A stretch of DNA of 64,000 bases. Origin: Tegillarca granosa (lineage: Eukaryota). Each line of letters starts with the position of its first letter. Position 1 is the first letter of the stretch. The translations under genes were made by a program, and so were the position numbers. The DNA lies in NCBI GenBank assembly GCA_029721355.1, contig CM056605.1, positions 4,406,108 through 4,470,107 on the forward strand. The letters are read 5' to 3'. Positions 1 through 64,000 of the stretch are shown piece after piece. The notes beneath the pieces were generated by a model, which worked only from the letters and a program-made list of their open reading frames with translations, was not told the origin of the DNA and did no database searches.

Positions 1-99
1 AAGTAATTACAGAAACTTTCCTAGTTTTTGCCAGATTGAATTCGAAACTGCCACAGTATTTAATCAGAAACATTTAATTCACAGTTAATTCATAAATAG

Positions 100-1000
100 C
101 TAAATGCATGTAGTGACTAAACTGCAATGGATAATTTCCAGATAATTAACCATTAAGTAGTATACCTTTGCAAATATGACCTTGACCTTTGAACATATGA
201 CTTTGAACCATATATATCAAAATGATCATCATGTCAATATCACGATATTCTAACATACATGCCTATAGAAAAAGTTAATAGTTTTTCAGATAATTAACAA
301 TTTCAATCTTGTAATGCAGCTATGACCTTGACCTTTGAACATATGATTTTGAACCATATATATCAAAATGATCATCATGTCAATATCACGATATTCTAAC
401 ATACATGCCTATAGAAAAAGTTAATAGTTTTTCAGATAATTAACAATTTCAATCTTGTAATGCAGCTATGACCTTGACCTTTGAACGTATGATTTTGAGC
501 CATATATATCAAAATGATCATCATGTCAATATCACGATATTCTAACATACATGCCTATAGAAAAAGTTAATAGTTTTTCAGATAATTAACAATTTCAATC
601 TTGTAATGCAGCTTTGACCTTGACCTTTGAACATATGATTTTGAGCCATATATATAAAAATGATCATCATGTCAATATCACGATATTCTAACATACATGC
701 CTATAGAAAAAGTTAATAGTTTTTCAGATAATTAACAATTTCAATCTTGTAATGCAGCTATGACCTTGACCTTTGAATATATGACTTTGAACCATATATA
801 TCAAAATGATTATCATGTCAATACCTACAATATTCTAATATACATGCCTATGCAAAAACTTAATAGTTTTCAAGACAATTATCTGTTTTAGACTTCTTAT
901 GCATCTATTACCGTGACCTTTAAACATATGACCTTAAACCATAATATCAAAATGATCGTCATATCAATACATATAACATTCTTATATTCATCTCTATACA
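100..1000. repeat. Tandem satellite with a unit of about 146 bp, roughly 6 copies. The last 1-2 copies are degenerate and the array may continue left of the window.
   Basis: The motif 'gctatgaccttgacctttgaacatatga...caatatcacgatattctaacatacatgcctatagaaaaagttaatagtttttcagataattaacaatttcaatcttgtaatgca' recurs at about 173, 319, 465, 611 and 758, giving a period of 146-147 bp. Weaker copies follow to about 1000. Confidence 0.8.
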
Positions 1001-1332
1001 AAAAAGTTTATAATGTCCAAGCTAATGCACAATTTTAGTATTTTTCTTCCATCATTGATTTCGGAAAAGGTTTTTTTTAAGATTGATGCAACCCTACGTC
1101 ACATTGACCTAGTTTTGGTAGCCATGGCAACGGCAGGAACAAATCTCAATTGCACTAGCCCATACATGCTTTTGACAAGTCTCACTGAAATCTGTCCGAC
1201 AGTTTCAGAGATGTTCGTTGACAGAATAACGCACAAACGGATGGACGCACGCACATGCAGACGGATGGACACACGCCGCGTTATGTCATAAGCTCACATA
1301 ACCTATGGTCGGGTGAGCTAAAACCGTTTGCG

Positions 1333-1333
<1 letters not shown>

Positions 1334-1399
<66 letters not shown>

Positions 1400-1400
1400 T
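1334..1400. repeat. (AAT)n microsatellite.
   Basis: About 22 uninterrupted AAT repeats. Confidence 0.95.
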
Positions 1401-1455
1401 ATAACCTGCCCGTAGACTTAAAGAATTAATTCAGACCTGGTGATAGCCAGAATAC

Positions 1456-1511
<56 letters not shown>
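1456..1511. repeat. (AAAT)n microsatellite.
   Basis: About 13 uninterrupted AAAT repeats. Confidence 0.95.
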
Positions 1512-1514
<3 letters not shown>

Positions 1515-2140
1515 AAAATATAAAAATGATCAAAAGGTTATGTTTTGCGTGATTTAACAGTGCTTCTAGTGACTTTAAATTTCTAATCTTTAAGGTTTTT
1601 CTACGAAAATAGCGAAGAATTTTTCTATTATTTAAAATACATTGTAGGTATCATCAGAAGGAGAAATTACCAATCAACTTTTTTAGAACCGGATTATTTT
1701 TCAGTATTATAATGACAGCTTAAAAGAAATAGAAATATTAGAAATGATGATACTGAATACATGTATAATCTTTTTTTTTTCGACATTCACATGACATTTC
1801 TTCAAAGGTCTATACAATTTTTTCAAGAGTATCCTCGCTTAGTTTGAAATTAATTTGTAATTGACATACTTTATATTTGCCTGGACAATAAGTGGTTTTA
1901 GTGGATTTAGTGGTCTGCATTGTTAATCTGCGAGTGTAGAAGCAATCTAAAGATCGCTGTTAATAGAATAAAACAAGAATTCCAAGGAATTAAATGTCTC
2001 GCCTAATTAGTTTTTGATCGATTAGAAAATACATTTTTAAGATTCAGACTAACTGTAATATTATTTATTGATGTTAGTGTAAACTTTATTTCTTTTACAA
2101 CGATTTAGAAACAAGTTGTGCAACTTATATTAATCTAGCT

Positions 2141-2322
2141 CGTTGGCCCGAATTGTAGCGCGCGTGAGGTCTTATTGTGGGAGGAAAACCGGAGAACCCG
2201 GAGAAAAACTCACGTGCTCAAGCAGGTGACCTCATACCTTATCACATACGACGCTGGGAATCGAACCCCGGTCGCATTGGTGATAGGCGGGAGCGCTAAC
2301 CACTGCGCCACTTGAACACCCA
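2141..2322 (-). mobile_element. tRNA-derived SINE, family A, divergent subfamily copy.
   Basis: The reverse complement at 2262-2322 reads 'GTGGCGCAGTGGTTAGCGC...GGTTCGATTCCC', a tRNA-like head carrying box A and box B. The body carries the core 'ggaggaaaaccggagaacccggagaaaaac', which is shared with the copies at 26238, 57306 and 48160. Confidence 0.7.
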
Positions 2323-2916
2323 GTATTTATTGATGTTTAAAATAATGTTGGTTTAGTACAAAATGCATTTCATAAATAAAATTGTATTTTTCAAACAAAT
2401 ATCTTTCTTTTCACATAACACTGGATAGCTGAACTATAATTTTTATTTTACGTAACACAATAACTTAAATATCACATCTTAAAGAAGTAAGTATCCGTGT
2501 TTGTTTGAGTAAAAAAAAATTCTCAATTTTTTATCCAAAATTTTGGATCTGCCCTAAAACTAAAAAAAAATCTTATACAAGGTAAATAACACAAAAACTA
2601 ATATAGCTTTATTTAATTTCCAAAATAACATTGGTTTAGAACAAAATGCATTTTCTCAAAATTTGTATATATCATTTAAAATCTAAGATTTATCCCAAAA
2701 TTGAAACAAATGGTCACCAGGCATTGTATATAATCTAGAATCTAATCAAACAACATTTGAAATGTAATTTATCAAGATGTAGATGTACTTTCAGAATTTT
2801 CTCAAAATGTGTCTTTATTATAAAAAAAAACCCCAATAAATGTCAATTTTCTGGAAATACCCATAATATATATTTTTATGTTCTATCATTGTACATGCTA
2901 AATTCATAAATTTCCA

Positions 2917-2929
<13 letters not shown>

Positions 2930-2950
<21 letters not shown>

Positions 2951-4405
2951 GTCTATAGGAGCATTTTCTCAAAATTCCCCTTTTCTGTAAAAATTGCAAT
3001 TTTTACACCAAAAAGAGTTGAAACATCATCTTGCATACACATGTAATCATAATTAAACTGCATGATGAAACTGTGTTGCAAAGGATGATTCTCAAAAAGC
3101 CGAGACATCCGCCTATAAATTCAAAATTTTAAATTTGGTAAAATGATATTTACACTTTAAACATCCAAAAGAGAGTACCAACACGAAACGGTTTTGAATA
3201 TCAAAAGTTTGATAAAACATTGCATTATGTGTTTAAACATTCATTTCAGAATACTGCATTCCGAATACTTCATTTCATTTTACAATATTTTTTTCTTATT
3301 TTAACGCAGTGTATATACTTCATCAACAAATACCCCAGTAAAATTACGCACTTCTTATCCGAACACATCATTGGAAATAGTTTCAATACATGTTGTTAAT
3401 ATCTAACAACGTTATGATCATTTATCAGGCCACTGGTCAATACGCATGCGTTTCTTATACAAGTTTAAGGTATACAAAGCAACATTATAATGCATGTAAA
3501 ACACGGAACTACTATCATTGCCATGTAGACGCCGCATTAATAAGCTTACCGTCGAAAATCATATTATGTGAATTTTACTCTTCACAATTACGGGTAATAA
3601 TATTTAGTGAGAAAACGACCAATGGCATATTTTCATATTAAGTTTTTTTTTTTCAGTAACAATATTGAGATGTCTTTATTACGTTAAGTTTTATATAGGC
3701 ACGTTAGGCTAAAATCAATTTGCATTTGGCCTCGAGTCGATGTTGGGATATAGAGGTCTCCCAAAGGTGTAGCCTTATTTCTTGACATTTTTCCTATAGG
3801 CGGATCGCTCGGCTTTTGAGACTCATTCTTTCATTGAAACAACAGTATTAGTTAAAGAAATAGACTTAAACATAAACTTTCACATTTTCTCAAAATTCCC
3901 TTTTTTTCTGTAAAAAAGTAACACTTAAGTCTCGCCTTATGGCAATGCCAGACTCGACAATTATGCATCACACGCAATTGCGGTTAGATTTACTCATGAG
4001 ATTGATAGGATTGTTGCAAATTTCGTTGAAATAACAGCATTAATTTGAGAGATATGAACTCTAACATAAACTTTTTCTCAAAATTTCCTTTTTTTTTTTT
4101 TTTTTTGCAAAAAAGCAAGTTTTTACCCCAAAGTAGTTGAAACATCAGCTTATATATTCATGTAATCATAATTAAACTGCATGATGAAACTGTGTTGCAA
4201 ATTTCATTGAAACAACAGTATAAGTTTAAGAGATATGGACTTTAACATAAACTTTCACATTTTGACACGCCTACGCCGCCTACGCCGCCGACACCGGAAA
4301 AGTAACACCTAGAAGTCTCGCTTATGGCGATGCTAGGCCCGACAATTACGCATAACACGCAATTGCGGTTAGATGTACTCATGAGATTAATAGGAATCGC
4401 AAAAA
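2930..4405. repeat. Mosaic of locally duplicated modules, including inverted segments.
   Basis: Module 'tttctcaaaattccc..tttt..ctgtaaaaa' occurs at about 2962, 3888 and 4078. Module 'ttgaaacatc..cttgcatacacatgtaatcataattaaactgcatgatgaaactgtgttgcaaa' occurs at 3000-3085 and 4120-4205. Module 'agtaacac.taagtctcgccttatggc...gacaattatgcat.acacgcaattgcggttagat.tactcatgagatt' occurs at 3918-4015 and 4302-4400, 391 bp apart. 'gccgagacatccgcctataa' at 3100 is inverted relative to 'cctataggcggatcgctcggc' at 3786. Confidence 0.7.
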
Positions 4406-4455
4406 AAAAAAAAATGCAGTTCAAAAATTGCTGATTTGATTTAAATCAATATTCG

Positions 4456-4675
4456 ACCACCTCGGTGTCTCAATGATAGAGCTTTCGCCTTCTCAAAGCT
4501 TGGAGGTCGGGGTTTAAACCCCGACCGGGTCATACATAAGACTTTTAAGCTGTAGATGACTGGTTTCCCATCTAGCGCTCGGCATTAAAAGTACAGAGTA
4601 TCAACTGGTTCACCCGGTGTCAGAATAATGTGAATGGGGACGTGGCATACTAACTCGATGTCCTAGCACCTTAAC
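4456..4675 (+). mobile_element. SINE-like element, family B, with a tRNA-related head.
   Basis: The head 'acctcggtgtctcaatgatagagc...ggtcggggtttaaaccccgaccggg' is tRNA-like. The body 'gctcggcattaaaagtacagagtatcaactggttcacccggtgtcagaataatgtga' is shared with a second copy at 56475-56638. Confidence 0.6.
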
Positions 4676-6854
4676 AAAAAGTCACAAAAAGTCGCCATAA
4701 TCGCGCGGATAGGGCAGATAATAATACACACTAGCGGCACATCTCACGTGTTCTTAGACTTAGAACAACAACAACAACAACAAAGAAAAAAGTGCTCTCG
4801 TAGAAAGTAGCTGAAAAATTGCTGATGCGACATTAAACAACATTACAACCAACACACCGACTAAAACAATATTCCAATATTCCTCAAAGGAACTACTTCT
4901 CCAATATACTATATTGATATTAATGTCAAAGAATCAAAATAAATATAAACGGAACGATTGTTAGTGTACGTGTACTTTATTGATTGATGTTATTTTATTT
5001 GAAAACAAGTATTACTCACGTTTATTTTCGCGGATTTATTTTAGTTTTGTTTGTCAACAATTTTAACCTCTATATCTTGATTGACTGTAATTCTATTTAT
5101 AGTGCTAAAATCTACACATTAAAGAAGGATCGGCATCGTTAAAACGTTTTTCCAAGATCTCGATCATTGTTAAAACACAATATTATCAAACTAATTAGTG
5201 ACAGAGATGCTTAAAGCACTTACACTTCAAGTAGAGCTAGTCGTGTTTATAGCAGCAAAAACTACAATGGTTTTTAAAAAATTGTGTTTGTGTCAACAAG
5301 AGTAATGTAATCTTCAAAGAATTAGTGTGTTCTTAATTCAATATAACATTTAAAGAAAAGTCATCTAAGAATTTAATGCAATCTTAGAAGTATTTTTCCT
5401 ACATCTGAATGAATTTTTGTCAACAATATTTTAATCTTTTAAAAAATCATAGCTACATGTAGTTCATTTAGGTCAAACATCTCGTAAGATCGTAAAGTTC
5501 TTTAATATTTTTATTAAGTACGCTAAAATCATATGAAAATAACAAGTTATAAAAACAATCATTTAGTCACCAGACATGGTAATTACCATAAATGTCAGCA
5601 GAATATAAATGAACAAGAAACAATTGTGCCTTATTGCTTAACTGAGACATGGCAAATACATATTTACAGTGTCCATAGTTTGAACCTTTCCCTAATGTAA
5701 CTTTACAATCAAGAACGGTACAGATTGGTTTTAAATTCTACTTGCCCTAAGGATGGTACAATCTAACAACATCCAAGGTTTGTACATAGTCTAGGTTGAC
5801 AATAAGAATTTTATCAATTATTATTCTAAGAATAATTCTCTCTAAAGTTTCCGTATTTGTAGACCTGCGGTTAAGACTTTTGCAATAAAAAACTTAATGT
5901 CATAATATCTAAGGCATATCTTTTGTAATTTTAACAAAATGGATTTGTAAATTGTTTATAACCTCCCCGCCCCACATTTTCCAATTTAGGACCCTAAAAT
6001 TGATTTGTACAAATAATTTTCTCTGCGAATGCTAAATCTAAAATATCTAATATCCAGCTGTTGTACATAAGTCAGCTTTTTTTTACATTACTTATACAGA
6101 CCTTCTACAATTTCCTCACTTGGGGCCTCAAAGCCAAGGTTTGTAAATGTAAAAATTGAATACTACCTGAATGTATAATGTATAGAAATACATCAACTGT
6201 ACGTTAGCTTTTTAAATTATTTAAACAGTTATGCTATGAAAATGTACTTAGATCTATTCCAGAGGTAATATGGACAAACACGCAGTAAGTGCAATTATAA
6301 AGTACTCGCTAATTTTGATAATAGCCTCCGTAGTTAAATAGTCTATTCGTTGATTGACACGTTACTAATGCACTGTAGGCGTGATGAAGTTTGTTACGGT
6401 GTACAGTAATGTAAATGTATTATCGAGCATTCATGTTTTATTTTATTTTTTTTTGTTTTAAAAATAACAATTTAAGTTGTCAAATGATAGCAGAGTAATT
6501 TAGTTATAAGTATTGAGTCATTGAGAAAAACCTTAAATGGTTGCTGTACACAACTTTGCGTAATTTGTACAACTTGAAAGCAAAAACATCGTATGCAATG
6601 AAAAAAGCAATTTCTGAATTATCTCATTGATATGAAAATGTAATCAGTAATTTTCGGACTCTTTATGTATCTGATTACAGTATCACGATGTACACATGTT
6701 TCAAATATAATTTGTAGTAAACGAGATGCTTGCATACTGCAAGTTGCATATATCCTTTGGAATCGTGCAAGGCATTCAATTGCGACCAAAGCACAAATGT
6801 TAGATAGTACAAAAAGTTCGCAGTATTACATAAAAGACCTTGCTTATTACTATT

Positions 6855-7950
6855 CAACAGTATCAGTAACATTAATTGTAACAGTATCGGTAACATTAGT
6901 TATACCAGTATCGGTAACATTAGTTGTAACAGTATCGGTAACATTAGTTGTAACAGTATCGGTAACAGTATCAGTAACATTAATTGTAACAGTATCGGTA
7001 ACATTAGTTATAACAGTATCGGTACCAGTATCAGTAACATTAGTTGTAACAGTATCGGTAACATTAGTTATAACAGCATCGGTACCAGTATCAGTAACAT
7101 TAATTGTAACAGTATCGGTAACATTAGTTGTAACAGTATCGGTACCAGTATCAGTAACATTAGTTGTAACAGTATCGGTAACATTAGTTATAACAGTATC
7201 GGTACCAGTATCAGTAACATTAATTGTAACAGTATCGGTAACATTAGTTGTAACAGTATCGGTAACATTAGTTGTAACAGTATCGGTACCAGTATCAGTA
7301 ACATTAATTGTAACAGTATCGGTAACATTAGTTATAACAGTATCGGTAACAGTATCAGTAACATTAATTGTAACAGTATCGGTAACATTAGTTATAACAG
7401 TATCGGTAACATTAGTTATAACAGTATCGGTAACAGTATCAGTAACATTAATTGTAACAGTATCGGTAAAAGTATCAGTAACATTTATTTTAACAGTATC
7501 GGTAACATTAGTTGTAACAGTATCGGTAACATTAGTTATAACAGTATCGGTAACAGTATCAGTTATATTTATTGTAACAGTATCGGTAAAAGTATCAGTA
7601 ACATTTATTTTAACAGTATCGGTAACATTAGTTATAACAGTAACAGTATCAGTAACATTTATTTTAATATTATCGGTAACATTAGATATAACAGTATCGG
7701 TAACAGTATCAGTAACATTAGTTATAACAGTATCGGTAACAGTATTAGTAACATTAATTGTTACATTCTTATTAATATTTTTAGGAACAACATTTGTACA
7801 AGTAACAGTATTCAGTGACAGTTTTGGTAAACGTGTTGTAACAGTATTGGTATCAGTATTAGTAACAGTATTGATGCCAGTATTAGTAACAGTATTGATA
7901 CCAGTTTTAGTATTGATACCAGTATTAGTTACATTATTGGTATCAGTAAC
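6855..7950. repeat. Minisatellite of interleaved 24-bp and 39-bp units.
   Basis: The units are 'acagtatcggtaacattagtt(g/a)ta' and 'acagtatcggtaccagtatcagtaacattaattgta', with about 35 units. The array decays into 12-bp 'agtattagtaac' repeats by about 7950. It accounts for the artefactual 439-aa ORF 6665-7984 (VTVSVTLV... iterations). Confidence 0.85.
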
Positions 7951-9284
7951 AAGAATCAGATTAGTTCAGAAACTGGTTATATAAATCTGTATTTATTGTG
8001 TATACAGATGTAATAACGTTGTATATATGTTAATGTTTTTTTCTATTTCATTGCCTAACTAAAGTATTGGATCGTTTAAGAAAAAGCTGATTGGATCATT
8101 CTATGACAATTAGTGGTAAAATTACCTGACACATGAAGACAGCATTGGATTAACGTTTTAATGCATTCAAATTAAACTTCAACCGAAGTATATGCAGAAA
8201 ATCACGTACAACGCGAATAAGAAGGGTGATATTCTCGGTAAAATTGTACGGTTTCAGACATAATTGAGGACTTTTTATATTCATTTTACGATAATAAGAC
8301 TTCATTAGCTCTTGTTTCATAGCCGTGTGGTTAGTTGAATCAATTAGTACGATCTAAAACGGTTATTATGGTTGTTTTTGCATATAATACAACAATTACT
8401 TTACAATGACATAAGTAATCACTGGGCACAGGCTAATAAATAAATAAATGAACTAATAAATCAGTAAATAAATAAACAAAATAAACAAAATCAATAAATA
8501 AATAAATGCAATTCACAAGAAACAAAAATAATCAACACATTACAACTCAATATGAAAATACATGTCAGACTGAGGTTAATAAAATTCAAAAATGCCACCC
8601 CAGATAATCATTACATAATGCTGATAAAAATATGCTGCAGGGTAGCAAAACTTGTAATTGACAATAGAGGCAATGAAAGACCCGTATTTCTTTACTGGCA
8701 CTTTATTTGCAATTAAACTTGGACATTCAAAGAACAATTATAAATACGCATAATCCATGAAATTGGGTCGCCAAAACATTTATTGGAAAAAACTCGTTCC
8801 ATGTTAAATGGCTATACATCTACCTTTTTTTTTTATCAATTATGGTCTATAAATATATCTGTATGGTTTTTTAACTTCTAAATTTAGAATTAATAACAAC
8901 TGTAACTACAATAGAGATTTTTGAGGGACATGCCGGACGCTTTGTATTATCATCAGCAAATAATGTCCTTCCTCACTAACTTTAATTCAGTAAAAATCTT
9001 TGGAAGTACTTGAAACAAAGTTAAAACTGAATCATCTAAAAACCTTTTATGATGCGGAAAAACCTACAGACCATTGATATAGATTGAGTAGAAACAAATG
9101 TAAACTATTCTTAGAATTAGAATTGTCACAAACGTTATCGGGTCTCAACTACATAACGGTTTTTATATAAACAAGATTGTTTATATAGGGAAATTAAAAA
9201 AGCCATAGAAATGATGAAAAACTCGTGTAATTGACATAAAAACTGACCTACATTGAAAATAATAATATAAAGTTTAAAGGCTCT

Positions 9285-9285
<1 letters not shown>

Positions 9286-9338
<53 letters not shown>
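9286..9338. repeat. (GA)n microsatellite.
   Basis: About 26 GA repeats, 150 bp upstream of the start of the 35-bp satellite. Confidence 0.95.
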
Positions 9339-9340
<2 letters not shown>

Positions 9341-9484
9341 CTTAACGAATGTAACTTAATTCTTCAGACTTTATTAGGTCTAACTGGACTTTTTTAAATT
9401 TACATAGAAGAATCTTGTCGTTTAGAGTTAATGTTTCAGTTTGATTTTTAATTTTTCAGATACAATTAAGATATAGAATAACAA

Positions 9485-12400
9485 GTACAAAACATTACCA
9501 AGAACAATCACTGAACACAGAACAATCAATGAACAACATAAGGTACACACAGTACAAACAATGAACAGCATAATGTAACACACAACGTGCAAACAATGAA
9601 CAGCATAAGGTAACACACACCGTGCAAACAATGAACAAGATAAGGTAACACACAAGGTACAAACAATGAACAAGATAAGGTAACACACACCGTACAAACA
9701 ATGAACAACATAAGGTTACACACACCGTACAAACAATGAACAAGATAAGGTAACACACACCGTACAAACAATGAACGAGATAAGGTAACACACACCGTAC
9801 AAACAATGAACAAGATAAGGTAACACACACCGTACAAACAATGAACAACATAAGGTAATACACACCGTACAAACAATGAACAAGATAAGGTAACACACAC
9901 CGTACAAACAATGAACAAGATAAGGTAATACACACCGTACAAACAATGAACAACATAAGGTAATACACACCGTACAAACAATGAACAAGATAAGGTAACA
10001 CACACCGTACAAACAATGAACAACATAAGGTAACACACACCGTACAAACAATGAACAACATAAGGTAACACACACGGTACAAACAATGAACGAGATACAG
10101 TAACACACACCGTACAAACAATGCACAAGATAAGGTAACACACACCGTACAAACAATGAACCAGATAAGTTTACAGATGCTGTGCGAACAATGAACAACA
10201 TAAGGTAACACACACCGTACAAACAATGAACAACATAAGGTAACACACATCGTGCAAACAATGAACGAGATAAGGTAACACACACGGTACAAACAATGAA
10301 CGAGATACAGTAACACACACCGTACAAACAATGCACAAGATAAGGTAACACACACCGTACAAACAATGAACCAGATAAGTTTACAGATGCTGTGCGAACA
10401 ATGAACAACATAAGGTAACACACACCGTACAAACAATGAACAACATAAGGTAACACACACCGTGCAAACAATGAACGAGATAAGGTAACACACACCGTAC
10501 AAACAATGAACAAGATAAGGTAACACACAAGGTACAAACAATGAACAACATAAGGTAACACACACCGTACAAACAATGAACAACATAAGGTAACACACAC
10601 CGTGCAAACAATAAACAAGATTAGGTAACACACACGGTACAAACAATGAACGAGATAAGGTAACACACACCGTACAAACAATGAACAACATAAGGTAACA
10701 CACACCGTACAAACAATGAACAACATAAGGTAACACACACCGTACAAACAATGAACAAGATAAGGTACCACACACCGTACAAACAATGAACAAGATAAGG
10801 TAACACACACCGTACAAACAATGAACAACATAAGGTAATACACACCGTACAAACAATGAACAAGATAAGGTAACACACACGGTACAAACAATGAACAACA
10901 TAAGGTAACACACACCGTACAAACAATGAACAACATAAGGTAACACACACGGTACAAACAATGAACGAGATACAGTAACACACACCGTACAAACAATGCA
11001 CAAGATAAGGTAACACACACCGTACAAACAATGAACCAGATAAGTTTACAGATGCTGTGCGAACAATGAACAACATAAGGTAACACACACCGTACAAACA
11101 ATGAACAACATAAGGTAACACACACCGTGCAAACAATGAACGAGATAAGGTAACACACCGTACAAACAATGAACAACATAAGGTAACACACACCGTACAA
11201 ACAATGAACAAGATAAGGTAACACACACCGTACAAACAATGAACAACATAAGGTAACACACACCGTACAAACAATGAACAAGATAAGGTAACACACACCG
11301 TACAAACAATGAACGAGATAAGGTAACACACACCGTACAAACAATGAACAACATAAGGTAACACACACCGTACAAACAATGAACCAGATAAGTTTACAGA
11401 TGCTGTGCGAACAATGAACAACATAAGGTAACACACACCGTACAAACAATGAACAACATAAGGTAACACACACCGTGCAAACAATGAACGAGATAAGGTA
11501 ACACACACGGTACAAACAATGAACGAGATACAGTAACACACACCGTACAAACAATGCACAAGATAAGGTAACACACACCGTACAAACAATGAACCAGATA
11601 AGTTTACAGATGCTGTGCGAACAATGAACAACATAAGGTAACACACACCGTACAAACAATGAACAACATAAGGTAACACACACCGTGCAAACAATGAACG
11701 AGATAAGGTAACACACACCGTACAAACAATGAACAAGATAAGGTAACACACAAGGTACAAACAATGAACAACATAAGGTAACACACACCGTACAAACAAT
11801 GAACAAGATAAGGTAACACACACCGTGCAAACAATAAACAAGATTAGGTAACACACACGGTACAAACAATGAACGAGATAAGGTAACACACACCGTACAA
11901 ACAATGAACAACATAAGGTAACACACACCGTACAAACAATGAACAACATAAGGTAACACACACCGTACAAACAATGAACAAGATAAGGTACCACATACCG
12001 TACAAACAATGAACAAGATAAGGTAACACACACCGTACAAACAATGAACAACATAAGGTAATACACACCGTACAAACAATGAACAAGATAAGGTAACACA
12101 CACGGTACAAACAATGAACAAGATAAGGTAACACACACCGTACAAACAATGAACAACATAAGGTAACACACACGGTACAAACAATGAACGAGATACAGTA
12201 ACACACACCGTACAAACAATGCACAAGATAAGGTAACACACACCGTACAAACAATGAACCAGATAAGTTTATAGATGCTGTGCGAACAATGAACAACATA
12301 AGGTAACACACACCGTACAAACAATGAACAACATAAGGTAACACACACCGTGCAAACAATGAACGAGATAAGGTAACACACACGGTACAAACAATGAACG

Positions 12401-13250
12401 AGATACAGTAACACACACCGTACAAACAATGCACAAGATAAGGTAACACACACCGTACAAACAATGAACCAGATAAGTTTACAGATGCTGTGCGAACAAT
12501 GAACAACATAAGGTAACACACACCGTACAAACAATGAACAACATAAGGTAACACACACCGTGCAAACAATGAACGAGATAAGGTAACACACACCGTACAA
12601 ACAATGAACAAGATAAGGTAACACACAAGGTACAAACAATGAACAACATAAGGTAACACACACCGTACAAACAATGAACAAGATAAGGTAACACACACCG
12701 TGCAAACAATAAACAAGATTAGGTAACACACACGGTACAAACAATGAACGAGATAAGGTAACACACCGTACAAACAATGAACAACATAAGGTAATACACC
12801 GTACAAACAATGAACAAGATAAGGTAACACACACCGTACAAACAATGAACAAGATAAGGTAACACACAAGGTACAAACAATGAAAAAGATAAGGTTACAC
12901 ACACCGTACAAACAATGAACAAGATAAGGTAACACACAAGGTACAAACAATGAACAAGATTAGGTAACACACACGGTACAAACAATAAACGAGATAAGGT
13001 AACACACACCGTACAAACAATGAACAACATAAGGTAACACACACCGTACAAACAATGAACAACATAAGGTAACACACTTCGTGCAAACAATGCACAACAT
13101 TAGGTAACACACACCGTACAAACAATGAACAACATAAGGTTACAAGCACCGTGCAAACAATGAATTAGATAAGTTTACAGATGCCGTGCGAACAATGAAC
13201 GTGATAAAGTTACATTTACCTTTTAAACAATAAGTGAGATAAGGAAACAA
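9485..13250. repeat. 35-bp satellite array of about 105 monomers, with a higher-order repeat of about 875 bp.
   Basis: The monomer is 'caaacaatgaacaacataaggtaacacacaccgta'. A marker variant monomer '..ccagataagtttacagatgctgtgcgaacaatgaac' occurs at 10161, 10371, 11036, 11384, 11594, 12259, 12469 and 13165, giving spacings of 210, 665, 348, 210, 665, 210 and 696 bp. This corresponds to an 875-bp HOR (25 monomers) in about 3 copies plus a 10-monomer insertion. Identical artefactual minus-strand ORFs of 63 and 76 aa recur at 10171/11394/12269 and 10381/11604/12479. Confidence 0.9.
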
Positions 13251-15289
13251 AATCAGATGCCATATAAGTACCTTAAGAAAAAAACCCAAGTTTGAAAAAA
13301 ATGAAGGAGCTTTAGCTATCTAACTATTTCACAACCATATGTACTTACATCTTATTTTCTTAATGTAAAACGAAAGTTTTAAATAAACTAAATAACTAAA
13401 TTAATATGGAAATGTTTGATTTATCAGAACTGAAACTACAACCACGAATACGTTTATAATCTGCTTATATTTTCTATAATTTGATAAAGCATTAAATCGT
13501 GAAAATAAGTCTAGATCGAAATTCTTAATAAATGTATTTTAGTTGATTTGAGAAAGATTAAGAAAGTTGATAGAATTACTAAACCTGCTGATAATCAAAA
13601 GTGAAATGTACATGTAAATCACGTACATCGTAGAAATGTGTCAATCATGAACATCTTCATGTATATAAAAGACATAACTTTAAACAAAATTGTTTTAAAA
13701 TGAATCTTTATTGATTTTTCTTTTTCCACATCGTGACACGTAGATCCTAGAACTTAAAACCTAGACCATGATTAGGTGCAAATTGTTACTGAAATTGTAT
13801 CTTCGAATATTGTTACAAAATGATTTATGAGGTATCAATCTATAAAAATCTTATACTCTATGTAAATTGTTACAGGCAATAACAAGTACCTATGAAGCAT
13901 TTTTAATATTTTAAGGTATATTCAATAAGATACGTCAAGTAATGACATTTTTGTTAGTCCTTTTATAAGAAACAAATTAGTTTGATTGGATTCTCAGCAT
14001 ATGCACTGTAAGATTATGAAAAACCATTGACCTTGATTTTAACAAAACAAGTAATATTAGATATAAACATTGGTAGGAAATGAAACATAATAAAGTTTTA
14101 ATATCCACCCACTAAAACCTGTATAAATGAAAAAAATGTATCACGACTTTCGTGATCACTTCGTGTTTTTCGAAAAAAAAATTATTGAAAAAAATAATAA
14201 AAGGAAACACCCAAGTTGCAAGGCCAAACACGGATTTGAAAAAACAAACAAACCAATCAAGAACACGTACCATGTAAAAAACATATATACATACAAACAT
14301 AATATTTAAAAAAAAAAAAACCCAATAGACAACAAATGTTTATTTTTACGACGTATTTGAATATCTTGATCTGTCTATAGTTCTCCGGCGACATGTTATA
14401 TAAAACAATTTTTTTTATAATCAACTGTATGAAAAATTGCAATCGTCTGTATTGTTATATAGTGATAACAACCCGGTTCATAGCGTTATAATTACAAATA
14501 TATACTTAAACTTTTAACCACATCTTCTTTATTAAATCAAGATATGTGTTCTTCTTTGTTTTCTGTCTCCAGAGTACTCACTTTACAACCATTAATTGGT
14601 TATTCAGTCCAACATGACATAAATTGTAATCAAATGAGAAATACTATTTCACTTAATGATTATGTAGCGGTCTGGGTAGCTCAGTTACAATTAATTAACT
14701 AAAAAATTTAATAAGGGAATGGCGTGTACTCTATTATCTATCCCGATGAAGCTACTAGTAATAGCTTTTTAAATGCTGATACGTATACATTTATGTTTAA
14801 TTACTGAATAATTCAGACAAACATAAGCAAATACAAAAAAAACAATAACCAATCATTCCCTGAGGCTTGAACTTATCATTCATGCTGTCGTTGGTCTTTA
14901 GGACTTTAGTATTTACTTAAGAACACTGTATAGAGTTCTTAATATGATTTTATTTATTTATTTAATTTTTGTTTTAAGAATCAATGCCCGTCTAAAGTAG
15001 GAGTGTTTATAATAGGAGTTCTTAATTTGTTTAACTTGTTATCCGAACCATTGTCCTCTTGAAGTAGATAGTTTTAGAATCAGTAATGTCATTATGTTTA
15101 TCTTCCTACAGGCCACAGGTCTAACCTCTAGCATTCTATTTTGGATATTAACATTAAAATTTTCCGCCATGCAATATTGGTTGACATTCTTGAGTCAGCA
15201 AGGTAGATATACAAGTAAGTGACGTGTTATTCATTAATACGCATACTAGAAGTTCATTATTTCGCTTAGAAGATTATTTTATGAATGAA

Positions 15290-15700
15290 ATTCACTCATC
15301 TAATAGGAGAAATGAAAATGATTTGTTTTGTGAAGGTTAATTAATCTGCTGGGAAAAGTTCAATAATCGATTCAATGAAAATTCATTAATCAGCCGAATA
15401 GATATTCATTAACCAGCTGGGTTGACATTGAATAACCCTTAGGGAGTGATCATTCAATAACGACGTTGTGTATGGTCAGTCATTAACTTGGTGACCAGAA
15501 GTTTAATAACCAACAGGGTTGATAAACACAAATCACCTGTTTTGAAAAAAAAGTTATTTAACTGGGTAAACGTTCATGAATTATTTAAGTGGACATTAAC
15601 TTATGCCACGGGCGGAAATTCATTTAGCATTTGCTTGAAAAGTCATAAAATAGGTGGGCGAATATTTGTGAACCTCTTGAGAGTTATCAACTATCTTTAG
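15290..15700. repeat. Degenerate 23-28 bp tandem repeats of the form 'ATTCATTAAYCAGCNGGNTRGAYA'.
   Basis: Successive units are 'ttcattaatcagccgaatagata', 'ttcattaaccagctgggttgaca', 'ttgaataacccttagggagtgatc', 'attaacttggtgaccagaagtt' and 'taataaccaacagggttgataaac'. The same unit family recurs at 21830-22210. Confidence 0.6.
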
Positions 15701-15977
15701 ATTTGTAGACCAGTCACACATTGAAAAAACAAAACTTGAGTGTAAATCCCGATAGCACCACGAAAGAACTATTATCAATAGCTAAATTCTACAAAGAAGG
15801 CAATTCTTTAAAAATATTGACCTATATAGTGTAATAAAATGTCTTTTAAAAGAAAAACAACATTGTTTTCTTTAGAGGATACAAACACAAAAAGCAACCA
15901 AACAAATAAAAAATAATATATCAGTAACGAGACCAGTCGTGAAATAATTGGTAACCCCTTCAGTATTCCTTTAGCAA

Positions 15978-16016
<39 letters not shown>

Positions 16017-16296
16017 TGGGAACCAGTGACTTGATTAAAATGTCAACTACAACTGTAAATCGACCCTTAAACAACCGACTCTTGTATATATGTCTTAAAT
16101 CAACTAACGAATTCTACCCTCAAATGATTGTAAAGGTCATTATTTCCACATATTTTTCTAAAAGAATATCAGTTTCAAGTATAAAAATATTCATTTTACA
16201 ATGAATTTTAAACAAATATTTACAGTATTAGAATAGAAAGTTCAGCTGTGATTTCTAGCTCTCACTGTTATTGTCACTTGAATAAATCAAATAGTC

Positions 16297-16302
<6 letters not shown>

Positions 16303-16377
<75 letters not shown>
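16303..16377. repeat. (AT)n microsatellite.
   Basis: About 37 AT repeats. Confidence 0.95.
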
Positions 16378-16380
<3 letters not shown>

Positions 16381-16431
16381 AATATAAAATATTTAGCAAA
16401 AATACCTATTTAATTATGATGTGCCAAATGA

Positions 16432-16570
16432 GCACATTTCAAAAATTCATTCTTCGCCAGACAAAAAACATAAGCCAAACAGTTAATAAATTGATGAATC
16501 CAAAGTTTCAGAATTATATGAATCCAAATCCGAATAAGGAATGCTTTGCATCAGGGAACAAACCTTAATT
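16432..16570 (-). mobile_element. Partial copy of the MITE-like family.
   Basis: Contains 'cataagccaaacagtt.ataaattgatgaatccaaagtttcagaattatatgaatccaaatcc...aaggaatgctttgcatcaggg', which is the reverse complement of the body of the 18055 copy. Confidence 0.6.
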
Positions 16571-16859
16571 TTCAAAAAAGTTAAAAAACTAAGATCGCTA
16601 AATATTTTCTGATCTATTCAAGTTTATTCAATTTATTACTCTCAGCCACTCAAAGAGTGGAACATGAGGTCATATAATGTACAATATTACATTGCCCAAC
16701 AATCTCACAAATAAAACACAATTTGTAACCTACCAGTTTCGATTGGGAATTTATGATTAGATGTTCTGAGCTTACAAATATCTATCGATTTAGAAAAATC
16801 TATCTTAAGTAAATAGTCCTCAAGTTTAAATTCGTCTTTAAAACTGTCCTTTTGAAGAA

Positions 16860-18720
16860 ACAAAATTACTTGACCAGTTTTGTAAAAAATATATCTTCAT
16901 ATACTCTTTCAAACAAAAACTTGTATGATATTAAATCTATAATATGTTGGCAGTGCCATAAAGTACCAAGATCATCTTTGTTTAACATAGTTTCTATATG
17001 TAGCCATGGTGACATAATATCACCAGACTGGTGCAAAGATAATACAATTTTATACATAAATGGTGAAAACTTGTTACAGTTAGGCTGAGCTAAATTACAC
17101 CAAAAATTATACATTCTTTGATATATTTTGGTATACAGCGGAAAACGTTCAAACTCACCATAAACTATATAATTTGGAGTTGATTTCCTAAGCTTTAAAA
17201 TACGTTTACAAAAATCTAAGTGTATACCATCTATTATATTTAAATTTTCGAAACCCCAAATTTCACAAGATTTAAGTAATAATGATACCACAAGACTATC
17301 AAACAACTCTTATTGTAAATCTGTTGGTAATTGAAAATACCTTATTTTACTTAATAAGGCGTACGTTGCCTTTATTGAATCTAAAAACGGTACTTAGATA
17401 TGTAAATGTATCTACTACCTCTATTGGCTGGTTGCCAATAGTAAAATTGTACTGGCGTTTACATTTTCGTGTATAGAATACAACAACTTTGGTTTTTGCT
17501 ACATTAATCTTAACTTCCATAAGGTACAATAATCATAAAATGCAGACAAGGAATTTTGTAAACAGTGTTAAGAATCTGACAATAGCATAGTATTATCGGC
17601 GTACAATAGAAAAAATAACTTGATAAAAATGTCCAATTTAACCAAGATTTTCCCTTTGTCTCACACCAACATTACAACTAAAAAAATAAAGTCCACCACC
17701 AACCTTAACACAGAATTTGATTGATTTATACATATTAAAAATAACATCAAACCTTTCACCAGTTATACCACAGTCAATAATTTTTTTTCCATAGGCCTGC
17801 TCTCCAGACTTTGTCAAATGCACACTTTAAGTCTATAAAGACAACTTTTTACCATGACTAAAATATAAAGTAACAATAGAATACAGAATAAAAATATTAT
17901 CCAGGGCAGAGTGGCCTTTCCTGAATCCTGCTTGTGCATCATTTATAAGATTTTCCTCTTCAGTATATTTCTTAAGGCGACTGTTGAGAATGTTGTAAAC
18001 AATTGCCAAAACAACTATAATTACCAGGATCCTTTACCGACCCCTTGTTTTTATAAATATGTTTAACTCCCCGAAGGTATCCATAACTCGGTAGGCAGTA
18101 CTTTGTGCTGTCAGAAAATGTACCATTTAGCAAAATTTTCAGCCGTCTAAAATTTGAAATTTATTTAAAACTAAGGTTTGTTCCCTCATGCAAAGCATTC
18201 CTTAGCTGGATTTGGATTTATATAATTTTGGAACTTTAGATTCATTATTTTCAAATGTTTGGCTTATGTTTTTTATCTATCAAACTTTTCGGTCTTAGTT
18301 TCACTGATGAGGAATAAATTTCCGAAATGTGCACATCTGGCACATCAAAATTTAACTGGTATTTGTGTTATATATTTAACAATACCAACTAACCATGAAT
18401 CCGGCACTTTGCCGGAGTTCAAAATAAGATTGAATATTTTAAAATATAATGGTAAAAAATATTCAGATATATATATTTATGATATATTCATTAAAGTTTT
18501 ATCTAAACCTGCTGCTTTGTTACATTTTTACTTTTTAATAGCAGCAATGATTTCATCAATAGTGATAGAACAATTCAAAATATCACTTGTATTTACACTT
18601 TTAGCTACATTACAATTATTTACATGTATTAAATCATCGTCAGAGTCATTAATATTATTAAGATACATAAAATGTTCGCACATACCTTCAACTAATGTAT
18701 GTTCATCGTCAACTACACAT
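16860..18720 (-). mobile_element. Degraded non-LTR (LINE) ORF2 reverse-transcriptase remnant, interrupted by a MITE insertion at 18055-18385.
   Basis: Minus-strand translation shows the RT N-terminal segment 'ITIDEIIAAIKK.KCNKAAGLDK' (18440-18720), then 'LINDAQAGFRKGHSALDNIF' (17900-17960), 'GVRQRENL' (17640-17700), 'KTKVVVFYTRK..IGNQPIEVVDTFTYLSTVF' (17347-17529) and 'SLLLKSCEIWGFE..HLDFCKRILKLRKSTPNYIVYGEFERFPL' (16866-17306). This is the canonical LINE RT motif order. The frames are broken by several shifts. Confidence 0.75.
18055..18385 (+). mobile_element. Near-complete MITE-like element.
   Basis: Head 'ccccgaaggtatccataactcggtaggcagtactttgtgctgtcagaaaat'. Body '..catgcaaagcattccttagctggatttggatttatataattttggaactttagattca..ggcttatg..tatctatcaaacttttcgg..cactgatgaggaataaatttccgaaatgtgcacatctggcacatcaaaatttaactggtatttgtgttatatattt'. 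The same sequence is seen at 7 other loci in both orientations. Confidence 0.75.
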
Positions 18721-19200
18721 TCAGATATATAGATGACGTTCTTTCTCTAAATAATCACAAATTTGGAGAATATGTGAATGTCATCTATCCAAGTGAGCTT
18801 GAAATAAAAGACACGACAGATTCTCCATGTTCTGCTTCATATTTGGACTTATACCTCAATTATGACACCCATGAATGGTTACATCTGAAGCTATACGACA
18901 AACGTGATGACTTCAATTTTTCTATTGTCAACTTTCCGTTTCTTTGAAGTAATATCCCTGCTTCTCCTGCGTATGGTGTATATGTTTCACAGTTAATACG
19001 GTACGGTAGAGCTTGTTCCCACTCTGGGAACTTTCTGCAACGAAGCAAATTACTTACAATTAAAATGTTGACACAAGGATATTGCAAGCCTAGGCTAATC
19101 AGGGCCCTTAAAAAGTTTTATGGCCGTCATCACAATATTGTTGATAAGTATGTAGTCACTGTATCCCAACTTATACTGGATATATTTGACTTACCATAGT
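18699..19200 (+). mobile_element. Retroelement RT-like fragment with a YIDD motif, family unclassified.
   Basis: The + strand translates to 'RYIDDVLSLNNHKFGEYVNVIYPSELEIKDTTDSPCSASYLDLYLNYDTHEWLHLKLYDKRDDFNFSIVNFPFL' and, after a stop, 'SNIPASPAYGVYVSQLIRYGRACSHSGNFLQRSKLL..QGYCKPRLIRALKKFYGRHHNIVDKY'. This is RT motif C plus a conserved C-terminal region, here interrupted by a stop. It lies on the opposite strand from the adjacent LINE. Confidence 0.6.
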
Positions 19201-20159
19201 TCTTTGTTCCTTTCATTCTCAAAATTGACTTTCACGTGACGGGTGAAGCTAGCTAAACAGGAGGTGCTTACCCTTCCGGAGTACCCGGCCTCACTTCCTT
19301 GATGGAAGTTCACGTGTATCACATATTTTGCCAGTTTGCAAAGTTTTTACTTTGTTTTTGGGATTGTGATATGGACAAGGACTGGTATGTTTGTTTTATT
19401 ATTATCTCCCATTAGTCTATTTAACACTGTCCAGAGTGTTTTACTATCTCGTTTTTTCACATTACGTAGTTCTTATCCTATCGAATGTTTATGTTTACGG
19501 AAGTAATAATGTAATGTACGTCTATATACAGAAGCCTTTTCTTTCAATACACTTTTATTTACTAGTGTTTTGTTTCGCTTGAATAACTCCCGTGCTTCAT
19601 GAAACGCGACATTCCTTTCCGAACCATGATTTGAAGTTAAAGACATTTCCCTTATGCGTCACTTTAAGTCTATTATTTCATACAGTTTTGCCAATGTCCA
19701 CAAGAATATTTTTAATTGTGTTAACTACAAAATTAACTACATATTCACTCGGCTAATCCAGAGAATTGTCAATGAACGTCAATAAATCATCCACAGGAGT
19801 GTTTTTAACTTCAGTAATATATTCTTCAACATTGTTTTATATCATTTTATATATTCATTTGGATTTGAACCAAAGTCATTACTTTTTGGAACTTGTAATT
19901 TATTCAAAATGAAAAACTTATACAACAATGTGCGTCAGAAAAAAGTTATTCAAAGTCCATAATTTTCAATTCTGTAACTAACGGAAATAGACGTGAAGAA
20001 CATAGCACATAATCCACAACGTTACTGTCTTTACAAGTTGTTTAAACAATAATATAGTCCTTATTTAATCTACCATTTGCAATAAATAATTATTTTTACA
20101 CATTTCTAAAAAACAATATCCAAATACAGTAGGTTTACCTATATCATGTATATGGTACA

Positions 20160-20575
20160 TTTTCTGACAGCACAAAGTGTTGCCTACTGGGTACTACCCC
20201 TGAGCGGGTACCGCTGCTGGTTTAGTAAAACTCCCCGAGGGTATCCATAACTCAGTAGGCAGTACTTTGTGCTGTCAGAAAATATACAATTTATCAAAAT
20301 TTTCAGTCGTCTAAAATTTGAAATTTATTTAAAACTAAGGTGTTTTTCGGTCTTAGTGACACTGATGAGGAATGAATTTCCGAAATGTGCACATCTGGCA
20401 CATCAAAATTTAACTGGTATTTGTATTATATATTTACGAATGCCCTCGGCGAGTTTTAATTCACTAGCATGGTACAGGCTCAGGGATATTAAATAATTTG
20501 AAAAAATACCTGTATAAATTTAACGTCCCTTATGTGTACATTTCGGAAATTTATTCCTCATCAGTGACGTGAAAA
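20160..20575 (+). mobile_element. MITE-like copy with a complete head hairpin, an internal deletion and an inverted partial core at its 3' side.
   Basis: 'ttctgacagcacaaagtgttgcctactgggtac' (20160) and 'ctcagtaggcagtactttgtgctgtcagaaaat' (20250) form a stem of about 33 bp. The body runs 20290-20440. The reverse-complement core fragment 'cacatttcggaaatttattcctcatcagtgac' lies at 20535-20575. Confidence 0.7.
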
Positions 20576-21060
20576 TAATGAACGAAATAAATGAATTTTT
20601 TAAAGGCTAACTGTACCGAATATGACCCTTTGGTGCTTTACTTTCCATAGTAATGGTATGTAATTATGTACGGGTACTGTATCTACGGGTATGAAAGAGT
20701 TATATCCCATTGGGCGTGTTGTTTCTATATTTAGAATACATATGCTGGTTTAACGAGGGTGATTGTGTGACGTAGATGCACGGGTTTTAGTAGAAAATAA
20801 GTTCATTCGAGCTATAACTTCTCAAGTATACAGTCGAATTTGTTTTGTTATTTAATGTTTTATGATTATAATAATAATAATAATAATAATAATTATCTGG
20901 GGTTTTTTGTAGATTGTTGGTGGAAAAGACAATCATGTTATTATTAACTTTAAATTTATATTTTCGACATAAAAACTTGAGTCGTAATTGACGCCTCCCA
21001 AATGAATGTTTGTTGTTTATTTTATGTTTGAGGAATCGAATTAGAACATAAGATTACACA

Positions 21061-21102
21061 ACATATAAACGATGAGCGAGATAAAGTAACACGCATCGTG
21101 CA

Positions 21103-21180
<78 letters not shown>

Positions 21181-21232
21181 TTACACACACCTTGCAAACA
21201 ATAAGCTCGATAAAACAAAACACTGGAAACAA
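21061..21232. repeat. Isolated 35-bp-satellite-like monomer pair split by a (GA)n microsatellite.
   Basis: 'aacgatgagcgagataaagtaacacgcatcgtgcaaaca' + (GA)~38 + 'atgttacacacaccttgcaaacaataagctcgataaaac' resembles the 9485-13250 monomer 'aacaatgaacgagataaggtaacacacaccgtgcaaaca'. The artefactual minus-strand ORFs here ('CVLLYLAHRLYVV') echo those of the main array. Confidence 0.65.
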
Positions 21233-21829
21233 CGCAATACATAATTTACGAACTATAAATGAAATAAAATCAAATCAGCTGTGAAATAATGAACAAAATA
21301 ACAACATACCACGAAATGTGATATATATACCTTGGAAAAAAAAATTACATCGCTTAATATGTACGGACTTTGGGTATAAAAGTATTAAGTAGCGTTCAGA
21401 GATTTAAAAGATTTTTGAATTAACAATAAAACTGTTGAAATAACATAAACATTTGTCGTGTTTCTAGTGCTTTTATCTTTTACAGATTCATTTAAGAGTG
21501 CTGTATAAAACATAAATTGTTAAATATCAGTGACACTTATTATATTTCAGTTCATATTTTCAGCTATAATATAACTCTAAATCGCCACCGAAGGACCTGA
21601 TTTCAGTAGTGGGTAGTTATGTTAAGTTTGTAGATTAAAGAAAAAAGGTTAAACACTACCCCTACGCTCATCAGATCGATGCGTATCCAAGTTTAATGTA
21701 GACGCCCGTGAAACACTTTCGGTGGCCTAGAAAACACAAATGTTTTCGCTAGGAGCTTACCGGTATTTACCAGCTAGCTAGACGTTTATTAGCCAGCTTG
21801 TTAAAATGTTAATAAACAGCTGAGCTGTC

Positions 21830-22210
21830 ATTCGCTAAAAAGAGTGTCGTTTATCCGCTGAGTGGAAGTTCATCGTTAGATTGGGCTGGCTATTATTATT
21901 AAGCGGAGTAGCGATTATATAACTAGCTTAAATGACATAAAGTGAGAAAACGATCATTAATCAGCTAGGCGGACAATCATTTTATTGATCGGTAGACATT
22001 CGTGAATCAGCTTGGTAGACATTCATGAATAAGATGGGTGGATATATTTAACCAGGATAGTGGATGTTCATTTATTAACTAGATGGAGATTCATTAACGA
22101 GCGCAATTGGCATTTATAGGGCAAGTGAGGTAGTACATATTCAATAACCATAGATTTAGGTAGTGTATAAACATTTATCAGCCAATTTCTTGCATGTTCA
22201 TTTATTAGTT
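21830..22210. repeat. Second locus of degenerate 'ATTCATTAAYCAGCTGG..' repeats of about 25 bp.
   Basis: Units include 'gatcattaatcagctaggcggacaatc', 'attcgtgaatcagcttggtagac', 'attcatgaataagatgggtggat' and 'ttcattaacgagcgcaattggc'. Confidence 0.55.
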
Positions 22211-22507
22211 GTAGCCAAATAACATACATACAAACAAACAAAACAAAGTTCTATCTTAAATAAGAGGCAAAAGCAAAACTAAAACTGGCTAGTTCAGTTA
22301 CACTCGTGCACTTCCATCACGAAGTGATGAGGACGGGCGCTCCAGAAGGGTTAAAAACATCCTGTCTAGCTAGCTACACCCGTCAAGTGCAGAATAAAAG
22401 AAAAACGATACGTCAAATATATATCCACTATAAGATTGGCTACAGCGACCTTCAAACTTATCAACAATATAGTTAAGGCCATACAAATATTTAAGGGCCT
22501 TGATTAC

Positions 22508-22609
22508 TCCTATTAAATAAGAGTCCGAGACGCTGGCAAGAGGTTTTTTGATATGTGCCAACGTCGAAAAAACGTCTTGCCAGCGTCTCGGACTCTTATT
22601 TAATAGGAG
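22508..22609. repeat. Near-perfect 43-bp inverted repeat forming a hairpin with a 16-nt loop.
   Basis: 'ctcctattaaataagagtccgagacgctggcaagaggtttttt' / loop 'gatatgtgccaacgtcg' / 'aaaaaacgtcttgccagcgtctcggactcttatttaataggag', with 1 mismatch. It is flanked by the direct repeats 'ccttgatta' at 22497 and 22616. Confidence 0.8.
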
Positions 22610-22864
22610 TAGGGTCCTTGATTAGCCTAGGCGTGCAATATTCCTAAGTCAACAATTATTTGTAAGCAACTTGCTTTGTTGAAGAAACTAGTTCCCATAA
22701 GATAAGCTCTGTCATTGGGCAATGCCTTTTATTTTTGTTGGGTCTGTTGAGAAATAACTTGAATGAGAACTGTGCACTTTGCATAAACCCAAACAAAAAT
22801 TAAAGTCAATGCTTATAATCAAATATCATACTTAAATATATACCACAAATAAAAAAGTTGAAAA

Positions 22865-23430
22865 TTAATGAATCTTAAGTTCCAAAATTATATGAATCCA
22901 AATCCATCTAAGGAATGCTTTGCATGAAAGGACAAACCTGTTTTAAATAAATTTCAAAAATTAAGATGACTGAAAATTTTGCTAGATGGTATATTATCTG
23001 ACAGCACCAAGTAATACCTACTGAGTTATTGATACTATCGGAGAATTCACTCCACCACCAACGGTACCCGATCAGGGGTAGTGAATATTCTACACAAATA
23101 CCTGATGAATTTTGATGTGCCGTATGTTTACATTTCGGAAATTTATTCCTCATCAGTGACACTAATGGCCAAAAAGTTTGATAGATAAAAAAATCATAAG
23201 CTAAACAGTTGAAAATTACTGAATCTAAGTTCCAAAATTATATGAATCCAAATCCAGCTAAGGAATGCATTGCATGAAGGAACAAAACTTAGTTTTATAT
23301 AAATTTCAAAAATTAAGACCGCTAAAAATTTTGCTAAATGGTATATTTTCTGACAGCACAAAGTACTGCCTACTGAGTTATAGATACCTTGGGGAGTTAA
23401 CTTCACCAGCAGCGGTACCAAAAATCAAAG
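22865..23430 (-). mobile_element. Two tandem copies of the MITE-like family (head-to-tail dimer).
   Basis: The copies lie at 22865-23170 and 23190-23430. Each carries the reverse complement of 'ggtaccgctgctggtg..ctcagtaggcagtactttgtgctgtcagaaaat' and of the body '..ggaatgctttgcatga..cactgatgaggaataaatttccgaaatgt..'. Confidence 0.7.
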
Positions 23431-24924
23431 TCAACTGCAAAACATTTAATGTTTCTTAAACAAATTAGTTCAATGTTAACACTTTAATCATTGCCTTTGC
23501 GTTTGCCATAATTGAGGTATAAGTGCAAATATGAATCCGAACATAGAGAATCAGTCGTTTTTTGTATTTCAAGCTCACAAGAATAAATTTAATTTACATA
23601 TAATTCAAATTTGGAATTTTTGAGAACGAACATTTGGTTGATGCCAGATGTAGAAAACACTTTTTTCAGAATAAGACTGAAGGCTATCTTTGAACACTGT
23701 CAAAATTCATGTGAGAACCACTGATGATAAGTAAGCAGTAACCTTAGAGGAACCTGCTATATATAGTCCTTTTATGGGTTTTTGTGAAGTTTTGAAATCC
23801 AAGTAAGTTTTAAATCGATACCGACAGACTCAAGAAATTCCCTATACTCGTAATTGTAAAGAACTTTGTCTTTAGAAAAACGAAGCTCCTTAATAAGACA
23901 TTCAACGTAAAATCTCTTACAAATGAGAATAATTTTTTGAAAGCTTTATCATCTAGAACAACAATGCATCTGTTATGCATGTATGTAAGGATTTCAGAAA
24001 TCACCAACCTATTGGGAATCATTAACCAGCTGTGCAAGGTCCAACAGTTTGAAAACAAATTGAAAATATTAAACAAAGAGCGTACGAAACTTTCCTTACA
24101 AAACTTGAGTGTAAAGTTTGATGACATTCAAAAGGAACTATCTAACCAATATCAGCTTTTTATAATAAAAGGAATTCGCAACATGATATATTGACCCTGG
24201 CTGTGTAAAAATGCCGTTTATAAACAGTCTTGTCTACCAAATACAATAGAACATTACAGGAGTAATTAAATAAAATGTTAAATGTTAAATGTTTTTAAAT
24301 AATTTCTTGCTGTACACCCGTAACAAGTTGGTTGCGGATGCATTTGTAGTTTCCGTACGCCTGTTTCCTCCGAGCATTTGACTAATTGGGAGGCAGTGAT
24401 TTTATACAAATGTCAACTTAGAAAAACGTTCCTTAAGCACGTTTTAACTCTCTTACTTACGTAATATGTATCAATTGTGTTATATATTTACTACTATTGT
24501 TTATATTAAGTGTACTCCCATCATCATTTTCCATATTCTACCGTCATCCAATATTGTATGTATTTTTAGCTAAAAGCTGACACATTTGCCTAATTGAAAT
24601 AAAATTGATTGTAAAAATACAAATTTATTTTGAGAACGCTGAATACAATACCAATGAACATTTTCATATTTCATGACAATTTTTGTTATAAGTGAATTTA
24701 AAGCATTATAAACAGTAAGTAATTAGTATGTAATAAACTTAATTCAAGTGGTTAATGTAGATACCGAAATCACTATACATGTTATGTAAGTAAATTATGA
24801 TTGTAAAATTTTGAGAGGTTTTGAGTTTACAAAACTATTATTGAAAATTATTTTGTTTTGTAAGGAAGTCATTGGTGGATAAGGAAAAACATGTACTTTA
24901 AGAAGAGCATTTACCTATTAAGTG

Positions 24925-24963
<39 letters not shown>

Positions 24964-26237
24964 AAAATAAAAATAAATATAAAAGTTTTAACAAAAGCTA
25001 TACCAGCTGTAGAAATAAAGTATAATTTAAAACTTTAGGTATTCATTTGTTGATATATTATGTAATCCTTCTAGAGCAATTGATCGATTGACGACAATCT
25101 GCATTTGTCGTGTAAAAACACCAGAAACCTTTAAAATGGAATCCAAATGTGCAATATTTTAGATAGGTAAAATTGAGTTCAATATTTCTATATTTTAAAA
25201 AGAAGAAAATTTTCAAATGAAAAATATTTTCTTCGCAAAATTAAACGCATCCAAAATCACGAAACAATGTCATATGTTTGTCATATGCATATTTGGAAAA
25301 ATCCACATTTAAACAAAATCATTCAAAAATTTCAAAAATCCATGAAAAATCTACTGACCTAATGGGGAAAAATAACCAGACTTGTCAAAAAGTTTCTTTA
25401 ATTGTGTGCATATAACAATTTTAACTGTTTTCAACAAGATAACAAATTCACTATCAAAATCACCCCTTAAAAATCCGGACAACACTAAATACCAAATGAT
25501 TAACTTATGGCTCATAACTACATTTTTAATTAAAAATTTAAAACTTTTTAACTATATCTATTGCATCTTAGGGCATCAATTTTTCATATTTCTTTTAAAT
25601 TCAACACCATATAGTTAGCAAATGTGACTAAAATTAAATTCATTTGACCTTTATTAACCTTAAAATAACTTGATGCAATCTTTGGTGAGGCCCAAATGAA
25701 TCCTTGGAGTAATTAAAGTTAGACTTTTTTTTCCAAAAAAACTGTTCTATGTAACGGAAGAATTCAGAGAATGAAAAATTTTTCATTTAAAAATAAAAAT
25801 TGATTAAGTCAATGTTTTTTAATTTGATCCTAATGTTATTTTTATGAGGAAAGTTTAGAATAAAGAAAATATTTAGAAAAACCGTGTTACAAACAATTAT
25901 GGACCAATAGTATTTAAAAAGGACCAAATAAGACAAATAAAGATAAGCATATTTTGATACAACTTATTGTATATTTTCTACTTTCGACGGGTACTGCACT
26001 ATACTGTACTATACATTAAACTAAATCAAAAGAAGTTGATTTTAACATTAAAAAAGTGCGTATTTGTGATATATTTATAGACCACTAGTTGTCAAATAAT
26101 ACGGATGTTTTGGAACCTCTGTTACTACCATCAGGAAGTTCATAATTTATGGTACAAATATGCATGCATAATTGCTTGGTTGTTATCATATCCTTGTATT
26201 GTATCATGTTTTTTTAATTTTATTTATTTTTTGGGAG

Positions 26238-26480
26238 GGGGGTCCTCGGTGGCCGAGTGGTCTAAAGCGCGCTTACGGATCATAGTGCCTCTCACCGCCT
26301 AGGTTCGAATCCCACTCGGGACAGATCCTAGTGTGAGAACGTTTGTCAGTTCGCTTGCCGAAAGTCGGTTGTTTTCTCCGGGCACCCCGGTTTCTCCACC
26401 ATCCCAGAACAGACCGCCTCGAAATAAGTGAAAGATTCTTGACTGGGGCGTAAAACATCATTACTTAACTCCACTCCCCT
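26238..26480 (+). mobile_element. tRNA-derived SINE, family A, full-length copy.
   Basis: The head 'ggggtcctcggtggccgagtggtctaaagcgcgcttacgg...cctaggttcgaatccc' has tRNA-like D and T arms. The body is '..ttctccgggcaccccggtttctccacc..gactggggcgtaaaacatcattacttaactccactcc'. It is nearly identical, in inverse orientation, to 57306-57546. Confidence 0.8.
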
Positions 26481-26639
26481 ATCATGTTTTTGAATACGTT
26501 AGTAGTTGCTTAGGTTGCAAATCTATTTTTTCTAGTTCAAATGATTAAAAAAAAAGACGAAATCCATTATTTCAAAACTCAACCCTATTTGATATATTCT
26601 AGGATTACTTTCATTGGATCACTTAAATAATTCCCATAC

Positions 26640-26850
26640 CACAAACACGTACAAATATATAACAAATATCTGCTGAATTTTGATGTGCCAGATGTGCACA
26701 TTTCGGAAATCATTCCTCATCAGTGACACTAGGGGCCGAAAAGTTTGATAGATAAAAATGCATACGCCAAACAGTTGAAAATTAATGAATCTAAAGTTCC
26801 AAAATGATATAAATCCAAATCCAGCTAAGGAATGCTTTGCATGAGTAAAG
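26640..26850 (-). mobile_element. MITE-like family copy.
   Basis: Contains 'atctgctgaattttgatgtgccagatgtgcacatttcggaaatcattcctcatcagtgacactaggggccgaaaagtttgatagataaaaatgcatacgccaaacag...ccagctaaggaatgctttgcatgag'. Confidence 0.7.
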
Positions 26851-27734
26851 ATGAGCAAATTGGGTAAATCATTTCTTCTGGAATCGTCGATTCTATTTTT
26901 TAAAATAGCTTTTTAGAATAAACAAGAAATTGCATTATCACTGAGATATATATAGAATATTTGTTATATTTTTGATATTAAATGCGTAGGAAGGAATTAA
27001 ATATCTTCCTGTCTTCGTCGTGATGGGTTTCTCTATAACCTTCATCGTTAAAAAACACGCCTACGTTGCAGATCATGTAGGCGGTGGCAGTGTTAACTAC
27101 TTTAACGAACTTGTAAGGATACCATTCTTATCATCGTTTACACTCTGATTAAATACTATTTCAGAAATAACATAATCTTATAAACTTTTTAAATACAGTC
27201 GATTAATATTTTTCATTACCACGAGAAATATTCTTAATCAAATTTATTAAATTTGCTTTTTTATTATTTTAAATTTTAGCACTTAACAAATTCGAGCTTG
27301 GTTAATGTTATTATTCTTTGTGTCTATAAATAGACAGCTAAAAGAATTAACTACTTTAAGATATTTATTTTTTGAGCTACATTAGGTTTCAGAGTTCGAT
27401 GATTAAAAAAATTATTTTCAGCACAAGGCACGATTTCATTATCGTATTAAAAGGATATTTGTAATGATTTTATATAGAAATAATTCAAACTATTGCCTGT
27501 TTCTAGAATCTTCAGTTTAATCTTATCTTAAAAATCAGCTGACACAACATCCATATAGATACATATTTACATGTTGTATACCTTAATCATATTATAAGGC
27601 ATAGACTATAACAAGTAACGTTTTAGTAAAAATAACACATTATATTTTCAGTTTTATGTCTCAGAACGTTTTAATACAAGTAAAACTTGATAATTGCATT
27701 GTTCATTTTCAGTTTTGCTTTATTATTCAACCTT

Positions 27735-28036
27735 TCTCTATAAAATAGTATACAAGACAGACGAGAAAGTATAATCTTTAACAATTTTTACTAAAACAAG
27801 TTTTTCAAACTCAGAGCGAATAATATTGATTTATAGATTTAATATCAAATTTTAACACAAAAATGATAGAGACATGTTGTTACAAATTTCCTCGCTAGAC
27901 AATAAGTTAACATTGCATTAAACAAACAAGCTTTTGTTACAAGTTTGTCTATAAAAACAGCATGAGATTACGTCTTACCTGACAAATTACAAACCTAAAA
28001 TGTGTTATGGTTTAATAAATGAAATATATTCTCAAC
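27735..28036. repeat. Left arm of an inverted repeat of about 300 bp.
   Basis: It is the reverse complement of 29821-30215 at about 85-90% identity, for example 'ggtaagacgtaatctcatgctgtttttata..aacaaaagcttg..tctagcg.ggaaatttgtaacaacatgtctctatcatttttgtgttaaaatttgatatt'. Confidence 0.8.
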
Positions 28037-28899
28037 TATACATACATACATATATATATATATTCTTTCACTTCTGATCAGGTTAAAACGCTAGATGACC
28101 TCTAGTTATATCCTGTATAGTTAATTATTTGTTATTAACAAGAGACAAATATGGTTTTGTTTATACTAGGTTAATGATCTATCAAAGGCATGGTTAGTTG
28201 TTTTCTCAAACAAACCTTTCCGACATAAAATCATAATTACGTGTGTAGACAGCATGTTCTGTTTGTATGTAAAACATCCTTAATTAATTAAGAAATATAA
28301 GAATGCCACTTTAAAAAAGCGAAAAAAAGTGTAAAATAAATAAAAATATTATAAGAATCCATTGGATATAAGCATCCTCGTGGTTATTTAGATGTAATTT
28401 TCTTCATGTAAATCAAAGCTTTCTTAATACATGTTTTTATGATTTGTCACAACATCACATTAAAAGGCGTGTTGGTTTCCTTAAAAATTAATACGTATGT
28501 AGGTTTTAAGCCGAATTGTTTTTCATATAAGTAATCAGCAACATAAGTGTTACCATAAAAAGCGCATATCATAAATAATTACAGATTATGTATTTGTAAA
28601 CAGCACCATTAATTACGTTTAAGTACTAGTCATTGTTATTTACGAGGGCTGATTGATACCTCGTGTGTTTTGTATTAAACAAGATTAGCATCGATGCTCT
28701 TTTTCTGTCGTGATTACTTAGAGCCATGTACCCGGAGACTGATGTCATTTTGTCTGTTATGTAGATGAAGTAGCACTCTAAACTAAACAAGGCAAGTTAC
28801 CTTTGCAAAATAGACAAATTCAGTTAAAGAGCAGTAATCACATATTTGCATGAAATAGTTTAACACCTAAGGGTATCAATACATGTACTTATATCGTAG

Positions 28900-29610
28900 C
28901 AACATTAAAGAAAAGTGTCCTCTCTTGTGAGAAAGATGTCCTTTCTTATGCTACAGTAAAACGGTGGGTGGCAGATTTTAAATGTGGCAGGCAGAGCCTT
29001 AAAGATTGCCCCTGTTTTGAAATACATGTGGCTTTTGCAACCCAAGAAATGGCCAATTAAGTCCATGATATTGTTGTTAATAGGCGAGTTAAGTAAAGAT
29101 ATATACTCAAAGTAGAAGGCAATTTACATCTTTACAATGGAGATTACATTCCAATCCGACAGTTTATCTTTCAACAAGACAGCTTTAGCCCTTTGGGTAC
29201 TAAGACTTCTGCCAGATGATGAGAAACTCACCAGGCGTAGTTTATCGAGAGCTAATCTAAACATTTTAGAGACAGATCCTGCTAATGCTTTAGAGGCAAG
29301 TTACTATAGATGAAACGCGGGTTCTTCATTTTACCTCAGAGGCCAAGCAAAACTCTAATCAATGGATCTATGAAATGGAAGTACCATGGTTACTCCCGCC
29401 ATTGACGAAAAAGATAATTCTATCAGCTGAAAAGGTTACGGTCTCGGTTGTATTGGAACGGTGATGGTATTCTGATAGCAAATAATCTTAAAAAAATCAA
29501 TTGAAATAAGGGACACATACTATGTCCCCCTTTTAAAGGCAGATAAGAGAAAATATTGTACTCTTACACCGCGGAAAAATCAGTAAAAGGTCTCCTATGA
29601 GACATATCAA
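28900..29610 (+). pseudogene. Mariner-like (Tc1/mariner) transposase remnant covering the N-terminal DNA-binding region and linker. It is truncated before the catalytic core and contains stops and frameshifts.
   Basis: Translation gives 'NGGWQILNVAGRALKIAPVLKY...VLRLLPDDEKLTRRSLSRANLNILETDPANALE.VTIDETRVLHFTSEAKQNSNQWIYEMEVPWLLPPLTKKIILSAEKVTVSVVLE'. This parallels the mariner/Hsmar1-type sequence 'KRWVAEFKRGRESLEDDPRSGRP...VPRLLTPDQKRTRRNISRENLELFEADPGNFLQRFVTMDETWVHHFTPETKQQSKQWKHHGSPPPKKAKTVPSAGKVMASVFWDSEG'. Confidence 0.75.
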
Positions 29611-29820
29611 TCGGCCTTCGTAGCATCCAATATTAAGTTAAACAATTGGAATGGTTGGTTACCATCGGTTTGTGCTATTACCACACAACTGGATTTTACT
29701 CTAGTGCCCGTTTAACATTAGTTTTGCCAATATATGTGCTTTTTATTGTTTGATTGTTTCTAACATTGGATCCTGTTCCTGACTATATTGGCTGTTACTA
29801 AGTACAAGTTTTTTAGTTGA

Positions 29821-29908
29821 GAATATATTTCATCTATTAAACCATAACACATATTAGGTTTTTGATGAAAGACGATACGTATCAGTTGACTTGGACATAA
29901 ATTGACAA

Positions 29909-29949
<41 letters not shown>

Positions 29950-30215
29950 TGTGATGATAAATTGTAAGGTAAGACGTAATCTCATGCTGTTTTTATAAAA
30001 CAAACGTGTAACAAAAGCTTGTCTGATTATTGCAATTTTGACTTAATGTCTAGCGTGGAAATTTGTAACAACATGTCTCTATCATTTTTGTGTTAAAATT
30101 TGATATTGATTCTATAAATACTATCGCAATATTATTCGCTCTGAGTTCGAAAAACTTGTTTTAGTAAAAAGTGTTAAAGATTATACTTTCTCGTCTGTCT
30201 TGTATGCTAGTTATT
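29821..30215. repeat. Right arm of the inverted repeat. It carries an extra (GT)n and about 60 bp relative to the left arm.
   Basis: It is the reverse complement of 27735-28036. The (GT)22 tract at 29905-29948 lies inside the arm. Confidence 0.8.
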
Positions 30216-31522
30216 CGTTTTCTGCTAAAATTGAACTTTTTGTCCTACCTTGAAAACAGATAAAAACATTAGTTAATAAAAATAAACTTGTAATTAACTA
30301 CAATCAAAACAAATCAAATCAAATCAACATCGTCACACAATAAGAAACGTCAGACAATGCAAACATAAATTTGACTAACAAATATATTGTCATATTATAG
30401 ATTTCTGATTGAAACATGACACAAATTGTAATAAAACAACATAATATGACAACATATAAACTGATATAATGGTTTAGATTTCCCTATTTGCACCAACAGT
30501 AGTGATAGATTGTTTATGGCAAGTTCTTTCTAGAATTCTAATCCTCTCGTTGATCTAAACCATTAGCCCTCGCATATTTTACTTTTTATAAACCAAAATC
30601 TTAAAATATTTTACCAGATATTATTCCAAAGAACCAAACAACCACACCCTTATTAGGGACATTTTATAATTATAACAAAAACACGCCTTGTTTAAAATTA
30701 TATTTCACCCGCACGCAATGGTTATTAGTTTGTTATATAAATAAAAAAAAGCGTTTCTTGTCTGGTTGACTCTCTAATTCGGTATACTTTGGTGTTATTT
30801 AAAAATGAAATCTAAATACAAAAATAACTAGAAATTTTGTATTTAAAACAAGCTAAAAAAAGATGTTTTGACAACAACTGATTATTTTTGTTGTTGTTGT
30901 TTTCTTCATTTGAATTAAAGCGCATTAACCTTACATGGTTTTTCAACATGAGGAAAAACAAAAGTTGTCAATGTTTGTATCAGAATCAATTTGCACAAAA
31001 CATTATAATGTTTGCGAATTTTTTAATTAATACTTTATTATCTTCAATTTGAATGAGTTTATATTTGAGTGTATATAACCCAAATCCTTGTCACGTCACT
31101 TAATAATAATTTTCCTGATATTTAAGCCTCGTTTAAATATTATATCTTTCAAAAATGTTTTTAAAATATGTAACACTGTTGGAAATTGTTATTTAGAATA
31201 ACAAAAGTTTTATAACTTTAAAGCCAATAGCGTTAGCAAAAATATAAAGAAATCAATAAAGATTTAAATCAGTGTACTCCAATTTCCTTTTTTGTTTGCT
31301 TGCCAATTTCTTTGTTATGCTTTTGCATAGACACATAACATGAAAGTTGAAATAAAATAGACAATAAAGCACCGAAAAAACACAGCAAATAGAAATCGAT
31401 AGACAAACATATACGTATTTTATGATTAAAGTTATCCAGACTTTTTATTACGAAAAATTACAAAGAAGGTATAAAAAAGTGTGTTTTTCGATGCAGATGT
31501 TTCTTTCCACTTTGAACCTAAC

Positions 31523-31629
<107 letters not shown>

Positions 31630-33524
31630 TAAAATCCTAACAAGAAGTTTGTGTATACATAAATCCATAATTATCTTTTTCAGCATATCAAACCCATACA
31701 TAGAAATTAGAAGTCTAGATTCCATTTTTTTTGCCACATTAAACTATCGTAGAAACACTTTTATTATTTTGAAATAAAAAAGTTATTTAACAAATTATTA
31801 TCAGATAATATTTGTGACACCTGTTGGTGGGTGTATGGACACAAAGTTTACAAGCAATTACTTGACATTATAAGGTTAAATGTTAATAGCTTTTCATGTA
31901 CAAATGTATTGAGGAGTAAAATGTCACCTGATATACAAATGTAACTTTAGCAACTCTCTGCCAATATAACCAAGACACTAAGACAAAATTCAAAAGTCTA
32001 ATAACCGAACTGGCTTATTAGTTACATTGAAACGTTTCATAATGCAAGCCTGATTCTATGTCACTGTCATCAGAATCGAGTTGAATAATGAAAGGATATA
32101 ACTGATCTGTCATATTGTCAGATTCATTATACACGTACTTAACACGTAGAAACTTTAACGGGTATTTGTAAATATTTACCTTCAACTTTAATGGTAGGTT
32201 TTACATCTTCTTTCTAATTTCCATCACCAGTTCCTAAAATGCATCTTGTATAAAAGCATTCACACCAGTTTATTTAAATATTCTACTATACTTGATTTTA
32301 TTTGTGTCCATAACGGTTCAATTAGATTTAAAATAGTGCTTTACAGGTGTTTGTAAAACAAAGTGACCATAACTGTTTGCATTTTTATTGTTTTATAAGT
32401 TCTTGGGGGTTTATTTAGTTCCATTACTTCATATAATTGAACCTTTTTAAGGGAAATGTTTATATCATGCTTTTTAAGTTATTTTTTGCATAAAATGGTT
32501 ACGGGAATTCATGTTCCGGTTAACATATATTTCTGTTTTAATATTGTGATTAGATGCATTGTCAATTATTATCAGACTGGGTTCTTCAAGAGCTAAACAC
32601 ATCTGCATTTAAAACCAACCTAAAACAAAGTCAAATTTATTTAACTGTGATAATCACCATCTTTATGTTTACCAATAAATACCAAGTCACATTTGTGAAT
32701 AAATCCCTTTGCAGGACCTGGATTGGATTGTGAGTCGTTGACATTTACCGGAAGGCATGTTTGGAAGAACGACATTTCTGTCTTCATCAGCATTGTGACC
32801 AAGTTGTCAACATTTGAGTAACCAACCATAAATTTTATGATGATTTTAATAGACACGAGTTTCATCCAAATACACTATATTAAACATATTTCTCTATTTT
32901 TTTCATTTTAACAAAAACAATTTCATCCTTAAACCCAATATTAGGTCTTTCCGTCAAAACTTTTCTGTTACCTGTTGGTTTTCGTAATACTTACACAAGA
33001 TCAAGTAAAAAAAATTCTGATAGTTGAATTGCTTACATCAATATAGTAAGAAATTTCATACTGTATATTTAAAATTGATGGATTTTCTTTTGCGATTAAA
33101 TTTGTAAACAGTTTCTCATTAATTCTCTATTCAAGTAATCACTAAAGTAAATCAGTAAGTTTTCACTAAAATTGTTCCCTTAAAACTTATAACATTTCCA
33201 ACTTTGGATTGAAAGACTTGTAAAATTTCTGCAGTTTTTGCGACATTTTAGTTCTGACTATTGCCTATTTTTCTGTTACTTAAGCCTCCTTACAAAATAC
33301 TGGTATAAATGATAAATAACTGTTGCTTTGGTACTGTTGATTTTTACAAATACATATACATGTAATAATTTATGTTCACGCGATGAATTCTGTTCTTGCT
33401 TTTTTTTTTTACTCATTTCACAGAAATAACAAATGGACTTTAAAACCTCAGATATTCAAGTTTAAATGTATATATAAATAAATGATAAGTACAATCGTTT
33501 TACCTACGTGGCTGAGATTTTATA

Positions 33525-34100
33525 AGTTTTATTTGTCATGCAAAGCATTCCTTGGCTGGATTTGGATTCATACAATTTTGAAACTTTGAATTTATTAATT
33601 TTTAACCGTTTGGCTCATTTTTTTGATCTATCAAACATTTTGGCCCCTAGTGTCACTGATTAAGAATAATTTTCCGAAATGTGCACATATGGCACATCAA
33701 AATTAAACAGGCATTTTTGTTATATATTTGCTTCCTCTGAACGGATACCGCTGCCGGTGGAATAAAACTTCCCAAGGGTATCTATACTTAAATAGGCAGT
33801 ACTTTATGCTGTCAGAAAATGTACAATTTAGCAAAATGTTCAGACATCCTAATTTGTGAAATTTATTTAAAACTAAGGTTTGTTTCCACATGCAAAGTAT
33901 CCCTTAGCTAGATTGGATTACAATAATTTTGGAATTTTGGTTTCATTAATTTTCAACCGTTTGGCTTATGTTTTTTTATATATATCAAACTTCTCGGCTC
34001 CTACTGTCACTGATGAGAAATGATTTTTCGAAATGTGCACATTTGGACATTTGATGTGGACATGAAAATTTAATAGGTGTTTTGTTATATATTTATATGT
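33525..34100 (+). mobile_element. Two tandem copies of the MITE-like family (head-to-tail dimer).
   Basis: Copy 1 ends '..ggcacatcaaaattaaacaggcatttttgttatatattt' at 33740. Copy 2 begins 'ggataccgctgccggtgg..cccaagggtatctatacttaaataggcagtactttatgctgtcagaaaat' and ends '..aatttaataggtgttttgttatatatttatatgtag' at about 34100. Confidence 0.7.
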
Positions 34101-34999
34101 AGAAGTCAAACTCGTGAATAATATAGAGTTGGATATTATTTGCACTTCACATTCCACATTGAAGATATTTCTACTTCATGATTTATGTTAACCTCAGCAT
34201 TTATCTTGTATGTACTGAATAAACAAGGTTAGAATAAAGCTGAAAAGCCAAACTACATAAACTACAACACCACTGTACTTGAACCTTAATCTAACCTTAC
34301 ATTTTTGTGCACACTTTATGGTCATTAGCATATGAAAAATTAAACTTTCTGTCCACATATCCGCCAACAGCTGTCAAAAATATAATCTGATAATAAGTAA
34401 TGATTTGATAAACAACTTTTTTATTTTAAAATAAAACATAATGTTGTAAGGGTGATCTGTGACAAAATATTTAGAATCTAGACATGCAATTTCTATGTAT
34501 GTGTTTGTTATTCTGAAAAAGGATAGATTTTTTAGTCTGCACGAACTTGTTGTTGGGACTTGAGTTCCAAGATCTGTGTATCAATAAGTGATAACTTCAT
34601 AATAGATATTCTGCTTATGTTAAGCACTTTAATAATGTACATCATCGTAAAGCATAACGTTATCTGACCATACATTTTCCTTTAATACTTCATAAATATT
34701 TTGTCCAGTTAACATGCAAGTCTGGATGTTGGTTAATTTGTGAATTGAGACTAGCATTTAAAATTAATTATGTATGTTTTAAAGACAAATGATTATAAAC
34801 GCCAAAATAATAGATACTATCTTTGTCAAAGTCAATCATATTGGAAAGTTGATGTAAAATTTTGTTTATGTATAAATTGATATTTACGGAGTTCTTAACA
34901 ATGGGACTTGAAGTCATAGAATAATTAATCAAATATTTCTTTTGTTGTTGTTTTATTTTGAGTTCATTGTATTTTATATAAGTTATTATGTTTAATTAT

Positions 35000-35900
35000 A
35001 TGTTCCCACTGTCTTATTTATGTTGTGTTGTTCCATGTTACTTTCATATGTTATGCAATTTTGTGTTCATAGCATTTTATTTATTTCTGTGTTTCGATTA
35101 TGTTGTATATGTTTTTTTTGTTTTTGTTTTCATTGCATTTTATTTATTTCTTTGTTTCCAGTATGCTATATGTGTTCTGCAGTTTTTTTGTTCATTTTAT
35201 TGTTTTATTTTTTTATCCCATTATGTTGTACATGTTCTGTAGTTTTTGTTTTTATTGTATATTTTTATGTTCTTAGTATGTTGTATGTGTTCTGTAGCTT
35301 TGTGTTCATTCTATATTATTAATTTTTTTTGTGTTCCCAGTATGTTGTATGTGTTCTGCATATTTTGTGTTCATTGTATTTTTTTATTATACATTTCTGT
35401 GTTCCGAGTATGTTGTATGTGTTCTGCGCATTTTGTGTTAATTGTATTTCATTCATATCTCTGTTCCCAGTATATTGTACATGTTTTGTCGTTTTTGTGT
35501 TCATCATTTTTTTTTTCATTTTTATGTTTCCAGTATGTTGTATGTGTTCAGCAGTTTTTGTGTTCATTGTTTATTTTATTAATTTCTGTGTTTCCAGTAT
35601 GTTGTATATGTTCTGCAGGTTTTGTTTTCTTTGTTTTTTATTCATTTATTTCTTTTTTCAAGTATGCTGTATATATTCTGTAGTTTCATTCAGAGTTCCC
35701 TGTATATTTGAACAGATAGTTTATTTTGTGCTCAGTTTATTTTATGTCAGTTCTATCATTTAAATTTGCGTCCCCTATATCTTTTACATGTTCTGTTGTT
35801 TTATTTGTCTTTCTTGTATCTTTCATATGTTTAGAAGTTTTATTCTGTGTTCCATGTATATATTCTGGTAATTTATTCTCCGTTCTTTTAGTTTTTTATA
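35000..35900. repeat. Degenerate minisatellite with a unit of about 56-70 bp and about 14 copies. It is T-rich on the + strand.
   Basis: The core 'ccagtatgttgtatgtgttctgcag.ttttgtgttcattgtattt..tttctgtgtt' recurs at about 35159, 35215, 35271, 35337, 35407, 35467, 35531, 35593 and 35660. It yields overlapping artefactual ORFs (35020-35763). Confidence 0.75.
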
Positions 35901-36530
35901 TAAGGTGTAAATCTATTAATTGTTCCTAGTATCTTTTATATTTTTTGTTAATTTTTTATCTGTGTTTCCATTTTATTTAATGTGTCATAATTTTGTTTTG
36001 TTTTGTGTCATTGCATCTTTCATACACTCTGATAATAATAAAGGTTTTTATAATTATTATTATTCTATGTGGTTTTTTTATCCGTAATATGTCTAGTTGT
36101 ATTGGAAAACTTATAGCACCAAATCAAATAAAGAAAGTACTACAAAAAGGAAGATGTACACTGAAAACAGATTGTGAAGTGTTTTGTTTACAACAGACCG
36201 TGTCTACAAAAGAGTTCTTAGAATTAAAAAATGTTGTAATACTCTTACTAACCATATTAATTCTGAAGTCGTAAAACGCCACCTCTTGACCGACAACAAC
36301 ATATTGACAACTTCAGCATTATTAAACCACTATAAACCATTTACTGTAGTAGTATTGAATTAAGTGGCAAATTAGAGTGTATTAATTTATGAATGAATGC
36401 CGTGGTGGTCACAGTAACCCTGTTGAAATGTATTTTGCAAAGGTTAAGAGTAAATAAGAATAGGTTTTTTTTAATATGCAAATAGTGAAAAATGTCACAT
36501 GTCATTGGCCAAGATGTCAAAATAAAACAG

Positions 36531-36770
36531 TGACTTACCAAGGGGTCAGTACAGAACTGTGACTTACTAAGCGGTCAATACAGAATAGCGGCGGGACTAA
36601 CCAAAACGTCAGTACAGAACGATTTAACATTCCAAGAGGTCAGTACAGAACGATGTGACTTACCAAGAGGTCAGTTCAGAACGATGTGGTCCACCAGCGG
36701 ATAAGTACAGAACAATGTGACTTACCAAGAGATTAGTACAGAACAGTGTGACTTAACAAAAGGTCCGCCT
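36531..36770. repeat. 31-bp tandem repeat, about 7.5 copies.
   Basis: Unit 'gtgacttaccaagaggtcagtacagaacgat'. Confidence 0.8.
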
Positions 36771-37267
36771 TACCGCCCAAATTGCTGTCCGACACTTTTC
36801 TCATAAATGAAAAGTCATATCAACTTGAAACTTTATGCACACAATTAGCATCATATAAAGGTGTGTTATCCGTACTTATTTTTCGAAATTCGCAGCAAGA
36901 GCTATATGTATCAGAGTGTAATGCTCCTCAAAAACACTTTCCTCAAGAATGGAAAGTCATATCAACTTGAAACTTTCTGCAAATAACTAGCACCATCTAA
37001 AGATGTGTTAGCAATATTTTTTCGCAATTAATGCCCCATCCAAACAAATTTTTATTTTAAAAAATGCTCCGACGGTAGGAGACTGTTCGTTAGTGTGCCT
37101 GCGTACTTACAGTGTCATATTATCATTATTATTATTATTATTATTACTATTATAAGCAATCATAAATTCTACATTCGGATGTTTTAGAAAAAATAAAAGA
37201 TTATATATACTAGATGACTGTTAACGATGTCTCGATCGCTTTGCTAAATTGAGATAGAAGAAACGAT

Positions 37268-37552
37268 TATTATGTCTGCGTATCAGCAGACATCTTGTTG
37301 TTACTCAAGACAGATTTTTTCAGAGACATCTCCTCATACGTTTCTTATAATTATCCGATCAGGTTGAAATTTTGTCAACTGGTAGGGATTGACCATGGGG
37401 AAGTCGCTTTCTCATCCTTTTTCGGAATTCGGAAGGACTTAGGAGAAATCCGGTTAAAACCACGGAATTCCAGAGAGTTCTTTCTATCTTTCTTAGAATT
37501 TCCTCCGCTATTTGGAGCACCACATTAGAGTGCTGATACGCAGACATATAAT
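37268..37552. mobile_element. MITE of about 285 bp with TIRs of about 21 bp.
   Basis: Left TIR 'ttattatgtctgcgtatcagca'. Right TIR reverse complement 'ttatatgtctgcgtatcagca'. The AT-rich interior has no convincing ORF. Confidence 0.65.
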
Positions 37553-37642
37553 TGCTCGCAATTATAAATTCTAGTTTTCCTTTTGTAATGACCTTCTTGC
37601 GACGCTCGCCTATTTAAAAATTACATTTTTCATATATATATT

Positions 37643-37812
<170 letters not shown>

Positions 37813-38204
37813 TCGTTATTTCCTTAGTTCTTAGTGATGGCAGGGTTAGGCTCCATTAAGAATGATTTAATTGGCATACTCAGGTACCACTTGCTTTAAG
37901 GTAAATTAGATCCCTTGAACCACACTACATTATTTTTCATCGCATCTTGAGCAATCTTATTGTGGCAGCAACGTGACTTGCCAAAATCTGTTATATTGTT
38001 TCTAGTCTGACGCTTTGCATTAAGAGTACAGATTTTCGACCGATTCATGCTTGTCTTTGAAATACTTACTCGGTGAGCTTGCAAACTTATCTAAAAATCT
38101 CACGATCCTCAAATATGTTAATTAATTCATAGAGATTAAAAACCTTTGTATCGTCGCTAATTACTGAAAAACTAATACTGATACTACGTAAAGCATCAAT
38201 AAAA

Positions 38205-39095
38205 CAACAACATCCTAGTACAGGTAATTATTATAACATCCAAGTACAGGTAATTATCATAACATCCAAGTACAGGTAATTATCATAACATCCAAGTACA
38301 GGTAATTATCATAACATCCAAGTACAGGTAATTATCATAACATCCAAGTACAGGTAATTATCATAACATCCAAGTTCATGTAATTATTATAACTTCCAAG
38401 TACAGGTAATTATTATAACATCCAAGTACAGGTAATTATCATAACATTCAAGTACAGGTAATTATCATAACATCCAAGTAGAGGTAATTATCATAACATC
38501 CAAGTACAGGTAATTATCATAACATCCAAGTACATGTAATTATTATAACTTCCAAGTACAGGTAATTATTATAACATCCAAGTACATGTAATTATTATAA
38601 CATCCAAGTACAGGTAATTATCATAACATCCAAGTACAGGTATATATTATAACATCCAAGTACAGGTAATTATCATAACATCCAAGTACAGGTAATAATT
38701 ATAACATCCAAGTACAGGTGATTATCATAACATCCAAGTACAGGTAATTATTATAACATCCAAGTACAGGTAATTATCATAACATCCAAGTACAGGTAAT
38801 TATTATTACATCCAAGTACAGGTAATTATTATAACATCCAAGTACAGGTAATTATCATAACATCTAAGTACAGGTAATTATCATTACATCCAAGTACAGG
38901 TAATTATCATAACATCCATTTACAGGTAATTATCATAACATCCAAGTACAGGTAATTATCATAACATCCAAGTGCAGGAAATTATCATTACATCCAAGTA
39001 CAGGTAATTATCATAACATCTAAGTACAGGTAATTATCATAACATCCAAGTACAGGTAATTATCATAACATCCAAGTACAGGTAATTATTATAAA
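38205..39095. repeat. 26-bp satellite, about 34 copies.
   Basis: Unit 'acatccaagtacaggtaattatcata' with point variants (tta/tca, aca/tca). Confidence 0.9.
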
Positions 39096-40136
39096 AGCTG
39101 CAAGATAATATTGACCATTTTGGTAATTTTCTGATCAATCTTGCACCGAAAAACAAAAAAAGAAAAAAAAATATCAAAGAACAAACATTTAACATTACTG
39201 ATGTGTGATAGTGAGTGAGAAGAGATTTATAAAAGACAGATCTTATTAATTGGTCTTAGATAAGACCACCATCTGATAAAGACAATACAAAGTGATGTAT
39301 AATTATGTAGACAAAAGCTCGTCTGATTTACAATGATAGAGAATTGTCCAACACACGCGTTTCATGATTAAAGATAACCAGGGCTACGTTGACGATTGCT
39401 GTTTACGTATATTATTTACTAGACACATATCACATACACCTGCATCAAGCATTTGTCTATCTAAATGATTTGATCTATGGTCAATGATATTTTAATTAAA
39501 TGTGTATGAAAACGTCAATAACAGCAGTAAGTTGCATGCAATAACATCATTTTACCATTTTGGACAATGCAAGTAAGTTGTTAAGCCAGACCCAAAATAG
39601 GCCTTAATTTGCATGTTAGGAACGCATGTTATTGAATTAGTTGTACTTTAAAAAAAATAAAAAAAAATAAAGTCAAATAATCGTGATTTTCAAATTAACA
39701 TCATCATCAAAGAAAAATAAACCGGCAACACATAATATGCTCAAAAATATTTAATGACAACCAACAACAAAGAACAAAACTTAAATGAGAAATATATTGG
39801 AGGAAAACAATATCTTTATAAATCATCAACACAAGACATAAGAGGAAGAATGAATTCCATATAGAAATAAAAAGCACCACACAACAAGCTATAAAGAGAA
39901 ACAAATTTTCGACAGACATAATTATGACATAATTGTATAAAGTGATATGGCCTAAGCTATCTAGTTTTTCAAGGTTTTAGAAGAGATATCAAAAAAATTT
40001 GTAGCAGGCCACATACCGTTATGACGTATGCATTTTGTCGTAGTTAACTGACACCAAACTAAATGCCATCTTAGCTGGAGTATAAAATGCAGAGCTTTTC
40101 AAAATCCTTACGGGGATTTAATATGGGAAAACACAC

Positions 40137-40366
40137 AAACACTCATTCCGGAAATACATCATGCGGGTTAAGAAATTAGAACTGCGCATGACCGACTTTC
40201 TCATTTTTGCTTGCCAGGTAATATCGTCTGCTAGCTTGAAAGCAAATGGGAATATTCTGTGGTTCTAACAACAGCCATCTTACCTACAGTTGAGTGGATT
40301 ATTCCAGAGTTTTCTACCCTAACCCGCATGATTATAACAGCGATGTATTTCCGGAATGAGTGTTTC
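40137..40366. mobile_element. MITE of about 230 bp with TIRs of about 31 bp. It directly abuts the start of the 23-bp satellite.
   Basis: Left TIR 'aaacactcattccggaaatacatcatgcgggtta'. The right end 'taacccgcatgattataacagcgatgtatttccggaatgagtgtttc' is its reverse complement with a 12-bp insert. The array starts at 40367. Confidence 0.7.
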
Positions 40367-40367
40367 A

Positions 40368-40868
40368 TATCTATGTTCCATGTTCTGTAGTCTATGTTAT
40401 TTATGTTCTGTATTCTATGTTATATATGTTCTGTATTCTATGTTATATATGTTCTATATCTTCTATGTTGTCTATGTCCTGTATTCTATGTTATCTATGT
40501 TACGTATTCTGTGGTATCTATGTTCCATATTCCATGTTATCTATGTTCAATATATTTTATGTTATCTTTGTTTTACATATCCTATGTTATCTTTGTTCTG
40601 TATATTATGGTATGTATGTTCTATATATTCTATGTTATCTATGTTCTATATATTCTATGTTATCTATGTTCTATATATTCTATGTTATCTATGTTCCATT
40701 TTCAATGTTATTTAATGTTCTATATATTCTATATTATGTATGTTCTATATATTCTATGTTTTCTATGTTATGTGTTCTATGGTATCTATGTTCTGTCTTC
40801 TATAGTAATTTTGTTCCATTTTCCATGTTATTTTATGTTCTATATATTCTATGTTACCTTTTTCATAT
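40368..40868. repeat. 23-bp satellite, variant A.
   Basis: Unit 'ctatgttatctatgttctgtatt', about 21 copies, T-rich on the + strand. Confidence 0.85.
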
Positions 40869-43800
40869 AATCTACCGAAATGTTTTATATTAGTTTTGAT
40901 GTTTTTTAATTCTCGGTTACGTATGTTCTACATTCTTTTTTACCTTTGTTCTATATCTTGTTTTATCTTTGTTCTACATTCTTTTTTATCTTTATTCTAC
41001 ATTCTGTTTAATCTTTATTCTTCATTCTGTTTTATCTTTGTTCTATATTCTATTTTATCTTTGTCCTTTATTCTGTTTTATCTTTGTTCTATTTTGTGTA
41101 ATCTTTGTTCTATATCTTGTTTTATCTTTGTTCTATATTCTGTTTTCTCTTTGTTCTACATTCTGTTTTATCTTTGTTCTATATTCTGTTTTATCTTTGT
41201 ATTACATTCTGTTTTGTCTTTGTTCTATATTCTGTTTTATCTTGTTCAATATTCTGTTTTATCTTTGTTCTATATTTTGTTTTATCTTTGTCCTATATTC
41301 TGTTTTATCTTTGTTCTATTTTGTGTAATCTTTGTTCTATATTTATTTTAATCTTTGTTCTATATCTTGTTTTATCTTTGTTCTATATTCTGTTTTCTCT
41401 TTGTTCTACATTCTGTTTTATCTTTGTTCTATATTTTGTTTTATTTTTGTTCTATATTCTGTTTTATCTTGATCAATATTCTGTTTTATCTTTGTATTAC
41501 ATTCTTTTATATCTTTGTTCTATATTTTGTTTAATCTTTGTTCTACATTCTTTTTTATCTTTGTTCTACATTCTGTTTTATCTTTTTTCTACATTCTGTT
41601 TTATCTTTGTTTTATATTCTGTTTTATCTTGGTTCTATGTTTTGTGTTATCTTTGTTCTATATTCTGTTTTATCTTGTTCAATATTTGTTTTATCTTTGT
41701 TCAACATTCTTTTTTACCTTTGTTCTATATTTTGTTTTATCTTTGTTCTACATTCTTATTTATCTTTATTCTACATTCTGTTTTATCTTTGTTCTATATT
41801 CTGTTTTATCTTTGTTCTATATTTTGTGTAATCTTTGTTCTATATTCTGTTTTATCTTTGTTCTATATTCTGTGTAATCTTTGTTCTACATTCTATTTTA
41901 TCTTGTTCTACATTCTGTTTAATCTTTGTTGTATATTCTGTTTAATCTTGTTCTATATTCTGTTTTATCTTTGTTCTACATTATTTTATATCTTTGTTTT
42001 ATATCTTGTTTAATCTTTGTTCTACATTCTTTTTTATCTTTGCTCTATATCTTGTTTTATCTTTGTTCTACAGTCTTTTTTATCTTTATTCTACATTCTG
42101 TTTTATCTTTGTTCTACATTCTTTTTTATCTTTATTCTACATTCTGTTTTATCTTTGTTCTACATTCTGTTTTATCTTTGTTCTATATTCTGTTTTATCT
42201 TTGTTCTATATTCTTTTTTATCTTTATTCTACATTCTGTTTTATCTTTGTTCTATATTCTGTTTTATCTTTGTTGTATATTTTGTTTATCTTTGTTCTAT
42301 AAATTGTTTTATCTTTGTTGTATATTTTGTTTATCTTTGTTCTATATTTTGTTTCATCTTTGTTCTATATTTTGTTTTATCTTTGTTCTATATTCTTTTT
42401 TATCTTTATTCTACATTCTGTTTATCTTTGTTCTATATTCTGTTTTATCTTTGTTCTATATTTTGTTTTATCTTTGTTGTATATTTTGTTTATCTTTGTT
42501 CTATATTTTGTTTTATCTTTGTTGTATATTTTGTTTATCTTTGTTTTTAATTTTGTTTCACCTTTGTTCTATATTTTGTTTTATCTTTGTTGTATATTCT
42601 TTTTTATCTTTATTCTACATTCTGTTTTATCTTTGTTCTATATTTATTTTAATCTTTGTTCTATATTTTGTTTTATCTTTGTTCTATATTCTGTTTTCTC
42701 TTTGTTCTACATTCTGTTTTATCTTTGTTCTATATTTTGTTTTATTTTTGTTCTATATTCTGTTTTATCTTGATCAATATTCTGTTTTATCTTTGTATTA
42801 CATTCTTTTATATCTTTGTTCTATATTTTGTTTAATCTTTGTTCTACATTCTTTTTTATGTTTGTTCTACATTCTGTTTTATCTTTTTTCTACATTCTGT
42901 TTTATCTTTGTTTTATATTCTGTTTTATCTTGGTTATATGTTTTGTGTTATCTTTGTTCTATATTCTGTTTTATCTTTGTTCTATATTCTGTTTTATCTT
43001 GTTCAATATTTGTCTTATCTTTGTTCAACATTCTTTTTTACCTTTGTTCTATATTTTGTTTTATCTTTGTTCTACATTCTTATTTATCTTTATTCTACAT
43101 TCTGTTTTATCTTTGTTCTATATTCTGTGTAATCTTTGTTCTATATTCTGTTTTATCTTTGTTCTATATTTTGTGTAATCTTTGTTCTACATTCTATTTT
43201 ATCTTGTTCTACATTCTGTTTAATCTTTGTTGTATATTCTGTTTAATCTTGTTCTATATTCTGTTTTATCTTTGTTCTACATTATTTTATATCTTTGTTT
43301 TATATCTTGTTTAATCTTTGTTCTACATTCTTTTTTATCTTTGCTCTATATCTTGTTTTATCTTTGTTCTACAGTCTTTTTTATCTTTATTCTACATTCT
43401 GTTTTATCTTTTTTCTACATTCTTTTTTATCTTTATTCTACATTCTGTTTTATCTTTGTTCTACATTCTGTTTTATCTTTGTTCTATATTCTGTTTTATC
43501 TTTGTTCAATATTCTTTTTTATCTTTATTCTACATTCTGTTTTATCTTTGTTCTATATTCTGTTTTATCTTTGTTGTATATTTTGTTTATCTTTGTTCTA
43601 TAAATTGTTTTATCTTTGTTGTATATTTTGTTTATCTTTGTTCTATATTTTGTTTCATCTTTGTTCTATATTTTGTTTTATCTTTGTTCTATATTCTTTT
43701 TTATCTTTATTCTACATTCTGTTTATCTTTGTTCTATATTCTGTTTTATCTTTGTTCTATATTCTGTTTTATCTTTGTTGTATATTTTGTTTATCTTTGT

Positions 43801-45725
43801 TCTATATTTTGTTTTATCTTTGTTGTATATTTTGTTTATCTTTGTTTTTAATTTTGTTTCACCTTTGTTCTATATTTTGTTTTATCTTTGTTGTATATTC
43901 TTTTTTATCTTTATTCTACATTCTGTTTTATCTTTGTTCTATATTTATTTTAATCTTTGTTCTATATTTTGTTTTATCTTTGTTCTATATTCTGTTTTCT
44001 CTTTGTTCTACATTCTGTTTTATCTTTGTTCTATATTTTGTTTTATTTTTGTTCTATATTCTGTTTTATCTTGATCAATATTCTGTTTTATCTTTGTATT
44101 ACATTCTTTTATATCTTTGTTCTATATTTTGTTTAATCTTTGTTCTACATTCTTTTTTATCTTTGTTCTACATTCTGTTTTATCTTTTTTCTACATTCTG
44201 TTTTATCTTTGTTTTATATTCTGTTTTATCTTGGTTATATGTTTTGTGTTATCTTTGTTCTATATTCTGTTTTATTTTTGTTCTATATTCTGTTTTATCT
44301 TGTTCAATATTTGTCTTATCTTTGTTCAACATTCTTTTTTACCTTTGTTCTATATTTTGTTTTATCTTTGTTCTACATTCTTATTTATCTTTATTCTACA
44401 TTCTGTTTTATCTTTGTTCTATATTCTGTTTTATCTTTGTTCTATATTTTGTGTAATCTTTGTTCTATATTCTGTTTTATCTTTGTTCTATATTCTGTGT
44501 AATCTTTGTTCTACATTCTATTTTATCTTGTTCTACATTCTGTTTAATCTTTGTTGTATATTCTGTTTAATCTTGTTCTATATTCTGTTTTATCTTTGTT
44601 CTACATTATTTTATATCTTTGTTTTATATCTTGTTTAATCTTTGTTCTACATTCTTTTTTATCTTTGCTCTATATCTTGTTTTATCTTTGTTCTACAGTC
44701 TTTTTTATCTTTATTCTACATTCTGTTTTATCTTTTTTCTACATTCTTTTTTATCTTTATTCTACATTCTGTTTTATCTTTGTTCTACATTCTGTTTTAT
44801 CTTTGTTCTATATTCTGTTTTATCTTTGTTCAATATTCTTTTTTATCTTTATTCTACATTCTGTTTTATCTTTGTTCTATATTCTGTTTTATCTTTGTTG
44901 TATATTTTGTTAATCTTTGTTCTATAAATTGTTTTATCTTTGTTCTATATTTTGTTTCATCTTTGTTCTATATTTTGTTTTATCTTTGTTCTATATTCTT
45001 TTTTATCTTTATTCTACATTCTGTTTATCTTTGTTCTATATTCTGTTTTATCTTTGTTCTATATTCTGTTTTATCTTTGTTGTATATTTTGTTTATCTTT
45101 GTTCTATAAATTGTTTTATCTTTGTTGTATATTTTGTTTATCTTTGTTCTATATTTTGTTTCATCTTTGTTCTATATTTTGTTTTATCTTTGTTCTATAT
45201 TTTGTTTTATCTTTATTCTACATTCTGTTTATCTTTGTTCTATATTCTGTTTTATCTTTGTTCTATATTCTGTTTTATCTTTGTTGTATATTTTGTTTAT
45301 CTTTGTTCTATATTTTGTTTTATCTTTGTTGTATATTTTGTTTATCTTTGTTTTTAATTTTGTTTCACCTTTGTTCTATATTTTGTTTTATCTTGTTGTA
45401 TATTCTTTTTATCTTTATTCTACATTCTGTTTTATCTTTGTTCTATATTCTGTTTTATCTTTGTTCTATATTTTGTGTAATCTTTGTTCTATATTCTGTT
45501 TTATCTTTGTTCTACATTCTTTTTTATCTTTATTCTACATTCTGTTTTATCTTTGTTCTATATTCTGTTTAATCTTTGTTCTACATTCTTTTTATCTTCA
45601 TTCTACATTCTGTTTTATCTTTGTTCTATATTCTGTTTTCTCTTTGTTCTATATTTTGTTTTATCTTTGTTCTATATTTTGTTTTATCTTTGTTCTATAT
45701 TTTGTTTTATCTTTGTTATGTTTTA
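40869..45725. repeat. 23-bp satellite, variant B, about 210 monomers, with a higher-order repeat of about 1301 bp.
   Basis: Monomer 'ttttatctttgttctacattctg'. Diagnostic stretches such as 'ctatatttattttaatctttgttc' recur at about 41340, 42640 and 43940. Identical artefactual + strand ORFs recur at 41515/42816/44117, 41994/43295/44619 and 42017/43318/44642, giving spacings of 1301 and 1301-1324 bp. Confidence 0.9.
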
Positions 45726-47203
45726 TAACCTTTATTTGTGCCTAAATTAATGTGTTTTTATAAAATAAAATGTTAATCACACTCTAACACGGAGTTGCTA
45801 CTAGCATTTTTGAATCCTTATCAAGGTTGTAAAAATGCTCATTTCCGCTGCAGTTTGAATCCATATAACAGATATATCTAGAAATTATAATAGTAATAAA
45901 ACAAAAAATTTCTAGATGTTTCTATATCAACATACCAATATAATATAGAAATAAATCAACCAGCATTTCTTTTGAAATTATACAGTGTCAAACTGTAATC
46001 ATCAGAGACTTATAATACCAGGAAGACATTTTATTTAAATAAAACATCCAATCTCTTCATGTCTGTTTTCAAAACAGAATTTTAAACAAAATGGTAAGTT
46101 TCTTTGACTTGTGACTTTACTGTTTTATCAGACCTTAACATTTAATCTCACATGTGCCAAGGACTGAGGACTAATATTATGTCATAATCACTCTATCGCA
46201 CTCAGCATAATCACTAAACTCGCAAACACAAGAAACAAGGGATTATAAGGTGTAAGAACCTATTGCGTCACTTGGCGTGATTACTAAAGGAAACCAATTA
46301 CGTCATATCTGTCTTGTCACACCAGTCGGTGTGATGACTTAAACTTGCACAAGACCACATTATGTTATAACCATACTTTATTTATGTCATGAATATAACA
46401 TTTCTAATCGGATGACAGTTCATATTGTCATCAAAAACTAGTACATTATCAACAGAAACAACCAAATATTGCCATCTTTAATGCTGTATAATTAGTAAAT
46501 ATTGTATACTTGATTGAATTCTGATCGTCTTTAAATCTTGGGTTTTTTCCTTAAAATAAGATGTACAATGTATCTGAATAAAGTGTATTTTTGCTGTCCC
46601 TTAAGTATCGTAACATTTTTATCTAAAACACAGAAATTTAAACAATGTAATTTTGTCTGAACATGAATATTTCTATTTGGAGTAAAGATTTTATTGAGTG
46701 ATCTACATGTAACAAGTAGTAGAGGATATCTTTAATATTACATCATTGTACACCCAGTCACTACTTATCTTAAAAGACATCAAATACATACAAGATATCA
46801 GCACAAAATACATCACTGTATAGCAATGCTTTTTGTAAAAATAAAAAAAAATTAAAAAATAAATACATTAAAATAAATAAATAAACAAATAAATATAGTA
46901 ATTAATTTATAAAGTCTTTTAGTTTACCGTGCATTGTTACCGGACCTTACAACATAATGGCTGACTATCAATATAATTAGAAAAGAAGTGAAGTTTCATA
47001 AATTTGCTCTGATTCCTTCCACATTTGGCCTTGTCCAAGCAACAATACTTTACTGGGTGCCCAAAGTTAACATCCCACTACATCCTTAAGATGATGAGGA
47101 TGGGTTTAATTTTAACTTACAAGTGGGTCTAAAAGCCAAACATTTATCCCCTAATGTCGATACAGGAAGTACGTATACCAGGTTCACATGTTAGTATAAT
47201 ACC

Positions 47204-47469
47204 CAGGCCCCAGTTTCACAACCATTCCCTCAACTGAGTGTACACTCAACTCAATTATTCCTATTTTTCTTTCATTAATATTTCTAAAAAATTAAGTTCT
47301 ATAAGACAGTGTTATGTTTTGTTCAACAAAGCTACTCTAAACAATTTTAAGAAAACAATAGATATTAAATTTTAACTGCTTAATGTCTTAAAAACTGACG
47401 TTGAAATATTCCCTAATTTGAGTTGAGTGCACACTCAGTTGAGTGAATGATTGTGAAACTGGGACCAGG
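47204..47469. mobile_element. MITE of about 265 bp with TIRs of about 50 bp.
   Basis: Left 'ccaggccccagtttcacaaccattccctcaactgagtgtacactcaactcaa'. The right end reverse complement is 'cctggtcccagtttcacaatcattcactcaactgagtgtgcactcaactcaa'. The core is AT-rich and non-coding. Confidence 0.75.
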
Positions 47470-48159
47470 TAGACTTATCACCCAGAGAACTAGAGTTTGC
47501 TTTTGATGCTAACGATGGGCATATCCACACAATGGTGTTGTACTTGAATAATTAGTGGAATATTTTAATAAAACATAATTAAAATAAAAATTATCACTAG
47601 TTTACAAATGAAAAAGTCGACCGAGAATTATGATAGCAAACACTTTGATTTTAAGTTGTATAACAAACGCTTAGTTTATAATAACAGCAGAATCTCTGTA
47701 CAATTTATAAATGCCGAACAACTCATTATAGTCTTACCGTGTATATGTTATCAAGCTTTAAAATCGCTTAAAACTCAATCTTTATAAGAAACGGTAGGGT
47801 TAAGTGAACTCTTGACAATATTTAAAAAAATTTTTTCAACCTTTAGATGTAAAACATTTGATAGAATTCCATAACATTGTTAACTTCTGAAGTCAAGCAT
47901 ACGGAAGTTTAAAGGCTTAACTTGATTGTGCATTATAGCGGATTTTTTTGAGTTAAAGTGGTAAAAAGAATCATTAAGCAACAAAAGTGCACTGCTGCAG
48001 TCATGTCATTTTAAAAATATACCTTAAATTTTGTACCATAAGAATTTTACATATACGTTTCTTTTGCTGACAAGTGTACTGTACCATTAATATAAAAAAT
48101 AGCATCTACGTAATTCAGATTTAATTGGATTAAAAGTGTTAAAACCTAGGTAAGATTCT

Positions 48160-48295
48160 TTACACGGACGGTTAAAAATGGTGATGGAAACCGTAGTACC
48201 CGGAAAAAACCACCTACCTTCGGCAAGCGACCTGAAAAACTTTCTTACACTAGAATCTGCTGGAGTTGGATTTGTATCTGTACGGCAAAAAATTT
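48160..48295 (-). mobile_element. SINE family A fragment (body only).
   Basis: 'ggtgatggaaaccgtagtacccggaaaaaaccacctaccttcggcaagcgacctgaaaaactttcttacactagaatctg' matches 57361-57480. Confidence 0.6.
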
Positions 48296-48359
48296 AACAA
48301 CATCTTCTTTTCAAATCGACAAACAATAATACATTTGGTACGTAATAAACATACAACTG

Positions 48360-49425
48360 TTAGTCAGATAACAACCAATTGTTAATACAGAAACAACTTC
48401 TTGTTTTTATCAACAACCATTTGTCATTGAACAAGCAAACAATTATCAATCATCAAAGAAAAATAAATAACTCATCAACATATAACCAACTGTCAATCAT
48501 GAAAGAAAATCAATTACCCATCAACAAATAACCAACTGTCAATCATCAAACAAAATCAATTATTTATCAATATATAACCAACTGTCAATCATCAAACAAA
48601 ATCAATTACCCATCAATATATAACCAACTGTCAATCATCAAACAAAATCAATTACCTATCAACATATAACCAACTGTCAATCATCAAACAAAATCAATTA
48701 CCCATCAATATATAACCAACTGTCAATCATCAAACAAAATCAATGACCCATCAATATATAACCAACTGTCAACCATCAAACAAGATCAATTACCCATCAC
48801 TTAATAACCAGCTGTCAATTATCAAACAAAATCAATTACACATCAACGTATAACCAACTGTCAATCATCAAACAAAATCAATGACCCATCAACATATAAC
48901 CAACTGTCAATCATCAAACAAAATCAATTACCCATCAACATATAACCAACTGTCAATCATCAAAGAAAATCAATGACCCATCAACATATAACCAACTGTC
49001 AATCATCAAACAAAATCAATGACCCATCACATATAACCAACTGTCAACCATCAAACAAAATCAATGACCCATCAACATATAACCAACTGTCAATCATCAA
49101 ACAAGATCAATGACCCATCAACATATAACCAACTGTCAATCATCAAACAAAATCAATGACCCATCAACATATAACCAACTGTCAATCATCAAACAAAATC
49201 AATTACCCATCAATAAATAACCAACTGTCAATTATCAAAGAAAATCAATTACCCATCAACATATAACCAACTGTCAATCATCAAACAAAATCAATGACCC
49301 ATCAACATATAACCAACTGTCAATCATCAAACAAAATCAATGACCCATCAACATATAACCAACTGTCAATCATCAAACAAAATCAATTACCCATCAACAT
49401 ATAACCAACTGTCAATCATCAAACT
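48360..49425. repeat. 46-bp satellite of about 22 copies, ending about 800 bp upstream of the GPCR start codon.
   Basis: Unit 'caactgtcaatcatcaaacaaaatcaattacccatcaacatataac', with the variants 'aatgaccc' and 'aattaccc'. There is 1 G per unit on the + strand. Confidence 0.9.
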
Positions 49426-50224
49426 ACACAATGTTTTTGACCAGAATCTTTATAAGGATTGTAATTTGTCTATTTGTCCTGTTAATCATTGCCTGTGACA
49501 GATATGGGTTTTTTCCCTACAAATTGTCAATTTGATATTGATTGTGTCGTTCTTCCGACAAATGTATTGCCTATCCAATGCAAATTTAGTTTACATAAAA
49601 AGACTTATGTCAATCGTCAGATTTTTTGAACAATTCAATAATTTGATTTTCGTCTAACGTATTAAGTTAGTCACTGCTAGATCACAGCACTTTGATATAT
49701 GTTTATAACAAGAAAAAGTTATTTAACATTTATTGAAACAATTCATTTAAATATTTAGCTCATAATATGATTTTTTTTCGAAAAAAAAACGGTTTAATAA
49801 ATTGATGCCTTTTTGTGAATGCAGGTTACATTCATTCACAGATTCTTATTGATAAGCCAACAGAAAGCAGCCACGTGGTCTACTTTTCAACTTGATTTTA
49901 TTTACGCTATGTAATTGGCGGAGTATATCATACGAGGGATGTTAGACTTTCTTTTTTTCCTTAGATGGAGAATTTATTCACAAATGAACACGCTATGATG
50001 TATTGCTTAGGCAGACGCCCACATGTGTGTATATATGATAGAAGAAGTCAAGTCTAAAGACTAATGAATCGAAGGGATTCCTGCAGACTAGTAAAGAATG
50101 TTTGTTAAAACATCAATCGATATAACATGATTCGAAGACAGAATATAAAGAGCTAGCCATGCTCCGGATTGCTATCAATGACTTAAGCGCATCTATCTAA
50201 ATATGTTGTGTTTTGTGAACACCA

Positions 50225-51882
50225 ATGGATTGGATGATGACCGGAATTATTTTAAATCACTCCCAATTAGAAGTGTCGTCAGCATCCGAGGATATAAATT
50301 ACACTTACAGATATTTAAATGAGTCAGATCATTTAGAGTATGGAAACATGACTTCGGTTTCTGAAGTTTTAAACACTGCGATAACTGTTTTCGGAATTTT
50401 TGTAATAGTGGCAACAGTTTTAGGAAATCTTTTAGTTATTGCTGCAATATTTTGTGACAGGAGGTTGAGACGAGTTGGTAACATTTTTATTGTTAACTTG
50501 GCAATAAGTGACATTCTAGTTGGGGTACTCGTTACCCCCTTAGCGTTGTTTTATCAACTTTCAGACTACTGGCCATTTGGATTACAGTTATGTAACTTTT
50601 GGGTATCTGTTGATGTTATATGCTGCACAGCTAGCATTGTTAATTTGTGTGTAATAAGTTACGACCGATATAATGCCATAATTAGACCTTTAAAATATGC
50701 TCGACAGAGAACGGCTAAAAGAGCCTTCGCACTTGTCGTCTTTGTATGGCTTTATGCCGTTGTAATCGCTGTCCCGCCATTTTTTGGTTGGAGAAAACAA
50801 TCGGAGATAGATAATCATTTAATATGCGGGATTTCGCAAGAACTTGGATACACTTTTTATTCTACAATTGCTGCATTTTACTTACCTTTGTTGATTCATG
50901 ATTTTCTTTTATGCCAAAATATTTCGAGTGACAAGTAAAAGAGGCAAGCAATGGGTCCGTGGACCAGGTTCTAGTAGATTACAGAGCCATAAGTGGGGTA
51001 AATTGCCAAAATCAGACGGTTGCTTGTTGTAGATTTTTGTTAAATAGGTTACGGTCGGAAAATCCACAAAGATTGAGACAAGATTCAACAACTTCTACCA
51101 CGTCATCAACGATACATAGGCGTAGTACAGTTGAAATGCCTTCCGATATCCGTACGGGAACTTTTTTGCTAGGTGCCAGAAACAGTTCAGTTTGTTCAAC
51201 GGCTGACGTTGTAATCGAAATTTCGCAAGGTAGGCGAAAACAAACAATCCAGAGACGAATGTTTCAGAGACAAATTTCAAACTTAACAAGCGATTCAAGC
51301 GGAACTTGTTCAACGAGTACTACAGGAACATCGGAGACATCTTTCTCGGATTCATCTTCGGATCGCCGATCTATTCAGCGAGCATCAAATGTTTTGCATA
51401 ATTTAGTAGCTGCTAATTTAATCGAAATTGCATCATTGCAAGAATCGCTTAAGGCTGTAAAATTTACTCAGCGCCCTCGTGATGTTCAATGTGCTTCCAG
51501 TGGCGATGAATTGGAAAGAGAAAAGGAAATACCACCAGTATTAAAAGAGGAGGAAAAGGAAGAAACCCCTCTTCCGGACTTGCCTTTAAAAAGAAAATGT
51601 AAAAACTTTTCTTTACCACAAGAGAGACGAGCAGTTAAAACATTAGGGATTGTGGTAGGATGTTTTGTTGTATGTTGGGTTCCGTTTTTTGTTGTGGAAT
51701 TATTAAAACCTTTATGTGTTGATTGTTATATTGACCCGATTATAAAGAATACTGTTATGTGGTTAGGATATTGCAACTCCGCGTGTAATCCAGTAATATA
51801 CACTTTTTTCAATAAGGATTTTAGGTGTGCCTTTAAAAAGATATTCCAGTGTAAAAGTTATGCATCGCCTACATATCTTTAG
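50225..51882 (+). CDS. Intronless biogenic-amine GPCR of the 5-HT1 (serotonin type 1) family. The genomic frame is disrupted by two +1 shifts (50897, and 50932-51029), so this may be a pseudogene or may carry assembly indels.
   Basis: The ATG at 50225 opens an N-terminus with four N-glycosylation sequons (NHS, NYT, NES, NMT). TM1 is 'GIFVIVATVLGNLLVIAAI'. TM2 is 'NLAISDILVGVLVTP'. TM3 is 'WVSVDVICCTASIVNLCVISYDRY' with D3.32 and DRY. TM4 is 'VVFVWLYAVVIAVPPFFGW'. TM5 is 'YSTIAAFYLPLLI' in frame 2 and continues 'MIFFYAKIFRVTSKRGKQ' in frame 3 after an extra 'c' at 50897. ICL3 is long and Ser/Thr-rich, running in frame 1 from before 51031. TM6 is 'KTLGIVVGCFVVCWVPFF'. TM7 is 'WLGYCNSACNPVIYTFFNKDFRCAFKKIFQCK', with NPxxY and a short tail resembling vertebrate 5-HT1A 'NKDFQNAFKKIIKCKF'. 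The stop TAG is at 51880-51882. Confidence 0.8.
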
Positions 51883-51883
51883 G

Positions 51884-51889
51884 AATAAA
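51884..51889 (+). promoter_or_regulatory. AATAAA hexamer 1 nt after the GPCR stop codon, a candidate polyadenylation signal.
   Basis: 'tag g aataaa gtc'. No downstream poly(A) tract is present, so this is a signal only. It could be chance in AT-rich DNA. Confidence 0.3.
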
Positions 51890-52305
51890 GTCAAATTTCC
51901 TAGTAAAATATCATTAATCATTTAACGGTGAGTCATAACAATAACGTAATATTTAAACCTATTGGGATTTTGTGTGTTTTGAATTTCATATCATGACACT
52001 TTGGTTGTGATGTTTTATTTAACTTTTCGAATTTAAAAGATTCAATACATTTTATTTTATATAAATGGCAGAAAGGTTTATTGTAAAGAAGAGGTTACAT
52101 TTGTTATATATTTTGTAGTTTCTGCCTTTTCCAAAGTGATATAAAGTAAAAATAAAAAAAAAACAACACACTTTTGTTTATGATATATTTATTTAAGAAG
52201 CAAGTTGTTACACAATTCAAAATATTTAGTTTTCTGAGTTGAATATCAAATGTCATGCCACTATTGTTTCTCAAAAAGCATTGTAAAACAAAAACTTGTT
52301 TGATG

Positions 52306-52434
52306 TGTCATGTGCTGATTTTGAATTTCTATTAAAATAATGTATTCAAAATCAGCACATGACAACAGTTTTCATGTGCTGATTTTATATGCATTACATG
52401 TATTTTAATAGAAATTCAAAATCAGCACATGACA
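52306..52434. repeat. Nested foldback: a 34-bp perfect inverted repeat with an internal duplicated hairpin.
   Basis: 'tgtcatgtgctgattttgaatttctattaaaata' (52306-52339) and its exact reverse complement (52401-52434). Between them lie the reverse complement and then a forward copy of the core 'catgtgctgatttt', so the core occurs four times in alternating orientation. It lies 425 bp downstream of the GPCR stop. Confidence 0.85.
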
Positions 52435-53429
52435 GATTTGATTTACACAACAAGACTCTAAATTAACTGCTTCAGCAAATTTTCTCGAAGAATTTAAGCC
52501 TTGTGAGTTTGAGGGCGAAATCACAGCTTCATCACGGCAATTTATTCGAAATCCAATTCTGAAAGACTGAATATTGGTACATTTATGATTTAACCCATGG
52601 ATACATAAGTCAAGTTAAGTAACATATATCTATAATGGTTTACGTTAGCCTCAGTGATAAAATTAATCAAATCAATATTAGAACTTTGTTTAATTTGAAG
52701 AAGTCATATATGTGTTTTTACTGTAGAATATCGTTTATCTAAGAAGCGATTAACTGACAGATTTGATCTGTCATATATAAGGTATCCTGCTCGTTGTCAT
52801 TTATATTCTGACGCACAAACAGTTAACGATCTTCTTACTACATTATAAGCCAGACACGACACATAGGGATCACGTAAAAAGCGTTATACTGGCAAATTAC
52901 AAGCTTGTCAAATCTAATAAACCCCCTACTTTGCTTTCTCTATACCAAGTTTTAAGGTAATTGATGTAGAAATAAAAGGATGTGTTACGTCTGTAATCCC
53001 ATGAGCAAGAAATATCCATATTTTATTTAGATTTTAAAAATTAGTTGGGAAATCTTTTTTAAAAATTTTCGCTGTAAATTTAAGTCGCACTCTGGTTAAA
53101 AAAAATAAGGTCATGACTTACTTTCTACATCGCAAAGAGCTAATAAATGAAAAAGGAACGGTAAAACAAATAAAATAATCGAAATCTTTAAAAATATTTC
53201 CGTTTATATGGGTTTATAGACAATTCTGAGACAATGAGTTTTTCTTAATCATTTTATTCCTCCTTTAAAAGCATTTAAGGTACTAATGCAGATTTCTAAT
53301 TTAACGCTGATCGTCCCAACAGCGTCACGATATTATTGTCGAGCCATAAGGCGAGACTTACCTGTTACTTTTCCGGTGACTCGATCAAAAACTAACCAGG
53401 CGAGACATTTAAATCTGTGGAATTCTTGC

Positions 53430-53530
<101 letters not shown>

Positions 53531-53810
53531 TACATTACAATATATCACAGTGGCTAGTTTTAGTTGTTAAGTCTGTCGTTAAGTATTTACATATTTGACT
53601 GGTAATAAATGTTTCTTTGATAAAACAGGATTGCAATAAATCCTTTTAATATATGGCAATTTGGTTTATTATAGAAAACACCAGATTGATGGACAACATG
53701 ATAGAAGCTGGATATTAGGGCCACTTGGTTTCTACAGAATTTATTCCAGAAATCAACAAATGTGTTTTTTAAAGTTATTTATGATCGTAAAAAGACGCAT
53801 CAAACTCGTT

Positions 53811-53935
53811 GTATAACATTACACCATGGTAACCATCTCGTCGTTACATCATTGTTATTATCTCGTCGTTACACCATGGTTACCATCTCGTCGTTACACC
53901 AAGGTTACCTTCTCGTCGTTACATTAGGTACTTGC
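53811..53935. repeat. 25-bp tandem repeat, about 4.5 copies.
   Basis: Unit 'ttaccatctcgtcgttacaccatgg', variant '..acatcattgttattatctcgtcg'. Confidence 0.75.
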
Positions 53936-54326
53936 TTTCAAACTCTTGATGTTTTTTAAAATCAATTGTCCAATTGATGTTAATGCATTCTTGATTTTTT
54001 CATTCTATCGATTTTGGGTTCTCCCTTTCTTTTCCTTTCATTTTGGTCCATGCGTATTGTGTTTTGTTCCTAGGATGTGAGTTTTGTGTTCTGGTCTTGG
54101 TACATGCGTACATGCGTTGTGTGTTTTGTTTTGGTACATCAGTTAGTGCTCTGTTCTTGATGCTTGAGTTTTGGTCATGGTAAATATGTTCAGTGTTCGG
54201 TTTTTGGTATATAATCTTGGTATGCTGTTAAAAGTACTTGCGTATTTTCTGTTTTTAATGTGTTTTTAGTTCAGCTTGTCTTTAAATCTACGTTTGTTGT
54301 TATGTTCTAGGTATGTACATTTACAA

Positions 54327-54360
<34 letters not shown>

Positions 54361-56247
54361 TTCTCTCTTAGTAAACACGTTTTGTGTTTTTCTTTTCCAA
54401 AATTCATTTTAAGTGTTCGTAAGGCGATAAACACTAGTTTATTTAGATAATTTTAATTATAGGATGAATAATCCAACTTATTTATTTACTTGGCTGTACC
54501 TTCAAACATCCACTTAAATAAATATTTTTATTAATGGAAATTACGTCACACGAAAAGTGACATAATTTGCGAAACAAGCTCACTAAATCGTAAAAAGCAT
54601 TGATTTTATCGGAAGTGGTACGAAAATGTGGAATATCTTTACCCTTGCATTGCATTTGATTATAAATCATATTTACCCAAAAACCATAACAACTTATTTT
54701 ATAGCCTTAATTCATATAATAAACGCACGTGGTTGTGCATGCATGTGCCCTCAATTCTTTCTGATGTTCTGCTAGCAAGTCTTTACTTTTGCGTTGGGAA
54801 AAAAAACAAAGAAAACCATTTAACAGTAAAATCATGTTTTTTAAAAAAACGTATCTGAATATAATACACTTGACAACAATCTGAGTCAAATTTGAACAAA
54901 CACTAAATACGGTGACAAATAAACTGATAAAATATTTTGTTTCGATATTTTTGCGGCAATCGGAATGTACATTTTTAAACATATTTTAAACTTGAAATAT
55001 CACACTTTCATATCGGAATTCTTCTAATTTTTCATTCCTTTTACACTGTAACACATCTTTTATGTAGGGTATAAGGTATTTTTCGGGATGTATAATCCAA
55101 ACATACAATGTTTTTAACCCAAAGGTATAATTACCTGTTATAATAATTAAGACGATACAATATTTTGACGTACTTATGAATTATAAATAAAGTATATAGT
55201 GTTTTATAGGCGTATTGTCACATTTCTCGTGGTCTGTACTGCACTATCAGATAATAATTCATCATTATATATTGATATTTGTTTTGTTTTGTAAAATAAA
55301 CAAGAATTAAAACAAATATAGTAGCTAAATGATATAAACTTGGCTTATTTCAAAGCTGATATAAAATTGCTAAATAGTTAATAGCTCATCTGTATTCATG
55401 ATGAGGTATTTGTTCAATAAGCTTGTAGAATTTGTGTAGAAAATACAGAAAAATTATTTCTAAATCAAGCTGCATTTTCCCGACAAAAGATTTTTTTGAA
55501 AAGACAGATTATTATTTAAATTATAAATATTAGGGAGACTGATTTACATAAGAGAATACTTCTCTTGTTTCAGAATCCCATATTATTGTGATGTAAAATA
55601 ATTGTATGTAATGAAGAGACAATAAAATATTGTTTAAACTAAATTATAAATATTCCAGTAAAATATCGTCGATACGGATTGACTGATTAATGGCGCATAC
55701 CAATTAACACCTGTATTTACGATTTTACCTGTAATGAATAATGACTCTAAAAATAAAGCGTATATTTGAGTATCAGGTGAAATAATCAATTGAGTATTAG
55801 AAGTATTTGCTAATACATGGCAATAAAATGCTAAAAATATGACACAACAATCAAATTAACACGTATTAATGACCATTCCCGACAAAGTGAAGTAAACGAC
55901 GGACTTGAAAACCCAGTCATAATCAAAGAAGTCAGTTCAAGGATACTGGATGAATTCGGATTTATGGAAGAAAAATTACGACCTTTCGCAGTTATCTAAG
56001 ATTTAAACCGAGAGAGATTCAAGCCTGTGATCCGTGTGGTGACTTTTGACAGGTACTGATTATAATGACAATAGTATCGACCAGGTAGTGTGGTTAAATT
56101 TCATTATATCGTCAACAGAATGTTTAACATTACATCATGTACAACTGATAAAAAAGGGAGAGAGTTGATTATTATAACTGCATTAGCAATTCTGAAAAAT
56201 AGAAACAACAAAGATCACAAATTAAGAAACATAAATGCACTACAATG

Positions 56248-56249
<2 letters not shown>

Positions 56250-56311
<62 letters not shown>
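56250..56311. repeat. (AC)n microsatellite.
   Basis: About 30 AC repeats. It generates the artefactual ORF 56245-56673, which begins MNTHTHTHTH... Confidence 0.95.
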
Positions 56312-56313
<2 letters not shown>

Positions 56314-56474
56314 GAACACACAAAAACGTCATTGATACTAAATCATTCTAATTTCGAGAAGCACCAAATAGTACTGATGCTTGTTACTCAACTTTTATGT
56401 GTCACTTTTTCTTATTTTACAAAAAAAATATATGCAAACTCATATGGCATACACATGCATACACAGTCAATGAT

Positions 56475-56638
56475 TCGTCTGCCTCGACAGTGGGAGGTCA
56501 TGGGTTGGAACACCCCTCATTTCGTACTTTTCAAAATTTTAAAATTGTTATTTCGTTTTGTGCTCGGCATTGAGAGAACAGAGTATCAACTGATTTACCG
56601 ATGTCAGTATAATGTGACTAGGGAGTGGTATATTTCCC
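56475..56638 (+). mobile_element. SINE-like family B, second copy.
   Basis: '..gctcggcattgagagaacagagtatcaactgatttaccgatgtcagtataatgtga..' matches 4570-4640. Confidence 0.6.
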
Positions 56639-57305
56639 TACTTTTTGAGCTCTGTAAAAGTGAATGCACTTAAGTACAAGCAAGCAATGGAACGCATTTT
56701 ACATCTCAAGCATACGGGAACTTGCTCCTGGATTAATATATAAGGATAAATAGACGTTTTGAACCAGGAATACAGCAGTGTTCTTAATCGTGCCATGCCT
56801 AGCGTGACACGGGATCTAGTGTATTTTAAGTTCCCATCCGAAAGAACCGTGACTTTCATTCCGTAATGCCGAGTGCTTGACGAAAGAACAGTCACAACAC
56901 ACTTTCAAGGGTTAGAACCCACGCCCTCTAACACTTCTAGAGGTGTTCAAAAAGTGTAAAACGACAAGAAGGTAATGTTCTAATAAAACCGAATGTCATA
57001 AAAATGTGTTATTGTAATATTATTAATGGCCATTTTGATAAAGGGTAAGTCACTTCATGTTTTTTTTTATTTACTTCCCACAGATATAGTTCAGCTTCTA
57101 TTGTCGTAATAAGTATTATTTGTTAATCAGACACATATATATGTCAATCATCACAAGTCTTATCGTGATGTCAGTGTATAAATCAGCTATAAACATTTCA
57201 TGATATAGGAGAGTATTGACGAGAAAGAGTTTTATATACAAGACCTACGACCTGATCTCAAATGTCTCGTCTTGTTAGTCTGTAAAGCATATATCATACC
57301 TGAAA

Positions 57306-57546
57306 AGAGTGGAGTGGAGTGAAGTAATGGTGTTTTACGCCCCAGTCAAGATTCTTTCACTTATTTCGAGGCGGTCAGTTCTGGGATGGTGGAGGAAACC
57401 GGAGTGCCCGGAGAAAACCATCGACCCTCGGCAAGCGAATTAACAAACTTTCTTACACTAGGATCTGTCCCGAGTGAGATTCGAACCAAGGCGGTGACAG
57501 GCGCTGTGTTCGTAAGCGCGCGCTTTAGACCACTCGGCCACCTTAC
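57306..57546 (-). mobile_element. tRNA-derived SINE, family A, full-length copy in inverse orientation to 26238-26480.
   Basis: Its reverse complement begins 'ggtaaggtggccgagtggtctaaagcgcgcgcttacgaacacagcgcctgtcaccgccttggttcgaatc' and ends '..gactggggcgtaaaacaccattacttcactccactcc'. Confidence 0.8.
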
Positions 57547-59817
57547 CTGATAAGGACATCATACATAAAGATTGCGAAATTATACAGTAACGTACTAAAA
57601 CCAAGTATTTCGTCACAGTTCATTCGAGCATTTAATCATATAAATTAACATTAAAAAACATTATAGAACATATAAGTAAGAAGGGCAACGATTATTATTT
57701 TCACGACTTCGGACGATCACTTACTTATCGAAGACCTAATTTAAGTACTTGTGTACTTAACATTTTTATATAATATTTTTTAGTTCATGAGCCTCAAAAA
57801 TAAGTAGAAAACCTATTTCAAGCTAAGTTTATTATCCATTTTATATGTTTCTTTTATTTGTTTACTTGTTGATCGTTAATTATACCAGTCATGTAATAAA
57901 TCTTTAAACCTAGTTGATAAAAAAGGGGGCGTCTAGCTTTTTTAAAGTTCTATATTCCGTATTCCAAGCAGACTTTTTATACGATGTGATTTATTCTCAA
58001 GGGCAAAAGCGTATAATTCCAATAGCCATATATATTGTCCGACTTTGGTATTATATATATATATATTTCCTCATCGTAGTTTAGCTGTTGGTTTTTCATT
58101 ATCGCAAATATCAATTGACTATATGTAAGAAGTGTAGCCTACTTAATCAAAAGATACTGACATTGGTTTTGTTAAAGAAATGAAAGTCAATTTTCCCTGT
58201 TGAAACAAAAACATGGTCGGAGTGGAATCGGAACACGAGTGGGTGAGAAAGAAAATAAATAACTGAGATTTATCACACAACATCATTAATCATTTACTCC
58301 TATGAACGCGCTGTTCTTGATAATCAATTGCCCAGAATCATTAATTTTTTTATTCTTACTTTGTGTATGTCTTTAATTGCTAGCTTTGAATGACCAATGG
58401 TCAACAGACGTAAAGGAAATATTTTACTTGCGATACCCAAACTTTCTGGTTGCCTAGATGCTAGGTTTACACTGTTTTACACTGACATAATGATCTATAT
58501 ACGTTTTGGAACGGAAAAATCAATAAACGACTTTTAAATGTTTAAAATACACTATTACCTATTAAGATAGTGGCCTTACTTTGTTTATACTAAAGAATGT
58601 TTTCGATTTCTTATTAACAGGTTCAATAAACGCAACATTATGACATTTGACCCAGTAACCTAGATCAACGATAACTTAAAAGCTCTTCGCTTTCAGCAAC
58701 ATCTATTTCAATTGGAAGACTGAATGTTTCTTATAAAAATAGACGATAAATTAATTTTTAACATCATATCCTCAAACATTGAAGATAGGGTAATTAAACT
58801 GCTTTTTGTCACGATTGTTCGTTTAACTCAGCTTGACCAAATAGTTGATTGTTAATACTTACTCTGCTTAACTTCAATTTTACACGGTGGGATACGTATT
58901 ACAATAATGGTCTTTATATTTTAATAATCATTTAACTAATTTTTAAAAAAAAAAAAAAAAAACTATTGAACATACAGTGAATTTGAATTCGGTTTTTTGG
59001 ATAATTGGATAATGTGGTTTAAGAGAGAGAGAGAGAGAGAGACAGAGAGAGAGACAGAGAGAACCCGTACCTTAATGCAGACAATAATAGAATAAAGTCT
59101 AGTGTTTAGACGAATTACACTATTTTTTGGTAGTTCTTTTGGTTAAGTACAATGTATAAAAAACGGTCAAAAGAGGTAATATAACAAAAAAAAATTAATG
59201 ATGAAAGTAACAAAAAAAAAAATTTTTTTATTGTGAATTAAAAACAATATTGGCAAAAATAATGAACAAAAATTTCTTCACTAAAAAATCTGGAACATGA
59301 TAATATGTTGATAATCTTTTATGTTAAGTAAGGTCATGGATTCGTACACTGTTATGAATGCACTGTTGACTGGATAAATAATGTCAAAAACAATAAACAA
59401 AGAAAAGTCATTGATATATAATGTTCAAATTGATTGAATCGTTGAACCGCACACATGGTAAAAACATGTCCCAAACCATGATACTTTGACATCAAGGGTA
59501 AAAAAAGTTAACATAACCGCACTTCTAAATGATAAATAAGATCAAAATTGTAAAAAAAAAAATTACCAAACCTGAACTATCGTTAAATGTGTCTGAAAAA
59601 TGAAAAATGAGAACATTACCGAGTGCAACTTCTCACAGTAAGGAAACATCTTGGTCAAGTGGTCTCCATTGTTTTTATTGTGGTTGTTGTATAAACAAAA
59701 TTGAATTAAATTATAATTAGTTAATGTCTGACTATTTTGAAACTTGGGTTTCTTGGTGAACGATATAAAAATATTGGTTGCCATACTTTTAATTTTTCAT
59801 TGTATGTGTTTCTCTGG

Positions 59818-59892
<75 letters not shown>
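59818..59892. repeat. (AT)n microsatellite.
   Basis: About 37 AT repeats. Confidence 0.95.
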
Positions 59893-59894
<2 letters not shown>

Positions 59895-60353
59895 CCGTGG
59901 CAATTTCATTTTTTATCCTCAAGTCCTTTGAGAGATGAATTCCATTGGGGATGAATTATCACAATCGAACAATTTCGACATTTCAAAAAAAATCTCCCTG
60001 TCTTCGCTCACATTCGAAACCCAAGAGCTTGGCCATTAAAAATCACCCACTGCTACGGTTTCCTCCGTTTCGGATGCAGAAATTGTAGTTCCAACAATCT
60101 TTGAATGCAAATAAACTTTCAATCTAAACTATTTTGCAAATTTTAACTTCCGGTCTTGCACTGTCAACTTCCATAATTGAAATTGTGCCACATAGTTGCA
60201 AATGGTCTATACACACGTTACTAATTCGCAGTATTTATGGTGTGGGGTAACCACAGGGGGTTTTGGTTTGAAAACTAATATTGTTTTCAGATATATTGGT
60301 GATATTTTCGCGATTTTTCTTTAAATCAATGTATTTATGAGAATATAAGCTAT

Positions 60354-60388
<35 letters not shown>

Positions 60389-60570
60389 TTGAATATCAAC
60401 AACACAAATGTGTTGTTATTTGTGGGCTATATTTCGCTCGAAAATCGTGTCATCGGTCTTAAATGCACGTTCGTCGTTGTCGTGGCGTCTACTGGACTCT
60501 TCCCAATGTGCATGTATTATAGAAAAGAATTTTTGAGTCTTGAAATCAATCAATATTTAACAAAATTGTG

Positions 60571-60715
60571 ATAATCAAATTGTTTTAAAATAATGTTCAT
60601 TGTCAATATGAATGCAAAAACGTTGCAATGCTAACCAATCATTTTGCTAGCAATTTTTTTGTATTCATATTGACAATAAACATCATTTTAAAAACAGTTC
60701 AATTGTTAAATCAAT
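60571..60715. repeat. Long palindrome of about 145 bp with nested inverted repeats.
   Basis: The outer pair is 'ttgttttaaaataatgttcattgtc' (60580) and 'gacaataaacatcattttaaaaacag' (60670). The inner pair is 'ttgtcaatatgaatgcaaaaa' and 'tttgtattcatattgacaa'. The centre 'gcaatgctaaccaatcattttgctagcaa' is itself partly palindromic. Confidence 0.8.
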
Positions 60716-61341
60716 CACGGTGTTGATATGATTAATACACATTAATGTTGGGGGAGGGGATCCAATAACTATTAATACAAAATATGTGCATAAATGATTG
60801 TTAATGTGAATTTTAACATCTCTATTGTTTTGTTTTTATTTTCAATAAAATTAGATATTTGTCAAGAGAATTTTATGATTTTATTATTTGTATCTAGACA
60901 TCCATGGCTAGAAACAAAACTTCTTTGTGGCTTCAAGGATCCAAAAAGTTAGAAATGTATCATTGTTATGTTATGATAAATATTTTAATGACGGATGCGG
61001 ACAGCCATTTGGTACACTTCTGAAATTAAGGTTGCAGGACTATTGTCACAGATCAGTACAATATGGCGGTACAATAGAATAGAAGCAAACGGTATCTAAA
61101 TCGGATAGAAATGCTTCTGTGTCATATTACAAATTTGTTTAAAGGTACACAAATAATCTACATAATATTGGTTGCTGTGGTGCATTGGTTGGCAATTGCT
61201 ATTTAATGTAAAAAACCGAATGTTTTAAATAAACATCTCTAATAAAGCTTAGGCCATGATGGTATAGTAACCATATGCGTTTGCTGACGGATCACATCAC
61301 TAAACTGGGTTCGAAACCAAACTATTGCAAATTCTGTCAAA

Positions 61342-61600
61342 ATGTAGCAGGTATTTGTTATATATTTATATCAATGTAGCAGGTATTTGTTATATATTTA
61401 TATCAATGTAGCAGGTATTTGTTATATATTTATATCAATGTAGCAGGTATTTGTTATATATTTATATCAATGTAGCAGGTATTTGTTATATATTTATATC
61501 AATGTAGCAGGTATTTGTTATATATTTATATCAATGTAGCAGGTATTTGTTATATATTTATATCAATGTAGCAGGTATTTGTTATATATTTATATCAATT
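61342..61600. repeat. 32-bp tandem repeat of 8 copies, derived from the 3' terminus of the MITE-like family.
   Basis: The unit 'aggtatttgttatatatttatatcaatgtagc' equals the element tail '..caggtatttgt.ttatatattt' plus about 12 bp. Compare 18360-18385, 33715-33745 and 34075-34100 ('ttgttatatatttatatgtag'). Confidence 0.8.
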
Positions 61601-61858
61601 TTTTTGTTGAATGTCAGTGTATTTAATTAGAACTTGGGTATTTCCATCATCTCTGAACGGAATGCCTCAATATAAGCTTCAGAAAGGTTGTTTATAACTC
61701 TAGTAAATTCCTAGTAAAATACACATTTTATTAACGTTAATACTGTTATTTTAAATCATACAAACAAAGCATGACTCTGGTGGAATTGGTGTTTAGAAGC
61801 AATTACTAACTAATAACGTTGTGGTTGCTACAAAAAACTTTTGGCTACAACTATCTTA

Positions 61859-61860
<2 letters not shown>

Positions 61861-61902
<42 letters not shown>
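61861..61902. repeat. (AC)n microsatellite.
   Basis: About 20 AC repeats. Confidence 0.95.
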
Positions 61903-61907
<5 letters not shown>

Positions 61908-63071
61908 CTACATATTCAGGACGAGTAGAAACATATATTTGGAGTAGTTATTTCTAGTATGACATTTTATTTAAAAGAATGCAATGCCAATTATTTCAAT
62001 TTATAAATAATGTTACGATTTTTAGGCGTATGAGATACCACCTCAATTATTTTACAGTAAAGATGAGTTTTACAAATATCTAATTTAATTTTGATTAATA
62101 ATTTAAATTACGGATTAATATGAAGTTTTGGTCGCGAAATAAAATCTAGATAGACCATAAAAATAACTAACAAAGGGCAATTGGAAAAGGTTTAATGTGC
62201 CAGAACAAAAGCTCATAAATTAAGCAGAAGCGACAAAGATTGCCACTGGCATATTGACATCATTTACATATTGACCGTTACTTAAAACAAAAGTACCTTG
62301 CAGTTTATTCTGTCGTCATTCCAACGACTTTACCACTAACAGTAACAATAACACAAACGTGTTTATAAATATTTACACATTAGCTATCAGACTATGTTCC
62401 AGCTTTATTCTTAATCAGAATACTTCATTGGTGATATATGTCTCCTTCAGTTATAATAACCATCTTTATACTGCTTACTTGGTTTATTTATAAACTTTGG
62501 AGTATTGATTTTTAGCAAGTTTATTGTAAACATCACTGAAGTAAACAACTTGCGTAATCCTGAGACGGCGCGTAATTGTTTACGAAGAAAATTTTTTTAG
62601 GAAACCATCTATAATTCGGTAATATTAAGCTTTTCTAATTGTCTTCAGAAATATCATCATTTTGAGTTTAAGATAAGCCGCGTCACTTATGTCAGGTATG
62701 CTCTTTGAAAATGTTCATTATATTGTCAAATTAATGTTTTACAAGGCTGTATTTACCAATTATCATATATTTTTATAACAAGCTCAAAATCAGGACTTTC
62801 TAAGTTTATATAATCTTCCTTTATATTATATCAAATTAAACATTTTATGAAGCTGGAATGCTACGTGCTGATATTAAGTCTTCAGTCAAATCGCCTCGTT
62901 TCAACACGCTTTATATGACATAAACGTGACCTTAGGCCGTCTGTATTTGTCGCCAAAGTACAGTTATATGTGAGTAGTAAATGTTTTATATCTGTTATAA
63001 AAAGGATTGTTGTTCATTTTCCATGACGCCTTTCCGAGCTTCACATATTTCATTTGTTTTAATAAAAAAAT

Positions 63072-63097
63072 TAGATAGATAGATAGATAGATAGATA
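63072..63097. repeat. (GATA)n microsatellite.
   Basis: 6 GATA repeats. Confidence 0.9.
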
Positions 63098-63545
63098 AGC
63101 ATTCGGAACAAATTCGACAAAGCAAATAAAACGGAAAAGACGACGAACGTATATAAAAACCACAAATAATGAATCCTGACTTCGGAGAATGAAAGTAGAA
63201 TAAACGACCCAAGGCGGTCAGTTCAAGAATGGTCAAGAAAACCGGAAAACAATCAATCGTAAATTAACAGACCTTTGAAAACAAGATTGACAAACCTTTT
63301 CAAATGATAACATTTTCTGAGTAGAATAAGACCTAATGCTTTAGTCCACTCGATCATCTACTCCATGGGGTTGGGGGGGGGGGGGGGCTAATTATAAAAT
63401 GTGGTCTGATTGTGTAGTTCAATTAAAACGCATTTATTTAAATCCCTCAAAAATAATGTTTTAACTTAAACAAAGTCCATATTTTAACAAATATGATCTT
63501 AGTACATATATTTTGATAATGTATAATTTAAATTTAAATATAGTT

Positions 63546-63607
63546 TTAAAAAATGTTTTTCACCCAGGCGGTGAGGGCACTGCGATCCATAGGCGCACAC
63601 TCTAGAC
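63546..63607 (-). mobile_element. SINE family A head fragment.
   Basis: The reverse complement 'ctcggtggcttggtagtctagagtgtgcgcctatggatcgcagtgccctcaccgcctgggt' parallels the head 'cctcggtggccgagtggtctaaagcgcgcttacggatcatagtgcctctcaccgcctaggtt' of 26238. Confidence 0.55.
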
Positions 63608-64000
63608 TACCAAGCCACCGAGTATATACTACGGGGGCATTGGTTCCTTTTATGTCGTTTTACATCTTATCAACAGTTTCCAGTTGTTCTTGACAAGACA
63701 ATTTTATTAATCGTGGAGATTAAGTTCGAATGATGCGTGAGAAGGTAAGCATATGTTTCTGATCCTCTCACTGAACAAGTGCGCACTTAGGACGACTTTG
63801 AGAATGCTATTTACCAGCTCGCAATGTCGCGAAGGTCTTTGAGGGAATATATGTTTTACTTCTTGTTGAAAGTAGTTACCAACGACATCCCTCACACACT
63901 ATTAGAAAGACACAAAAACAAAAGCAATAAGGCCGACTGGTCAAGTATCAAGTAATTCCAATAGCTTTAATTACTTTTTAATACAATCACAGTAAAGAAA

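Follow-up and report, generated by a model that had tools for sequence, protein, structure and literature searches.

Bivalve genomes carry both 5-HT1A- and 5-HT1D-labelled serotonin receptor genes, and spawning of bivalves can be induced with serotonin (PMC10603676). The closest described counterparts of the gene reported here come from pteriomorph bivalves, namely the '5-hydroxytryptamine receptor 1D-like' genes of the scallops Mizuhopecten yessoensis (P0007), Argopecten irradians (P0006) and Ylistrum balloti (P0005), together with a gene of the pearl oyster Pinctada imbricata (P0003). These proteins are 50-55% identical to the clam protein over >92% of its length, have the same architecture and carry the same TSxRGxQWxRGPGSS motif after TM5, but differ from it in the sequence and length of the third intracellular loop (ICL3). 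Their coding sequences are intronless where checked, and a frame break occurs in none of them. The M. yessoensis ortholog is a single ORF of 552 aa (L002, 3001-4659), as is that of P. imbricata, with 547 aa (L003, 3001-4644). Closer still is P0002 (549 aa), encoded by one unbroken ORF at 1105-2754 of Logan contig SRR29726839_433132 (hereafter L001), the species of which is taken to be an ark clam. A literature search for a cloned Tegillarca granosa 5-HT receptor found none.

Among receptors of known structure, the nearest is human 5-HT1A (PDB 7e2x and others). Its TM3 motif (DV.CCT.SI) and TM5 motif (GYT.YST..AFY.PLL.M) are near-identical to those of the clam protein, and the two share CW.PFF, WLGY.NS..NP.IY, a long ICL3 and a short C-tail; their likeness is, however, limited to two aligned stretches of the transmembrane core, and the ICL3 sequences are unrelated. 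The clam gene is an ordinary, single-exon bivalve serotonin receptor gene of the 5-HT1 type that is already in GenBank. Added here are the second of two sites at which its reading frame is broken (51023), an annotated intron that masks the breaks, the demonstration that the orthologs are single-exon genes, and the grounds for attributing the breaks to assembly error.

Layout of the receptor gene

The window, i.e., the whole 64,000-nt stretch of DNA that was analysed, has a G+C content of 30%. A search of these 64 kb for other conserved genes found none, only satellites and repeat debris, and an Rfam scan of the window gave no match. On the plus strand, positions 50225-51882 hold a complete aminergic GPCR gene which, according to the ORF list and translations, is spread across three reading frames. 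Frame A is open from 50225 to 50938 (237 aa) and ends with a TAA at 50936-50938, whilst frame B is open from 50898 to 51032 and ends with a TAG at 51030-51032. The frame C ORF extends from 50959 to 51882, with a stop at 51880-51882, and the frame is open already from 50926. Based on the ORF list and on collinearity with the intact ORF at 1105-2754 of L001, the three frames form one single-exon coding region of 1658 nt, which comprises 1656 nt (551 codons plus stop) and two surplus bases.

The first segment (50225-50896, frame A, residues 1-224) encodes the N-terminus, with four N-glycosylation sequons, TM1-TM4, ECL2, and TM5 as far as ...YLPLLI. It is followed by the first surplus base, a C at 50897 (TTGATT[C]ATGATT), located between Ile224 (5.53) and Met225 (5.54) of TM5 and directly 3' of a third-position T (ATT and ATC both encode Ile). 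The second segment (50898-51022, frame B; MIFFYAKIFRVTSKRGKQWVRGPGSSRLQSHKWGKLPKSDG plus TG), assigned from the ortholog alignment and motif conservation, contributes TM5 from its middle to its C-terminal end, with Y229 (5.58), and then the conserved beginning of ICL3. The second surplus base is again a C, at 51023 (GGTTG[C]TTGTTG); it lies within the ICL3 cysteine cluster GCCCRF and also adjoins a third-position T (TGC and TGT both encode Cys). The third segment (51024-51882, frame C) encodes the remainder of ICL3, TM6, TM7 and helix 8, and ends with a TAG at 51880-51882.

Motif mapping and alignment with 5-HT1A place TM1 at 50378-50455 (residues 52-77), TM2, with its LAISD motif, at 50477-50560 (residues 85-112), TM3 at 50582-50680 (residues 120-152) and TM4 at 50714-50791 (residues 164-189). 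TM3 holds C123 (3.25), D130 (3.32, 50612-50614) and the DRY motif (50663-50671). By motif mapping, TM5 (GYTFYSTIAAFYLPLLIMIFFYAKIFRV, residues 208-235) spans 50846-50930 and is broken by the C at 50897; in the corrected protein it aligns to 5-HT1A without interruption. ICL3, of about 231 residues, occupies 50931-51624 and includes the C at 51023. TM6 (residues 467-496) follows at 51625-51714, with CWVPFF at 51673-51690, and TM7 (WLGYCNSACNPVIY, with NPVIY at 51787-51801) and helix 8 (KDFRCAFKKIFQC) lie within 51739-51852, both again placed by motif mapping and the 5-HT1A alignment. The initial annotation had described three segments, each free of stops, that together contain every hallmark of an aminergic receptor, and the open segments and motifs are as it described them.

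Two single-base insertions relative to an intact ortholog

That annotation had also proposed a surplus 'c' at 50897, outside any homopolymer, and a second +1 shift somewhere within 50932-51029, in the same direction as the first and thus not compensating for it. The DNA alignment with L001 supports each of these points and narrows the second to a single base. Relative to L001, the coding sequence in the window contains exactly two 1-nt insertions, each seen as a single-column gap and each a C, at 50897 and 51023, i.e., 126 bp apart. Neither C is in a homopolymer and both are non-duplicative. The sole other indel in the coding sequence is an in-frame 6-nt difference in the N-terminus. When both C's are deleted, an ORF of 551 codons results, which differs from P0002 at 31 of 547 aligned residues (about 94% identity), a resemblance far above chance.

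The similarity to L001 extends beyond the coding sequence, as the window is collinear with the contig from 49871 to about 53040, which includes both flanks. Because the flanks are collinear, the gene is the orthologous locus and not a retro-copy. A processed (retro-copied) pseudogene was considered and rejected for that reason and also since the functional orthologs are themselves intronless. L001 thus shares with the window a collinear locus, about 94% of the amino acids, a single-exon coding sequence and the same ICL3, but unlike the window it has neither C and a single intact ORF; dS between the two is 0.42. In the flanks, which were screened for surplus single-C insertions as a sign of systematic error, one further single-C insertion relative to L001 was found, at 50006 and in the same TTG[C]TT context, although such cases are too few for inference. 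Indel events in the flanks amount to ~0.13 per substitution.

In L001, scallop and pearl oyster, relatives of the kind that the initial annotation had suggested for comparison, the gene is an intact single ORF. The segment between the two breaks encodes the motif TS(K/R/S)RG(K/Q)QW.RGPGSS followed by the cysteine cluster, and this arrangement is conserved in Pinctada and scallop.

Identity of the receptor

The corrected protein matches Pfam 7tm_1 (PF00001) with E=1.5e-74 and 251 bits, over residues 67-507 and positions 1-260 of the 260 in the profile. The score is above the gathering cut-off for this family (30.5 bits) and the match covers TM1-TM7, as in a class A (rhodopsin-family) GPCR. The aminergic hallmarks comprise D130 (3.32, in SVDVI), DRY at 147-149, the disulfide cysteines C123 (3.25) and C201 (ECL2), the aromatic cluster CWVPFF at 483-488, S213/T214 (5.42/5.43), WLGYCNS with W7.40 and Y7.43, and NPVIY at 521-525, and in the alignment these residues fall on the same positions in 5-HT1A, which identifies the protein as an aminergic GPCR.

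The best solved structure for the corrected protein is human 5-HT1A (270 bits, E=3e-79), followed by 5-HT1D (238 bits), 5-HT1B (229 bits), 5-HT7 (227 bits), 5-HT1E (224 bits) and the alpha-1A adrenergic receptor (220 bits). Three 5-HT1 receptors therefore lead the ranking, above 5-HT7 and alpha-1A, in agreement with the 5-HT1-like identity originally proposed. The protein would accordingly be placed in the 5-HT1 subfamily by the names of its orthologs and by its similarity to PDB entries, the latter with a moderate margin. Human 5-HT1A leads 5-HT7 and alpha-1A by only 40-50 bits. TM5 has the S5.42/T5.43/A5.46 pattern and lacks the catecholamine serine triad (YSTIAAFY in the clam and YSTFGAFY in 5-HT1A). 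ICL3 is long (about 231 aa) and the C-tail is short (26 residues after NPVIY), an architecture of the Gi/o type.

By homology, the corrected gene would encode a 551-aa class A GPCR. Serotonin is its probable ligand, and is predicted to bind via D3.32, S5.42/T5.43, W6.48/F6.51/F6.52 and Y7.43. The clam receptor probably also couples to Gi/o, and signalling would then depend on DRY, Y5.58 and the long third intracellular loop.

Selective constraint on the restored reading frame

We compared the corrected coding sequence with that of L001 by the method of Nei and Gojobori and obtained a dN/dS of 0.066 for the whole coding sequence (dS 0.42). The ratio is 0.092 upstream of the first break, 0.083 between the breaks and 0.039 downstream of the second; within this last part, it is 0.044 for the rest of ICL3 and 0.02 from TM6 to the C-terminus. 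Such low values indicate that the restored frame has been under strong purifying selection over essentially the whole divergence of the two sequences. With nine other orthologs as outgroups, the 31 amino-acid differences could be polarised into 4 derived in the lineage of the window, 10 derived in that of L001 and 17 that are ambiguous, so that the polarised differences show neither excess amino-acid change nor relaxation in the clam lineage.

Apart from the two insertions, the corrected coding sequence has no stops or frameshifts, and we found no sign in it of the relaxed constraint or further decay expected of a pseudogene. The claim that the gene shows no other decay is therefore upheld. 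Given intact constraint and no decay, the lesions must be artefacts unless they arose extremely recently, and as a rough bound, any real inactivation would be very recent, with less than about 1% neutral divergence since. The evidence thus leaves exactly the choice that the initial annotation had offered, a very young pseudogene or two assembly indels, and of these, it favours assembly error.

Origin of the two insertions

We consider it likely that both C's are consensus errors in an error-prone long-read assembly of a highly heterozygous genome, and we infer that neither is present in the DNA of the animal; the 'double frameshift' most likely lacks a biological basis. The lesions are alike in kind (+C), close to each other and non-duplicative, all of which we count in favour of an artefact. 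In addition, both C's abut a T in third codon position, which is how merged synonymous T/C alleles would look; we estimate that randomly placed bases would show this with a probability of about 0.07. On this basis, we propose a possible mechanism in which two linked T/C SNPs, both heterozygous and synonymous (ATT/ATC for Ile and TGT/TGC for Cys), would each have been written into the consensus as two bases (TC and CT, respectively). Heterozygosity in T. granosa is 1.3% (PMC8136487), and the title of the assembly paper, as cited in PMC10939072, describes the T. granosa genome as assembled from 'third-generation' long reads. Frameshifts that pseudogenise genes are a known product of long-read errors (PMC12007338).

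Other observations speak against an artefact. Tandem arrays elsewhere in the window, approximately 6.7 kb in all, are in register throughout, with zero +1 insertions. This lends no support to the idea of an assembly that is noisy overall, so that a local cause would be required for two errors as close as 126 bp. Moreover, homopolymers are where most residual errors of long reads are found, and the bases at 50897 and 51023 are not in homopolymers.

Exact look-ups in a protein collection returned no entry for the corrected 551-aa protein and none for the fragments of 237, 307 and 248 aa. A look-up of contigs that encode P0001 likewise gave no record. A second protein search, for which the query was 174 aa from around the breaks, gave no match, not even to P0002, and is hence uninformative.

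It is less probable, and in our judgement unlikely, that both C's are real. The gene would then be a null allele, either a segregating loss-of-function variant or, with lower probability, a unitary pseudogene that has only just become fixed, and translation would end at the TAA at 50936-50938 to give a 237-aa stub comprising TM1-TM5. The insertions do stand in the assembled sequence, outside the homopolymers that are the typical sites of error, and other parts of the window show no noise of the +1 type. Bivalves carry many loss-of-function alleles, and a null haplotype with an age of about 0.1-1% divergence fits the substitution data, by our own estimate. At about 0.3% divergence, such a haplotype would have a roughly 50% chance of having acquired a second indel, as calculated by us from the flanking rate of ~0.13 indels per substitution. 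The 1.3% heterozygosity of T. granosa (PMC8136487) is likewise compatible with a segregating allele.

Several observations argue against a real lesion. Constraint is not relaxed, with dN/dS between 0.04 and 0.09 in all segments and four polarised changes in the clam lineage versus ten in the sister lineage, and other disabling changes are absent. The gene is kept as one intact ORF in the ark clam, scallop and pearl oyster genomes, and in a gene so strongly constrained, an old null allele is unlikely. Moreover, the same base would have to have been inserted twice within 126 bp, independently and each time in a non-duplicative manner, and real 1-bp insertions mostly duplicate the neighbouring base. 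Were the insertions real nevertheless, a conserved serotonin receptor would be naturally knocked out on this allele, a case of modest interest to students of neurobiology and of genetic load in bivalves.

We give almost no credence to recoding, in which two programmed +1 ribosomal frameshifts, or correction at the RNA level, would leave the gene functional as encoded: its sole support is that the rest of the gene looks functional, whereas neither site (AUU-C-AUG and UGC-U-UGU) has a slippery or 'hungry-codon' context, an in-frame stop, a rare codon or any recognisable +1 frameshift motif, the shifts are missing in the sister species and in more distant orthologs and so are not a conserved feature, and base-deletion RNA editing is not known from molluscs. 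If recoding were true, the mRNA of a metazoan neurotransmitter receptor would yield its full-length product through two ribosomal shifts or RNA-level correction.

The public gene model KUTeg_005519

A homology search identified the public model of this gene as KAJ8317615.1 (P0001), a hypothetical protein of 514 aa from T. granosa with the locus tag KUTeg_005519. P0001 is the translation of 50225-50934 joined to 51048-51882, with 514 of 514 residues identical, so that the window is from T. granosa, the blood clam. The window almost certainly derives from the KUTeg assembly, JARBDR000000000; the full identity makes it much more likely that the two are the same assembly than that they are different ones. 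If the window instead came from another T. granosa assembly, the shared C at 50897 would count as independent replication, in favour of a real lesion.

The model thus contains a 113-nt GT..AG 'intron' at 50935-51047 on the plus strand, removal of which joins frame A to frame C (...LLIHDFLLCQNISSDK followed by LRSENPQ...). The 38 nt that follow the first insertion are read out of frame in it, which yields HDFLLCQNISSDK. Consequently, the model is shorter (514 aa) than the product of the corrected gene (551 aa); it is missing TM5 from the middle to the C-terminal end and also the conserved beginning of ICL3, including the motif that Pinctada and scallop share. The gene predictor regained an open frame through an invented intron. 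Because the orthologs are single ORFs and the motif between the breaks is conserved, the annotated intron is spurious, and KUTeg_005519 is wrong over TM5 and ICL3. Whilst the biological stakes are small, curation of this mis-modelled entry has practical value, as it would mislead receptor phylogeny, docking and expression work in this aquaculture species, and the locus offers a clean case of gene predictors masking frameshifts in long-read assemblies.

The initial annotation had argued that an intron could not repair the first site. We enumerated all GT..AG intervals able to join the frames and found several that connect B to C (e.g., 40 or 55 nt from 50993) and the 113-nt interval that connects A to C, so that 50935-51047 also came up independently of the public model. 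Splicing was rejected as a repair, since no enumerated interval keeps LLI-MIFFY and the alignment shows plain 1-nt insertions. A spliceosomal intron at the break sites was rejected as well, since the first site requires removal of one base and a 1-nt micro-intron is impossible.

That the public model is nonetheless correct, with a true 113-nt intron and a functional 514-aa receptor, is extremely improbable. Both a GT (CAA/GTAAAAG) and an AG (TTGTTAAATAG/G) exist and the spliced frame is open. However, purifying selection acts on the 'intron' as coding sequence, which is conserved in frame in L001 and holds a motif common to Pinctada and scallop, and the coding sequences of the orthologs are free of introns throughout. 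The annotated model also exchanges the end of TM5, including Y5.58, for the wrong-frame HDFLLCQNISSDK. Finally, the same GT..AG pair in L001 spans 111 nt of the intact ORF, which indicates that the splice-like sites are incidental.

Public gene model and flanks of the receptor gene

The GenBank model of the single-exon 5-HT1-type serotonin receptor gene, KUTeg_005519, contains a 113-nt intron (window 50935-51047), by which the two frameshifts are masked. This intron is fabricated, and the deposited protein lacks both the true end of TM5 and the start of ICL3. At the 3' end, an AATAAA hexamer (51884-51889) is found two bases past the TAG stop codon of the receptor (51880-51882), and could be either a polyadenylation signal, or simply AT-rich sequence.

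Besides the extra C residues at 50897 and 51023 that break the frame, one more single inserted C is located in the 5' flank of the gene at 50006 (TATTG[C]TTAGG), by comparison with L001, the contig from a related species with an intact receptor ORF. Over 49860-52290, the window carries five single-base insertions when compared with L001; three of these are C, in sequence that is 30% G+C. The insertions at 50006 and 51023 share the local context TTG[C]TT, which could reflect coincidence, or a systematic consensus error.

Further upstream, a CAA-rich tandem array comprising 21 copies of a 46-nt unit (48446-49424) ends ~800 bp before the receptor ATG. L001 carries a CAA-rich array in the equivalent place upstream of its receptor (L001 1-209), with a unit of 22 nt. 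The presence of such arrays upstream of the gene in both sequences suggests that the array has long been a neighbour of the receptor gene, and that the L001 sequence is genomic.

Satellites and dispersed repeats

Satellites predominate in the 64-kb window, in which the receptor is the sole recognisable gene. A large T-rich satellite (40380-45717), with a unit of 23/46/69 nt, gives rise to many long spurious ORFs. Based upon matches recurring at 41444, 42745, and 44046, together with near-identical ORFs spaced 1301 nt apart, it appears to have a higher-order period of ~1301 nt. A 35-nt satellite (9515-13214; ~106 copies, 89% matches) generates spurious minus-strand ORFs of up to 844 aa, and keeps its register except for a few 2-3-nt deletions, two of which are spaced 1608 nt apart, hinting at a duplicated block. 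Clean tandem arrays are also located at 175-969 (146 nt x 5.4), 38209-39094 (26 nt x 34), and 61341-61599 (32 nt x 8, 100% identical).

Two ORF fragments, at 18699-18947 (+) and 16866-17306 (-), look like retroelement remnants; among them is the string FRYIDDVLSL, judged by eye to be a YxDD-type reverse-transcriptase-like motif. A Pfam scan of the 16866-17306 (-) ORF alone gave no match. Finally, a short interspersed repeat, whose translation includes SLMRNKFPKCAHLAHQNLTGICVIYL, is present at 18259-18400, 20269-20496, 22908-23162 (-), and 26619-26858 (-). Its copies occur on both strands, spread over about 8 kb. The repeat probably represents a SINE- or MITE-like element.

Follow-up and report, generated by a model that had tools for sequence, protein, structure and literature searches.

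Within the 64-kb window analysed here (the whole stretch of Tegillarca granosa DNA, 64,000 nucleotides long, whose positions are used throughout), a 32-bp minisatellite has a repeat unit that is homologous to the 3' terminus of an abundant interspersed repeat family. It lies inside a second repeat, a decayed tRNA-derived SINE. The array probably began as a tail-only retrocopy of the family that was inserted in the SINE and was amplified later through the short repeats that flanked it, by slippage or unequal exchange. The family itself, previously described as MITE-like, carries a type I hammerhead motif and is filed here as retrozyme-like. All of these conclusions apply to this one window.

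Structure of the array and its homology to a family tail

The minisatellite occupies positions 61341-61599 (plus strand). Tandem Repeats Finder reports a period of 32, 8.1 copies, 100% matches, and 0 indels, with the unit AATGTAGCAGGTATTTGTTATATATTTATATC. The array reads exactly (AATGTAG...ATATC)x8 followed by AAT, all units being identical and the final one partial, and AAT is present at either end of the repeated block. The 32-bp array of the preliminary description is therefore real, with coordinates (61342-61600) that are one base off. Only the first unit keeps an extra AA that matches the element (TCAAAAT vs. TCAAT at the internal junctions). TC is present in every internal junction of the array and, in the alignment of tails, is absent from all other 3' ends of the family, which continue into AAC, ACG, GTA, ATATG, AAG, etc.

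The tetranucleotide TCAA is found on the left (61337-61340) and on the right (61595-61598) of the array, both on the plus strand. The right copy is followed by T7, which is aligned to TTCGCTT of an intact SINE. TCAA has one copy in the SINE (the host alignment has a single TCAG/TCAA at this place), but it flanks the array on both sides. The right copy appears to be the second copy of a duplicated target, and the left copy may represent target-site duplication, microhomology, or both. Since the family itself reads TCAAAAT where the homology begins, TCAA would be target duplication and junction microhomology at once. The target duplication could be as short as TC. Transposon-derived minisatellites are recognized by a unit that is homologous to part of an interspersed repeat and is flanked by short direct repeats, together with an incomplete terminal unit. 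Each of these features is found here, with a flanking direct repeat of just 3-4 nt.

Derivation of the unit from the 3' terminus of the family, as had been proposed, is borne out by a 20-mer search, by a ranking of windows, and by direct alignment. The 20-mer CAGGTATTTGTTATATATTT, with up to three mismatches allowed, occurs eight times in the array and once elsewhere in the window, where the chance expectation is 0.04. This sole site beyond the array is the 3' end of a family copy, c26 (26653-26672, minus strand, 1 mismatch). Copy c26 spans 26647-26848 on the minus strand, is 5'-truncated at consensus position 139, has its hammerhead motif at 26729-26685, and possesses the tail that is closest to the array unit. 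When the 31-nt part of the first unit that is not (TA)n is used as the query, the top 18 of 15,876 ranked windows fall on the tails of c26, c23b, c20, c18, and c33, while tail windows make up 0.5% of those ranked. Similarity below the level expected for AT-rich sequence had been named in advance as the result that would speak against the derivation, and it is not what is observed. The first unit with four upstream nucleotides is identical to c26 at 30 of 34 positions, and likewise to the consensus; against all eight family tails the identity is 73-88%. Two characters are common to the unit and c26 only: AGCAG, and a 2-nt-shorter TTTGTTATATATTT in place of TTTGTGTTATATATTT. Note that the outcome depends on a suitable test. 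For the similarity between array and tail, blastn gives E=4.5e-4 and an nhmmer profile search by itself E=0.21; the empirical ranking is unambiguous.

The homology to the tail starts at TCAAAAT (61337). For this reason, about 28-30 nt of the 32-nt unit are tail, and not 20 nt with 12 nt added, as had been suggested. The remaining 2-4 nt (TC or TCAA) are, on the evidence of the sequence, derived from the target site. The original insert would then be the ~30 nt at 61341-61370 (plus strand), corresponding to the last ~30 nt of the family (AATGTAGCAGGTATTTGTTATATATTTATA), with the same 30/34 identity to the c26 tail and the consensus. If only TC was duplicated, the insert would instead be 32 nt long and start at 61339.

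It is conceivable that the unit came from the host SINE or from any AT-rich sequence and resembles the family by coincidence, or that a minisatellite of this kind gave the family its tail. The segment directly after the array (AATGTCAGTGTATTT) is loosely like the unit (AATGTAGCAGGTATTT), the window contains at least ten minisatellite arrays (~13 kb), and the nhmmer value by itself is just 0.21. However, the unit is identical to the family tail at 30 of 34 positions and to the adjacent SINE segment at roughly 14-16 of 26. The intact SINE has no counterpart of the unit, and keeping a unit in the host alignment lowers the score and forces gaps. In addition, all of the 18 best windows are family tails, derived characters are common to the unit and c26, and the homology of the first unit to the element exceeds the repeated unit, which fits a direction from element to array. 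Either possibility is very improbable.

The seed may also have been another element with the same 3' module, either an autonomous Penelope-like or LINE partner or a sister non-autonomous family, 5'-truncated to ~30 nt. The homology extends over just 30-34 nt, so that a donor is not identifiable beyond its 3' module, and it is common for non-autonomous retroelements to have a 3' end in common with their partners (PMC4758252, PMC8557442). Against such a donor, AGCAG and the 2-nt deletion are common specifically to the unit and c26, and the window contains no reverse-transcriptase ORF or other carrier of the tail. We consider a donor outside the family improbable.

The window is very rich in minisatellites and microsatellites, with at least 10 minisatellite arrays that amount to ~13 kb in total. 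A 26-bp minisatellite (38209-39094) was considered as a possible relative of the tail; the two share just GTACAGGTA.TT, their flanks are unrelated, and the likeness is treated as chance. The window also holds a gene for a rhodopsin-family GPCR, whose nearest homologues are molluscan (54-62% identity); an exact look-up of its ORF finds no record. Two sequence patterns of the family have 0 hits in metagenome contigs and GTDB genomes, and looking for proteins spuriously predicted from family copies yields no candidates.

The host SINE

The two flanks of the array can be read as the two parts of a single old repeat. The 5' part (61252-61340, plus strand) resembles the decayed head of a tRNA-derived SINE, with an A-box-like TGGTATAGTAA at 61260-61270 and an exact B box, GGTTCGAAACC, at 61308-61318. 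In the 3' part (61599-61742, plus strand), the body of the decayed SINE goes on, with a remnant of the conserved domain TTCTCCGGG..CCGGTTTCTCC and of ..GCCTCAATATAAG.. The B-box consensus GGTTCGANNCC, located 20 nt upstream of the array, is found three times in the window, where 0.07 occurrences are expected. The other two sites belong to intact tRNA-derived SINEs at 26236-26500 (plus strand; SINE26) and 2335-2060 (minus strand; SINE2), both of which carry the conserved TTCTCCGGG..CCGGTTTC(C)TCC domain.

The downstream flank aligns with positions 119-205 of SINE26 (z=7.5, 0/500 shuffles) and also with SINE2 (z=4.8, 0/500 shuffles). The upstream flank, collinear with the downstream one, aligns with positions 35-77 of SINE26 at modest significance (z=2.4, with 14/500 shuffles reaching the score). 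If the array is taken out, a single alignment to positions 35-205 of SINE26 results, with a score of 58 and no gap at the junction, where ..AAATTCTGTCAA|TTTTTTTGTTGAATGTCAG.. of the host pairs with ..GAACGTTTGTCAG|TTCGCTTGCCGAAAGTCGG.. of the SINE. Retaining one unit reduces the score to 52 and forces extra gaps. Because the array-less locus aligns straight through and a kept unit has this effect, the unit is foreign to the host. The A and B boxes together with the collinearity with intact copies identify the host as a decayed tRNA-derived SINE. Before the insertion, the empty SINE would have read ..CTGTCAATTTTTTT..

The preliminary description pictured the array as the tail of an element that was amplified in place, and the host does not bear this out: no family body is present at the array, and both flanks are old SINE. 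In the window, neither flank is repeated as part of the family, and neither does better than shuffled sequence when aligned to the family consensus (downstream z=0.2, upstream z=-0.9). The motifs CTCTGAACGG, TATAACTC.AGTA, and CAAAGCAT, seen by eye downstream, had hinted at an adjoining family body that had diverged. This was rejected with the downstream z of 0.2, and CTCTGAACGG belongs to the host SINE.

An in-place origin can also be phrased in terms of a MITE-like DNA transposon whose tail was amplified at this locus and whose body was later lost or became too diverged to be seen. The tail homology is real and family copies are abundant nearby, as this would predict. However, the family has no terminal inverted repeats and neither flank is family-like. 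The flanks are two halves of one SINE that join without a gap, leaving no space for a lost body. This explanation is contradicted by a host SINE that runs on unbroken when the array is taken out, and we give it hardly any credence.

A tRNA gene or a Pol III unit composed of the B box, the array, and T7 was considered at this locus as well. ARAGORN and Rfam are negative. The B box is that of the decayed SINE, and T7 is aligned to TTCGCTT of the intact SINE.

The family as a putative hammerhead-bearing retroelement

BLAST and profile searches of the window find about ten copies or fragments of the ~345-350-nt family between 16 and 34 kb, which are 77-95% identical to their own consensus (monomer 350 nt, GC 35%). 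Copy c18 (18061-18377, plus strand) is slightly 5'-truncated, 95% identical to the consensus, and has its hammerhead motif at 18298-18343. An old copy, c16 (16385-16608, minus strand), is 77% identical to the consensus and has a degenerate hammerhead core; beyond its tail, at a distance of no more than 10 nt, comes an (AT)38 microsatellite (16301-16377). A nested structure is found at 20149-20570. Here a partial tandem on the minus strand is interrupted, at its consensus position 40/42, by the insertion of a plus-strand copy, c20 (20199-20436), which has an internal deletion of consensus positions 138-243 and carries its hammerhead motif at 20356-20401. The pieces of this tandem are at 20570-20484 (the tail part, with a hammerhead motif), 20469-20437 (the head), and 20192-20149. 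The duplication at the c20 insertion is merely AC/TAC.

Head-to-tail dimers had been noted at two loci, and both are confirmed: at 23416-22833 (minus strand) and at 33524-34096 (plus strand). In the first, c23b (23416-23076, hammerhead motif 23162-23117) precedes c23a (23065-22833), which has an internal deletion and keeps the tail TATTTGTGGTATATATTTA at 22851-22833. In the second, the 5'-truncated c33 (33524-33735), whose hammerhead core is mutated to CTGATTA, is directly followed by the full copy c34 (33747-34096, motif 34004-34049). With a third dimer on the minus strand at 20570-20432, there are three tandems among about 8 loci. Each has a 5'-complete downstream unit (..CCCCTGAnCGGGTACC..). 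Two have an upstream unit with strong 5' truncation; in the third, the upstream unit c23b lacks just ~12-14 nt. Short tail-only fragments exist elsewhere in the window (24464-24490 and 32130-32180), which suggest that such stubs are common.

The ends of the copies do not agree with the MITE-like label, and neither does the hammerhead motif. An inverted-repeat search of three copies finds no arms at the element ends; the single end-related inverted pair (20235/20434) is explained by the nesting in an inverted copy. A common 3' end, ..TATATATTT, is found in six copies with unrelated flanks, while the 5' ends vary (consensus positions 17, 88, 131, 139, and 256). Candidate target-site duplications are AC/TAC (c20), TCAA (the array), and TTTAAC (c18), and the rest are at chance level in AT-rich flanks. 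Bivalve MITE-like elements with tandem repeats, such as pearl and DTC84, have their tandem repeats internally between conserved flanks, and some have inverted termini. These elements were presumably the model for the earlier label. They resemble the family in being short non-autonomous molluscan repeats associated with tandem repeats; the family, in contrast, has neither conserved outer flanks nor inverted termini.

Two further labels were rejected. Helitrons and Helentrons are recognized by 5'-TC...CTRR-3' ends together with a hairpin close to the 3' end or, in the HINE type, by internal tandem repeats between conserved outer flanks; the family ends in ..CCCCTGAGCGGG and ..TATATATTT, and its flanks are unrelated between loci. 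A tRNA-derived SINE would have a Pol III head with A and B boxes that stems from tRNA, 5S, or 7SL; in the ~350-nt family, ARAGORN finds no tRNA, and the c23 tandem has no tRNA, 5S, or 7SL match at E<=10.

A type I hammerhead motif lies 40 nt upstream of the constant genomic 3' end in each reasonably intact copy: GUGUCA-CUGAUGA-GGAA(uaaau)UUCC-GAAA-AUG(ugca)CAU-H-UGGCAC. It has CUGAUGA, GAAA, H17, and helices I-III in the order that defines this type. Helix I (GUGUCA/UGGCAC) has 6 bp and helix II (GGAA/UUCC) has 4 bp; the short helix III (AUG/CAU) is capped by the palindromic tetraloop UGCA. In the alignment of copies, H17 is C, A, or U and never G. The descriptor CTGATGA-N10-16-GAAATG-N4-CAT is matched by 6 copies at the same position (0.00 expected). 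Over helices I, II, and III, 87% of pair cells are paired, vs. 15-63% in slid controls. Helix II has two compensatory changes from G-C to A-U pairs, and helix I of c20r is compensated (ACGUC/GACGU). Covariation is not significant against shuffles, since the copies are few and closely related. The Rfam hammerhead covariance models have no match in the whole window at the gathering score, and none at E<=10 on c23 and c18 (131-nt and 701-nt stretches).

In c18, the predicted cleavage site is between 18337 and 18338, which leaves a 40-nt tail (18338-18377). A different parse, in which helix III is AUGUGC/GCACAU and cleavage is at CATC|AAAA, would place the cleavage at the exact start of the array homology; it was rejected as helix I would not form. 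In the accepted parse, the two points do not coincide exactly, because the predicted cleavage is 8-10 nt upstream of the start of the homology.

Two groups of elements provide the closest analogies for the family. In animal non-LTR retrozymes, repeats of ~300 bp with low GC and type I hammerheads are arranged in tandem, in numbers that go from two to many (Cervera & de la Pena 2020, PMC7229834; bioRxiv 10.64898/2026.07.22.740005). In mussel, about 5000 hammerhead motifs are reported in 350-390-bp retrozyme repeats (PMC7229834). The family likewise forms short (150-450 bp) low-GC head-to-tail repeats without LTR, PBS, or PPT. It differs from retrozymes in that most copies in the window are monomers or dimers, whose genomic 3' end is fixed 40 nt beyond the predicted cleavage, and in that its motif is not scored by the Rfam hammerhead models. 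Circular RNAs of retrozymes are also described as highly self-paired, while the predicted fold of the family monomer is not unusually stable (z about -0.8); a rod-like circular RNA was set aside with this value.

Among Penelope-like elements, 5' truncation is heavy, full copies come after truncated ones, and a 30-40-bp 'tail' is present (PMC8557442, PMC3846280). The family shares with them the high level of 5' truncation, the truncated-before-full (pseudo-LTR) tandems (c33+c34, c20r with the next unit, and c23b+c23a), the hammerhead motif, and, by analogy, the terminal 'tail', to which the 40-nt post-ribozyme segment may correspond. Unlike Penelope-like elements, it is not accompanied by a reverse-transcriptase or GIY-YIG ORF, or by any other carrier of its tail, in the 64-kb window. 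By these analogies, the family is classed as a putative non-autonomous, non-LTR retrozyme-like or Penelope-like retroelement with predicted catalysis. We infer that its ribozyme is active and that it is mobilized by a Penelope-like reverse transcriptase.

Origin of the array and related systems

The array probably arose through the following steps. Reverse transcription would have been primed at the 3' end of the family and aborted after ~30 nt. The resulting stub would have been joined into the old decayed SINE at ...CTGTCAA|TTTTTTT... through TCAA microhomology, and the duplication would have left TCAA, or TC at the least, on either side of it. The stub's place in the SINE at TCAA is visible in the structure of the locus; abortive target-primed reverse transcription is the mechanism by which it was presumably formed. 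The pre-array sequence would have been TCAA-AAT...ATA-TC-AAT-TTTTTT, in which the short direct repeats (TCAA-AAT ... TC-AAT) could have mediated slippage or unequal exchange and thereby duplicated a 32-nt unit made of ~28-30 nt of tail and TC(AA) of target. Finally, a recent expansion or homogenization to 8 identical copies may have followed, which is what the 100% identity of the units indicates when compared with 77-95% for the family copies.

Amplification presumably took place at the DNA level after integration; this is favoured because TC is found in each internal junction and is absent from the other family 3' ends. The partial last unit (AAT) agrees with slippage between non-contiguous repeats. 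Two details do not fit as well. Exact slippage from TCAA to TCAA would give a 34-nt unit; to arrive at the 32-nt register seen here, AAT would have to pair with AAT, or 2 nt would have to be lost afterwards. The flanking repeat of 3-4 nt is also shorter than the 5-10 nt of the classical model.

The main rival is an origin in one step at integration, with a Penelope-like or LINE-type reverse transcriptase that primed again and again, or jumped between templates, on the last ~30 nt at the 3' end of the element RNA and laid down the eight identical units in a single event. This is likened to the partial tandems of Penelope-like elements and to their 'tail' extensions of 30-40 bp, which are unexplained. 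It would account for eight units with 100% identity in a family whose copies are 77-95% identical to the consensus. The family habitually forms truncated-plus-full tandems as Penelope-like elements do, the 40 nt between the predicted cleavage site and the 3' terminus agree in length with the Penelope-like 'tail', and TCAA is also element sequence, from which the junctions could in principle be derived. However, element-templated junctions would be ...TTTATA|TCAAAATG with two extra A's and a 34-nt period, and the internal junctions do not have those A's. The junction TC, found at no other family 3' end, fits a one-step origin less well. In a short array, recent slippage or gene conversion would make the units just as identical, and no other tail in the window bears such an array. 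A one-step origin is rather unlikely. Unlikely too, and by a little more so, is its specific form in which the array is a direct by-product of retrozyme/Penelope-like integration, through reiterated priming or template jumping on the 30-40-nt post-cleavage segment. If this were true, ribozyme-bearing retroelements would be intrinsic minisatellite generators in a strikingly minisatellite-rich mollusc genome.

The preliminary description held that the family gives rise to tandem repeats by tail amplification. One tail-derived array does exist, but the window gives no sufficient ground for a family-wide habit: one tail-derived fragment became a minisatellite, as against eight element tails, and the c16 tail abuts (AT)38.

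The reading preferred here, insertion of a stub followed by its amplification, has precedents. Transposons are the reported source of about 23% of human mini/satellites, and slippage models involve flanking direct repeats (classically 5-10 bp) and an incomplete terminal unit (PMC3389668). Minisatellites derived from Alu are the subject of Jurka & Gentles 2006, as cited in PMC3389668. As in the transposon-derived minisatellites of Ahmed & Liang 2012 (PMC3389668), the present unit is a short piece of a repeat (internal or terminal in their cases), with short flanking direct repeats and an incomplete terminal unit. The present case differs in that the donor would be a tail-only retrocopy nested in another repeat, the flanking repeat is 3-4 nt, and the host is a mollusc and not human.

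SINE-derived satellites of squamates show a 'longer terminal unit' pattern (PMC10702118), and bivalves have tandem SINE arrays of the form TSD1-(SINE-TSD1)n (PMC11481361). Both are similar to the present array in having a longer terminal unit with extra homology to the element and target-derived bases between units, and their proposed origin is likewise unequal exchange between target-site duplications. Their units, in contrast, are ~100-350 bp and consist of large SINE parts or whole SINEs, whereas the unit here is 32 bp and its donor bears a hammerhead motif.

Transposon-derived minisatellites, SINE arrays of bivalves and squamates, and molluscan retrozymes are all known. What is new is one unusually legible instance that combines the three. 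The host SINE, the ~30-nt insert, the duplicated target bases, and the register of the repeat are all readable from the sequence, and therefore the steps from insertion to array can be reconstructed. Re-annotating the 'MITE-like family' as a hammerhead-bearing retrozyme-like retroelement bears on the classification of repeats in mollusc annotation. The loci of this family are candidates for the production of circular RNA and for the study of how Penelope-like templates are integrated.

Minisatellites and coding candidates

Minisatellites occupy about 13 kb of the 64-kb window, an exceptional density. The arrays have units of 23/46/69 bp (233 copies, 40380-45717), 35 bp (106 copies, 9515-13214), 12/60 bp (91 copies, 6856-7948), 46 bp (21 copies, 48446-49424), 26 bp (34 copies, 38209-39094), 146 bp (5.4 copies, 175-969), and 63 bp (10 copies, 35059-35686). 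Some units have short motifs in common (e.g., TTATCTTGTTC) on opposite strands, in a comparison that is crude and unreliable.

The 12/60-bp array is spanned by a plus-strand ORF of 439 aa with an ATG start (6665-7984), which has no Pfam match and is likely to be a repeat artefact. It could alternatively encode a repetitive protein. A rhodopsin-family GPCR is found at 50225-51882 (plus strand), 5-HT1A-like according to its nearest named homologue. Its best homologues are molluscan with only 54-62% identity, and the region of the third loop is long. The sequence falls into two ORFs that do not share a reading frame, which points to an intron, a frameshift, or a pseudogene.

Two well-preserved tRNA-derived SINEs (26236-26500, plus; 2335-2060, minus) each have an A box, a B box, and a central domain that is conserved, TTCTCCGGG..CCGGTTTC(C)TCC. 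This domain resembles the Deu/Nin-DC type. Neither ARAGORN nor Rfam gave a call for them.

Hammerhead motifs and a nested copy

Six type I hammerhead ribozyme motifs lie in the window, one per family copy: 18298-18343, 20356-20401, and 34004-34049 on the plus strand, and 26729-26685, 23162-23117, and 20570-20523 on the minus strand. None of the six matches the Rfam hammerhead models. H17 is C, A, or U among them. The core is mutated to CTGATTA in c33, the truncated unit ahead of a full one, and degenerate in the old copy c16.

At 20149-20570, a plus-strand copy that has lost consensus positions 138-243 from its interior sits at position 40/42 of a partial tandem of its own family, which lies in inverted orientation. 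The duplication at the nesting site is AC/TAC only. This structure could alternatively be a Penelope-type inverted, head-to-head arrangement.

The family tail

Short fragments at 24464-24490 and 32130-32180 are similar to the 3' end of the family only, one containing an exact TTGTGTTATATATTTA and the other AACTTTAACGGGTATTTGTAAATATTTA. Each alone is marginally significant, and they are possible tail-only insertions. An (AT)38 microsatellite (16301-16377) starts about 10 nt past the tail of c16. Its location suggests that the AT-rich 3' end of the family seeds microsatellites as well.
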